Below are positions 1-64,000 of a DNA stretch of 64,000 nucleotides, one piece after another. The stretch's first letter is position 1. Each line of letters starts with the position of its first letter. The stretch spans positions 66,511,269-66,575,268 of the forward strand of contig NC_090375.1 in assembly GCF_036365525.1 (NCBI RefSeq), read 5' to 3'. A program made the position numbers and the translations under genes. Source of the DNA: Heterodontus francisci (lineage: Eukaryota). Below the pieces are notes generated by a model that saw only the letters and a list, made by a program, of their open reading frames with translations, did no database searches and had not been told where the DNA came from.

Positions 1-2610
1 TGAGGTGAAGTAGTAGTATGGTCTATGCCCCATTTCTGACACATATGGAATGGCTTCCCGATATATTGATACCCATTGTCAGAGATTACCTCCTTGGGTG
101 CTCCAAACAGACTGAAGATTGCACTTAATGTGTGTGCCATAGTAGAACTAGATGTGTCATGCAATTGACAAATAATGGGAAATTTGGAAAAATAATTGGC
201 TATAACCAGAAAATCAGCACTATGAATGTGGAAGAGGTCAGTAGCTATTTTGGCCTATAGATACGTAGGAACTTTGTGTGGTAGAAGTGGTTCCCTACGC
301 TAACTAGGTGTGTTGGATTGACATTCCCTGACAATGGATTCGATGCCATCATTCATTCCAAGCCACTCGACTGTCTCCCTGGCTAGTCTTCTGATCCTAT
401 CAATTCCCATGTGTGACTGGTGCAATTGCTGTAATAGGTCAGCTTGCAGTAATTCCAGAATAAGAACTAACTGGCTCTTGAAGATGACTCTTCGGGAAAA
501 CTTAAGCTCATGCTGCTAAGCCCAGAACGGTCTGGCATTCTCATTCATTTCACGGATAGAGTCTGGTCATCCTTCTACAATGGTCTTCCACAACTCTTGA
601 AAGGTAGAATCTGTTGCCATTTCAGCTTTTAACTGATTGCATTTTTGTTGACCGAAATGTACCACATTGACATGAAGAAGGTCTTCAAGTTCGACATCGA
701 CCAAGTCAACTTGTAAATCAATCGATATGTTTTCGGTGTTTGCTGGGTTGGGTAACCAGATGAGCCTATCAGATATAAGCATGAGTTTACCTGGTTTGTA
801 CTTTACCTTGCAGTCATAACACTGTATCTTCACGAGTAAGCGTTGTAGTCTTGGCAGTGCACTCATTGATGGCTTCTTCCATATCATCTTGAGTGATTTG
901 TCATCTGTCTCTACCACAAATTTCTTGCCGGATAGGTAAGTGTGGAAGTGCAGAACACCAAAGATTGCTCCTCCACGTGATTGGGGTAGGGGGGGCTGCT
1001 GACCGGTCTATTTAAATGAGCCACCACACGGGAGATCGCGGCGGCATGGCGACATGTGGCTTGCATGTGTGGGCCACCATTCTTTCGCCCTCCAGCTTAA
1101 AATCCAGCCCTTTGTTGTCCTGCAACAATCGCTTCGTACTTGCATCCGTCCTTGACTAATGAATCGATGGGGTAACCTTCAGGTTTCCCAAAGGAATCCT
1201 TTTGGTATGCCTCAATTGGCATTGACGCATTAACCAATTCAGTGATTTGATCTGCAAGTTCTGCTTCTGTAAAGTCACAGTCATGTCCCTTGTCTCGACA
1301 CCTGCTTATGAAATGATCAATAGATTTGTATGGTTGCTGACAAAAAGACATGAACCCAAGACGGTGAATACAGACATTACGCTTGATCCTCAGTTGATCT
1401 TCCAGCGTGGACCAAATCATACTGGGATCCTTTAGTTGCTCTTTTGTGAGCCCAGATGTATTCAGACGGTGCAAACCTTCATTGCCTACAGTGATGTGAA
1501 TCTTCCCAGTTTGCTTGCCCGGCTCAGATACTGCCAAGTCAACAAACCACAACTCGACTTGCTGTTTGATCAACTTGAACTCGGAGACAAGATCAGTTGC
1601 TTTCCAATTGATGGATGGAAACATGGTAGTCATCCTTAGAAGTTTTCTGATAATATCAGCTTTCTCTGTGGTTAAAAGAAACTTCCTTGCTGTTCAGGAA
1701 AAAAATTACTGCAGCAATAACTGCCTGCAGTTCCACAAGTTGCTACAGCCCAGTAGAAGGGTATTGTAAGGCTTGGAGTGCGTGGTGCTGTCTCAAGATT
1801 CACACGCTTTCTGGTGGCCCTGCGCACGAAGGGTGTGAAACAGCTTGACGACCAAAAAGGCAGTAATGGTGCTACATTTTATTATGGCTCTAGGAGCTTA
1901 CCCGATTCTCTCATTCAATCGCTCAACCTCGGCACAATCAAAGGTATGGCTTGCTCTGTCCTGTTGCTGATCCAGTCGCCCAATGCTGCTATCCGGTGAC
2001 TCTGCCCAAGTACCATTTTGGCGCTATGCCTCTTGAGGCGATGTGTAGAGGATCTGCCCTAATTTAGAGATTCCCTCTGTAGCTCCAGAATTACCTTGAT
2101 GTACTCCTATATGCGGGTGCTTTCTGAGAACTCGACGCCCTGTTGGAAATGAGCCCTTTACTCGAGTCTGTGATGATTCAATTTTACAGCTAAAGGGCAA
2201 GCAACCTTACTCTACACGAATGCAGAGCTGCCTACACAGGCTGCCGTGGTGTTGCAAATGACGCAGTCATAAGTCATGCCCCATTGGAGAATCTTTCGAT
2301 GTCTGTGAACTGGCATCATGTTGGAAAATTCTCCACCACTGCCACCATATCATATTTTCTTCTCCTTGTGTTAGTGTTGACTATATTCAAGTACCAACCA
2401 TGCATAAGGGCTCGCACATAAAGTAGGTTCTTTATTTATGACTATTCTGCACGTGTACAACTAGGAGTTATCTTACATAGGTCTGGTCTGGATAACTACT
2501 CTCTAAAGACTAACACACAGAGTAGAAGTCACATGGTATACTACACCATTTCCTTTACACTGTAGTATATCGAAAACATAACTACACCTTCTTAAAGGTG
2601 TACCACAACA
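1..2610 (-). mobile_element. Degenerate Ty3/Gypsy LTR retrotransposon, 5' part, protease/RT region missing
   Basis: LTR about 2610-2348 starting TGTTG; PBS TGGTGGCAGTGGTGG at 2347-2333 (tRNA-Leu type); gag-like ORF 1097-1633 similar to the gag at 29697; RNase H (PRLQRLL) 567-970; integrase remnants run to the window edge. Confidence 0.85.
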
Positions 2611-2935
2611 TCATCTGTGCCAGGGAGGATAAATAGGACTCCCAAATGATCATTGGCCAGTTATTCCTGCTGAAAGCCTGCATGACAGGACACTAAGTAA
2701 AGTTGAGGCCAGGTTTGGTTGTCCAGGATGACAGAACAGAAATTAGAGGACCACTGCTGCCTACAATACTATGACCCATTAAGAGTCACAACCTTTAGGA
2801 GAAAAGGGCAGGAGAAAATCAGAAATGAAATTAAATTTTAAAAAGTTATCAAAATGAAGCCCAGTCAAAAAGTCTTGTTATGTTCTGAAATTATATAATA
2901 GAATTTTATATTTCTCCTGTGTCTGACATTCATAC

Positions 2936-3150
2936 CTAACGCAATGAAGTCTTCAAGCTCTCCAGAATGCACTTGAGTGAGTGGTCCATCATAGAGCATA
3001 AGCCCATTGGCAGTTTCAGTGAGGAACTCCAGAGAAATTTGGGACTTGAAGCAAGGCTTGATGGGAGGAAACCAGGCATAACCATGACCTTTAAATGTGT
3101 ACCTTGTTTGCTGACATTCTGGCCCATCAAACATTGGAATGCATTCACAC
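2936..3150 (-). CDS. Type III cadherin exon 13 (end of EGF, start of laminin-G)
   Basis: ATAG|G...TTAG|GTATGA, 215 nt, phase 2 to 1; CECIPMFDGPECQQTRYTFKGHGYAWF...ISLEFLT...GLMLYDGP...DFIAL. Confidence 0.93.
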
Positions 3151-3189
3151 CTATCATACAAAGAAGGAACAGATTAATCATCAAGTAAC

Positions 3190-4173
3190 TCAAGCAAAAG
3201 GTTCAGTTCTAAGACCACTACTTGTTTTGAGATATATAAATGAATTGGATATTGGAATACAAAGTAAAATTTCAGAATTTGCCAATGATACCAAACTTGG
3301 AGATCCAGCAGCCAGTGAGGATTATACTGCAACAGGACATAGATAGGCTAGCAGAATGGGCAGATAAGTGGCATATGGAATTTATTAGAGAAGTGTGAGG
3401 TGATGCATTTTGGAAGAAGGGATAGGGAGAGGCAATATATACTAAATTGGACAGTTTGAAAGACTGCAGGGGCAGAGAGTCCTGGGGGTTCATGTGCATA
3501 GATCTTTATAGGTGACAGGACATATTGAAAGAGTAGTTAGCAAAGATATGGGATCTTGGGCTTCACAAATGAAGGTATTGAGTACAAAAGCAGGGAGGTT
3601 ATGCTGAACCTTTATAAAGCTCTGGTTAGACCACAACTGGAATATTGTGTCCAGTTCTGGTCACCACAATTTAGGAAGGTCTTCGAGAGGGAGCTGAGGA
3701 GATCTACCAGAATGGTTTCAGGGTTGAGGGATTTTAGCTACAAGGTTAGGTTGGAGAAGCTGGGGTTGTTCTCCTTTGAGCAAAGGAGATTGAGGCGAGA
3801 TTTGATAGATTATGACAGGTTTAGATAAGGTAGACAAAGAAAAGCTGTTCCCATTAATTGATGGTACAAGGATGAGGGGACCCTGATTTTTAAGGTTTTG
3901 GGGAAGAGATGGTTGGGGAGATGTGAGGAAGACCTTTTTTATGCAGCGAGCGGTAATGACCTGGAACTCGCTGCCTACGAGGTGATGGAAGCTGAGATGA
4001 TGAATGATTTCAAAAGGAGATTGGATGGACACTTGAAGAAAATAAACTTGCCGGACTACGGGGATAGAGCGGGGGAATGGGACTGACTGGATTGCTCCGC
4101 CGAGAGCCAGCATGGCACAATGGGCCGAATGGGCTCCTTCTGTGCCATAATGATTCAATGACTATATGACTCT
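3190..4173 (+). mobile_element. CR1 LINE 3' fragment
   Basis: FANDTKL and YKALVRPQLEYCVQFWSP motifs; short-repeat 3' tail. Confidence 0.88.
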
Positions 4174-5361
4174 AAAAGACGTATTGACATTTGTTGCGTT
4201 TTGAATGATATGGGAGTTTAGAAGACATGAAAGTTTACCAAAGGGCAATCTGTTGCAGAAGTTCACAGGTACAGGCAAGACATAACGTAAGGTCATGATG
4301 TCAATACGCATCTATCTGCTGAGATGCAGCAATGCAGATACAGCTCCTCTGTTTTGCCATGTAATTGATTACTGGTTTGTAAACCCATTGGAATGGATAA
4401 CTTCTCCTGCTGTCTTATTGTTTTATTCTTTCTCATTCTGCTATTAGAAAGCATTGGTGAACTCTCCATTCATGTGCTTAACTGAATAAATTGGTTAAAA
4501 GATAGTATATGCAGCAGTTTCAAAACCAACTATTCAAACAAGAGTATTTAATGCACCAAGTAACTGGTTACCTCCATGTTATTATGCCTTTACCAATGGT
4601 TTAATTGGGGTTTTAACCTTCCTCTACGAGTACTTCACAGCCAAGTTTGTTTTGTGCATAAGCAGCAGACTTGCTATAAGTGATTGATGCCAAAAGGTGA
4701 AAGCAGTAAGAATGTGGATGTATTACTGTACACAGGACAGTTGGAGCTGAAATTATTTAAGTCATATAAAATTCTCCAAACCATTGTGAGGTTTTAAGTT
4801 TGATACCTTAACTAATAGTTAGCATATTACATCATCGGTACTACTTGACTTGTGTATTATGCTGAGGGTGAGGCTGTTGAACCTTACCCCGGTTACACTG
4901 TAGGGGAGATTTCTGACATCAGTGGTAACACAGAAACAACTACACATGTGCAAACTTGTATCCTGAATTATTGACAAGTTGTAACCCCGATTTTAATTTT
5001 CTTCCCTTCCACCTTCCTTGATATTAAGGAGAACTCTGTGGAGGCCAGTGATACCAAACCTGAGTTTACAGCGCACCTGTGGCCAGAAAAATAGCAGCCA
5101 GCCGTGTTCAGCACCATTGATAATAATCATTATATTTTACTTTGACAGTATTTGCCTTCAGCAATAGGGGTGGAGAAACACCTCTTGATGTTGGCCTTAT
5201 TTATGTCCCAATGCTGCTGCTGCTGTCAGGATTGCCTCTGGCGGTAGATTAATTTGAGGCATTTTCAACACTTGCAGATAATAAAGTAGGCTAAATAGGG
5301 AAGCAAACTTATCAGAGGTCAAACTGACAGATAAGTTAATATACAATATGTTATGAATTAC

Positions 5362-5639
5362 CTGTAGCCTAAATCAGCATCAACACAAGTGCCACCATTT
5401 AGACATGGATTAACTGGGTATGATGAACAGGACAAGCGTTGCCTTTCCCGAGCTCCACAGATACACTGAGCAGTAGTAGATGTTGTTATGGAAACTATGG
5501 AAACATTTCCAGCATTCAGCACTGTTGGAATTGGGCTAAAAGCGGTGCTGCTTGTACAGCCAGTCGCCGTCCCACAGTCTGCATTCACACACTCATCCAC
5601 AGCAACCTGGGATATGCTTACATTTAAGGCAACTTCCAG
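5362..5639 (-). CDS. Type III cadherin exon 12 (Cys-rich/EGF-like)
   Basis: GCAG|CTG...TACAG|GTAATT, 278 nt, phase 0 to 2; VDECVNADCGTATGC...CICG...CSSYPVNPCLNGGTCVDADLGYR. Confidence 0.93.
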
Positions 5640-6001
5640 CTGCAAGGAAAGAAAAGAAATATTCAAAATGCTAAATTCATGTTAAATATATGATGAATTA
5701 AAAACAGACACAAATCATCACAAAATATAAATGCAGGAAATTTTGTTATCATTAATTGTGTACAACAGATGGATAGGATGTGGATTTTAACCCAACAGTC
5801 TCCATCCTTTGTCTCCCTGACCTGAGAGAGGTGCTGTGGGAAGTTGTTAAGTGGAGATGAGGCAGTTTATCATTGTGAAGAAAGATCTCAGTGAGGATCA
5901 ACTCACACTGCTCTCCTAGTGACCAGTTGCAGAACATTGGCAAGAGCCAATAGGTTAGGAACCGATGTTTGCTTGGAGGAGACCTTAAGGTGGAAGACAA
6001 A

Positions 6002-6531
6002 GGGCAGAATTTTTGGGCCCTGCTGAGGTCAGGAATGGAGGTGGATGGGGCCCTAAATACTGGGTCGTGCCGGTGTGCCGGTTTCCCAATCCAGTTCCTG
6101 CCATTGGCCATTTTGGCCAAGGTGGGCTCGGATTCATCAGGTCTGCCCGCCCCCATTAGGTGGGCAGCCAATTAGGCTTATTAAGAGCCTTGTTAAAGGT
6201 GAGTTAAGGAGGCCAACTGGGATTTTCCAGTCGGCCTCCAGGTTCCCGTGTGATGGGAGGGCCGATTAATTGCCTGGTGGTGGGCATTCAGTGGCAGGAC
6301 TCCAGCATGTTGAACAGCCCTCTCAGTTACTTACCACTCATTGCAGCCAGCTGCTTCTCTGGAACTGGAAGGCCTCTGATTGGCCCTCCAGCTACAAGAG
6401 TCCTGTCTCCAGGCCAATTAAGGGGGCACCCCCATTAATATCCCAATGAGTGATTGTTTCCCCTCGGGTTCGGGACCCAGAAACAACCCCGGCTCCTGTT
6501 TCCTGCCCCCACCCCAAAAGAAAATTCAGTC
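6002..6531. mobile_element. Harbinger-type MITE; related copies near 16810-17275, 19042-19430, 35503-36090, 51198-51750, 52865-53550
   Basis: Ends GGGCAGAATTTT / AAAATTCAGTC; internal blocks such as GGAGGCCAACTGGGATTTTCC are shared with the 16810 and 51198 copies. Confidence 0.75.
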
Positions 6532-7366
6532 TAATGTACAAATCAGAAAAAGTAAACGTGAGGCAAACACGTTAGAGTTTTGTTGCAACGTTGCTTTCAA
6601 ATTCTCTCAGGTAAGAGTTGTTCACAAATATTGATTGTATCATCCATGAAATATGAAAAAAAACAACTCCATTATTATGTTTTCCAAGTTTTGTGGAGAT
6701 AGTTTCATATTGGAGAACAAACAATATTGTAAAAGCACAATTATTATGCAGTGTCATCAGCATAAGTTAAAATTAAAATCTGGCTTTAAAATTTGCTTAA
6801 AATGAAATTTTACTAACACCACTAACATGCAGTAGCCATTCACAATAATATTCTGATAAATCATGACTGCATTATAAGTTTAAATAATTACAAAACCTTT
6901 ACCAATGTCAAAACAAAGTTATCACACCATTTTAAGTATGTTTCACTGAATTGTCCCACATTATATTGTCCCCATTCAGATTAGTAGATTGGAACCTTAT
7001 GTATGGAACCTTATCCACAGAGGGGGCAATTGTGTGGCCATGGCTGTTTCCAGTATGAGCTATCAGTAGGCGAGGTTCCCCATTGACAGCGATAACTCCA
7101 ATAATTACCTCCATAGTTGTCTGTTGAGACTTCCTCCAGAAAGATGTCAATAAAGTATAGAATATGGCAACAAAAGATGACTGAATGGCCTTGATATGTG
7201 TGCTAATTTCTCCCTTTATTATATCTAGGTTTTACAAAGCAATTCAGTAGAATATACTCATTCCTTAATATGTTTAGCTTTGTAAATGTTTATCATTAGA
7301 AATCTTTATGGAAAATAACTGTACAGTTCTTAGTGAAACACATCATAATTTCTAAGAGGTACATAC

Positions 7367-7599
7367 TATGGCTTTGGAAACTGCCACATTGCCATTCATT
7401 TTCTCAGCCTTGCAGAATGGAGACCCTTGTGCCGCATACCAGACATCTACTTCTCTAACTCGACCATTGACATTCACAATGCTGAAAATATGAATGTTAT
7501 CCAGCTGTGCTGGAATAATTTCTGCTAAAAGCCTCCTTAGCTTGGTATATTTGCTTTCTTCAGCAGCCGACTGGGAGATAAACTCTTCTGCTGTGATAC
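7367..7599 (-). CDS. Type III cadherin exon 11 (NC/SEA-like domain; not in ORF track)
   Basis: CAG|GT...ATA|GTATGT, 233 nt, phase 1 to 0; GITAEEFISQ...NIHIFSI...VDVWYAAQGSPFCKAEKMNGNVAVSKAI. Confidence 0.9.
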
Positions 7600-8289
7600 C
7601 TGTTTGAAAATAAAATTTATTTTACTTGAAGGGTGAATTCACAGGTTAACCTGCCAAATGTGTTACAACATGAACCTTACTTAACTCTGAGCATCATGGC
7701 TTTTGAAACTTGTGCAATAATTCCATAATAATTAGAAATAATGAAAATGTTTTAAAAGTGATGTTAAGGTTAACAAAGAATCATAGAATAGTTTCTGGTT
7801 CACAAAATCAACAGTTGTTAGCCTCAGAAGTTAAGGGTGCGAGAACTGGCGTTGAAATGGTTCATTCATTGCCAGGCATTCATTTCATTCAAACAAGTGA
7901 AGGATTTGATTCAAACTTTATTCTGTTCTGAATGAAAAGCCAGAGGATAGACAGAGTTTCAATAGATAGAATCTTATGAGGCAAACATGACTGTGTAATC
8001 ATACTTGATTCAGGAATAGAAGAAACTGGAATTCTGTATTCTCTCAGATTATAATGAATTGTCTGATTTGTCAACATTACCTCCACAGCTATTGGATATG
8101 AGAGGCTATGAGTGTTTTTTAGTGAGCCTTGCCCAAACAAATTAAAGGACCGCCAGTTTATAGCAGAGGTTGAACAAGTAGGAAATGGCTGGAGATGAAC
8201 AAATCTGCATTCTGAACTGGGGGAAAAGGAAACATAATCAATGTAAAAAAAAAACTGGAAGACTTATTTCCTCCTGATGGTTGTACCTA

Positions 8290-11081
8290 TGGTCTAGGGA
8301 GATATCCAGGTGCAAGTGTCACTTAGAAAGATGACAGCACAAACGGAAATAAATGGTTTAGATCTAATCATCATTACAGAGACATGGTTGCAGGTGACCA
8401 AGGTTGGGAAATAAATATTCCAGGGTATACAATGTTTTGAAAAGACAGAATGGAAAAGGAGGAGGAGTAGCCTTGGTAGCAAAGGATGGCATAAGAACAG
8501 TAGTGACAAAGGATGTTGGTTGAGAAGATCAGGAAGTAGAATAAGTATGTGTGGAGATTAGAAATAAACAGGGTCAGAAAACACTGGTGGGTGTAGTTTA
8601 TAGACCCCCTAACAGTAGCTATACTGTTGGACAGAGCATTAAGCAATAAATAATTAGAGCTTGTAACAAAGGCAATAAAATAATTGTGGGGGACTTCATA
8701 TAGACTGGACAAATCAAATTGGCAAAGGTAGTCTGGAAGATGAGTTTGTAGAATGCTTTCGTAACAGGTTCCTGGAACAATATGTTGTGGAAACAACTGG
8801 GAATAAATCTATTTTAGAGCTAGTATTATGCAATGAGACAGGTTTAATTAGTAATCTCACTGTAAAAGATCCTCTGGGAAAAAATGATCATAATACAATT
8901 GAATTCCATATTAAGTTTGAAAGCGACCTACACCAGTCCCAAATATGCTTCTTGAACTTAAACAAAGCCAAGCTAGAGCTGGCTAAGGTTGATTTGGGTA
9001 AATAGACTAAAAGGAATGGTGGTATATAAACAGTTTTTAACACATAAAGAAACAATTCAAAATGTTCAACAAAAATACATTCCATTAACAAATAAAACCT
9101 CAGCAAGAAAGGTCCACCCATGGCTTACTAGGGAAGTTAAGGGTATTATTAAAATAAGAGGCTTATAATCTTGCAAAGAATAATAATAAGCCTGAGGATT
9201 GGGATTGTTTTAGAAACTAACGAATGGTGACCAAAAAGTTGATAAAAAGGAAAGAAATTGAATAATAGAGTAAACTAGCCAGAAATATAAAAACAGATTG
9301 TAAGAGCTTTTATAAGCATACAAAAAGGAGGAAAGTTGCTAAAATAAACATTGGTCCCTTAGAGGTAGAGGCAGGAAAAATTATCATGGGGAACAAGGAA
9401 ATGGCAGAAATGTTATTTTGTGTCTGTCATCACAGTAGAAGACACAAATTACATACCAGAAATAGAGGGTAACCAAGGAGCTAAATGAATGAGGGACATA
9501 AGGTAATTAATATCAGCAGAGAAAAAATATTGAAGAAACTTAAGGCACTAAAAGTCAACAAATCCCTAAGACCTGATGGCCTAGATCCTAGCTTTCTAAA
9601 AGACATAGCTGCAGATGTAGCGGATTCTAGAACAGTCCCAGTGGATTGGAAGTTAGCAAATATAACATCACTATTCATGAAAGGAGGGAGAGAGAAAACA
9701 AGGAACTACAGGTCAGTTAGCTTGACATCAGTCAGGAGAATTCTGGAATCTATTATTAAGAAAATCTTAAGTCTGCACTTAGAAAGTCATAGTATGACTT
9801 TCAAAGTCAACATGGTTTTACAAAATGGAAATCATGTTTGACAAATTTATTAGTGTTTTGAGGATGTAACTAGCAGGGTCGAAAAAGTGGAATCAGTAAA
9901 TGTACTAAAATTGGATTTCCAAAAGGCATTCAATAAGGTGTCACACAAAAGATTAATACGCAAGTAAAGGCTCATAGAGTTGGGGATAATATATTAGCAT
10001 GAATAGAGGATTGGTTAATGGACACGGAGCAAAAACTAGGGGTAAATGGGCTTTTTCAAGTTGGCAGGCTGTGACTAGTGGAGTGCCGCAAGGATCAGTG
10101 CTGGAACCTCAGCTATTCACAATCTATATTAATGACTTAGATGAAGAGACCGAGAGTAATGTATATAACATTGTTGACTATACAAAGCTAGGAGGGAATG
10201 TAAGCTGTGAGGAGGACACAAAGAGACTACAATGTGATATAGACAGGTTAAGTAAATGGGCAACAAGGTGACAGATGGAGGATAATGTGGGAAAGTGTGA
10301 GCTTATTCTCTTTGGTAATAAGAACAGAAAAGCAGAATATTTTTTAAAGGCATGAAACTTCTAAATGTTGATATTCAGGGAGACTTGGGCGTAAATGTAC
10401 AAGGAACACAGAAAGTTATCATGCAGATACAACAAGCAATTAGGAAGCCAAATGGCATGTTGGCATTTTTACAAGGGGATTGGAATAAAAGAATAAGGAA
10501 ATCTTGCTACAATTGTACAGGGCTTTGGTGAGATCACACATGCAGTACTGTGTGCAGTTTGGTCTACATATTTAAGGAAGGATATAGCTGCATTGGAGAC
10601 AGTACAGCGAAGGTTCACTAGACTGGTTTCTGGGATATCCTATGATGAAAGGCTGAGTAAATTGGGCCAATACTCTCTGGCGTGTAGGAGAATGAGAGGT
10701 GATCTCATTGAAATATGCAGGATTCTGAAGGGGCTGGAATAGGGTAGATGCTGAGAAATTTTTTCCCGCTGGCTGGTGAATCTAGAACACAGGGGCAAAG
10801 TCTCAGGATGAGGCGCCAATAATTTAGGACTGAGATGAGGAGAAGCATCATCACTCAAAGGGTTGTGAATCTTTGGAATTCTCTACCCCAGAGAGTTGTG
10901 GATCGTTGAGTATATTTAAGGCTGAGATAGACAGGTTTTTGGTCTCTCAGAGAATCAAAGGATATGGGGAGCAGGCAGGAAAGTGGAGTTAAGGCAGAAG
11001 AGCAGCCATGATCATATTGAATGGCGGAGTAGGCTTGAGGGGCCACATGGTCTACTCCTGCTCCTATTTCTTATGTTCTTA
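8290..11081 (+). mobile_element. CR1 LINE, degenerate ORF2 (endonuclease and RT)
   Basis: Remnants VYRPP, NYRSVSLTS, SGVPQGSVL; tail TTCTTATGTTCTTA. Confidence 0.9.
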
Positions 11082-11728
11082 CGTTGAAACTAGATGTCCA
11101 AGTCTGTGGTATAATAGATTGTTTCTTTGCACCACAAAGCTTCTAAGTAGCAAATCTCATGTAGGACTTGTGATCTATATGAATTAACATTTATCTATGG
11201 AATAGTGGATATGAGGAATAAACTCCCAGCTGAAGCAATTGGCTTAATGCTAATTAATTGCTTTAATATGAACTTGATGAATATCTAAGGAGCTGGAGTG
11301 GGGATCACTCACTGTACATGGCTAATTACTGAGATAACTGAATACTCTGAACATTATGGTTACTGAGCTTTGGGGACCATTGAACTGTCAGAAAGTATTT
11401 GTCAAGAATGTTTTAAGTTGGATGCAAGATATTCTGTAATTTTGGCTGATTTTTCTTTGGGAAGCAGGCAGGAAAACCTCTGCAGAATATTTCCTTAGGA
11501 AATTGAATAGGTTGGGTAGTGCCATGATAGAATAGTTTGTACATAGTCTGTGGAAGAAGTGGACCTTGACTGGCAAAATGGCCTATTCTCATTCCATCCT
11601 TTCTTATGTTCATATGCATTTGATGGATGTATATTCTATTGGTATTCCATCATTCGTATGAAATGTGTAGAAAATTGTAATAATGTTCCAATTAAATCTA
11701 TAGTATAAGGAAATGTTTCGATGCTCAC

Positions 11729-11913
11729 CAGTCAGCCTAAGAGAGCCAGCATTATATATGGCATCTTCCTCCAATTCTTTGACAACAACCTTTACTGTTG
11801 AAATTACATCTGGCCAGGTGCCATCTGCAACTTTGACGTGGAAGCTATACACTCCAGAGGGTGCACCTTTGATAATACTCAGTAAACCAGAATTTTCATT
11901 GAGGGCAAAATGT
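11729..11913 (-). CDS. Type III cadherin exon 10 (last cadherin repeat, start of NC domain)
   Basis: CAG|A...ACTG|GTGAGC, 185 nt, phase 2 to 1; RHFALNENSGLLSII...VKELEEDAIYNAGSLRLT. Confidence 0.92.
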
Positions 11914-12900
11914 CTGAAACAAACACGCATAATTCATTAATCAATAAAATACAAGAATTTAGCATCATGTATTTTCCAACTTCTCCACTCTGAGCTGGCA
12001 TTTATCAGCTCGGGATGTGCTTCCAAATTGTCTATTGCAATTGTCCACATCTGGTGAGTTCCCAGTTTTGATTGAGTGTCTACAGCAAGTGAAGGTTAAA
12101 CAATTCCTTTTAGGCAAAGAAGGATAATTGTCGCATGAATCACTCTGGACGTCTTTCGCACAACTTCCAAATAGGACCAAAAAATGCTGGAACCACTCAG
12201 CAGGTCTGGCAGCATCTCTTTTCACAGATGCTGCCAGACCTGCTGAGTGGTTCCAACATTTCTTGTTTTTATTTCAGATTTCCAGCATCCGCTGTATTTT
12301 GCTTTTATTCCAAATAGGACATCCAGTCCAAAACCAAGTAGGACTGGTGCCTTGGAAGGAGTTACTCACACATGTGCAAAGCTATGGACAATCTTGCTTG
12401 TATGTGCTTGAAGCTATGGATACACACAACCACAAATTCATGGAGAGCCAGATGGACTCTTTCTTACACCGAGCAATTTTTAAAATGCAATGATGGAAAA
12501 ATGGATGGCAAAACTGCGGATTTTAATTACTAGACTGACACCCTGAAAAATGGAGTGTCAGGTCAAAACTGGGTGAGTGGACATCCGGCTTCCAGCTCCA
12601 GAATATAATTAGAAAAGATCTGAAAATAGGTATCTGGCATAGCTGCCCTCTAAAGAATGCTGCATAGTGGCCTGAATGTTGGGGGAGTTGAGAAAAACAT
12701 TTTAAAAATCAGAAGAAACAGACAGTATAAGTTTAACAGTGACATAATTCCATATTTGTAATGTGAAATGACACTGTAGGATATTAGCACACCAGAATAT
12801 TTTTTATGGTAATGTTACAGAGTGTTATTTCACTTCATTTCCACTTTTCCTTGTTTTTCTGCACTTGGCAGGACAGCAGAAGACTATATACACACACATA

Positions 12901-13683
12901 GGGGTGGATTTTATGAGCCCACCGCCGAAACTTAAAAAATGGGGTCGCATGCCAAAGAACCATCGTGATCATAAGTGCGCCAGCTCATTTAAATAGTCAG
13001 GGAGGCCTGCCACCACCCACCCCCCCCAATCACATGGAGGGGGCAGGCTGTCCATCCCCGGCAATGGAATCAGCTGGCACCATTTTAAAGGGCAGCCAGC
13101 CTTGCGGCTTATTTAAATATTTAAAGAAATATACAACAAAATTAAATAAATACATTTCTTTTGCCTCTTTCCCACCCCCCCAAAACAATCACAATAACTA
13201 TTTGCCCTTCCCCCCAAAACATTTACCTTTTACATCTGACCTATCCCCTCAGCAAACTGCAAAACGTTTAAGGTTCAACCCTTCCCACCATGCCCTGCAC
13301 CCATTACGTGTATCTGACCCCGTTGCCCCCACCTCCCACACTGACAAACGTACTTCCTCTCCCCTCCCCACCTCGTGTCGCACCTCGTTGCCCTGGACGG
13401 GGTTCTGAAGGTATGGGAGTGCTGGCTGCTGCACCGAAGATCGCGTCTGGCCCTCAAAATCTAAGGTAAGTGTATGTAAATTCATGAATTTTATTGATTT
13501 GAATATGTTAATTGTGGTCCCGTCACCCAGCGGCAGGGGGGCCGCCATGGAGCCTTGCAGCCGCCGGGAGGATCAGGCCGGGCCCTGCTGGCGTCAAGAT
13601 CCGTGGCGGGCCTCATCTGGAGCCATCTTCAGGCCCCTCCCCACCATGGATAACAACATCGATGGTTTCTTAAAATCCAGCCC
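12901..13683. mobile_element. Harbinger-type MITE
   Basis: Terminal inverted repeats GGGGTGGATTTT / AAAATCCAGCCC, 3-bp TSD ATA; inverted homolog at 33223-33994. Confidence 0.85.
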
Positions 13684-13704
13684 ATACAATCCAGATTTGC
13701 TTAC

Positions 13705-13798
13705 CTTGGAGATGTTCCTTCAAATTTGTATCTTTTATCATCCCAGTCATCTAGATCAGGGGCTTGTACCTTTCCTAACTCAGTGGTACCAAGTAGAC
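13705..13798 (-). CDS. Type III cadherin exon 9 (not in ORF track)
   Basis: TTAG|GT...CCAAG|GTAAGC, 94 nt, phase 1 to 2; GLLGTTELGKVQAPDLDDWDDKRYKFEGTSP. Confidence 0.9.
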
Positions 13799-14648
13799 CT
13801 AATATAAGCAACACAGCACACTGCTTCAGTGACCACATATATTCTACAACAACAACTCTTGGCAGATCACTGACATTATTCAGACATATTTCAAATATGC
13901 TCGTGACTTAGATAACAGCTTTTAAAAAGAAGAGCTTTCAAAGATTTAATGTACTATGTCTCAATTTTCCAGAGCTTTGGAACATTACCTTTATAAAATA
14001 TATACATGTTAACCCCAGAATCAGCGTCATGACATTAGACATCCACCACTCTTGGAAAACAGGATTATTTGATATATTCTCCCTTTGGTTTAATTCCCTT
14101 ATCCCTCCTTACCACAAGGTACCAATTCATGTCGGGTTACTGCTGCATTGGTAGCTGTTGCCCTTTGGAACCTCACCCAAATGGTTATTCTTCATGTTTG
14201 AGTATGGACTTTGATTATTGTCATGTAACTGTCACAGCTGCCAATGTCCAGATGCAAACTTTACAGCAGGACATATAGACAGTGATCAGGAGTGATATGT
14301 GGAGTGAGGTCTGTGGATGGATTTGCAGCAAGGATGAGGATCTTAATATTGATTTTAAGGGGCACAAGGAGAGTTGAGTATAACTTAACTAAAATAGAGT
14401 TATACATTGTTTATTACAAAGTTTTGCAATGTATTTACAGCACAAAAACAGGCCATTTGACCCATCAGGTCCATGCTGGTGCTTCTGCTCCTCTTGAGCA
14501 TACTTTAGTTGTAAAAGGCAATTAAAGCCATTCGTAGCCAAATGGAAGCTGTAGCTCTTCGTGGGTCCGTCCTGGTGTCACTAATGGTTTATAAACTATA
14601 TTTTGTGTAAGAATGCTGGATATTGCCTCGTGGTGTGTAACTCCTTAC

Positions 14649-16266
14649 CATTGTAATTATAAACCAGATATTCCATATAGCCAGCTGAGTGGGGATGGTC
14701 ATTCACATCTCCAATGGTGACGGTTAAAGTACTTGTGGAACTCATGGGTGGGAATCCACTGTCAGTAATAATCACCGGCAGGTAGAAAATCTTTTGGTCC
14801 TCTCTGTCAAACATGCGGAGTGCTGTGAGACCAGCGCTGCCATTGTCAAAATCTTTCAAAGCAAAGCCAGTGGAATTACGATGTTGAGTTAATAAGGTGA
14901 ATGAGAAGGGAGCTCCATTCACTGGGCTATCTTTGTCTTTAGCATAAATCAATGTTGAGGTCTGATTTAACTGGATTACTTGGGGCGCAGCTGTGTTTTC
15001 CCAAACAATCGGTGTATAAGGAACCTCAAATTCTGGCCCATTGTCATTGACATCATGCACAGTTAAAATGACGGCTGCACTCCCAGTCAGAGCTGGACTT
15101 CCCAGGTCAGTGGCCAGCACCACCAGGTGGTGCTGTGGCATTAACTCACGATCCAGAGCACTGGCTATTGTAATCCAACCATTGCTATCCACAGAAAACT
15201 GCCCGAGTGGATCTGAATCCCTTGTGATGTTGTAGGTAAACTTTCCATTCTGAGCAGAATCCAAATCGACCGCTGTTACCTGGACAACTCTGGTTCCTAT
15301 GAAGACATCTTCCAGCAATGGATCAGCTTCGTAAAACTGTGGATAGAAGATTGGTGTGTGGTCATTGTAATCCTCCACATCAATGATACAGGTGGCTACG
15401 CTGAAAAAGTCCACATCTTCTGCTTTAATAGTTAAATTGAACTTTCTATCATGAGACTTCTCATAATCGAGTTTTTTCTTCAACTTGATCATGCCAAACT
15501 TTTTGAATTGATTTGTTTCAATGAAAAATTTATGATCTTCATCACCATCCATGATGCTGAATGTCATCAGGGCATTTTCTCCTTCATCAACGTCAGTGGC
15601 AGATACAACAAGAATCTGACTGTTGATCTCAATATTTTCAGAAATCTTTGCTCTGAAGACACTTTGCGTGAAGACTGGAGCATGATCGTTCACATCAGTA
15701 ACCAAAATAGTGGCTGTCCCAGTCCCTGTCAACCCACCTCCATCTCGAGCTTCTACCACAACTAGATATCTATCTTCTTTCTCTCTGTCCAGGGAACCCA
15801 ATACAGTGTATATAGTGCCAGTGGAAGAACTGATGGAAAACAGGTTGAGGTTGATTTCATTTCGAATATTCTGGATTATTCTATATGTCAATACTGCATT
15901 TTTTCCAGTCTTAGGGTCATCCAAATCAGTCGCAATCATCTCCATAATAGAAGTGTCTGCTGGGGAATTTTCTGGAACATATCCCATAAAGCAGCCATCA
16001 GAAGCACACAGAAACAGGGGCAGGTTGTCATTCACATCATGCACCTCAACAATTACATCAGAAAAACCAGTGAGTCCTTCACCATTTTCATCAGTGGCGA
16101 GAACGAGGAAGCGCCAGATGGATCGTTCCTCACGGTCTAATTTTTTTCTTGCGTAGATTTTACCAGTGAGCTCATCAATGGTAAATTCACTGTTAGCCCC
16201 CTGTCCATGGAGAGAGTAACGTAAGGCGCTCTGGTCTGCTTCCTGGTCTGGGTCAGTAGCTGAAAC
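14649..16266 (-). CDS. Type III cadherin exon 8 (large exon, about 5 cadherin repeats)
   Basis: ACAG|GTT...AATG|GTAAGG, 1618 nt, phase 0 to 1; repeated LDRE/LDYE, AxDxD and DxNDxxP motifs; contains most of the 482-aa ORF of the track. Confidence 0.96.
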
Positions 16267-17859
16267 CTGTAGAAGTGGAAGAAAAATACAATGATCACTT
16301 TGAAGAAAATGATCCTTTCTGTATAGATATTAGTCCCCAGAACTCATAAAATCTGGTAATTTTTTAACTAAAGTGCAGGGTGGTGCTATTTAAACACTGG
16401 TGGCAGAAAAAGATCCTTGCAACCCATTTCCTGCAATAACTCCTGAAGAAAGCTAACAGTTTGAAACAGAAAACTTTTTTTAAATGTCAAAGTGTAAACT
16501 TTTTATTAAGTGTCAAAGTTCTTTTTGTTCATTTTATTTTCTCCAATTCCCTTTCCTTACAAGGTTGTCTTCACCACACACTGAAGTTGAAAGGGCAAGC
16601 TAACACATCACTCCAGGTTTCTGCCAATCCCACCCTACCTACTAGGACATGCATAAGATGTAATTCGAGTTCTGATGAAAGGTCACACGGACCTGATAAA
16701 TTAACTCTGCTTTTCTCTCAACAGATGCTGCCTTTCCTGCTGAGTGTTTCCAGCATTTTCTGTCTTTGTTTCAGATTTCCAGCATCAGTAGTATTTTGTT
16801 TCTGTATTAGACTCATTAAGAGCCTTGTTAACCATAGTTAAAGGAGGCCAACTGGGATTTTCCAGTTGGCCTTCAGTTTCCTGATGCAACAGGGGAAGTT
16901 TAACTGTCTGGAGACAGACACTCCCTGCCTGCCTGGGTGTGAATGTAGCCAAAGACTGCCCTTTAAAGGGATTCCCCCAACATTGTGGTGGCCTAGCTGC
17001 TGAATCTATTTTTTTATTTAAAGTTTTAAAAAAGTCACCTCCATGTTGAAGCACCCTCTCAGTTACTTACCCTCTACTGCAGCCTGCTCCTCCTCTGATT
17101 GGCCCTCCAGCTTCGAGAGCCCCCCAGCCTCCCTTAATTGGACAGGAAACCTGTCAATTAAGGGGGTGCCACCGTGAAAATCCCATAGTGTGATTGTTTC
17201 CCTTTAGAGGATTGTTTGGGACCCAGAAATAGTCCCGACCCTTGTTTCCTGCTCCTACAGGGAAGACTCAGCCCCTGATCTCTGCTCATTGCTTCATAAT
17301 GGCAACACTGTGATTTCACTGGGTGGGGAACTGTGAATGCCAATATAAATGTCTCTATTGGTTGGGGACTTTTTAACAGTTTGTTGCTTCCAGTACTTTT
17401 GATTTAACCTCCAAAATATTGTACTATCACCAACGACTTATTAAATGGGGTGGAAAGATACTTCCATTATGTCAATATCTTGATGGATTTCCTAGTGGCT
17501 TGATATGTTCTATCTTCGTATAGTTTGAATATTAGCTTGAACTTCTATAAGCTAACAAGAATCTCATCATACAGATGGATCTCTCAACATCAGAGTTTCA
17601 TTTGTTTTGCAAGGTAACCGTGCCGTTCCTTTAACATAGTTGAATTGTTTTTGACAAACTATGGTACTGATAGTTTTCCTAAGATTAGTCTCACTAATCA
17701 ATTTTTACTTATTGGAAATTAACACCCAATTAGTCCTCGATTTATTAGTTTAAATTAAGTTAAGGTTGGACTAGAGGAGAAAAATTTAAATTAGTGGAAA
17801 ACAACATTTAAATTAGATAGTTTTTAGTTTTATATGAATTCTGTATTTTATAAATAGTG

Positions 17860-18215
17860 GCATGGTGAGCTAAAACAAAGAGGTAATGTTAAACATTTAT
17901 AAATCATTGGTCAGACAGCTATTAAATAGACAGTTTTGGATTTACTTTATGGGTGTAAAGACCATGGAGTGGGTGCAGACAGATTCATTGATATCAGGGA
18001 CGAGAGGCTTTAGTTATGAAGAGAGACGAGAGAAAATAGCATTCGTTTCACAACACACCAAAGATTAATAGTAGATCTCATAAAGGTGCTCAAAGATATG
18101 AGGGTTTTAATAAAGTAGTTTTAATAAGGCTGGTTGGTGAGTTGATAACTAGAAGGCATTTGTTTAAAATCATGATCAAAAGAACAAAGGGAAAGGTGAG
18201 GAGAATTTTAATTTG
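17860..18215 (+). mobile_element. Old CR1 LINE fragment
   Basis: MLNIYKSLVRQ...FSYEER remnant of ORF2 C-terminus. Confidence 0.65.
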
Positions 18216-18479
18216 GCGGAATATTAGGACATGTTTTTATGTTGCTCCCATTTTAAAATTCATGTTTTACCTCTTGTCAGGTCACACTGGTAGACAACCT
18301 ACACATTATTTCATGAACTGGGGCTAAACTCAAATCAAGACTCACAAAGGTGAAAGGACAGCATTTTAATCTACCGTATCATCCAACTCCATGGGTCACT
18401 TTTTAAAAATAAAATCACTTTCCCTTAATATTGTTATAAATAAGTTATTATTTACACGTTTCTGCAAGAAATTACACAC

Positions 18480-18763
18480 CTGTAGGACAAGAACTGGCAG
18501 GTCCAGGAGTTCTTCCATAACACTGTCATGATACTCATTCTGTGTGAAGATTGGTGCCTCGTCATTTTTGTTGATGACATTGACAGTCACTAATGTTTGG
18601 TTTTCCCACTTTCCATCTGAAGCCACAAGCCTCAGCTCGTAGTGTTGCTCTTGTTCATAATTTAACCGCTGAGCTATAAAGATTGTTCCAACTTCTGGCT
18701 CCACATCAAACATTCCTTTGACATTCCCCGAGGTGATCTGATACCTCAGTTTAGCATTTGCCC
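18480..18763 (-). CDS. Type III cadherin exon 7
   Basis: TTAG|GG...CAG|GTGTGT, 284 nt, phase 1 to 0; GANAKLRYQITSGN...LNYEQEQHYELRLVASDG...NKNDEAPIF...VLQ. Confidence 0.92.
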
Positions 18764-19431
18764 CTAAAGGAAAATGAAAACAAAGAAATGCAATCTCCCT
18801 TTGATACATGTTAACTTGTTATGATGTAGTAACCTTATCAGGATTTTCTTTTTGATGTGCTCCAGTTTTCATGAAAGCTTTCCCTACTTTATACACGAAC
18901 ACACTCCACCATTTTATTTTTCTAAAAGAATATTTAAACAAGCTAAAATTTACAGCATGGCTATAAGTGAATCTATCTTGTGTAAACACTATATTAAATT
19001 CACATTACTGCTACACCTAAGTATTGACACATTAAAGCAGTGGGCTGAATTTTCCCAGCCACGTGTTGGCAGTTTTGGAGGCGGGGGGAGAGGCCAGGAA
19101 AATTTGGGGGGAGCCCCGTAGGGATGGCTCCTGGACCCCTCCCTGCTGCCGGGGAACTTTCCTGGGGTGGGCTGGAAAGCAGATCAGCTGTCTGCTCCAC
19201 AGAGGCAGCAGCCAATTACGGTAGATAAGGCTCCAATTAGGGCGATTATGTGGCGTTGATGGCAATTTGCCGCAGGTGGAGCATGCAGAATACGCCATCT
19301 CCTTGCAGGCGGTCTCATATGCATCAGACTGGAGGCTCCATGCCTCAAAGAGGGGCTGCTTTCATGAAAGGCCGCAATTGTGGCCAAGATTGATTCATCA
19401 GAGGGGGTTCCCCTCCACCCTGATTGGCCTG

Positions 19432-22187
19432 AGACATTGTGAATAGTACAGAACACTGTCCCATCATCAGCGAACATCCCACTTCTGACCTTATGATGGA
19501 GGGAAGGTCATTGCTGAAGCAACTGAAGATGGTTGGGGCTAGGACACTGCCCTGAGGAACTCCTGCAGTGATGTTCTGGGGTAGAGATGATTGGCCTTCG
19601 GCAATCACAACCATCTTCCTTTGTGCTAGTAGAGAGTGCTCTCCCTGATTCTCTCCCAGAAATTACTTCAATTTAGTAATTTTGACGCTGAATTTGGTGA
19701 AATGCTGCCTTGATGTCAACGGCAGTCACTCTCACCATTGGAAATTCAACTCTTTTGTCCATGTTTAGACCAAGGCTGTAATGAGGTCTGGACTTGAGTG
19801 GTCTTGGTGGATACTAAATTGAACATCATTGAGCAGGTTCTTGGTGAGTAATTGTCACTTGATAGCACTGTCGATGACCCATTTTGCTGATGATTGAGTG
19901 TAGTCTGGTGAGGCGGTAATCAGCCGGAATGGATTTGTCCTGCTTTTTGTGGGCAGTTTTCCCTTTGACGAGTTACTGTTGTAACTTACTGGAAAAGTTT
20001 GGCTAGAGGCAGGGCGGGTTCTGCAGCACAATTCTTTGCAGTACAGCTGGGATATTATTGCGGCCACAGCTTTTCAGTATCCAGTGCATTCGTCCATTTC
20101 TTGATATCACATGGAGTGAATCAAATTGGCTAAAGACTGGCTTCTGTGATGTTGGGCACCTCAGGTGGAGGCCAAGGTAGAGTAGCCACTCAGCACTTCT
20201 GGCTAAAGATGGTTGCCAATGCTTTAGCCTTGTGTTTTGCACTCATGTGCTGGGCTCCGCCATCATTGAGGATGGGGATGTTCATTGAACCTTCTCCTCC
20301 CATTGGCAGTTTAATTGTCCAGCACCATTTATGACTGAATGTGACAAGTCTGCACTGTATAAAGAAACCCTGCACAGGAAAACCTGCCATGATGCAAACA
20401 GGTGAGTCCCACATATCCCATAGCCCAGTAAATGCTCCAGCATCTGTAGCTCAGCAAATGATTTGTATTTCAATGTCTGGATATAAGGATGAAAGTCCAA
20501 AGTAATTGTGGGACAGAGATCAGCAGGCAGAATTGGTAAGTGAGATTTTATTATGAGTTATAGCCTAAAACACATGGTAGCAACTTTAAGGTAATGTTTG
20601 ATACACAGTCACCTCTAGTTTTCCTTCAGACTGTTAATATCAATGCTCTTTGACTTTCTGACATTGATTATTCTGTAGCAGAGTCGCATCCAATCTATTT
20701 ATTCACGAGCAGCAAATTTTTATTTTACTCTTTCATGGGATATGAGCATCACTGGCAAGGCCAGCATTTATTGCCCAACCCTAATTGCCCTTAAGAAGGT
20801 GGTGGTGAGCTGCCTTCTTGAACCACTGAAGTCCATCTGGTATGGGTACACCCACAGTGCTGTTAGGGTGTGAGTTCCAGGATGTTGACCCAGCGACAGT
20901 AAAGGAACAGCGATATAGTTCCAAGTCAGGATGGTGTGTGGCTTGGAGGAGAGCTTGCAGGTGGTGGTGTTCCCAAGCATCTGCTGCACTTGTCCTTCTA
21001 GGTGGTAGAAGTCACAGGTTTGGAAGGTGCTGTTGAAGGAGCCTTGGCCAGTTGCTGCAGTGTTTCATGTATATGGGACACACTGCTGCTACTGTGCATT
21101 GGTGGTGAAAGGTGTGAATGTTTAAGGTGGTGAATGGGCTGCCAATCAAGTGGGCTCCTTTGTTCTGGATGGTGTCGAGCTTCTTGAGTGGTGTTGGAGT
21201 GGCACTCATCCAGGCAAGTGGAGAGTATTCCATCTCACTCTTGACTTGTGTTTTATAGATGGTGGACAGGTATTGGGGAGACAGGAGGTGAGTTACTTGC
21301 AGCAGAATTCCCTGCTCTATTAGCCACAGTATTTATATGGCTGGTTTAGTTAAGTTTCTGGTCAATGGTAACCCCCAGGATGTTAAAGCTGGGGGATTCA
21401 GCGATGGTAATGCCGTTAAATGTCAAGGGGAGATGGTTAGATTATCTCTTGTTGGAGATGGTCATTGCCTAGCAATTGTGTGGCGCGAATGTTACTTGCC
21501 ACTTATCAGCCCTAGCCTGAAAGATGTCCATGTCTTGCTGCATGTGGACACACAACTGAGGAGTTGTGAATGGTACTGAACACTGTGCAATCATCAGCAA
21601 GCATCCCCATTTCTGACCTTATGATGGAGGGAATGCTATTGCTGAAGCAGCTCAAGATGGTTGGGTCTAGGACACTACCATGAGGAACTCCAGCAGCGAT
21701 GTCCCGGGGCTTTGATATTTGGTCTCCAACAACAACAAACATCTTCCTTTGTGCTAGGTATGAATCCAACCAGTGGAGAATTTTTCCCCTGATTCCCATT
21801 GACTCCAGTTTTGCTCAGGCTCCTTGATGCCATACTCAGTCAAATGCTGGCTTGATATCAAGGTCAGTCACTCTCACCTCACTTCTGAAATTCAGCTCTT
21901 TTGTCCATGTTTGGACCAAGGCTGTAATGAGGTCAGGAGCTGAGTGGCCTTAGTGCAACCCAAAGTGAGCATCAGTGAACAGGCTATTGCTATGTAAGTG
22001 TCGCTTGATAGCAATGTCGATGACACCTTCCATCACTTTGCTGATGATCTATAGTAAATTGATGGGACGTCAGTTGGCTGGATTGGATTGGATTTGTCCT
22101 GCTTTTGTGGACAGGACATACCTGGGCAATTTTCCACATTGTCGGGTAGATGCCAGGGTTTTAGCTGTACAGAAACAGCTTGGCTAG
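19432..22187 (-). mobile_element. Two adjacent copies (about 19432-20340 and 20728-22187) of a second CR1-clade LINE family
   Basis: GVPQGSVL/MFADD RT motifs, MGIRGK..LHWLxSYL; 3' end GGGCAATAAATGCTGGCC. Confidence 0.85.
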
Positions 22188-22667
22188 GGATGATGAAATG
22201 GGAATCCCTTTGCACAATTTGCACTTCTGCAGTTTCACCACATTGTGGACTTAAACTTCTTTAAGAGATCATTAAAGATTATTTTATTGATGGAACAATA
22301 CCCACTTTCCCTGAGTTTATTTTTAAATTCCACTCACAAATATTCTGTCCTATTCCAGAAAGCGAAAACCCAAGAGTGGGAATATAGTTTTATAGGCACA
22401 GCTATTGTTCATGTGTGTACCCAGATAGTGAATTGCAGCCACTTATTTGACTGTGTGCATGTGGTGGGGTGGCGGGGAAGGGGTTTGTAATAGGCAAGAT
22501 CATCCCTGTTGCCCGCTTTATGTATTTTCCAGTCGGGGGTCACTCGACGACAATCAGCTGCACCATTCTTGACTGATTTTACTCTGGAATTCCAAGACCA
22601 ATTATAAGCACCTTTTTACTGTGAAATCACATGTGAAAGAATAGCAGCAGGTTACACAAAGACGCAC

Positions 22668-22811
22668 CTTCATCTCCATCATTTGCAGAAACTGTGATAA
22701 CAACAAACCCAATGTCCTTGTCCTCATCTACACTTATTGTATAGGTTTCTTGTGGGAAGACTGGTGCATTATCATTCACATCACTGACAAAAATCCTCAC
22801 ATATGCTGTGT
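22668..22811 (-). CDS. Type III cadherin exon 6 (not in ORF track)
   Basis: CAG|AC...GAAG|GTGCGT, 144 nt, phase 1 to 1; DTAYVRIFVSDVNDNAPVFPQETYTISVDEDKDIGFVVITVSANDGDE. Confidence 0.92.
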
Positions 22812-23074
22812 CTGTGAACAGAAAAAGAAATGCACATTCACCTTTAAAGAGTTACTATCGTGCAATGCGGAAACATACTACTGCTGATAGAAATATCCTC
22901 AGAGTGTTTTCCATATGTAAACGTGCGGCCAACTGAAGGTTGAATTCTGATTAATTCAGTGGTAAGAACACATCACAATAAGGAAGCCTGTATCAACCCA
23001 GGGCAGTGTTGAAATGCTTTCAATGCAGCATTTGCTGCTGGGATGTTTCTGTTTGGTACAGCTTCTTCAGTCTT

Positions 23075-23460
23075 CAGCTCTGGATGAGGTGTCGATGGCA
23101 GAATAGTAGCCATCTGAATACAAAGTAAAGGGATTAAGAAAGAAACGGGGGGGTCGGGGGGTGGGGGGAAGGTAGGGGGCAGGGGAACCAGCAAAAAAAA
23201 CACGAGAAAAGGGGGGGAAAAAGGTCACAATCTAAAATTATTGAACTCAATGTTGAGTCTGGGAGGCTGTAAGGTGCCAAGGACAGAAAGGTCAGAACCT
23301 ATTACATCTCTAACCTTTGCCAGTTCTTGATGAAAGGCCATTGACTTGAAACATTAATTCTGCTTTTCTCTCCACAGATGCTGCCTGCCCTGCTGACTCT
23401 TTCCAGTATTTTCTGTTTTTGTTTCAGATTTCCAGCATCTGCAGTATTTTGCTTTTGTAT
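23075..23460. mobile_element. Penelope fragment with inverted 3' end
   Basis: Minus-strand GTLQPPRLNIEFNNFR (GIY-YIG ORF end) next to a plus-strand TTGATGAAAGGCC..GACTTGAAACATTAA..CAGATGCTGCC terminal unit. Confidence 0.65.
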
Positions 23461-23494
23461 TCTTAATATTACTTGTTGATATTATTTTGTTCTC

Positions 23495-23888
23495 ATAGAA
23501 TGGATGCAACACAGAAGGAGGCCCTTCAGCCCATCATATCTGTGCTGGCTCTCTGCAAGAGCAACTTAGCTAGTCCCACTTCCCTGTCCTTTCCCTTTAG
23601 CCCCACATTTTCTTTTTCTTTTCAGGTGCATATGCAATTCCCTTTTGAAAGCCAAGATTGAATTTCCCTCCATCACACTCTCAGGCAGTGCATTCCAGAT
23701 CCTAACCACTCGCTGTTTAAAACGAATTTTCCTCTTGTCACTGTTAGTTCTTTTGCAAATCACCTTAAATTGGTGTCCTGTTGTTCTCGACCCTTCCGCC
23801 AATGGGAACAGTTTCTCTCTATCTACCCTGTCTGGACACATGATGTTGAGCATCTCTATTAAATCTCCTCTCAACCTTCTCTTTTCTA
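23495..23888 (-). mobile_element. CR1 LINE 3' fragment
   Basis: LEKRRLRGDLIE...RVVRIWNALP. Confidence 0.85.
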
Positions 23889-24046
23889 ATGTAGTAAAAT
23901 GCCCCAAGGCAATTCACAGGAGCATTATCAAATAAAATTTGACATTCTGTTGCTTAATTTGAAATTACTCTTAGCCAATTAAACTTTTAAACAATGTGCA
24001 TGATTATGTGTGGACAAACACACCCACTCATTTTCTCATTTTGTAC

Positions 24047-24233
24047 CTGTGTTTGGCTGTCCATGCATACCAGGCCTAGCAGACTCGGAGTTGTCCTGAG
24101 ACTGAACTTCTATCAGGTAGGACCCTTTCACCTCCCTGTCAAAGGATGTCTGTGTGAATATTACTCCTGTTTCAAAATCAATGCTGAAGTAATGGTAGTC
24201 TCCACTGAGGTCCTTCACTATAGCATAATTGAT
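24047..24233 (-). CDS. Type III cadherin exon 5
   Basis: CAG|ATC...ACAG|GTACAA, 187 nt, phase 0 to 1; INYAIVKDLSGDYHYFSIDFETGVIFTQTSFDRE...GQPNT. Confidence 0.92.
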
Positions 24234-25825
24234 CTGTGATTGGAAGGAAAAAAAGCAAGTGAATCCTTAACTTTGAATGAGGCCTTTCCACCCTGTAAGG
24301 CTTAGCTTTGCAGTTACTTTATATCATGGCATATGGGTTGCTTCAAAATAAATTCATATGTATTCAAATAGAAAAATAAAGCAAAATAATTGTTTATACG
24401 TTATGACATTTTGCAATTTACTTTGTATCATGATGCCTGCACTGGTAGTTATAACCTCTAGACCCCGGTATGGTAACTGGGGTACTCCATTTTCTATCTG
24501 AAGAATATGGTCTGTATTACTCCATAGCAGCAAAATATAACAGGGCTATATTCCAACAACCTCATCCTATAAAATCTACCAACTTGATTTGATATCAATT
24601 TGTCCAGAAATGAGATACAGCCAGGGGACTATGTGGGGATGTAGGTTAGCACTCTATCATTTCACCTCTAAATAAGGGACTAGAAATCAGTGCAGACTGA
24701 TGGAATAAAAGTCATAGCTCTCTGACAACTGTAAACATATTACAGGAAATGAATTTAAGGCACCTTAAGCTAGGACTTAATGCATATAACTCCACCAAAC
24801 CGGAAAATAGCAGGGCAGTAGAATTAATTTTGGACTGTTCTAGCAAAGAGCAAGCATCAACACATTGGGCCAAATGGACTCCTACTGTACTGTAAATTTC
24901 TACAGCTATAGAAAGGAAGATGTTGGCCTACCCACCCTCAATGCCAGGCCACCTCCAACCCTACTTCAAAACTTGTAAGCAAATAAATGTAGTTATGGCT
25001 GACTATCTTTGTTAAATTTTGATCATACATACATTTATGAAATTTACACATAAAAATTCTCTGCTCATTAGGAATGATTGGCTGTTGAAGTCAAGGTAGG
25101 GCTGCATCAGATGCTTGTGAGGAGGGCTTTCCTCTCTACTACTTCACAGCACCATCCCATAGGTCAGCAAGGTGCTATGTTCCTAAGAAAATGATTATAA
25201 GTTTCAGGCCACAACTGACCATTACTGTTTACTGTCTACTGACCATTACTAACCTAATGTGCAAGCATTTGGCTGTGTTGTAGCCACGGGCTTCTTTGCA
25301 GCAGATGGCACAGCTTAGCATCTGCCCTTCCGAGGATGCAGACACTAAGAAAGTAGGGTCATATTATCATTCCTAGGTAGGTTTTCCAGAGCCTGCAGAT
25401 ATGGTTGGTGGCATCCTGGCAGTGCACAAAACAGACAATGTGGGCTCCTAATCACCCTAGCATGCCTTCTTTCATGCAGTACAATGTGAAGCATGACATG
25501 TTATGATTCTAAAAAAACTTTGCAACATAAGAGTTAGTTATTCAGTTATTTGCATTTCATTTTGATGCCTCTGGAGGTCATTTTATGTAGTCATCTTTGG
25601 AAAGAGGAGCCTTCACCAACAGTGTCTGTGAAAGTGAGGTATTCTACCTCACCTTACAGATGTAGGGGTCTAAGTGTTGTGACAGGTCACAGAAGACCTG
25701 TACCTGTTGGGCAGCCTGACTGCCCGCCATCCTTATCTAGCTTCTCCTCTTCCTCCCAAGATGTCAGTTTGGAGGATTCCTAATGACAAAATCTCTGGTG
25801 CCAATAAAGGAAGCTTGGAGTGAAC

Positions 25826-26196
25826 AAATAAGAACATAAGATCGTAAGAAATAGGAGCAGGAGTAGGCAATTCGGCCCCTCGAGCCTGCTCTGCCATTCA
25901 ATAAGATCATAGCTGATCTGATATTGGCCTGGACTCCACTTTCCTGCCGGCCCCCATAATCCTTGACTCTCTTGTAGATCAAAAATCTGTCTAACTCAGC
26001 CTTGAATATATTCAGTGACTCAGCATCCACTGTTCTCTGGGGTAGAGAATTCCAAAGATTAACAACTCTCTAAGAGAAGAAATTACTCCTCATTTCTGTC
26101 TTAAAAGGGAGACCCCTTATTCTGAAACTGTGCCCCCTAGTTCTAGATTCCCCCACAAGAGGAAACATCCTCTCAGCACCTTCCCTGTCAAGCCCC
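25826..26196 (-). mobile_element. CR1 LINE 3' fragment
   Basis: SLNIFKAELDRFL; repeat tail. Confidence 0.85.
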
Positions 26197-27446
26197 TGTC
26201 AATGAAAGGCAGCTGGCACAAAAGCCAACTGTAGGTACAACTGAGGACTCATTCCCACCAGCTTGTCAAGGGTATTCTGCAGATTCAACATTTATCACAC
26301 CTATGGGCTTGAAAATGGGCTTTTAAGTTGGCTAATGGAGGTCTTCCTGCTTTGGGCAGGAGCTTGAGCCACCCACCTCATACCAGGCCCTGGAAGATAG
26401 AGCATGGCCCAAAATCATCAACAATCCGGTGAAACTGTTTTCTACCAGATTTGCTGACATCTGCCACCCTGTGAGCACCTCAATTTAGGGCGCTAAGAAA
26501 ATGAAATTCAGCCCCTTTTTTTTGTTTCATGTTTAAGCTCATATTGGACTCAACACCCAGTATACCACATCATTCTGCAACTAGGATGAGAAAACATTCA
26601 TCTCATAAGTCTAGCCTTAATTCAAACCCACATCTTAGAAATGTTGTAATCCACCTCACCACTCTCTCAACAGGCTGGTTCTTATTTCTGTGTGAATTCC
26701 ATACATTTACATCAAATAGTGTTGAACTAATGGCTGCAATCATCATGGCATGTAAGACAAATATTTATGAATACAAAATCAACATATATATACCTGAGTT
26801 TAAGTTTATGTTATTTCCTTTAAGTAGCTGGCAAGTACTTATGAATTGCCCATAAGTAGTTTCTGAAAGCTTTCCCTGTAGGATTTATATGGCAGTGTGC
26901 TGACTGCACATTGAGAGTAGAAAACAAGGTTCAATTAGGATTTACTGCAGGGATGCACAAATCGGTCTGGATGTCCATTTTTACAATATCCTTTTGTACA
27001 GTGACAAACCCAACAATGCAAAGCATATCCAGTTTGAGTTTTTACAGTCCAGTGAACATACCCTTCTAGGTTCCTTACTACCTCTGGGATGTAGTTCAGA
27101 CATTTGTTTATTAACATTTGCAATCTTTGAAGCAGCTGTCTGAACACTGTCTACAACACAACACCAAGTAAGGTTGAGTTAGTGTATTACACATTGTAAT
27201 TGCTGCATTTTCTTTCAGATAATATCTATTTTGTTCTGTTCATTTTCAGCATCACAAAATAGCTTGGATGCATAAAATGTTAGGAATTTGAGAGGTATAA
27301 GGTTGCCTAGTAGAATATGAAATAAATGTTAAGTTTGTAAGAAGCAAAGACAATTCAAAAATGTCAAAGCCATGGACCTCTGTAAATCAGTAACATTTAC
27401 CCACATTAACCTTTGAAAGTAGCTGTTCATTATTCCATTCACCTAA

Positions 27447-27895
27447 ATAGATTGGGTCGATTAGGCTTGTATTCACTAGAGTTTAGAAGAATGAGAGGGG
27501 ATCTCATAGAAACCTACAAAATTCTAACAGGACTGGATAGACTAGATGCAGGAAGGATGTTCCCGATGGCGGGGGAGGCCAGGACCAGGGGTCACAGTCT
27601 AAGGATAAGGGGTAAGCTATTTAGGACTGAGATGAGGAGAGATTTCTTCACCCAGAGAGTGGTGAACCTGTGGAATTCTCTACCACAGAAAGCAGTTGAG
27701 GCCAAATCATTAAATATATTCAAGAAAGAGTTAGATATAGTTCTTAGGGCTAAAGGGATCAAGGGATATGGGGAGAAAGCGAGAACAGGGTACTGAATTT
27801 GGATGATCAGCCATGATCGTACTGAATGGTGGTGCAGGCTCGAAGGGCTGAATGGTCTACTTTTGCTCCTATTTTTCTATGTTTCTATGTTTCTA
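27447..27895 (+). mobile_element. CR1 LINE 3' fragment
   Basis: LEFRRMRGDLIETYKIL...WNSLP; tail (TTTCTATG)n. Confidence 0.9.
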
Positions 27896-28252
27896 AATAG
27901 CAATTCAATGTAACAAGATGGACATGAACCAGGCAAAGCTGCCAAGAATTCAATGTTAATGTTTTTGTGGGATAGTTATAGAATATCTGGAATCTAAAGA
28001 AACTGTCTTTGGGATAAAAAAGCAATGTTATTGGCTCCCCTGGTTTAGGCTGATTGGCAGCCTTAAAGACAACCTGAAATGTAAATGTGGATGCAGTCAT
28101 GCTCTCACTTGCTGTTTCTTTTTCTCAGAACTTTAATTCATTGCCCATCTCTCTCTTTCCACACTTTTTCCCTTTCTCTTTGCAAATTTCCATATGTGTT
28201 AGTGATGCAGTTGGTATAGATATCAGAACCCACAGCTCTTGGAGTTTATGAA

Positions 28253-28267
28253 GTACCATCTAGTGGT
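28253..28267 (-). promoter_or_regulatory. CTCF-like motif
   Basis: Minus strand CCACTAGATGGTAC matches the CCASYAGRKGGCRS consensus with one mismatch; motif match only. Confidence 0.25.
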
Positions 28268-31200
28268 AGAAAATGTATCAGCATTTCCTTGAATCCAATT
28301 GACACGATATTGATGAAGCTGCACCTTCAGTCCTGACAAGGTCAGGGCCCATTGCCCTCCCATTGTAACTATTTCTTTGTGTATATCATAAAGGAGGACA
28401 TAGGGTTTCAGATTTCACAGATTTCAGATGTGAGTGCATGTACACAACATGGACTGAACTGAAATCCAATGTAATAAAAAGAATGCACGCAAGAAGCTGT
28501 GTCCTTGGTCATAGGCCTTTGTTAAGAGCTGTTTGTTAGTTGTACATTATGTTACTAAGATGCTAGGGGCCAGTGATTCTTGATATCCAGGGTCGTGTGC
28601 GGCCAGGAGCAACCCCGAAGTAAACCTCAGCTAAGCCTAAACACTGGAACCATTTTCTACTAGGTTTTCCTAGTAGCTGCCCTTAACGAATCTGGCAAGT
28701 TTACTTGGAGTTTGCTGTTGTATGATCGCTTTAAGAGTAATGTCCCTTTAAGAACCCAGTATGCTAATGAGCTAAGTATCAGGATGTAGTCATGTGACTA
28801 GAAGTCATAGTCACTCTGCTTGGCAATACCCTGGACAAAAGGTTCTGTATATAGTTCGCTCCGTATTGGACGTACTAGTTTAGCTGTTAATAAACCTTCT
28901 AGAGATCTTCAAGGAACTGGAATACAGATACCTCATGGTTTTGTTGAAGATAACACAAAGAAACTCATGATATGGTGGCAGCGGTGGTAAAAAGACAAGA
29001 TATAAGCTTGAAAACCATGGGTAAAACAGCAAACATGTGAAAAAACTTTAAAACAAGTACCTGAAAAGAATGAAAGAAAGCTACATACCTTAGAAGGCTA
29101 ATAAAAGCTCCATAGAATGGAAGCATAGCTGAAAAGCAAGCAATCACATAAATCATTGTGCTGACAACCAAGAAATCCCGATCAAAAAAAAAGCCTTTGA
29201 AGAGTTTTTAAAAATTCATTTTCGAAAGGGTCCGTGTGAACGAGAAAAAAAGGGGGAAACCCTGAAAAGCGCGCAAACTGAAAAAAAAGTCAGATCGTGA
29301 AAAAAGCGTGGGAAACCCCTGAGCACAGCAGAGTCTCCATTAAAGCAGTCAAACTGAAAAAAATCATTACACCAGTCAAGCGTGAAGAAGATAAATACAC
29401 TCTAGCAAAAGAAAAAGCAAAGGGGAAAACCCTTGAACTGCCTATCAAACAGCTGTGAAAACATACAAGTGAAGTGTTGAAACAGTAAAAACAGATAACA
29501 CTGTCAATCACCGGTCATACTCCGTCAAAGCAGCTAGCCTGAAAAAAAAAAAATTTCTTAAAGGGAGAACAGCGCAGAGTTAATAAAACAAGTTTTAATC
29601 TGCAAATAGAAAAGTCATAATAAGTACAGTGCTGAAGACACACACAGCACTGAACAAAGTTAAAAATAGAGCTGAAAGCAAAAGAACAGCATAAGGATGG
29701 ATATCAAATTTCACAGCATGAACTGGAAGGCCATTGATAGCCTATCCAAGTTCAAACTTTTTAAACAAAGAATGCAGTTATGCTTCATAGACCAAGCGGC
29801 TGCAGAACCAGAGAAGCAGGCTGTGAAAATATTGATAGCAGTTGGAAATGAGGGATTATACAGAATCAATACCTCTGGCTTATCTAAAGAGGACCAGAAA
29901 GATCCTGCAAAGATATGGAAAGTGCTAGAAGATTAGCTTCGGGTAAGAGTGAATTTTAGAATTCATCACCTGGAGTTGATGTCCTACAGGCAACAGCCGC
30001 AGGAATCAATAGATCAGTTCATCAGTAGATGCTGTAGTAAGGGCAACAAATGCGATTTTTCAGAAACTGAGTTGTCAGAGTGAATAATGGAGCTGGGATT
30101 GTCTCAATACCTATTTCAGTGTTTCAAAAAGACTTCTTGGGGAAAAGGCCACAGCATTGATGCTCTGCTAGAAGATGGCAGGAAATATGAAGCAATTGTA
30201 GCTGGACAACAACATCTGCAAGCAATAGGTACAGCCAACAGTATCGGCACAGTGACCAGGTCACAAAAAGCAAGCAAGCTGTGTGGTAAGTATGGTTGGT
30301 CCTGCTCACCGTGTAGTTGTCCTGCATTTCAAGATCTGTGCAAGGTGTGTGGTACAAAAGGACACTGGCCCACCTATGCAAGAAATCTGGCTCCAAAGAT
30401 GCAGCCAGAAGTCACAATAGGATACAAACAAACAGTAGACAGGTGCAGCAACATGGCAATAGCAGCAGGAGAGCGCCAAAGACCTGCGGAAACACAAGCT
30501 GATACGCAAAGTCCACAGCGAAATAGACCTGAGACAAGACTCAGAGTGGAGCAATTCTCAGCCAGAAGAAGAGCAGGCGTTTCATATTGCGAACCTGACA
30601 CATTGTTTGATTAAGTCAAACGACTGGAAGCTTTTGCTACCATTAATATCATGTTCTCGAAATTGGCAAACACACACTCAGGAAAAAGATCGACATGGGA
30701 GCTAATGCAAATATCCTACCAGTCCGAATCCTGAAGGATATGTACTGGGGTCGTTGGAAATTAATGATAAAACTGACAACTGCAAAGTTAACTGCAGACA
30801 ATGGGTCATCCATCCCCTGCAGTGGCACACAAACAATGCAATGCAGCTATGGCAAGTTGGCATGGAAACCACAAATATTTTACCTAGTAGACACAAGCAG
30901 ACCAGCAGTGGCAGGACTAACAGTGTGTAAGGATCTCAACATTGTGACTATCCACAAGATCCCCAAGGTAACCATTATAGCAGAAGAGACCAAGGGTACC
31001 TACACTGAGTCAGTCCAACACTTACAAATGTACCCGGACAGGTTCGACGCCATAGCAGACGTCAAAGGCAATGCCGTACTGCACCTCAGAGAGGATACAA
31101 TTCCATCAATTGACCCTCTCAGAAAGTGCAGCGTGCACAAGAAAAGCTAAAGCGCGAGTTGGATGACATGGAATGCAATGGCAACATCCTTTGTGTGCAT

Positions 31201-33222
31201 CATCACATAGATTGGTGCAGCTCAATTATGTGCGTGTTAAAGAAGGATGGAGCAATCAGGGTATGTCTTAGATCCATAGAGTCATAGAGTTATACAGCAC
31301 AGAAACAGGCCCTTCAGCCCATCGTGTCTGTGCCGGCCATAAAGTACCTAACTATTCTAATCCCATTTTCCAGCACTTGGCCCATAGCCTTGTATGCTAT
31401 GGCGTTTCAAGTGCTCATCTAAATACTTCTTAAATATTGTGAGTACCTGAGGCATCTAAACCACTCCCTAAAGAAATGCCCCACAAGATTCCAACACTAG
31501 AGGAATTGAATTGGAGCCAAATTCTTCTCCAGGTTGGATGCTAAACATGGATATTGATCTGTACACTTAGCTAAGGAATCTCAGGAAGTCAATACCTTCA
31601 GAACACAATTTGCAAGATATTGCTTCCAGAGACTACTCTTTGGCTTCTCTGTCAGTCAAGATCTGTTTTAGCAGAATATGGACAGAACTTTAGAAAACGT
31701 GCCTGGATGTATATGGTATTGCTGATGATATTGTGGTAATGGGCAAAACCAAAGAAGAGCATGATCGAAATCTTCATTCACTGACGGCAGTAGCTCGTCA
31801 CAAAGGGCTCGTTTTTAACAGCAAGTGCCAGGTCAAGTAAGTCAGATCAATTTCTTTGAGATTAGATTAGATTAGAGATACAGCACTGAAACAGGCCCTT
31901 CGGCCCACCGAGTCTGTGCCGAACATCAACCACCCTTTTTTATACTAATTTTATACTAATTTGGTTCCATCTATTCAAGTTGCAGAATCCATCCTAACCC
32001 TGGCAAAGTTGAAGATGCAAGGCATATGCCTACTCCACAAGACAAAGAAGATCTACAGAGATGTCTTGGAGTTTTCAACTTCTTGGCACAACACATTCCA
32101 AATTTTTCTGACAAAGCATCATCAATGAGAGAGCTCTTAAAGAAAGACGTATCATATGTATGGCAGGAGGACCATCAGCATATGTTTGAGTCTCTCAAAC
32201 AAGCATTGTCAGCAGAAACCTGTACCCTGCAGTACTATGATCCAAGGAAGAAGACAATCCTGGAAGTCGACACCTCACAGAAAGGGCTAGGAGCGTGCAT
32301 CCTGCAGGATGGCAAACCAATTGTATTCAGATCCAAAAGTTTATCCTTAGCACAATCCAATTACTCAAACGTAGAGTGTGAAACACTTGCTCTGGTGTTT
32401 GGGATCACAAGGTTCCACACTTTCCTGTTCTGTAAGCAATTCACTGTGGAAACCTACCACAAACCACTGGAGGTGATCTGGCGCAAACCATTGACAAGCG
32501 CACCACCTCGACTACAGCAGCTCTTAGTGAAAGTACAGGGGTACGACTTCAACGTCTACTACAAACCTCGGATAAGTTGAGCAGATTGCCAAATCTGAAC
32601 AAGAATGAAGAAGTCCCACTAGATCTACAAGTAGACAGCATGGACAACGAGGTGGAAGATGTGCTCAAAATCGATTTATTACATTTTGGTCAGCACAAAT
32701 GTGACCAACTGCAATCAAAAACAGCCAATGACCCCACAACTGAAGGCGCTGTGGAGAGTCATCATAGAAGGATAGCCTGATACGATAAAAGAGGTATCAG
32801 AAACCCTCAGATGCTTTTGGCCTTATCGAGATGAACTTGGTACCTCAAGAGGTGTAGCCTTCAAGGGAAAACAAGTGATTGTGCCCAAAGCTCTCCCACA
32901 GGACATCTTGTCACAACTTCACCAAGGCCATATAGGTATAGAAAGAACAAGACAACTGGCACGAGACACTATTTATTGATCAGGGATCAACGATGATATG
33001 AAAAGTTAGTGAGGATATGCGAGGCTGCCAGAGCCACCAGCCACAACAACGTAAAGAAAGTCTACATCCTCACGTGATTCTGTCAGACCCTTGGTCCAAA
33101 ATTGCCACTGATCTATTTACTGTGAATGGAGACGACTTTATCTTAGTCACCGATTATTTCTCCAAATTTCCAATTGTCAGACATGTAAAAGACACTTCAA
33201 GTTTGCTTGTCACAGACACATT

Positions 33223-33994
33223 GGGCTGGATTTTGTTCTCCCCAAGCGTCATTATCCATGGCGTTGGGTGCCTGAAGATGGCTCCGGATGAGGCCTGCCA
33301 CGGACCTTGATGCCGTGAGGGCCCAGCCCGATCATCCCGGTGGCAGCAAGACTCCGTGGTGGCTTCCCCACTGCTGGGCAACGGGCCACAATTAACATAC
33401 TCAAATGAATAAAATTATTAAATTTAAATAGACTTACCTGCGATCTTGAGGGCCCGCTGCGATCTTCAGCGCGGTGGCCGGCAGTCACGCACCTTCAGAT
33501 CCCCATCCGGGGAAATGCGGCGCCACACTGGTGGGGAGGGGGAGGAGGTAGGTTTATCAGTGTGGGAGGAGTGGGGATGAGGTCAAATATACGTAATGGG
33601 TGTAGGGGATGATGGAAAGGGTTGAACCTTAAACTTTGTGCAGTTTTAGGGGGGAAGGTCAGACGTAAAAGGTAAATGTTTTGGGGGAGGGAAAGGGCAA
33701 ATAGTTATTGTAATTATTATTGGGGGGTGGGAAAGGAGCGTTAGAAATTTATTTCTTTAATTTTGGGGGTAGGACTTCAAAAATTTAAATTGGATGGCTG
33801 GGCTGGCTGCCCTTTAAAAATGGCACCAGGTGTACCTGCACACACGCAGTTGACGCCATTGCCAGGCATGGACAGCCCGCCCCCTCCATGAAATTGGGCG
33901 CGGGGTGGGCGCTCCGGCTAATTAACTGAGCCAGCATGTTTGACATTGCAGCAGTTCTTTATTTTTTGAGCTCGCCGCTCTTAAAATCCAAACC
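33223..33994. mobile_element. Harbinger-type MITE inside Gypsy integrase
   Basis: Terminal inverted repeats GGGCTGGATTTT / AAAATCCAAACC, 3-bp TSD ATT. Confidence 0.85.
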
Positions 33995-34065
33995 ATTGAG
34001 TGCCATATTCAATAAGTAGAACAGAAGGTGCTGGAAATACTCAGCAGATCAGGTGGAGACAGAAG

Positions 34066-34106
34066 TAGAGTTAACGTTTCAGGTCTGTGTCCTTTCATCA
34101 GAACCT
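34066..34106 (-). ncRNA. Minimal hammerhead ribozyme core in a Penelope-derived short insertion
   Basis: Minus strand reads GGTT-CTGATGA-AAGGACACAGACCT-GAAACGTT-AACTCT: CUGAUGA and GAAA core, stem II, palindromic AACGTT stem III, short stem I. Confidence 0.7.
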
Positions 34107-36167
34107 TATTCAGTGCCATATTTAATCTGTTTGGTGCACCTGGAGAAATTATTTCTGAAAATGGGCCACAGTATACGGGCAGACCTTTCAGGGACGTGTG
34201 CGCCAAATGGGGCGTAAACCATGTGACATCCTCACCACATTAACCTAGATCCAATGGTATTGCCAAGTGAATGGTTCGCACAGTTAAATCGCTAATCCTG
34301 AAGTGTAGGACAACGAAGCAAGTTTTTCATGTCGTCATGTTACACCTCAGAGCTACACCTATGGATAAGCACTTACAGTCACCAGCAGAGATCATGTTTG
34401 GCAGACACAAGTGAGAACGATTCTGCTGAGCCATCATGTGTCCAAATTCTCCAAGATGCAGGCGACACAGCTCGAGAAACAAGGGAGAATGAAAATGATG
34501 CATGACTGACATGCAGAGACGGAACTAGCTCAACTACATGTAGGACAAAAAGTCAGGGTCATTCACCCCACAATGAGAACATGGCTACCTGCAGAGGTAT
34601 CCAAAGTATGCAGTGAGCCTAGGTCCTACGCGATTACAACATCTAATGCATCAGTGTTGAGGAGGAAACAAAGCCAACTGAGAGAAGTGTGCCATACTCC
34701 AGCTGTGCACAGCAGACTCGAATGAACACAGTGCGAAGATGAGGGTGTGATGGAACAACAGGACAACAACCAACATATTGACAACATGTCTGCAAACCAA
34801 GAACAGCCAAGGGTGAAATCCACATCCCCAGAAGGTTATACTATAACAAGGTCTGGAAGAGTTGTTAAACCACCGAAACAATATATGGACTGTTATGCTT
34901 CTGCACTCATATATTTCACAATCCTTATCTTTATACTTGTAAATTTTATTATCTCTATCCCTATATAACTAATTTTGATGATTATCCAATTTTATGTGTT
35001 TATACTTATAGCTTACAAGACTTATCTTTGGAAAGAGAAGAGATATTGTATGATCGCTTTAAGAACTCAGTATGCTAATGAGCTAAGTACCAGGATGTAG
35101 TCATGTGACTAGAAGCCATAGTCACTCTGCATGGCAACACCCTGGACAAAATGTTCTGTATATAGTTTGCTCTGTATTGTATGCACTAGTTTAGCTGTTA
35201 ATAAACCTAGAGATCTTCAAGGAACTGGGATCCACGTACCTCATTGTGCTGCTTAAGGTAACACAAAGAAACTCATGACGTTTGCCATAGATTATGTGAC
35301 ATCTGCATGTCAGGAACTGCACCTTGCATCCCACAAAGAGCAATATTAAAACACCTTTAAGCAATATGATCTCTAAATGTCAGACACCTAAATGTCCAAA
35401 AATAAAAGTTCATCCCAATGGGTCTTTCGTTTGCAATACATCTTTTCGTAAAGCATCTGTTAGGCATATAAAACAGATCAGGCTGTAGACTTTCAACAGT
35501 AAGGGCTGAATTTAACATCAGAAGTGGTGGCCCCGACACTGGGCTGGAAAGCCGCGGGCAACCCCGCCATGGCCATTTCCAGGAGCCCCGATGCAATCTA
35601 TGCCCATCAAGCAATTAACTGGCTGGCGTAGGGACTCCTGTCCCTCTAAGGGTGGAGATCCCTCCTCCATGTGCTACCAGTCAATCAGAGATTGGATAGA
35701 ACAGGCTACAGAACCCAGATAAGTGGGGTTGGGCTTGCTGGGCCTAGTCAGGCAGGTCCCGGCGGTAGTAGTGGGGAGGTGTCTTTGGTAAGTGCAGTGG
35801 GGGGTGGTGGTTCAGTGGAGGCGGCCCTTTCTGCCAGGGGGGACCCTCTGTGGGCCACACGGTGCCTGATCGGGGGCGCCCCAACCCCAAGCCCGCAGAG
35901 AGGCCGCCAGCTTTTACGGGTACAATATCAGCAGCAGCAGGAAGAGGCCCTTAAGCAGCCCTTATTTGGCCACTTAAGGGCCTCAATTGGCCTTGAGGCA
36001 GGAAGGCCTTCTTCGACCTTCCCCGTCCTTGAATGAATTGGACAGACGGTCACTCCACTCATCACAACCTCCCCCTGCCCCCCCTCCTTCCAATGCCTTC
36101 CCTTCTGATTCTATGGCACATTATTATTAATAATAATAACTACAGCATGCACAATGCAATTTCTGAC

Positions 36168-36295
36168 CTTTCCATGGCGTCCTGAATCCAGATCAGTTGC
36201 CGATACCTGTACAACTGACATGCCAACTGCAGCACCTTCAGGGACCGTGGCCTCATAAGTGGATGAGGTAAAGAAAGGAACATTATCGTTCACAT
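36168..36295 (-). CDS. Type III cadherin exon 4
   Basis: CAG|AT...AAG|GTCAGA, 128 nt, phase 1 to 0; DVNDNVPFFTSSTYEATVPEG...SATDLDSGRHGK. Confidence 0.92.
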
Positions 36296-36714
36296 CTGAA
36301 AATTGAACAACCAAAGAGACCAAAGTGTACTTTATCTCGTAGCACAACAAAAGAAGGAACCTTGTGTAGTCATAGGGCCAACATTATTAACATTATTGCA
36401 TTTTATTTAAGAAAACTGTTTTAAAAGAATCACCCAACACAGATCACACAATGAGCTGAGGAACATCATTGCAAAAGAAAGTGCACACTGAGGAAAGATC
36501 ATTTTGCCAATCAAGTCTGCTTCTCCCATAGATCATGTACAATATATCATATCAATAGCCCACTTTCTTCCAATAATTTTCTTCCCTATTTTTCTGGAAA
36601 CTGTAAAAATAATATTGAAAAAGCTCAGCAATAGAGGGGAACCTTCTAAGATGCCAAAGACATGAGCAGATAGACTGGGAAACAGCATTTAAATTTGGGA
36701 TATTTCAAACATAC

Positions 36715-36964
36715 CTGTCACGTTGACATAGATGGTGGTGAAGGAAGCTAATGGAACTGCAGCCACATTCTGAGCCCTGACTCTAAGTGTGAAAAACTTT
36801 GTTCCCTCAAAATCCAGTGGTTCTGCCACTAAAATTGAGGCAGATCCATCTGCACGATTTGGTTTGAGGTAGAATCGGACTGGCATGTTTGTTTCTGGAA
36901 CCTGACCTTCTTCCAGGTTGTAGGTAACTCTTGGATCTCCAAGAGGAGATGTTGCCTTGATAGT
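36715..36964 (-). CDS. Type III cadherin exon 3
   Basis: TTAG|ACT...ACAG|GTATGT, 250 nt, phase 0 to 1; TIKATSPLGDPRVTYNL...PLDFEGTKFFTLRVRAQN...IYVNVT. Confidence 0.92.
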
Positions 36965-37714
36965 CTAAAATAACAAAAGATAAAAATTTAACATTAAACA
37001 CACGACAATCACTATTCAGAACAGTCTGAAAACAATTACATTCCTCACTCTGAATAAAGGAAAGTATGTGCAACAGCTACATTCCTACACCTATTATGCT
37101 TGGTTGGTGGGGGGGGGGGGTAGTGCGGGAAAGCTGGGGTTGTATGTTATTTATATTTTCTTGTCATCCTCCTTATAGGTTTCGGACAGCATGGACATGA
37201 TGGGCCGAGGGCCTGTTTCTGTGCTGTATAACTGTGTGTCTCTAAGACTCTATGACTCTATGACAGGTAGCTTGCTCTTAGTCCTTTCAATGATACTCTG
37301 TAACCAACAGCTAGAAAATGCACAGGTACAGTGTGCAGCCACGCATCTTTTGATATCCCTTGTCTCTGGACAAGAACCTGGACTCAACTTGTAACTGACA
37401 CATAGGCCAAAATTTTCCCAGCCAGGTGGAGGTGGGTTCCAGTTTGTGGAGTGGGAAAATTCCACAAAGTGGCATCGGATTGGGAATCTGTCATTCTGCC
37501 TTTTTCTGCTTTCCCCGGGCTGAGTTCCGTCCAGCTGGGAAACCCCATGGGTCTGGTGAGAAAGTGATTGAGGTGATTAAATAGGCAATTAAGAGCCTTT
37601 TTAACCATCAATTCCTTCTTTCCCAATGCTGCACAGCTCCCACGCTGTGTCTGCAACTCGCCAAGGTCACCAAGGTGACTGTAGAGCAGGAGGAATATTT
37701 TTATTTGTTTATGG

Positions 37715-38878
37715 GTTGTGGGTATCACTGGCAAGGCCAGCATTTATTGCCTATCCCTAATTTCCTTGAGAAGGTGGTGGTCTTGAACCACTACATCCAC
37801 AGTGTTGTTAGGGAGGGAGTTCCAGGATTTTGACCCAACGAAAGTGAAGGAATGGCGATATAGTTCCAAGTCAGGATGGTGTGTGACTTGGAGGGGAACG
37901 TACAAGTGGTGGTGTTCCCATGCATTTGCTGCCCTTGTTCTGCTAGGTGGTATTTGGAATTTGCTGACAAAGAAGGCTTGGGAGTTGCTGCAGTTCATCT
38001 TGTAGATGGTACACACTGCTGCCACTGTGCACCGGTGATGGAGGGAGTGAATATTTAAGGTGGTGGATCAGTGCACCTTCCCTCCATCATAAGGTCAGAG
38101 GTCGGGATGTTTGCTGATGATTGAACAGTATTCAGTACCATTTGTAACTCCACAGATACTGAAGCAGTTTGTGCCTGCATGCAGCAAGACCAGGACAACA
38201 CATAGGCTTGGGCTGATGTGGCAAGTAACATTCATGTCACATAAGTAATGACCATCTCCGCTGATCAAGTGAGCTGCTTTGTCCAGGCTGGTGTCAAGCT
38301 TCTTGAGTGTTGTTGGAGCAGCACTCATCCAGGCAACTGGAGAGAATTCCATCACACTCTTGACTTGTGCCTTATTGTAGATGGTGGACAGACTTTGGGG
38401 AGACAGGAGGTGAGTTACTTGCTGCAAAATTCCCAGTCTCTGACCTGCTCTTCTAGCCACAGTATTTACATGGCTGGTCCAGTTAAGTTTCTGGTCAATG
38501 GTAAACTCCAGGATATTGATGGTGGGGATTCAGCGATGGTAATGCCATTGGACATTAAGGGGAGATGTTTAGATTCTTTCATGTTGGAGATGGTCATTAC
38601 TTATGTGGCATGAATGTTACTTGCCACTTATCAGCCCAAGCCTGAATGTTGTCTTGCTGCATATGGGCACAAACCTCTTCAGTATCTGTGGAGTCACAAA
38701 TGGTACTGAACACTCTGCAGACATCGGTAAACATCCTGACTTCTGACCTTATGATGGAGGGAAGCTCACTGATGAAGCAGCTGAAGATGGTTGGGCCTAG
38801 GACACTACCATGTGAAACTCCTGCAGCGATGTCCTGGGGCTGAGATTATTGGCCTCCAGCAACAACAATAATCTTCCT
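37715..38878 (-). mobile_element. Second-family CR1-clade LINE 3' part with internal inverted duplication
   Basis: Same 3' end and RT motifs as the 20728 copy; segment 38077-38259 is inverted. Confidence 0.85.
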
Positions 38879-39685
38879 GCAATTTAGAAGTTCCATATTT
38901 TTTTGAAAATGAGGTTCACAGGCCTTTGATGACATCCATAGATTCCAGCTGCAACTGTTTTAATTATGTTCACAATGAAAAATTACAGTCATATTAACAA
39001 CGAGATTCTAATTTTGTCTTGAGTTAATAAATCTCTCAAGCTGTTCATTGTTTCCTCACATTCCTCTTCACTTTTGGGAGTTTCATGCTGCACTCTGACC
39101 TTTACATATGCCATGAATGATTCATTTAAAATTCAGCCATGATACTGTCTAATTAGATTCATGAAGCACCCTAAGTACCTCATTAGTTTTAACAAGGAAT
39201 ATTTTAGATGTTTAGAAACTAATTTCTATGCAGATTGATGAGCCTGTGCTCCAATCACATAATTAGTCGATCATTAAGATAATACAGTAATTGTAATTTT
39301 AAAATGCAGCTCAACTCGCTACTTCGTAAGATACACTTCATACAGGTGAATCCTCCAGGGGTGTAATTATGAAAAGAAATAGCATCATACTTTCTGAATT
39401 CTTGTAATGTATTTCATAATCTGATTGCCTGTAAATAATGAGGAGGAAGAAGAGGAAGATTTTTCCACTACTCTATTTAAACATACAGATATTTTGTGCT
39501 TCAGTGTTCTGTGCCTCAGAGCAGAGGTATCTATATTCCCGCTAATTCCTCACAAAATTGGAAGTGAAAGATCAGAAGTTGTATCATCCCCAGGCAACTT
39601 AAAAGGCAATTAGAACCAAGTACCTGCTTACTTCACAGCCACAAAATAGTGTGTGGTCCATGAGGGGTAAGTGCAAAGATTTTTT

Positions 39686-42396
39686 TCTTTCACGGGATGT
39701 GGGCGTCACTGGCCAGGCCAGCATTTATTGCCCATACCTAATTGCACTTGAGAAGGTGATGCTGAGCTGCCTTCTTGAACCACTGCAGTACATGTGGCAT
39801 AGGGACACCCATAGTGCTGCTAGGGAGGGAGTTCCAGGATTTTGACCCAGCGACAGTGAAGGAACGGCGATATAGTTCCAAGTGAGGATGGTGTGTGGCT
39901 TGGAGGGGAACTTACAGGTGGTGGTGTTCCCATGCATCTGCTGCTCTTGTCCTTCTAGGTGGTAAAGGTCGCGGGTTTGGAAGGTGCTGCCGAAGGAATC
40001 TTGGCCAGTTGCCGCAGTGAATCTTGTAGAGGTACACACTGCTGCCACTGTGCGTCGGTGGTGGAGGGAGTGAATGTTGAGGGGGGTGGATGGGGTGCCA
40101 ATCAAGCGGGCTGCTTTATCCTGGATGGTGCACTCATCCAGGCAAGTGGAGAGTATTCCATCACATTCCTGACTTGTGGCTTGTAGATGGTGGACAGGCT
40201 TTGGGGAGTCAGGAGGTGAGTTACCGCAGAATTCCCAGCCTCTGATCTGCTCTTGTAGCCACGATATTTATATGGCTACTCCAGTTCAGTTTCTGGTCAA
40301 TGGTAACCCTCAGGATATTGATGGTGTGGGACTCAGCAATGGTAATGCCATTGAATGTCAAGGGGAAATGGTTTGATTCTCTCTTGTTGAAGATGGTCAT
40401 TGCCTGGCACTTGTGTAGCACTAATGTTACTTGCCACTCATCAGCCCAAGCCTGAATGTTATCCAGGTTATCTGCATATGGACACGGACTGCTTCAGTAT
40501 CTGAGGAGTTGTGAATGGTGCTGAACATGGTGTAATCATCAGCAAACATCCCCACTTCTGACCTTATGAAGGAGGGAAGGTCATTTATGAAGCAGCTGAA
40601 GAAAGTTGGGCCCAGGACACTATCCTGAGGAACTCCTACAGTGATGTCCTGGGAATGAGATGATTGACCTCAAACAACCACAACCATCTTCCTTTGCGCT
40701 AGGTATGATTCTAGCCAATGGAGAGTTTTTCCCCTGATTCCCATTGACTCCAGTTTTGCTAGGGCTCCTTGATGCCAAACTCGGTCAAATGCTGCCTTGA
40801 GGTCATGCACAGTCACTCTCACTTCACCTCTTGATTTCAGCTCTTTTGTCCACATTTGGACCAAGGCTGTAATGAGGTCAACTGCTGAGTGGCCCTGGCG
40901 GAATCCAAACTGAGCGTCAGTGAGCAGGTTATTGCTGAGTAAGTGCTGCTTGCTAGCACTGTCGATGACCTCTTCCATCACTTTGCCGATGATCGAGAGT
41001 AGACTGACGGGCCGGTAATTACCTGGGTTGGATTTGTCCTGCTTTTTGTGGAAAGGACAGGGTTTTGCAACATAGGCCCTGCAGGCCTGGATCCAGCCCA
41101 CCAAAGGTTTCCACCTGGCCTGCATATTTATTTCAGAGATGCAAAATTTTACAGTCTTCTTTTTTCAGACTGGCTTTTTAAAAAAATTTGCGCTGAGTTT
41201 AAGCTGACAGGTGCTGGGAGCGGGAACAGCAGTTTCTGAACTTCAGACCGATTCGGGGTTTTCAGGTGGGTTCCAACTGTTTTTTAAAAGCCTGCCGGAA
41301 AACCCCAAATTTGTCCCAAGTTCAGAAACCCTGTTCCTGATGTCACCACTTGTCAGCTGTGAAACTGACAGCGCAATATATAAAAAAACTGACCAATCAC
41401 AAAGCTACTGTGTTGAATGTTCCCGCTCCATACAACTGTCAGAGACAGAGAGAGACTGAAGGCGAGTTAGAGGAACAGAGAGAGAGGAGGGGAGAGAGAG
41501 AGGGAGAGAGAGAGAGGGGGCAGAGAGAGAGATGGGGGAACAGAGAGAGGGGGGACAGACAGAGAGAGAGATGGGGCAGAGAGAGAGAGAAGCAGAGAGA
41601 GGGGGGGACAGAGAGAGAGAGAGAGATAGGGCAGAGAGAGAGGGGGGACAGAGAGAGAAAGGGCGGACAGAGATTGAGGGGGGACGCAGAGAGCGAGGAT
41701 GACACAGAGAGGGGGGAACAACACAAAGGGTGAAACACAGGGAGATTGAGAGAGAGAGAGAAAGAGAAAGGGAGAGAAAGTGATCAAGGTCACTCCTGAC
41801 AGATGGACATCTCTCTGGAATACTCCGCATCACTACAAGTGTGCAGGCAAACATTGACTACTTGTGCAAGCAAAGAAATGCCAGGTATCTCATTAAATCA
41901 GTGTCCAACATAGTGATGAGAAAGTAAGTCAATAAATTAATCTTCTCATTTAAAGATTCTTCATAAAAATGCACATTTGTTGTTTTGATCAATAGTAAGA
42001 TAAATTTTTAATGCCTTGATCTTTCTGAAACTGTCTCACTAGCCCCCGACGTAAGACAAAAATTTTCATGTGTCCCCCCCTCACCTGAAAAGGTTGGACA
42101 ACCCTGGTACAGGACATACCTGGGCAATTTTCCACATTATCAGGTAGATAATAGTGCTGTAGCTGTACTGGAACAGCTTGGCTAGGGGCACGGCCAGTTC
42201 TGGAGCACAAGTCTTCAGCACTATTGCTGGAATGTTGTCAGGGCCCATAGCTTTTGCAGTAGCCAGTGCCTCACGTGGAGTGAATCGGATTGGCTGAAGA
42301 CGGGCATCTTTGATGCTGGGGACCTCAGAAGGAGGCTGAGATGGATCATCCACTCGGCACTTCTGACTGAAGATGGATGCAAATGCTTCAGCCTTG
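39686..42396 (-). mobile_element. Second-family CR1-clade LINE pieces (about 39686-41050 and 42107-42396)
   Basis: KQDKSNPGNYRPVSLLS, QFGFRQGHS, DLKAAFDRVWH, KAMGPDNIPAIVLK. Confidence 0.87.
41443..41780. repeat. Degenerate (GA)n / polypurine low-complexity tract
   Basis: About 340 bp of near-pure A/G on the plus strand with recurring GGGGGACAGAGAGAG units. Confidence 0.95.
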
Positions 42397-42904
42397 GGAT
42401 ACATGATAATATAATGTTCGGAATAAGTTTCAAATGTCAAAATATCAATGTTAACACCTTAATTAAAAAAGATGGTTATCCAAATATTTATATGATATTG
42501 CTCAAGATTTTGTGCTCAAAATAATGGTGACACTAACAGCGCTTACACTTATTAAGGGATAACTCGGACCTCAAATGCTCAATTAACTGTGGAAATCAAA
42601 AGATGCTGTCCAAGTTGCCCTGCCCCTCCAGACATTTTACTATATCAGCACCTCATCCAGAGACTTGCCGTTGAAACACATGGAACGTGTGAAGTTTCTG
42701 TACTTAACCAATAGATACGAACTAAACTTGCCAGAAAAGATTAAGGCTTGTCCATTCTAGTGTAAATAGATTTTTAACAGTGTGGTAAGTCTTAATTATT
42801 GCCCAACAACCCCTTTAGCATTGAAAATTAACTTTTACAACTGTGGATTTTTATTCCTTCAGATTTTAATTATTGCTGGTTAATAAAAGAAAAAACAAAT
42901 AAAA

Positions 42905-43560
42905 TTGAGAATTGCTGAAAATAGACATGTTGGCGAAGCTTTTCATCTTGGACTCATCAGGATAATATGCAAGAATAACCAATGTAAGGGAAAACAACAA
43001 ATTAAAATGCATGAGAAGAGAGTGCTGATTGGTTGGCAAGTGAACTCTGATTGGTAGAGGTGTTGCCATGGAGAATGCACCAGTTTATGGTGACTGACAG
43101 TTAACTGCCAAGAAATAAAAACAAGAAATGCTGGAACCACTCAGCAGGTCTGGCACCATCTGTGGAAAGAGAAGCAGAGTTAACGTTTCAGGACCCGAAA
43201 TGTTAACTCTGCTTCTCTTTCCACAGGTGCTGCCAGACCTGCTGAGTGGTTCCAGCATTTCTTGTTTTTATTTCAGATTTCCAGCATCTGCAGTATTTTG
43301 CTTTTAGTTAACTGCCAAGCTTTGTTTGAAATTTAAACCTCTGGTTTGACTCTGATTGGTCAAGGCATTGCCCTGAGGAATGAACCAGCGAATTTCTGTC
43401 ACTTTTTTGTTCAGCTGAAACAGGCACAATGTGCGTATATGTCCTTTCTGTCTGCAAAGAACAGAGTCCTGTGTATTGATATATGTAGCTTCTAGTACGC
43501 GCAAATGCGCCACACTGCCAGCACGACTGACCATCATAAATTGGTTGTCAGCGTAATTCT
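42905..43560 (-). mobile_element. Penelope-like element 3' fragment (GIY-YIG C-terminus plus degenerate hammerhead core)
   Basis: LRVLEATYINTQDSVLCRQK; minus-strand CTGATGAG-TCCAAGAT-GAAAAGCTTC at about 42934-42959. Confidence 0.7.
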
Positions 43561-43570
43561 TAGCACACTA

Positions 43571-46500
43571 TGGAACAGTCTGGTCCTAATTTTTAGACGA
43601 TGCTCCCTAGTTTTAGAATCTCCAACCAGTGGAAATAGTTTATCTTTATCCAACCTGTCTTTTCCTGTAAATATCTTGAAGACTTCGATCAGATCACCCC
43701 TTAATCTTCTAAATTCGAGTGAAAACAGGCCTAATTTGAGCAATCTCTCCTCGTAACTTAACCCCTGTAGTACAGGTTTCATTCTTGCAAACCTACATTG
43801 CACTCCCTCCAAGGCCAATATATCCTTCCTAAGGTGTGGTGCCCAGAACTGCCCACAGTACTCCAAGTGGGGTCTAACCAGGGTTTTGTACAGCTGCAGC
43901 ATAACCTCTGTGTCTTAATACTCCAATCCTCGAGATATAAAGGCTAGCATTCCATTCGCCTTTTTGATTATTTTCTGCATTTGCTCATGGCATTTTAAAG
44001 TCTCTTTGGACATCCATTGTACTTAACCTCTTCCCATTTAGAAAGTATCCTGCTCTATCCGTTTTTGGTCCAAAATGGATAATCTCACACTTGCCCGCAT
44101 TGAAATCCATCTGCCACAGTTTTGCCCACTCACCTAGTCTGTCAATATCTCTTTGCAATTTTATGCTATCATCTAGACTGTCGACAGTGCCGCCTAACTT
44201 TGTATCATCAGCAAATTTGGATATATGACTTACTATGCCATCATCCAAGTTGTTAATGAATAATGTGAATAATTGAGGCCCCAACACAGATCCCTGTGGG
44301 ACACCACTAGTTACATCCTGCCAATCGGAGTACTTACCCATTATCCCCACTCTCTGTCGTCTACCACTCAACCAACTTCCTAACCATGTCAATAATTTGC
44401 CCTCAACCCCATGGGCTTCTACCTTAGTTAACAGTCTCTTATGTGGGACTTTATCAAATGCCTTCTGGAAGTCCAATAAATAACATCCATAGACATTCCC
44501 GTGTCCACTAACTTAGTCACCTCTTCAAAAAATTCAATGAGATTTGTCAGGCATGACCTTCCCGTCATGAATCCATGCTGGCTGTCCCTGATTAACTGAA
44601 ATTTTTCGAGGTGTTCAGTCACCCTATCCTTGATTATAGACTTCAGCAACTTGCCCACCACAGATATCAGGCTAACTGGTCTGTAATTTCCTTGGTTCCC
44701 CCTTTCACACTTCTTAAAAAGTGGAGTGACATGTGCAACTTTCCAATCCAGAGGGACCACTCCTGAATCTAGGGAACTCTGAAAGACTATAGTTAGGGCA
44801 TCTACAATGTGCTCCCCTACTTCCTTTAACACCCTCGGATGGAATCAGTCAGGTCCTGGGGATTTCATACTCTTTAGTTCCATTAGTTTCCTTGTTACTG
44901 ATTTTTTTACTTACGTTAATTGTATTAAGTCCCTGTCCCCTATCGGCTATTAATTTTTTCGGGACTTGCGGCAAGTTATCCTCCTTTTCAGCTGTAAATA
45001 CTGAGGCAAAGTAATTGTTCAACATGTCTGCCATTTCCCCATTATCAATGACAATATCTCCATTTTCAGCTTTTAGTGGGCCGACATTGCTCGTGACCAC
45101 CCGCTTTCTCTTTATGTAACTATAAAATTTCTTCTTATTGATTTTGAAGTTCCTTGCAAGTTTCCTTTCATAATCTCTTTTAGTAGCTCTTATAAGCTGC
45201 TTTGTGACCCTTTGCTGGTCTTTGTATCGATCCCATTCGGCCGGATCTGTGCTGCATTTTGCATTTTTGTAAGCCCTTTCTTTTTGTTTTATGCTATCCC
45301 TAATCTCTTTAGTTGTCCAATGCTGTTTTTTCTGTGAAGTGGAGCTTTTTCCTCTCAGGGGTATATACTCGCTCTGTATTTCGTTAAATGTTTCTTTAAA
45401 TATTCTCCACTGTTCTTCGGTCGTTTGACCCATTACAGATCGACCCAGTTTACCTTGGACAGTCTCTGTCTCATCCCGGTAAAGTCAGCCTTACCCAAGT
45501 CTAAAATTCTAGTAGCTAATTCGTGTTTTTCACTTTCAAATGCTACCTTGAATTCGATCATGTTGTGATCACTATTTGATAAATGTTCTCGCACATTTAG
45601 GCTACTAATTAAATTTGGCTTATTACTCATAACTAAATCTAATATTGCCTGTCCCCTTGTTACATCTAGGACATATTGCTGTAGGAAACTATCCCGGACA
45701 CATTCCAGAAATTCACTACCTTTCTGATAGGTGCCAGTCTGCCTCTCCCAATCTATGTAGAAGTTAAAATCCCCCATTAATACTACTCTGCCTTTGTTAC
45801 ACATTTGCCTAATTTGTGCATTTATACAATCTAACACCTCAGAACTGCTACCAGGGTGTCTATACACAACACCTATTATAGTTTTAGATCCTTTCCTGTT
45901 CCTCAATTCCACCCATAAGGTGGATGCTTTCCCCTCATTATATCCTCCCTCACCAATGAGGTGATATTATTTCTAATCAATAAGGCTACTCCACCCCCTC
46001 TGCCATTTTCCCTGTCCCTCCTGTAAGAACAAAGAGAACAAAGAACAAAGAAAATTACAGCACAGGAACAGGCCCTTCGGCCCTCCAAGCCTGCGCCGAT
46101 CCAGATCCCCTATCTAAACATGTCGCCTATTTTCTTAGGGTCTGTATCTCTTTGCTTCCTGCCCATTCATGTATCTGTCTAGATACATCTTAAAAGACGC
46201 TATCGTGTTCGCGTCTACCACCTCCGCTGGCAACGCGTTCCAGGCACCCACCACCCTCTGCGTAAAGAACTTTCCACGCATATCCCCCCTAAACTTTTCC
46301 CCTCTCACTTTGAACTCGTGACCCCTAGTAATTGAATCCCCCACTCTGGGAAAAAGCTTCTTGCTATCCACCCTGTCTATACCTCTCATGATTTTGTACA
46401 CCTCAATCAGGTCCCCCCTCAACCTTCGTCTTTCTAATGAAAATAATCCTAATCTACTCAACCTCTCTTCATAGCTAGCGCCCTCCATACCAGGCAACAT

Positions 46501-49500
46501 CCTGGTGAACCTCCTCTGCACCCTCTCCAAAGCATCTACATCCTTTTGGTAATGTGGCGACCAGAACTGCACGCAGTATTCCAAATGTGGCCGAACCAAA
46601 GTCTTATACAACTGTAACATGACCTGCCAACCCTTGTACTCCAATGAAGGAAAGCATGCTGTATGCCTTCTTGACCACTCTATTGACCTGCGTTGCCACC
46701 TTCAGGGAACGATGGACCTGAACACCCAAATCTCTCTGTACATCAATTTGCCCCAGGACTTTTCCATTTACAGTATAATTCACTCTTGAATTGGATCTTC
46801 CAAAATGCATCACCTCGCATTTGCCCTGATTGAACTCCATCTGCCATTTCTCTGCCCAACTCTCCAATCTATTTAAATTCTGCTGTATTCTCTGACAGTC
46901 CCCTTCACTATCTGCTACTCCACCAATCTTAGTGTCGTCTGCAAACTTGCTAATCAGACCACCTATACTTTCCTCCAAATCATTTATGTATATCACAAAC
47001 AACAGTGGTCCCAGCACGGATCCCTGTGGAACACCACTGGTCACACGTCTCCATTTTGAGAAACTCCCTTCCACTGCTACTCTCTGTCTCCTGTTGCCCA
47101 GCCAGTTCTTTATCCATCTAGCTAGTACACCCTGGACCCCATGCGACTTCACTTTCTCCATCAGCCTACCATGGGGAACCTTATCAAACGCCTTACTGAA
47201 GTCCATATATGACATCTACAGCCCTTCTCTCATCAATCAACTTTGTCGCTTCCTCAAAGAATTCTATTAAGTTGGTAAGACATGACCTTCCCTGCACAAA
47301 ACCATGTTGCCTATCACTGGTAAGCCCATTTTCTTCCAAATGGGAATAGATCCTATCCCTCAGTATCTTCTCCAGCAGCTTCCCTACCACTGACGTCAGG
47401 CTCACCGGTCTATAATTACCTGGATTTTCCCTGCTACCCTTCTTAAACAAGGGGACAACATTAGCAATTCTCCAGTCCTCCGGGACCTCACCCGTGTTTA
47501 AGGATGCTGCAAAGATATCTGTTAAGGCCCCAGCTATTTCCTCTCTCGCTTCCCTCAGTAACCTGGGATAGATCCCATCCGGACCTGGGGACTTGTCCAC
47601 CTTAATGCCTTTTAGAATACCCAACACTTCCTCCCTCCTTATGCCGACTTGACCCTCTGATGTATGAAACAGATGTATGAATTGAATATTAGCAGTATAG
47701 TTATCCAATGCAGTTTCTAAACTGCCAAACTACAATACCTGTGTATTGTATGTTAAAAAATAAAAAAAAATCTAAAATGTACCTGTGTACATAACTTTGT
47801 AAAGACACTGAGAAATTATACTAACTTATTTATGTTAAGAATTGATGTTTTTGGAATCTAGAAGATAATTTTCCGTTAAGCCAAAGTGGCGTTTTTCATG
47901 TGCATTTGTAAATGCTTTATTGTAGATCTGTCCCTCACCTCAACATCCGTCATGTCCCTCTCCTCGGTGAATACCGATGCAAAGTACTCATTTAGAATCT
48001 CACCCATTTTCTCTGACTCCACGCATAACTTTCCTCCTTTGTCCTTGAGTGGGCCAATCCTTTCTCTAGTTACCCTCTTGCTCCTTATATATGAAGAAAA
48101 GTCTTTGGGATTTTCCTTAACCCTGTTTGCTAAAGATATTTCATGACCCCTTTTAGCCCTCTTAATTCCTCGTTTCAGATTGGTCCGACATTCCCGATAT
48201 TCTTTCAAAGCTTCGTCTTTCTTCAGCCTCCTAGACCTTATGTATGCTTCCTTTTTCCTCTTAGCTAGTCTCACAATTTCACCTGTCATCCATGGTTCCC
48301 TAATCTTGCCATTTCGATCCCTCATTTTCACAGGAACATGTCTCTCCTGCACGCTAATCAACCTCTCTTTAAAAGCCTCCCACATATCAAATATGGATTT
48401 ACCTTCAAACAGCTGCTCCCAATCTACATTCCCCAGCTCCTGCCGAATTTTGGTATAGTTGGCCTTCCCCCAATTTAGCACTCTTCCTTTGGGACCACTC
48501 TCGTCTTTGTCCATGAGTATTCTAAATCTTACGGAATTGTGATCACTATTCCCAAAGTAGTCCCCTACTGAAACGTCAACCACCTGGCCGGGCTCATTCC
48601 CCAACACCAGGTCCAGTATGGCCCCTTCCCGAGTTGGACTATTTACATACTGCTCTAGAAAACCCTCCTGGATGCTCCTTACAAATTCTGCTCCATCTGG
48701 ACCTCTAACACTAAGTGAATCCCAGTCAATGTTGGGAAAATTAAAATCTCCTATCACCACCACCCTGTTGCTCCTACATCTTTCCATAATCTGTTTACAT
48801 ATTTGTACCTCTATCTCACGCTCGCTGTTGGGAGGCCTGTAGTACAGCCCCAACATTGTTACCGCACCCTTCCTATTTCTGAGTTCTGCCCATATTGCCT
48901 GACTGCTCGAGTCCTCCACAGTGCCCTCCTTCAGCACAGCTGTGATATCCTCTTTGACCAGTACTGCAACTCCTCCACCCCTTTTACCTCCTTCTCTATC
49001 CCGCCGGAAACATCGATATCCTGGGATATTTAGTTGCCAATCATGCCCTTCCCTCAACCAAGTCTCAGTAATAGCAATAACATCATACTCCCAGGTACTA
49101 ATCCAGGCCCTAAGTTCATCTGCCTTACCTACTACACTTCTTGCATTAAAACAAATGCACCTCAGACCACCAGTCCCTTTGCGTTCATCATCTGCTCCCT
49201 GTCTACTCTTTTCCTTAGTCACGCTGACTTCATTATCTAGTTCCTTACAGGCTTTAGTTACTACCTCCTTACTGTCCACTGACCTCCTCATTTGGTTCCC
49301 ATCCCCCTACCACATTAGTTTAAACCCTCCCCAACAGCGTTAGCAAAAGCACCGCCAAGGACATTGGTTCCAGTCCGGCTCAGGTGTAGACCGTCCAATT
49401 TGTAATAGTCCCACCTCCCCCAGAACCGGTCCCAATGTCCCAAAAATCTGAACCCCTCCCTCCTGCACCATCTCTCAAGCCACGCATTCATCCTGACTAT

Positions 49501-50220
49501 TCTTTCATTTCTACTCTGACTATCACGTGGCACTGGCAGCAATCCTGAGATTACTACCTCTGAGGTCCTACTTTTTAACTTGGCTCCTAACTCCCTAAAT
49601 TCTGCTTGTAGGACCTCATCCCGTTTTTTACCTATATCATTGGTGCCTATGTGCACAACGACAACTGGCTGTTCATCCTCCCCTTTCAGAATGTTCTGCA
49701 GCCGATCTGAGACATCCCTGACCCGTGCACCTGGGAGGCAACATACCATTCGGGAGTCTCGTTTTCGACCAGAGAACCGCCTATCTACTCCCCTTACAAT
49801 CGAATCCCCTATGACTATAGCCCTTCCACTCTTTTTCCCGCTCTTCCGAACAGCAGAGCCAGCCACGGTGCCATGAACCTTTATAACCAGGTATATTTAG
49901 TTCCCAGTCCCGACCATCCTGCAGCCACATCTCTGCAATCTCATATTCTTCCATTTGATTTTGCGCCTGCAGCTCATCTAGTTTATTCCTCACACTCCAT
50001 GCATTTGTATATAGAACTCTTATTTGGGCTATAGTCCCTAACCTGTCCCTCAGCACTGATGCTTTATTCGCCTGTTTATTATTTCTCTCTTCTCGGTTAA
50101 CCAGTATACTTCTTGCAGTTTGGTAACAATCATCCTCACCACTAACCTACACTCCTACCTTCTCCTTTAACTTCCTGTTTTTCCATGCAACTGAACCCTC
50201 TCCCCATTATTTAGTTTAAT
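43571..50220 (-). mobile_element. CR1 LINE ORF2 (43571-46025 and 49876-50220) interrupted by a younger CR1
   Basis: Host frame ...WELNIPGYK at about 49880 continues as YRRDRENGRGGGVALL at about 46025; endonuclease and RT ORF fragments 43534-45912. Confidence 0.9.
46026..49875 (-). mobile_element. Young CR1 LINE: 5'-truncated ORF1 (SGNH esterase) plus near-complete ORF2
   Basis: ORF1 49315-49866 has GDS, HIGTND and DGLHL; ORF2 endonuclease 47926-49291 (ITETWL, GDFN, SDHN); RT FADDTK; repeat tail. Confidence 0.95.
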
Positions 50221-51754
50221 TGTATGCTGGTGGTGGGCATTAATTGGGGATACACTTGTGCTCCTATAAATAGGAACAGACTGAAACTACAGTTACTGGG
50301 TTAGGAGGTGCATGTTTGCAATGTGTATCTCTGTAACTAAATGCTTATAAAGTTTGCAACGATTGGTTGCAATTCTATCCTTCACCACCTGGCTTTCTGA
50401 ATTATAACAGAAGTAAACTCCTACAATAAAATCAAAATACATTATACACACAGCTAAATTCCACCACAATATTTCGGAAAACAGCTCCCAAGTCATGACA
50501 GACAAGAGGGGTAAATTTGATCTTGTGCGATAGTGTAAGATGGAAATAAACTTCCATTCACATCAATGGCGATAAAAAAAGCAGGATGTAAAGCGAGCTG
50601 ATGTTTGCTGTCAACCATTTTACATTACCGCACAAGCAAAATTACTCCCAATGAAAAGTAAGACTGAAAAATGGAAAATACATTAATGCTGATGATTTTT
50701 CAATCAGCATTCCCACTTGGGATTTTTAAGAGCTTATGTTCTAGCACTTAAGTCAGGGCATGAACCGACAGTTATTTCTCTTTTCTCTGTTCCTCTTGTC
50801 TTTTTTCAAGAAATGCGATAGCTTTTATATTCATGCAGTTTGATGACTGAAGTACTCATCTGCTTTTTATAGCTGCAGGATGCTGCTAGAATCGTTTGCT
50901 AACATTTTTTATTGTCTTATTTCCCCACTGTGCTACATTATTTGATTGCAGGAATTTATTATTCTTAATGTATTTTATTTCAAAACTCAATAAAATGTTA
51001 ATCAAGCTCTCCAAATATCTCAGTTTGAAGAATATTCAGCCAAGGTCTCCAATCGTAGTTGCCATCAAGTGTCTCCTGCTGGAAAATGCACTTGTGTGGG
51101 AGTTGGGTGAGGATAGATTTGGATTGCCTATGATATCCCTTCATGGTCAAATAGCCTGCTGACAATAAAAAAAAAAGCAAAATACTGCAGATGCAGGATC
51201 CGCCATGGGCAGGACTGGAGGCAGATGTGGCCTGAAAATGTTGGCATTGGATGGCGTGCCTGTTTATTGACGCCAGCCATTTTTGCGGAAGCAGGATGGA
51301 GCAGGCAGGGACACCCACCCACACGCAGCGCCAGCTCTTTAAGGGCCTAATAAAGCCCAATTAAAGGAGGCCAACTGGGATTTTCCACTCGGCTTCCAGT
51401 TTCCCACACTGGCGGGTTCAGTTTAGGTGCCCAGAGGTGGCCAGCACTCCAGGCAGACCTAGAGGCATGCCCAACAGTTGATGGCCTGGCTGCTGTATCT
51501 ATTTTTTACTTAAATATTTAAAAAAGGTGGAGAGAGAGTGCCTCCATGTTGAAGCGCCCTCTCTGTTACCATCTTACCATCCATTACAGCCTGCTACTCC
51601 TCTCAAGCTGGAAGGCCTCTGTCTCCATGCTAATTAAGGGGCGCCCCATGAAAATTCCAGGTCAGTGACTGTTTCTCCCTGGGGGGCAGATTCAGGACCC
51701 AGAAAAAGTCCCAATTTCTGTTTCCAGCCCCTGGAGGGAAAATCCAATCCATCG

Positions 51755-51812
51755 TTTCAGGTCTGTGACCTTTCATCTGATGAAAGGTCATCGACCTGAA
51801 ATGTTAACTCTG
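51755..51812. ncRNA. Two back-to-back hammerhead-like cores
   Basis: TTTCAGGTCTGTGACCTTTCATC followed by TGATGAAAGGTCATCGACCTGAAATGTTAACTC. Confidence 0.55.
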
Positions 51813-53902
51813 TTTCTCTCTCTACAGATGCTGCCTGATCTGCTGAGTATTTCTAGCCTGCTGATAATCTTGGCTCACAGATGAAGAATAGTCACTTTCA
51901 AGAGATAATGCAGGGTGCGTGGAAACTGTGAAACAGGAATGCAGCTGATGCAGCACTTACAAAAAACTGTGCTTTGTTTTTGTTCCTTTAGTTTCGTGGC
52001 TGGTAACAATTTGCAACCAAATTGCTTCAATGCAGACAATCCTAGGTGAGAAACTAGCATTTGTAAATCACAGAACAGGCAAAAGTCAAATAGAAACATA
52101 GCCATAGATTGTCAGTTGTAATTCTGGACATTAATTTCTGGGCAAAAAAAATCTATTCAAACAGAATGTGAGTTAAACTGAACAGCAAAAAGAAAGAGGA
52201 AAACATTATTCGGGAAGGTTTACTAGAAAGTATAAGTTGAGGTTTGTACCTAAAATTTGTAAGCTATGAACAATGACAAAAAGTTTATCAAGTTGCAACA
52301 TAAGGGGGACCTGAAATGCGAAATTTGCTTTCCCAAATCAGATCTAATCTCACAGAATGTTTAAGATTTAGAAGATTTTTTAAGGACACTGGGTGGAGAC
52401 CAAAGAGCAAAGATGCCATCAAGGATTGAAAAAAATGGGAGAGAAGCCAGGGTAAACAATGTAGCACCAAGGTGAAGCCAAACTTGGGTTTTAAACGTCT
52501 GAAATTTGTAGGATGAAGGATAGAAAAGGAGGGAGAGAATTCCACAGTTTCAAGGTCCAGAGAAAGTACAAGTTAAGGAGACAGTGCAATGAATCTTGAT
52601 TTCAACGCCATGAGAATGCAGAAAGGAGGAAGAGTACGTACAACCATATATTTACAGCTTAGAAGGAGTAAGGTGATCAAAACAATAATACTGATAAAAT
52701 CGAGAAAGAAAAGAAAGTAATGACAGAAATGACTTGATTACAAGGCTAAATGTGATAGAAGGATCTCCTAATCATAATACCACAAATCAGAAACTCATAT
52801 ATAGCCATCTGCTTATTTATTTTTACATTCCCTTTTCCTGGATTCCCCAGCTGAGAGGAATGTTGGGCTGAATTTTACGCCGCCCCAGCAGGTCGGATGG
52901 TGGCGTGGAGGTGGCATAAAGTTGAGCGGGAGGCTCCGGGAGGCCTTCCCGCCCTGCTCCTGCCTCCGGCCAACTTCATGGTGGTTGGGTGGGGGTACAG
53001 CCCGAGGCCAATCAAGGTCCTTCAGTGGCCACTGAATGCCCACTTAAGGGCTCTCGCCCATCTCCACAGGCATTTTACCCTTGGCAAGCGGGCATGCTGG
53101 GGATGTGAACGGCTGCTCAGCACTAACTGATGGCCTTTCCGCGCGTCGGCGGGTGCCATGGCAGTCGGGCACAGGGTGCCTGATTGAGGACTGGCCCCGC
53201 CTCCCAACCCACCCCCGGGACCCAAGACACCCCCACCCCGCCCCCCCAAACGACTACCCTTGCCTCGCCGCCAAGACCGATCACCTCCCCAGCAAGACAA
53301 GCCCAACTTACCTGAAATCCTGGCCCCATGGTGTCCACTGGGCTGCAGTCCCAGCAGTGACTACCGCTTCCGGTTGCGCTGCTGGGACTAAGAGCTGCCA
53401 GTCTGCTGATTGGCCAGCAGCTCACTGAGGCGGGACCTCCTCCCTCAAGAGGATGGTAGTCCTGCCTCGGGACAATTAAAGCTCGGGAACCCGTAAAATG
53501 CGGGTCGGATCCCCAGGCTAGGTGGAAGTGGGTTCGCCACCGACTTTTATGTTAATCAAGCCTGTTAACTCTCTGAATGTTATTTTTCAGCCATTCACTA
53601 GAGTACGTGTTAATGCAGTCTAGGGTGAGTTTGATTCATTTTTTGAGAAGGCTGTCATCCCAGGTCACCCTCTCATAACACAATTACGTGACCAATGACA
53701 GAATAACATTAGCAGATGAAAGGGGAACAGCTCTGCCTGTTTCATTCATGGCCTAGGAAGTCTTGGAAGAGGAGGAGGGTAAGAAAAATAGAAACTACTT
53801 TCTATCTAAACAGATATCTCAACTAGCTAAACAATGAGTAGATAAGCCATAGAGACTAGGAAGAGTCCAAATTTAATTCCTGGGCTGTATTGGTTATATC
53901 AT

Positions 53903-54545
53903 ACTGGAACACACTACCTGAAGGGGTGGTAGAGGCAGGAAGCCTCACAACATTTAAGAAGTATTTAGATGAGCACTTAAAACGCCATAGCATACAAGGC
54001 TACGGGCCGAGTGCTGGAAAATGGGATTAGAATAGTTAGGTGCTTGATGGCTGGCACAAACACGATGGGCCAAAGGTCCTGTTTCTGTGCTGTATAACTC
54101 TATGACTCTATAATCAAGGCAGAAATTGGAGCAATACAATTGGCTTTAGCTCTTTGAGCTAAAGAGTGGAAAATAGATTTCCTATTCTTGGCTGCTATCC
54201 CCTCCTGGAAAGATCAGCTTCACTTGTGGAACTTGTCACTGTAATTGAACAGTCTGCTAACCCAAATTGTCAAGGCTGACACATAGAGTCATAGAGTTTT
54301 ACAGCAGAGAAACAGGCCCTTTGGCCCATCGTGTCTGTGCTGGCCATCAAGCACCTAACTATTCTAATCCCATTTTCCAGCAGTTGGCCCGTAGCCTTGT
54401 ATGCTATGGCACTTCAAGTGCTCATCTAAATACTTCTTAAATGTTGTGATGGTTCCTGCCTCTATCATCTCTTCAGGCAGTGTGTTCCAGATTCCAACCA
54501 TCCTCTGGGTGAAAACATTTTTCTTCAAACCCCCACTAAACCTCC
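53903..54545. mobile_element. Two CR1 3' ends in inverted (tail-to-tail) orientation
   Basis: 53903-54110 (+) and 54283-54545 (-) share about 200 bp and the CTCTATGACTCTA tail; same family at 31275-31440. Confidence 0.85.
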
Positions 54546-55260
54546 ATGAAGAACTGCCATTTGGGCAAGACAGCTGGAGGCACAGCAGCTGATGGAGAAG
54601 TGAAGAAATCGGGGATACACAAAAGGCCAGAATTGGAGGAGTGCAGAAATCTTGAAGCATGTGGAACTATATGCTAGAGGAAAGAAGGAGAGAAAAATGG
54701 TAGAAATGAACAACAACGACTTGCATTTACATAGTGTCTTTAACGTAGTAAAAGGTTCCTAGGTGCTTGACAGAAGCATCATAAAGCAAAATTTGACACT
54801 GAACCACGTAACGAGATTTGAGGGCAGGTGATCAAAAGCTTTGCCAAAGAGGTAGGTTTGAAGGAGGAGAGGGTGTTAGAGAGGCAGAGAGGTTTAGGTA
54901 GAGAATTCCAGCGCTTCAGGTCTAGGCAACTGAAGGCACAGCAGGCAATGGAGGAGTGAAGAAAATCAGAGAAATGCAAAAGGCCAGAATTGGAGAGCGC
55001 AGAGATCGTTGAGGCCTATAGGGCTGAAGGAGGTTACAGAGGTAAGTAGGGGTACTTGACAATCAAGAAGATGTAAGATAGGAAGCTGAGCTCAGGGTCA
55101 TGTAGGACAGCAAGATTAGAAACAGTCTGGTTCAGCCTCAGAGATTGGTCTGGTAGAGTGTCCAGGTTAGTGGTGAGAGGATGGAGATTCTGGTCGGGAT
55201 CAAAGAGAATGGTTTTGGTCAATCCAATATTTAATTGGAAGACATTTCTGCTCATCCAAT
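54546..55260 (-). mobile_element. L2-type LINE 3' remnant
   Basis: FQLNIGLTKTILF and RWNSLPKPLCLS remnants; GTTGTTGTT-type tail near 54710. Confidence 0.65.
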
Positions 55261-55596
55261 GAAAGACGTTTGTATAATTTGTCCTTTATTATTCCCTAAA
55301 GATGGTCTTGTTAGGATTAGACCAAAATTTCAATGATAAAGATTTTTTTATTTCATAGCTGAGCAATATATACCAGAAGTGGCTCATGTTTGATTCTAGG
55401 TCTGTGTTGGCCTCAGCCAGGGCACAAGTTGGAGATTTAATTAGCGTGATTTAACTTGGAAGTAACTTGACTTTATTAAAATCTAAAGTGTATCAGATTT
55501 CTGTGCTGAGATTATCCTTCACTAAAAATTTTGCATCCTCATAAAGCAATCCTTCGAAGCCTCACCAAGTCATATAATTTGACATGAATTACATAC

Positions 55597-55764
55597 CACA
55601 ATCCTCAAGTCACGAGTAGTGTTCTCTGGGATTGTTATTCGATATTCTTCTTGCTCCCACTGGGGTGGTTGGTTATGTATATTAGTGATGGTAACTGTTA
55701 GTTCTACGTTGCTGCTTCGATTGCCTCCGTCAGTTGCTATAATTTGACGACTGATATGAGCGAT
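55597..55764 (-). CDS. Type III cadherin exon 2 (not in ORF track)
   Basis: CTAG|ATC...GTG|GTATGT, 168 nt, phase 0 to 0; IAHISRQIIATDGGNRSSNVELTVTITNIHNQPPQWEQEEYRITIPENTTRDLRIV. Confidence 0.9.
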
Positions 55765-56697
55765 CTAGAACACAAAGACATGTCAAGAACTGAAAACAAT
55801 TTGATCAAATCAGAGATATTTTTATTTAGCATGGGAAATGTAATCAGGTCCCCAAACATGTCAATAAATGATATATATTATGGGCAGGCCTGAAGGCATC
55901 TTCTGACTAATGGGGATAGTTGTAAAATCCTTGGCAGAGGCACAATTTCACTCATGCATTTACATTTTATTTTGCTATTGCTGTGAAATCAGCGGGAATA
56001 ACTTTAGCAACAAAAATGCATTCAAAAACATAAAATGGAGCCCCGTAAATTGAAAACATAATGAAAATAAATTGAATAACATACAGTAATAACAACTCTT
56101 GAAACAACTAATTTTATTCCCCTTCGTTGTAAAGACATTGTAATTGTCAATAAAAGTTGTAATAATTAAAATTACTATGTTGCAGATATCCAGCTTGTAA
56201 TAACAGGACTAGGCATTGCTCAGGTTGTGGAGTTTTCATGCTCAGGGGAAGGTGCCTCATTAGCACAGATCAGACAGAAGCACGTGCCACTTTGGGTACA
56301 TCTCTGGCAGTCACCTGACCAACGTAGCCAAAAACTCTGCCCTAGTTCTACCCTCGGGGGATGGGGTGATGGTCGGGGGATAGCGGTGGAGAAGTGTTTG
56401 CTCAGGCCCCTGCTCACCCCCAACTTCAGCAATTGCCCTATTTGCTGCCTAAGCATAGAGGTCAATCTGGATTCATTTTTTAAAAAATTATTAAAAGGTT
56501 ATTCAAGGCCACCTGCCTAGTTTGGACTTCATTGATGGGGCACACAAGCACCCTGTGGGCATCAGTATGCCTCACTGACTGGTTATAACAACCACCAGTG
56601 CAGTGGTGGATCCTGGAATTTTAAAAATTCATTCATAGTATGTGGGTACATGATGGGCCAAAGGGCCTGATTCTGTGCTGTATAACTATGACTCTAT

Positions 56698-57065
56698 GGG
56701 TGTCACTGGCAAGGCCAGCATTTATTGACAATCCCTACTTGTCTTTGAGAAGGTGGTGATGAACCACCTTCTTGAATACAACTGAGTGGTTTACTGGGCC
56801 ATTTCAGTGGGCAGTTAAGAGTCAACTACATTACTGTGGGAATGAAGTTGCATGTAGGCCAGACCAGGTAAGAACAGAAGATTCCCTTTCCTAATGGACA
56901 TTAATGAACCAGTTTAGTTTTTACAACAATCCAGTAGTTTCATGGTTACCATTGCTGATACTAGCTTTTTTAATTCCACATTTATTTAATTTTAATCTTC
57001 AGCTGTGGTGGGACTTGAACTCATGTCTCTGGATCACTATATCAGTATCATAACCACTAGACTAT
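56698..57065 (-). mobile_element. tRNA-derived SINE sharing its 3' tail with the second LINE family
   Basis: B-box-like GAGTTCAAGTCCCAC (about 57008-57022, minus strand); tail CAATAAATGCTGGCCTTGCCAGTGAC matches the LINE 3' ends. Confidence 0.65.
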
Positions 57066-57823
57066 GGTAGCCTCACCCTTGGCCCTGGTCCCAGAACATT
57101 ATTTGTCTTGAGATGTTCCATCTTTTACAAAAGACAGGAAATTTCCAGAACCAGTGGCGACACCCTCCACCTTTCCCCAGGAGGGGGTTCAACAGTCTCA
57201 AGTCCAGAATGGCAGAACCCTCACGATCCTTGTGTTTAACTGGTAGGTCCAAGGTTAACCCAAGGTTGGGCTTCTGGAGAGAGTCCAGGAGGTAATGGGA
57301 TGGGGGTTGTTTTTGCTGGTGGGGGTTGAGCAGTTTAATATCCTGCTTGTCCCAGCTCCAGAAGTAAAAAAGTTCTAATTAACCTTTCCCGTGGCAGCCT
57401 TCAAAGGTCCCATTATGTACTTGAAACATCTGACTACATCATGCATAATGCATATTGCAATCAAGTGCAACTGAATTTTGCAAAGAGAACCACATGCAGA
57501 CATTAAGCCCCCTATTTGTAGGTGCACACCCTTGACACCTAAGGAGGAACCTTAACTAAAATGGACCCCAGATGCCTGTTTTACATATGTAAAATGAGTG
57601 CAGCACGATCTGATTTTGAGGACAAAATAATTAGAATTCATAGTATCCTTTCTAAAGACCAAATGCAAGGAGTAAGCACAGTCAGCTATGGACCTTTCAA
57701 ATTATATGTGCTCGGTTTAAGCTAGTTCAGGGCTGTATGGTTGTGCATTGTATTAGAACTGGCAGGACTTTGAAGCTGTTCTGTTTGATTTCATTATTAA
57801 CACTACAGGTCTCATTTCCTTAC

Positions 57824-57996
57824 CTGAGAAATGGGATGGTTGACATAAATCCAGCCTGTGCTGGGACTAATCTGGAAGTACCTTGGCTGCTGTTGTGATA
57901 TAGAGTAAGTGATGACTGCATTAATTCCATGGTCATCATCATGCGCTGCTGCACGCAGGAAACTAGTGCCAACTGGTGTGTCTTCACGCAAAAAGT
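57824..57996 (-). CDS. Type III (neural-cadherin-like) cadherin, internal exon 1 of 13 in window
   Basis: TTAG acceptor, CAG|GTAAGG donor, 173 nt, phase 1 to 0; encodes FLREDTPVGTSFLRAAAHDDDHGINAVITYSI...TGWIYVNHPISQ (cadherin repeat). Confidence 0.9.
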
Positions 57997-58561
57997 CTAA
58001 GTGCAGAAGAAGAACTGTTTCATCTAACATATTTTTTGCTAACTTTTTAAAATTGTATTTAAATTTGATCACTCCTCTTCATCTCGCTTTTAATTACATC
58101 ATTAGGTTGTATTCATTTCAACACATATTCCTGGGGCAGGATTTATGCCCCAATATGGGGGCAGGAACAGAGGCGGGTAATTCTGCACCGCCGGCTGTCG
58201 TGCCGGTTTCCCAATGCCATTCTGATGGTCAGCGATTTTGCTCGGGGTCGGGGAGAAAGGAGCAGATGCAGTGCCCCAGGCATGAGAAGGGCAGAGAAGG
58301 GGAATGAGGGCCAGGAAGGCAACGAATGCCATACCCTCAGCATTGAGTGGACTACCAAAGAATAAGTTATTTGTATATGTCAGAGAATCAGTGCTGCAGA
58401 AGGCTGCATGTAGCTAAGCAGATGGTCACTGAGATTTGTGCCCTTGTTGAGGAAGACCTCAGACCTCACAACACTGCTTGCCATGCCATGCAAGTAGCCA
58501 TTAAATTTACTGTGGCCTTGAACTTGCTCTATTTCCGAAAGCTAGGCAGTACATACAATTT

Positions 58562-59175
58562 CATAGAAACAGAGAAACATAGAAAATAGGAGCAGGAGTA
58601 GGCCATTCGGCCCTTCGAGCCTGTTCCGCCATTCATTATGATCATGGCTGATCATCCAACTCACTAACTTGTTTCCACTTTCGCCCTATACCCTTTGATC
58701 CCTTTAGACCCAAGAGCTATATCTGACTCCTTCTTGAAAACATACAATGTCTTGGCCTCAACTGCTTTCTGTGTTAGCGAATTCCACAGATTCACCACTC
58801 TCTGGGTGAAGAAATTTCTCCTCATCTCAGTCCTGAATGGTTTACCCCGTATCCTTAGACTATGACCCCTGGTTCTGGACTCCCCCACCATCGGGAGCAT
58901 CCTTCCTGCATCTACCCTGACAAGTCCTGTTAGAATTTTATAGGTTTCTATGAGATCCCCCCTCTTCTGAACTCCAGCGAATATAATCCTAACCGACTCA
59001 ATCTCTCCTCATACGTCAGTCCTGCCATCCCAGGAATCAGTCTGGTAAACCTTCGCTGCACTCCCTCTGTAGCAAGAACATCCTTCCTCAGATAAGGAGA
59101 TCAAAACTGCACACAATATTCCAGGTGTGGCCTCACCAAGGCTCTGTATAATTGCAGCAAGACATCCCTACTTCT
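58562..59175 (-). mobile_element. CR1 LINE 3' fragment nested in Harbinger
   Basis: YRALVRPHLEYCVQF, WNSL; TTTCTATG-type tail. Confidence 0.9.
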
Positions 59176-59696
59176 TTCAAACAGATGGGAGCTCTCAGGC
59201 ACAAAGGCAGTGGATTTCACCTCCATCGTTGCATTCTCGCACATGCAGGGCATCATTGATTGCTGTGCCATCAAGGCGTTGAGTAAACGGCCAGTGAGAT
59301 TCATCAACAGGAAGGGCTTCCACTCCCTAAATGCCCAGCTGGTATTCCACCATAACAAGAACTTTATGCATGTGGACGCTCTCTATCCTGGCAGCTGCCA
59401 TGACACCTTCATCCTCCGGCAGTCTAGGGTGCCACAGCTCTTTGTGTCACCACCAAAACTCCATGGAAGGCTTTAAAGCACAAGGGATGGCACAACCCTT
59501 CAAGAGATGGCTACTCACTCCTTTGCATGACCCCGAGACAGGGGCACAGCAGTGCTCCAACCGAAGCCATTTGCTCACAAGAAGCACCATTGAACAGGCC
59601 ATCAAGCTTCAGATGATGCAGTTCCAGTGCCAGGACCTGTCGGGTGGTGCCCTACAGTACGTTCCTGCAAGGGTCTCACATTGTGATGGTCTGCTG

Positions 59697-61607
59697 GTGG
59701 TCAGAATATAAAGAACAGCAGAGAATGGCTAAAAGGTTAATCAGGAGAAAAAAAATAGAGTATGAGAGGAAACGAGCTAGAAATGTAAAAACAGATAGCA
59801 AGAGTTTCTACACGTATTTAAAAAGGAAAAGAGTAAGTAAAGTGAGTGTTGGTCTTCTAGAGAGTGAGAATGGGGAGTTAATAGTAGATAATAAGAAAAT
59901 GGTGGATGAAATGAACAAATATTTTGCTTCTGTCTTCACTATAGAGGATACAAAAAACATTCCAGTAGTAGCTGTAAATCAGGAGGTGGAACAAATTGGT
60001 GAAATTACAATCACCAGGGAAATAGTACTGAGCAAACTGATGGAGTTTCGGGCTGACAAGTCTTCGTGTCCTGATGGGCTTCATCCTAGCGTCTTAAAAG
60101 AGGTGGCTAATGAGGTAGTGGATGCTTTGGTGTTAATTTTTCAAAATTCACTGGATTCTGGAAAGGTTCCATCAGACTGGAAAGTAGCAAGTAGGGGTCG
60201 GGAGGAGGTAGAAAACAGGTAACTATAGGCCAGTTTGCTTGACGTCTGTCATGGGGAAGGTGTTGGAATCGATCATTAAGGAGGCTACAGCTGGGCACTT
60301 AGAAAAGCTTAAGGTAATTGGGAATAGTCAGCATGGTTTTGTGAAAGGGAAATCATGTTTAACCAATTTATTGGAGCTTTTTGAAGGAGTAACATGCACT
60401 CTGGATAAAGGGGAGCCCGTTGACAGGCTGAACTTGGATTTTCAGAAGGCATTTGACAAGGTACTACATAAAGTCGGAGCTCATGGTGTAGGAAGTAACA
60501 TATTAACATGGAAAGAAGATTGGCTGGTTGGCAGAAAACAGAGAGCATGCATAAATGGGTCCTTTTCTGATTGGCAGGATGTGACGAGTGGAGTCCCGCA
60601 GGGGTCTGTGCTGGGGCCTCAATATTTTACAACTTACATCAATGACTTAGACGAGGGGAGCGATGGCATGGTAGCTAAATTTGCAGATGATGCAAAGATA
60701 GGTAGGAATGTATGTTGTTAAGAGGACATAAGGAGGTTGCAGACCAATTTAAATAGATTGAGTGGGCAAAAATCTGGCAGATGGAGCATAATGTGGGAAA
60801 ATGTGAAGTTGTGCACTTTGGCAGGAAGAATAAAAAAGCAGAGTATTACTTAATCGGAGAACGACTGCAGAATTCCGAGGTGCAGAGGGATCAAGGTGTT
60901 CTAGTGCACGAATCACAAAAAGTTAGAATGCAGGTACAGCAAGTCATAGAGAAGGCGAATGGAATGCTATCCTTTATTATGAGAGGAATTGAAAATAAAA
61001 GTAAGGATGTTATGCTTCAGTTATACAGGGCATTGGTGAGATCACATCTCGAATACTGTGTGCAGTTTTTGTCTCCTTATTTAAGGAAGCATTGGACGCG
61101 ATTCAAAGGAGTTTTACTAGATTGGTACCTGGAATGTCTTATCTTGTCTTATGAGGAAAGGTTGTACAGGCTGGGCTTGTTTTCACTGGAGTTTAGAATA
61201 GTGAGGGATGATTTGATTGAAGTATATAAGATCCTGAATGGTCTTGACAAGGTGGATGCGGAAAGGATGTTTCCTCTTGTGGGGGAGTCCAGAATTGGTA
61301 GCGGGGGGTGGGCACTGTTTTAAAATTAGGGGTCACCCCTTTAGGGCAGAGATGAGGAGAATTTTTTCTCTCAGAAGGTTGTATGACTTTGGAACTCTTT
61401 GCCTCAGAAGGTGGTGGAGGCGGGGTCATTGAATATTTTTAAGGTGGAGGTAGATAAATTCTTGTTAGGCAAGGGAATCGAAGATTATCAGGGTAAATGG
61501 GAGTGTGGAATTCAAAACACAAACAGATCAGCCATAATCTTATTGAATGGCGGAGCAGACTCGAGTGGCCAGATGGCCTACTTCTGCTTCTAATTCGTAT
61601 GTTTGTA
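59697..61607 (+). mobile_element. CR1 LINE (RT half) nested in Harbinger
   Basis: QHGFVKGKSCLTNL, SGVPQGSVLGP, FADD; tail TTCGTATGTTTGTAT. Confidence 0.92.
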
Positions 61608-62168
61608 TGCTGTGCTCTCTATAGCATGGCCCTCCAGAGAGTGTGGATCGAAGAGGCTGAAGCACTAGATCGACACAGTTTATCGGAGGAGGAGGAAGAA
61701 GAGGAGGAGGAGGTAGATACAGAGCAGAATGGCTCCCGTGCTGTGCAACGAGTTGGCTGGGGCCAGCTCAGGAGTCAAGGCTCTCATCAGGATGGCATGA
61801 ACTCCAGGGCACGTCTGATCCAGGCACATTTCACTTGAACGCTACTCATCTAGCAGTACTGCATTCTCTGGAACTCACTTTGATCTGCCTGTAAGAACAC
61901 ATCCATTAACCACATAACTTTGATTAGTTCCATTCTTACTGACAATGTTTAATCTCCAGCGGTCTCAGTGTCCCCATTCAAATGCCACTGCTTCCCTTCA
62001 ATACTTCTTCCATCTTTTACAGTCTTGTCATTAAAGAATGGAAGCTCACATGTCTGGGATCATGGCTTAAAATCTCCAATGTTAATAATAAATAATAATG
62101 CACACAATTACAGTGAAATAACCCCCAGTGAACCGCTTATTGCAATGACCGACGTGGTGGCCTTTGCT

Positions 62169-64000
62169 TGTAATGGAATATAGGTATAATAGGCTTAACT
62201 AGGTAGCATTCAGATATAGTTAATATATTATACCTTTTAGAATTAAAGGTTAAATAAATGATCAGTCTTCAAGACTCACTGATATTCCCCTTTAAACAGG
62301 TAGAGTTAAAAATTTCAAGGTCTTTCAAGGTCCCTGTTATGAACCAGAAACAAGTTGGGCAATCCATTTGTGTCTCTGTTGTCAGGGATTTGGAAGATAA
62401 CACACACATTGAAATATCCTGTGTGACATTAATAAGAGGTAGCAATAAACTTAATTAGTTTATGGGGTTGTTGATGCAGACAGATTGGCTCAAAAGGTTG
62501 CTTTAAGGAACCATAAAAAAGCAATTATATATAATAAAACAATAAATGAATGGACTTACAGAAACAAGAGGTCAAGTAAACACAATTATAAACATTTGAC
62601 CAGATAAATGCTCAAAACTTCAAGAACAGGGGATTTCCAGTAAAACATTAAATGGAGAGTTAGTTAATGATACTACCAAATATGGATCTTGAAAGCAAGA
62701 AAAACACACACAGAAAAGTAACACCTATATGCTAAGAGGTCATATGACACTTTAGCAACAGTATAAACATGAGAGTTTTTGAAGCAAAGATTAGAAGTGT
62801 TGAATTCCTCAAATAATACTTCTCACCCTATGCCTTACTCAGGGAATTTAATGTGAAAGTTTACTTTAAATTTTGATGGATAGTCTAAGGTATTTTGCTG
62901 TAACATTAGCAAGTTTAAACTTTTGGATTCTATGATAGAAATAAGATTATGTGTTACATCTCTTAGTAATATTTGATATTGTGATATACTTATCCACTTA
63001 AAAGTGTATTGCATGTTAAATTCTTTAATAAACATATAAAAGTTAATAAATCATCTCATGGAACATTCTGTATGCTATAAGAACCCCCTCTCTGTGTCTC
63101 TTTAAGTGGAGAGATACATATTGAAGAGAGTTTCCCAGACCCTTGTAATATCTGGGATATTTATGACCTAGCCATAATTATTAAAAATAGGCTATCCAAA
63201 AGATGGTAATATTCTCTGTTGGTTTTCTTTCTTTGAGGGAAAATTAGTTCAATTCTTTGCATCCAAATAAGTGTCTATAAGAATTTGTCTGGTTTGAACT
63301 TAATTAAGGGAGATTCATAGGGACGTAGTCCTGATTTGGTTTAGTCCCTATAAGGGGTTAAAGTCATAAATCACTTCAGTTGGCACCCAAAAACGAGTCT
63401 TCTTGTTAACAGAATCCGGTACTTATATGTTAGTCTTTAATGATTATTTTAGATTTGTAAGTACGGAAGGAATGTTTACTGTCAGTGGTATTAAGATCCC
63501 GATTTAAGAATCTATAGACAGCAAAATCTTGATCATGGTTTGTGGATCTTAAATCAGAACTCCCTCATTCTACTTTTGAGGTTTGGAAATTTCCTTTAAA
63601 GTTCACTTTAAATCCTAGCTGAGATTAGGTCCTGACATATTTTAATTCCTAGTTCAGGTTCCGTTCCGATATAATGGCTAATGAAGAAGGGATTGGCTTA
63701 ATTTTTCCATTGGGTGATCCAACAACTTGTTTTAGTACATTACAGAATCCCATTCCGCTGCCTCAGGCAGATTGAGTGGTAGTCTCTGAGATAAATAATT
63801 TTGATGCCGATGGTTCAGTTAGAGCTTATGGTACTATTGTGGCTGACTCCCAGGAGGAAGGGATAGCACGTATTCAGTGGGATAAACAGACTGATACCCC
63901 AGACCCACAACATTCCTTAATGATAAAGTATAGGATCATAAAGAGAATCATTCTCATTGGTGGCTGCCTCAGCCCTTTGATGGTAATCTGGATCGCTGGA
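62169..64000 (+). mobile_element. Candidate endogenous retrovirus 5' end (LTR, tRNA-Lys-like PBS, gag-like frame), possibly foamy-like
   Basis: TG at 62169, CA at 63377-63378, then TGGCACCCAA at 63381; TATAAG 63076; ATTAAA 63180 followed by a GT/T-rich tract; ATAATGG start at 63674 opens a 109-codon frame to the window end with one TGA. Confidence 0.5.

Follow-up and report, generated by a model that had tools for sequence, protein, structure and literature searches.

The deep history of retroviruses is calibrated mainly on foamy viruses, of which germ-line copies are rare. The group is further marked by a Gag that lacks Cys-His boxes, separate expression of pol, an internal promoter, and accessory genes. 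Among the described copies are CoeEFV, from the coelacanth, a lobe-finned fish, in the study of which a foamy-type Env (pfam03408) was the decisive marker (Han and Worobey 2012, PMC3386198), and the elements ERV-Spuma-Spu of tuatara (PMC6669660) and ERV-Spuma-Cbo of stork (PMC6955096). Foamy-like endogenous retroviruses (ERVs) have been reported from teleosts (PMC5210030) and a chimaera (PMC5512871, 2017), along with a catshark element (PMC10699275) and other ERVs of the elephant shark (PMC4422223). A further one is CFEFV, a cartilaginous fish endogenous foamy virus whose identification a paper announces in its title (Wang, Chen and Cui 2023, J Virol 97:e0181622, PMC9972966; listed in the references of PMC10581153 and PMC12386078). 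Going by that title, CFEFV shares both host group and virus group with the element described here; the available text of PMC12690878 holds nothing further on sharks.

We analyzed a stretch of 64,000 nucleotides, referred to here as the window. Its positions 62169-64000 very probably hold the front part of an endogenous foamy virus that belongs to the "true" spumavirus type, like CoeEFV and the tuatara and stork elements, and sits in an elasmobranch germ line: the 5' LTR, the primer-binding site (PBS), the leader, and 327 nt from the start of gag (Table 1). Composition, motifs, identity at the LTR/PBS junction, and a stop codon in the frame were observed directly; the promoter layout, the identity of Gag, a frameshift, the intronic position, and all that would lie beyond 64000 (pol, env, the 3' LTR, and the second target site) are inferred. 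A 5' LTR, a Lys PBS, and the gag start of a foamy-type provirus lying antisense to a cadherin gene had been proposed in the first-pass annotation, and comparison with the published parts of other endogenous foamy viruses (EFVs) strengthened this proposal. The motifs listed there (the TG at 62169, TATAAG, ATTAAA, GT/T-rich tract, hairpin, CACTTCA, spacer, PBS, ATG, TGA, and 66-aa ORF) were all found at the positions given. Since such fossils have already been reported from cartilaginous fish, the element most likely adds another rare copy to them and does not represent a new kind.

Table 1. Features of the putative foamy provirus and its surroundings, in window coordinates.
Feature	Position	Strand	Basis or remark
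Small cadherin exons	about 11694-11912, 13704-13778, 18399-18818, 22660-22818, 24042-24239, 36114-36383, 55573-55764, 57815-58078	-	
Nearest detected cadherin exon to the element	57815-58078	-	Pfam Cadherin, E 1.2e-11
Left flank, probably decayed Harbinger sequence (3' part)	61604-62168	+	Continuity presumed
Putative 5' LTR, TG...CA, 1210 nt	62169-63378	+	Composition, change point, PBS junction
Probable U3, A-rich in its 3' half	62169-62795	+	Judged from the A-to-T skew switch at 62796
66-aa ORF, probably due to chance	62258-62458	+	P 0.057 (1000 shuffles)
Preferred TATA box, TATAAA	62762-62767	+	34 nt upstream of the skew switch; CoeEFV-like spacing to AATAAA
Candidate major splice donor in R (GT at 62890)	62887-62895	+	7/9 consensus positions
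Candidate poly(A) signal, AATAAA	63027-63032	+	CoeEFV-like context; second AATAAA at 63045
TATAAG, less likely promoter	63076-63081	+	One of three TATAAG in 62169-64000
ATTAAA with downstream GT/T-rich tract, alternative poly(A) signal	63180-63185	+	Distance to LTR end
U5 hairpin	63318-63353	+	Arms 63318-63324 and 63344-63350
LTR-terminal CA, 2-nt spacer, and first 10 nt of a tRNA-Lys1,2-type PBS	63377-63390	+	Identity to the CoeEFV junction
Untranslated leader	63391-63673	+	PBS start to ATG, 293 nt
Putative 5' end of a defective gag, spuma-type N-terminal domain	63674-64000	+	Comparison by eye with CoeEFV, tuatara, and stork Gag
Nine out-of-frame codons resembling stork EFV Gag	63961-63987	+	6/9 residues match

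The window comes from a vertebrate genome and contains many LINEs of the CR1/L2 type. One CR1-type LINE, at 45966-49896 on the minus strand, is relatively well kept; its ORF1 (49318-49896) encodes a GDSL/SGNH esterase, and its endonuclease stretch spans 476 codons. The endonuclease (47879-49306) had 28 matches, 10 of which carried an organism name: 8 were from rays or sharks (50-58% identity) and 2 from birds (35-37%). As the named relatives are mostly rays and sharks at 50-58% identity, the host is taken to be an elasmobranch. On its minus strand, the window also holds a neural-cadherin-like gene (si:dkey-22o22.2 orthologue group), whose detected exons span 11694-58078 and include a 1.7-kb open stretch (14599-16329) that encodes five cadherin repeats. 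In a tree of 24 rows, made up of the window exon and 23 named homologues out of 120 listed, this exon fell outside the ray-finned fishes, and its placement relative to a bird was not separated. No further cadherin-like exon turned up in 58078-64000. Because no exon follows 58078 and the last one encodes an internal cadherin repeat, the element is probably intronic and antisense to the gene.

To the left of the element lie a remnant of a Harbinger transposase (DDE_Tnp_4 in Pfam, 59096-59711) and a CR1/L2-type LINE (59731-61603). The region 59096-62168 is probably nested, with a Harbinger transposon split by the LINE and then cut again by the provirus at 62169. Harbinger sequence had been said to give way at exactly this point; the continuation of the transposon through 61604-62168 is presumed, and the edge itself was recovered by two of six change-point models. 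These two models placed it at 62170, with a tightest interval of 62157-62186, and the other four placed it at 61995-62066. Given this split of two against four, a left edge at 62169 is likely, short of proof. The LTR would be 1.2-1.4 kb long whichever of the six models is used, and its 3' end is fixed by the PBS junction. No purine tract was found upstream of 62169, as is expected for a 5' LTR. By analogy with foamy-like ERVs, for which a 4-nt target-site duplication and a conserved PPT:LTR junction have been described (PMC5210030), the last 4 nt of the left flank (62165-62168) are the predicted target-site duplication.

The LTR block stands out from the window by its composition. Its GC content of 31.6% equals the minimum for any 1210-nt stretch of the window, and its CpG observed/expected ratio is 0.03, versus 0.30 outside it. 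Most of the block falls inside the CpG-free gap 62153-63324, which no other such gap in the window exceeds. No second copy was found within the 64-kb window, and the best match to the remaining sequence had an E value of 0.33. The description of the block as AT-rich and unlike the other repeats is thus borne out. Its extreme loss of CpG would fit an AT-rich virus followed by methylation decay. With 1210 nt between its TG and CA, the block falls within the range of about 950-1700 nt given for foamy virus LTRs in the tuatara and stork reports (PMC6669660, PMC6955096).

The block ends in CACTTCA (at 63378), which is followed after two nucleotides by the PBS 10-mer TGGCACCCAA (63381-63390). Across the LTR end, spacer, and PBS, all 14 of 14 nucleotides are identical to the CoeEFV consensus (PMC3386198, Fig. 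S2). This 14-nt string occurs once in the window and in none of 100 shuffled windows, whereas the PBS 10-mer on its own was found in 25 of 100 shuffles and the combination of CA, 2-nt spacer, and PBS in 7 of 100. The match to a tRNA-Lys1,2 PBS is limited to these first 10 nt, and the remainder is degenerate, as opposed to a full 17-nt PBS in CoeEFV. The mismatch within the 10-mer, raised as a caveat in the first-pass annotation, turned out to be shared: the CoeEFV PBS has the same substitution relative to human foamy virus (PMC3386198), several tuatara copies carry the same variant, and a 2-nt spacer is common to the tuatara and stork elements (PMC6669660, PMC6955096). The caveat holds for the PBS beyond these 10 nt, where the mismatching is counted as a defect. 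No tRNA gene or Rfam family was detected within the window.

Inside the LTR, the better-supported promoter layout, as read from the sequence, runs from the TATAAA at 62762 through the skew switch (P 0.0012, 5000 shuffles) and the donor at 62890 to the AATAAA at 63027, and this arrangement follows the foamy order. The TATA box and AATAAA are 265 nt apart, compared with about 257 nt (counted by hand) in CoeEFV. The candidate donor is the top scorer among 87 GT sites in 62172-63700; its score of 7/9 is reached by 163 of the 3388 GT sites in the whole window. In prototype foamy virus (PFV), the donor sits inside R ahead of the poly(A) signal, and polyadenylation at the 5' end is suppressed by the binding of U1 (PMC3694450). 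R measures 193 nt in PFV, and would be longer here under the preferred layout. Around the AATAAA, 14 of 15 nucleotides are the same as around the AATAAA of the CoeEFV LTR (P 0.0045, 2000 shuffles, a post hoc value for a motif picked after inspection). The TATAAG at 63076, originally put forward in the TATA role, is less favored than the layout starting from 62762, with no donor above 6/9 between it and 63180.

The ATTAAA at 63180, with its GT-rich tract and a CoeEFV-like distance to the LTR end (198 nt here, about 225 nt as counted in CoeEFV), is a fair alternative poly(A) signal; ATTAAA occurs three times in 62169-64000. Folding of the U5 hairpin gave a z of -2.99 over 91 nt (63310-63400) and -1.21 over 321 nt, in a region (62100-64000) that contains 27 inverted repeats of at least 8 nt. 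A 9-nt motif in the 3' arm of the hairpin (63345-63353) recurs toward the end of the CoeEFV LTR. It is unique in the window, and its occurrence within the last 100 nt has a post hoc P of 0.00025. The suggestion that the 66-aa ORF is a remnant of a U3 accessory gene was not upheld: beside its P value (Table 1), an equally long ORF lies on the opposite strand, and no match was found in Pfam or Atlas. Similarly, the supposed LTR ORF of the tuatara element was judged not to be real (PMC6669660, PMC6955096).

Downstream of the PBS, the leader compares with lengths of about 220 nt in CoeEFV (PMC3386198) and about 300 nt in the newt element NviFLERV-1 (PMC5512871). A leader motif conserved between CoeEFV and tuatara in the published sequences was not visible by eye in 63391-63673. 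A donor-like GTAAGT is located at 63457-63462, 76 nt past the PBS start; its exon side is poor (6/9), and it could be a minor donor.

The ATG at 63674 opens a frame of 109 codons with a single TGA at 63773-63775 (codon 34). A frame of this kind, with no more than one stop in the 109 codons from its ATG, arose in 1.2-1.6% of 2000 shuffles. Comparison by eye points to Gag as the identity of this frame. Its residues 30-69 align with residues 22-60 of CoeEFV Gag with 12 identities over 40 columns and one gap, and two further identities follow along the same diagonal. The alignment has a hand-calculated BLOSUM62 score of 38, which corresponds to a P of 0.041 against 420-aa decoys, 0.009 against 110-aa decoys, and 0.003 with the position fixed. 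In addition, I40-x-N42 and R50 are spaced as in tuatara and stork Gag, in a region that corresponds in PFV Gag to the β1-β2 loop ending in Arg50 (PMC3649970).

A second likeness was found further downstream in another reading frame, where nine codons resemble stork EFV Gag (hand score 29, P 0.00125). This stretch lies 46.7 codons past R50, compared with 45 in stork Gag. The out-of-frame match suggests a probable frameshift somewhere within 63905-63958, which would leave the last 15-30 of the 109 codons out of frame. The peptide that had gone unrecognized in the first-pass annotation resembles, by eye, foamy Gag over residues 30-69, and its end is probably not Gag in this frame. The Gag starts compared were those of CoeEFV, tuatara, stork, and newt in full and part of that of AliFLERV; by eye, neither the newt nor the AliFLERV start gave a clear match. 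Since the likenesses in Gag and the LTR were all spotted by eye, given hand-calculated scores, and selected once several elements had been viewed, the P values are optimistic by roughly three- to five-fold.

Database searches with the gag-like frame returned no relatives. It matched no Pfam family, including Gag_spuma (pfam03276), and a search for longer homologues accepted 0 of 87 candidates. Against PDB sequences, two chance matches were obtained (E 1.4-1.5), PFV Gag not among them, and the double-tryptophan CTRS motif of PFV is absent. Among 1.84 billion representatives, the sole match (E 1.3e-4, JGI/IMG) was to a Kelch-repeat protein; this identity was rejected, as the match consists of weak scores summed over repeats, and Pfam found no Kelch motif in the frame. 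A fold model of all 109 residues was too poor for use (pLDDT 42.5) and had no match at E <= 0.001 in BFVD or PDB (best Z 4.5). A single-sequence model of residues 35-90 (56 residues, pLDDT 74) has four strands, and the PFV Gag head is a four-stranded sheet (PMC3649970). This model had no BFVD match at E <= 0.001, and the matches listed included generic beta-sheets; the best of them (Z 5.1, rmsd 4.3, 49 aligned) was discarded as an unrelated beta-barrel. Foamy Gag was absent among the matches listed, at most 50 in each, of five fold searches, which neither supports nor excludes a PFV-like fold.

Of the other explanations, the one that survives best, improbable as it is, takes the element for a tRNA-Lys-primed ERV from a different class III or fish lineage, such as a teleost-type FLERV, ERV-Spuma.0-Sca, or the snakehead-retrovirus-like CmiERV lineage I. 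AciFLERV, AliFLERV, CmiFLERV, and ERV-Spuma.0-Sca have a Lys PBS, a long LTR, and a fish host in common with the element (PMC5512871, PMC5210030, PMC10699275). Teleost foamy-like ERVs as a group are mostly primed by tRNA-Lys and have long LTRs (PMC5210030), ERV lineages of this sort have been reported from cartilaginous fish (PMC5512871, PMC10699275, PMC4422223), and their gag genes, too, have been described as lacking a database match (PMC10699275). The likenesses we found point instead to CoeEFV and the tuatara and stork elements. In the parts of AliFLERV and ERV-Spuma.0-Sca that were compared, the LTRs are richer in GC and the Gag starts unlike the 63674 frame, with no visible likeness at the AliFLERV Gag start (PMC5512871). 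ERV-Spuma.0-Sca has an LTR of 866 nt, the first 400 nt of which are GC-rich and unlike the block, and its gag begins about 670 nt past the LTR (PMC10699275). On these first 400 nt and the annotation, compared by eye, identity with that element was ruled out; a motif search of its supplement, in which sequence cells extend to 400 characters, gave no match.

Still less probable is a Gypsy/BEL LTR retrotransposon or an epsilon-like ERV with a Lys-like primer site. An AT-rich LTR of 1.2 kb is long for Gypsy elements; by the published retroviral LTR ranges, it is also long for epsilon-like ERVs. Although the PBS match is short, the window carries other LTR-retrotransposon remnants (RT_RNaseH at 567-1004 and 31960-32577), and epsilon-like ERVs are present in the elephant shark (PMC4422223), the LTR block has no DNA similarity to these remnants, and the junction and Gag likenesses point to foamy elements. 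Finally, that the motifs came together by chance in unique, AT-rich intron DNA is barely credible: single motifs are common, as the shuffles of the PBS 10-mer and of the open frame (P 0.012-0.016) attest, and the frame has no database match, but the window's most extreme composition stops exactly at a 14-nt junction identical to that of CoeEFV, and the frame follows at a normal distance with two separate positional matches to foamy Gag.

Within the foamy viruses, CoeEFV shares with the element the 14-nt junction, the 9-nt U5 motif, the AATAAA context, and an 8-nt context of the gag ATG (PMC3386198). Its LTR, at about 883 nt, is shorter than the 1210 nt found here (PMC3386198), and its Gag has about 25-30% identity by eye. 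The element is not CoeEFV itself, since only short motifs are shared at the DNA level with the published sequence and the host is an elasmobranch. ERV-Spuma-Spu and ERV-Spuma-Cbo resemble the element in their 2-nt spacer, their Lys PBS with the same CpG-site variants, and the I-x-N...R spacing of Gag. They differ in having LTRs of 935 nt and 576 nt, respectively, and shorter leaders, with no overall DNA likeness by eye in the sequences compared. PFV shares the donor in R ahead of the poly(A) signal with the candidate layout (PMC3694450), as well as four strands and an arginine closing the β1-β2 loop of the Gag head with the predicted one (PMC3649970), whereas no sequence match to it was detected, nor a fold match among those listed.

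The element may be a copy of CFEFV or belong to another lineage. The CFEFV study reportedly covered sharks and rays and placed CFEFV at the root of the vertebrate foamy viruses. That the element represents an elasmobranch foamy lineage distinct from the published CFEFVs, full-length or nearly so, and closer to CoeEFV and the tetrapod foamy viruses than its host predicts, is a doubtful extension of the foamy reading. If true, it would imply host jumps between shark, coelacanth, and tetrapod lineages or, alternatively, that the complex-foamy layout, with a donor in R, a spuma Gag head, and a Lys PBS, was already present in the jawed-vertebrate ancestor. As an endogenous foamy virus of either kind, the element overturns nothing, as ERVs of the foamy or foamy-like kind from cartilaginous fish have been in print since 2017 (PMC5512871) and 2023 (CFEFV). 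Rather, a cartilaginous-fish copy with LTR, PBS, and gag start adds noncoding and Gag information from the earliest-branching jawed vertebrates. A surviving 3' LTR, if present, would give an insertion date, paired LTRs being datable where the genome evolves slowly, and the sequence separating it from env would reveal whether shark foamy viruses had accessory genes.

Read as a foamy provirus, the element would have inserted into a decayed Harbinger transposon, probably within an intron of the neural-cadherin-like gene and antisense to it. While live, it would have been transcribed from the TATA box near 62762, starting near 62790. The donor at 62890 in R would have fed the spliced pol and env messages and, as in PFV, silenced the 5' poly(A) signal. 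A tRNA-Lys bound at 63381 would have served as the primer for reverse transcription, and unspliced RNA, translated from 63674, would have yielded Gag with its spuma head domain. Because of the nonsense codon in gag, the probable frameshift, and the half-degenerate PBS, the provirus most likely makes no Gag and does not replicate. The element is now most likely an inert fossil; the nonsense codon was seen directly, and the loss of priming and the frameshift are inferred.

The window contains several other repeats. Decayed LTR-retrotransposon remnants of one kind, with RT_RNaseH, are found at 567-1693 (minus strand) and 30084-32780 (plus strand), and are unrelated to the foamy element. An AG-rich low-complexity tract at 41447-41790 is the source of long spurious ORFs. 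A near-perfect inverted repeat at 43112-43274 consists of two 81-nt arms that are 95% complementary, lie 1 nt apart, and derive from a repeat dispersed in the window. At 53904-54490, two copies of a 208-nt repeat form an inverted pair, 92% complementary and 171 nt apart.
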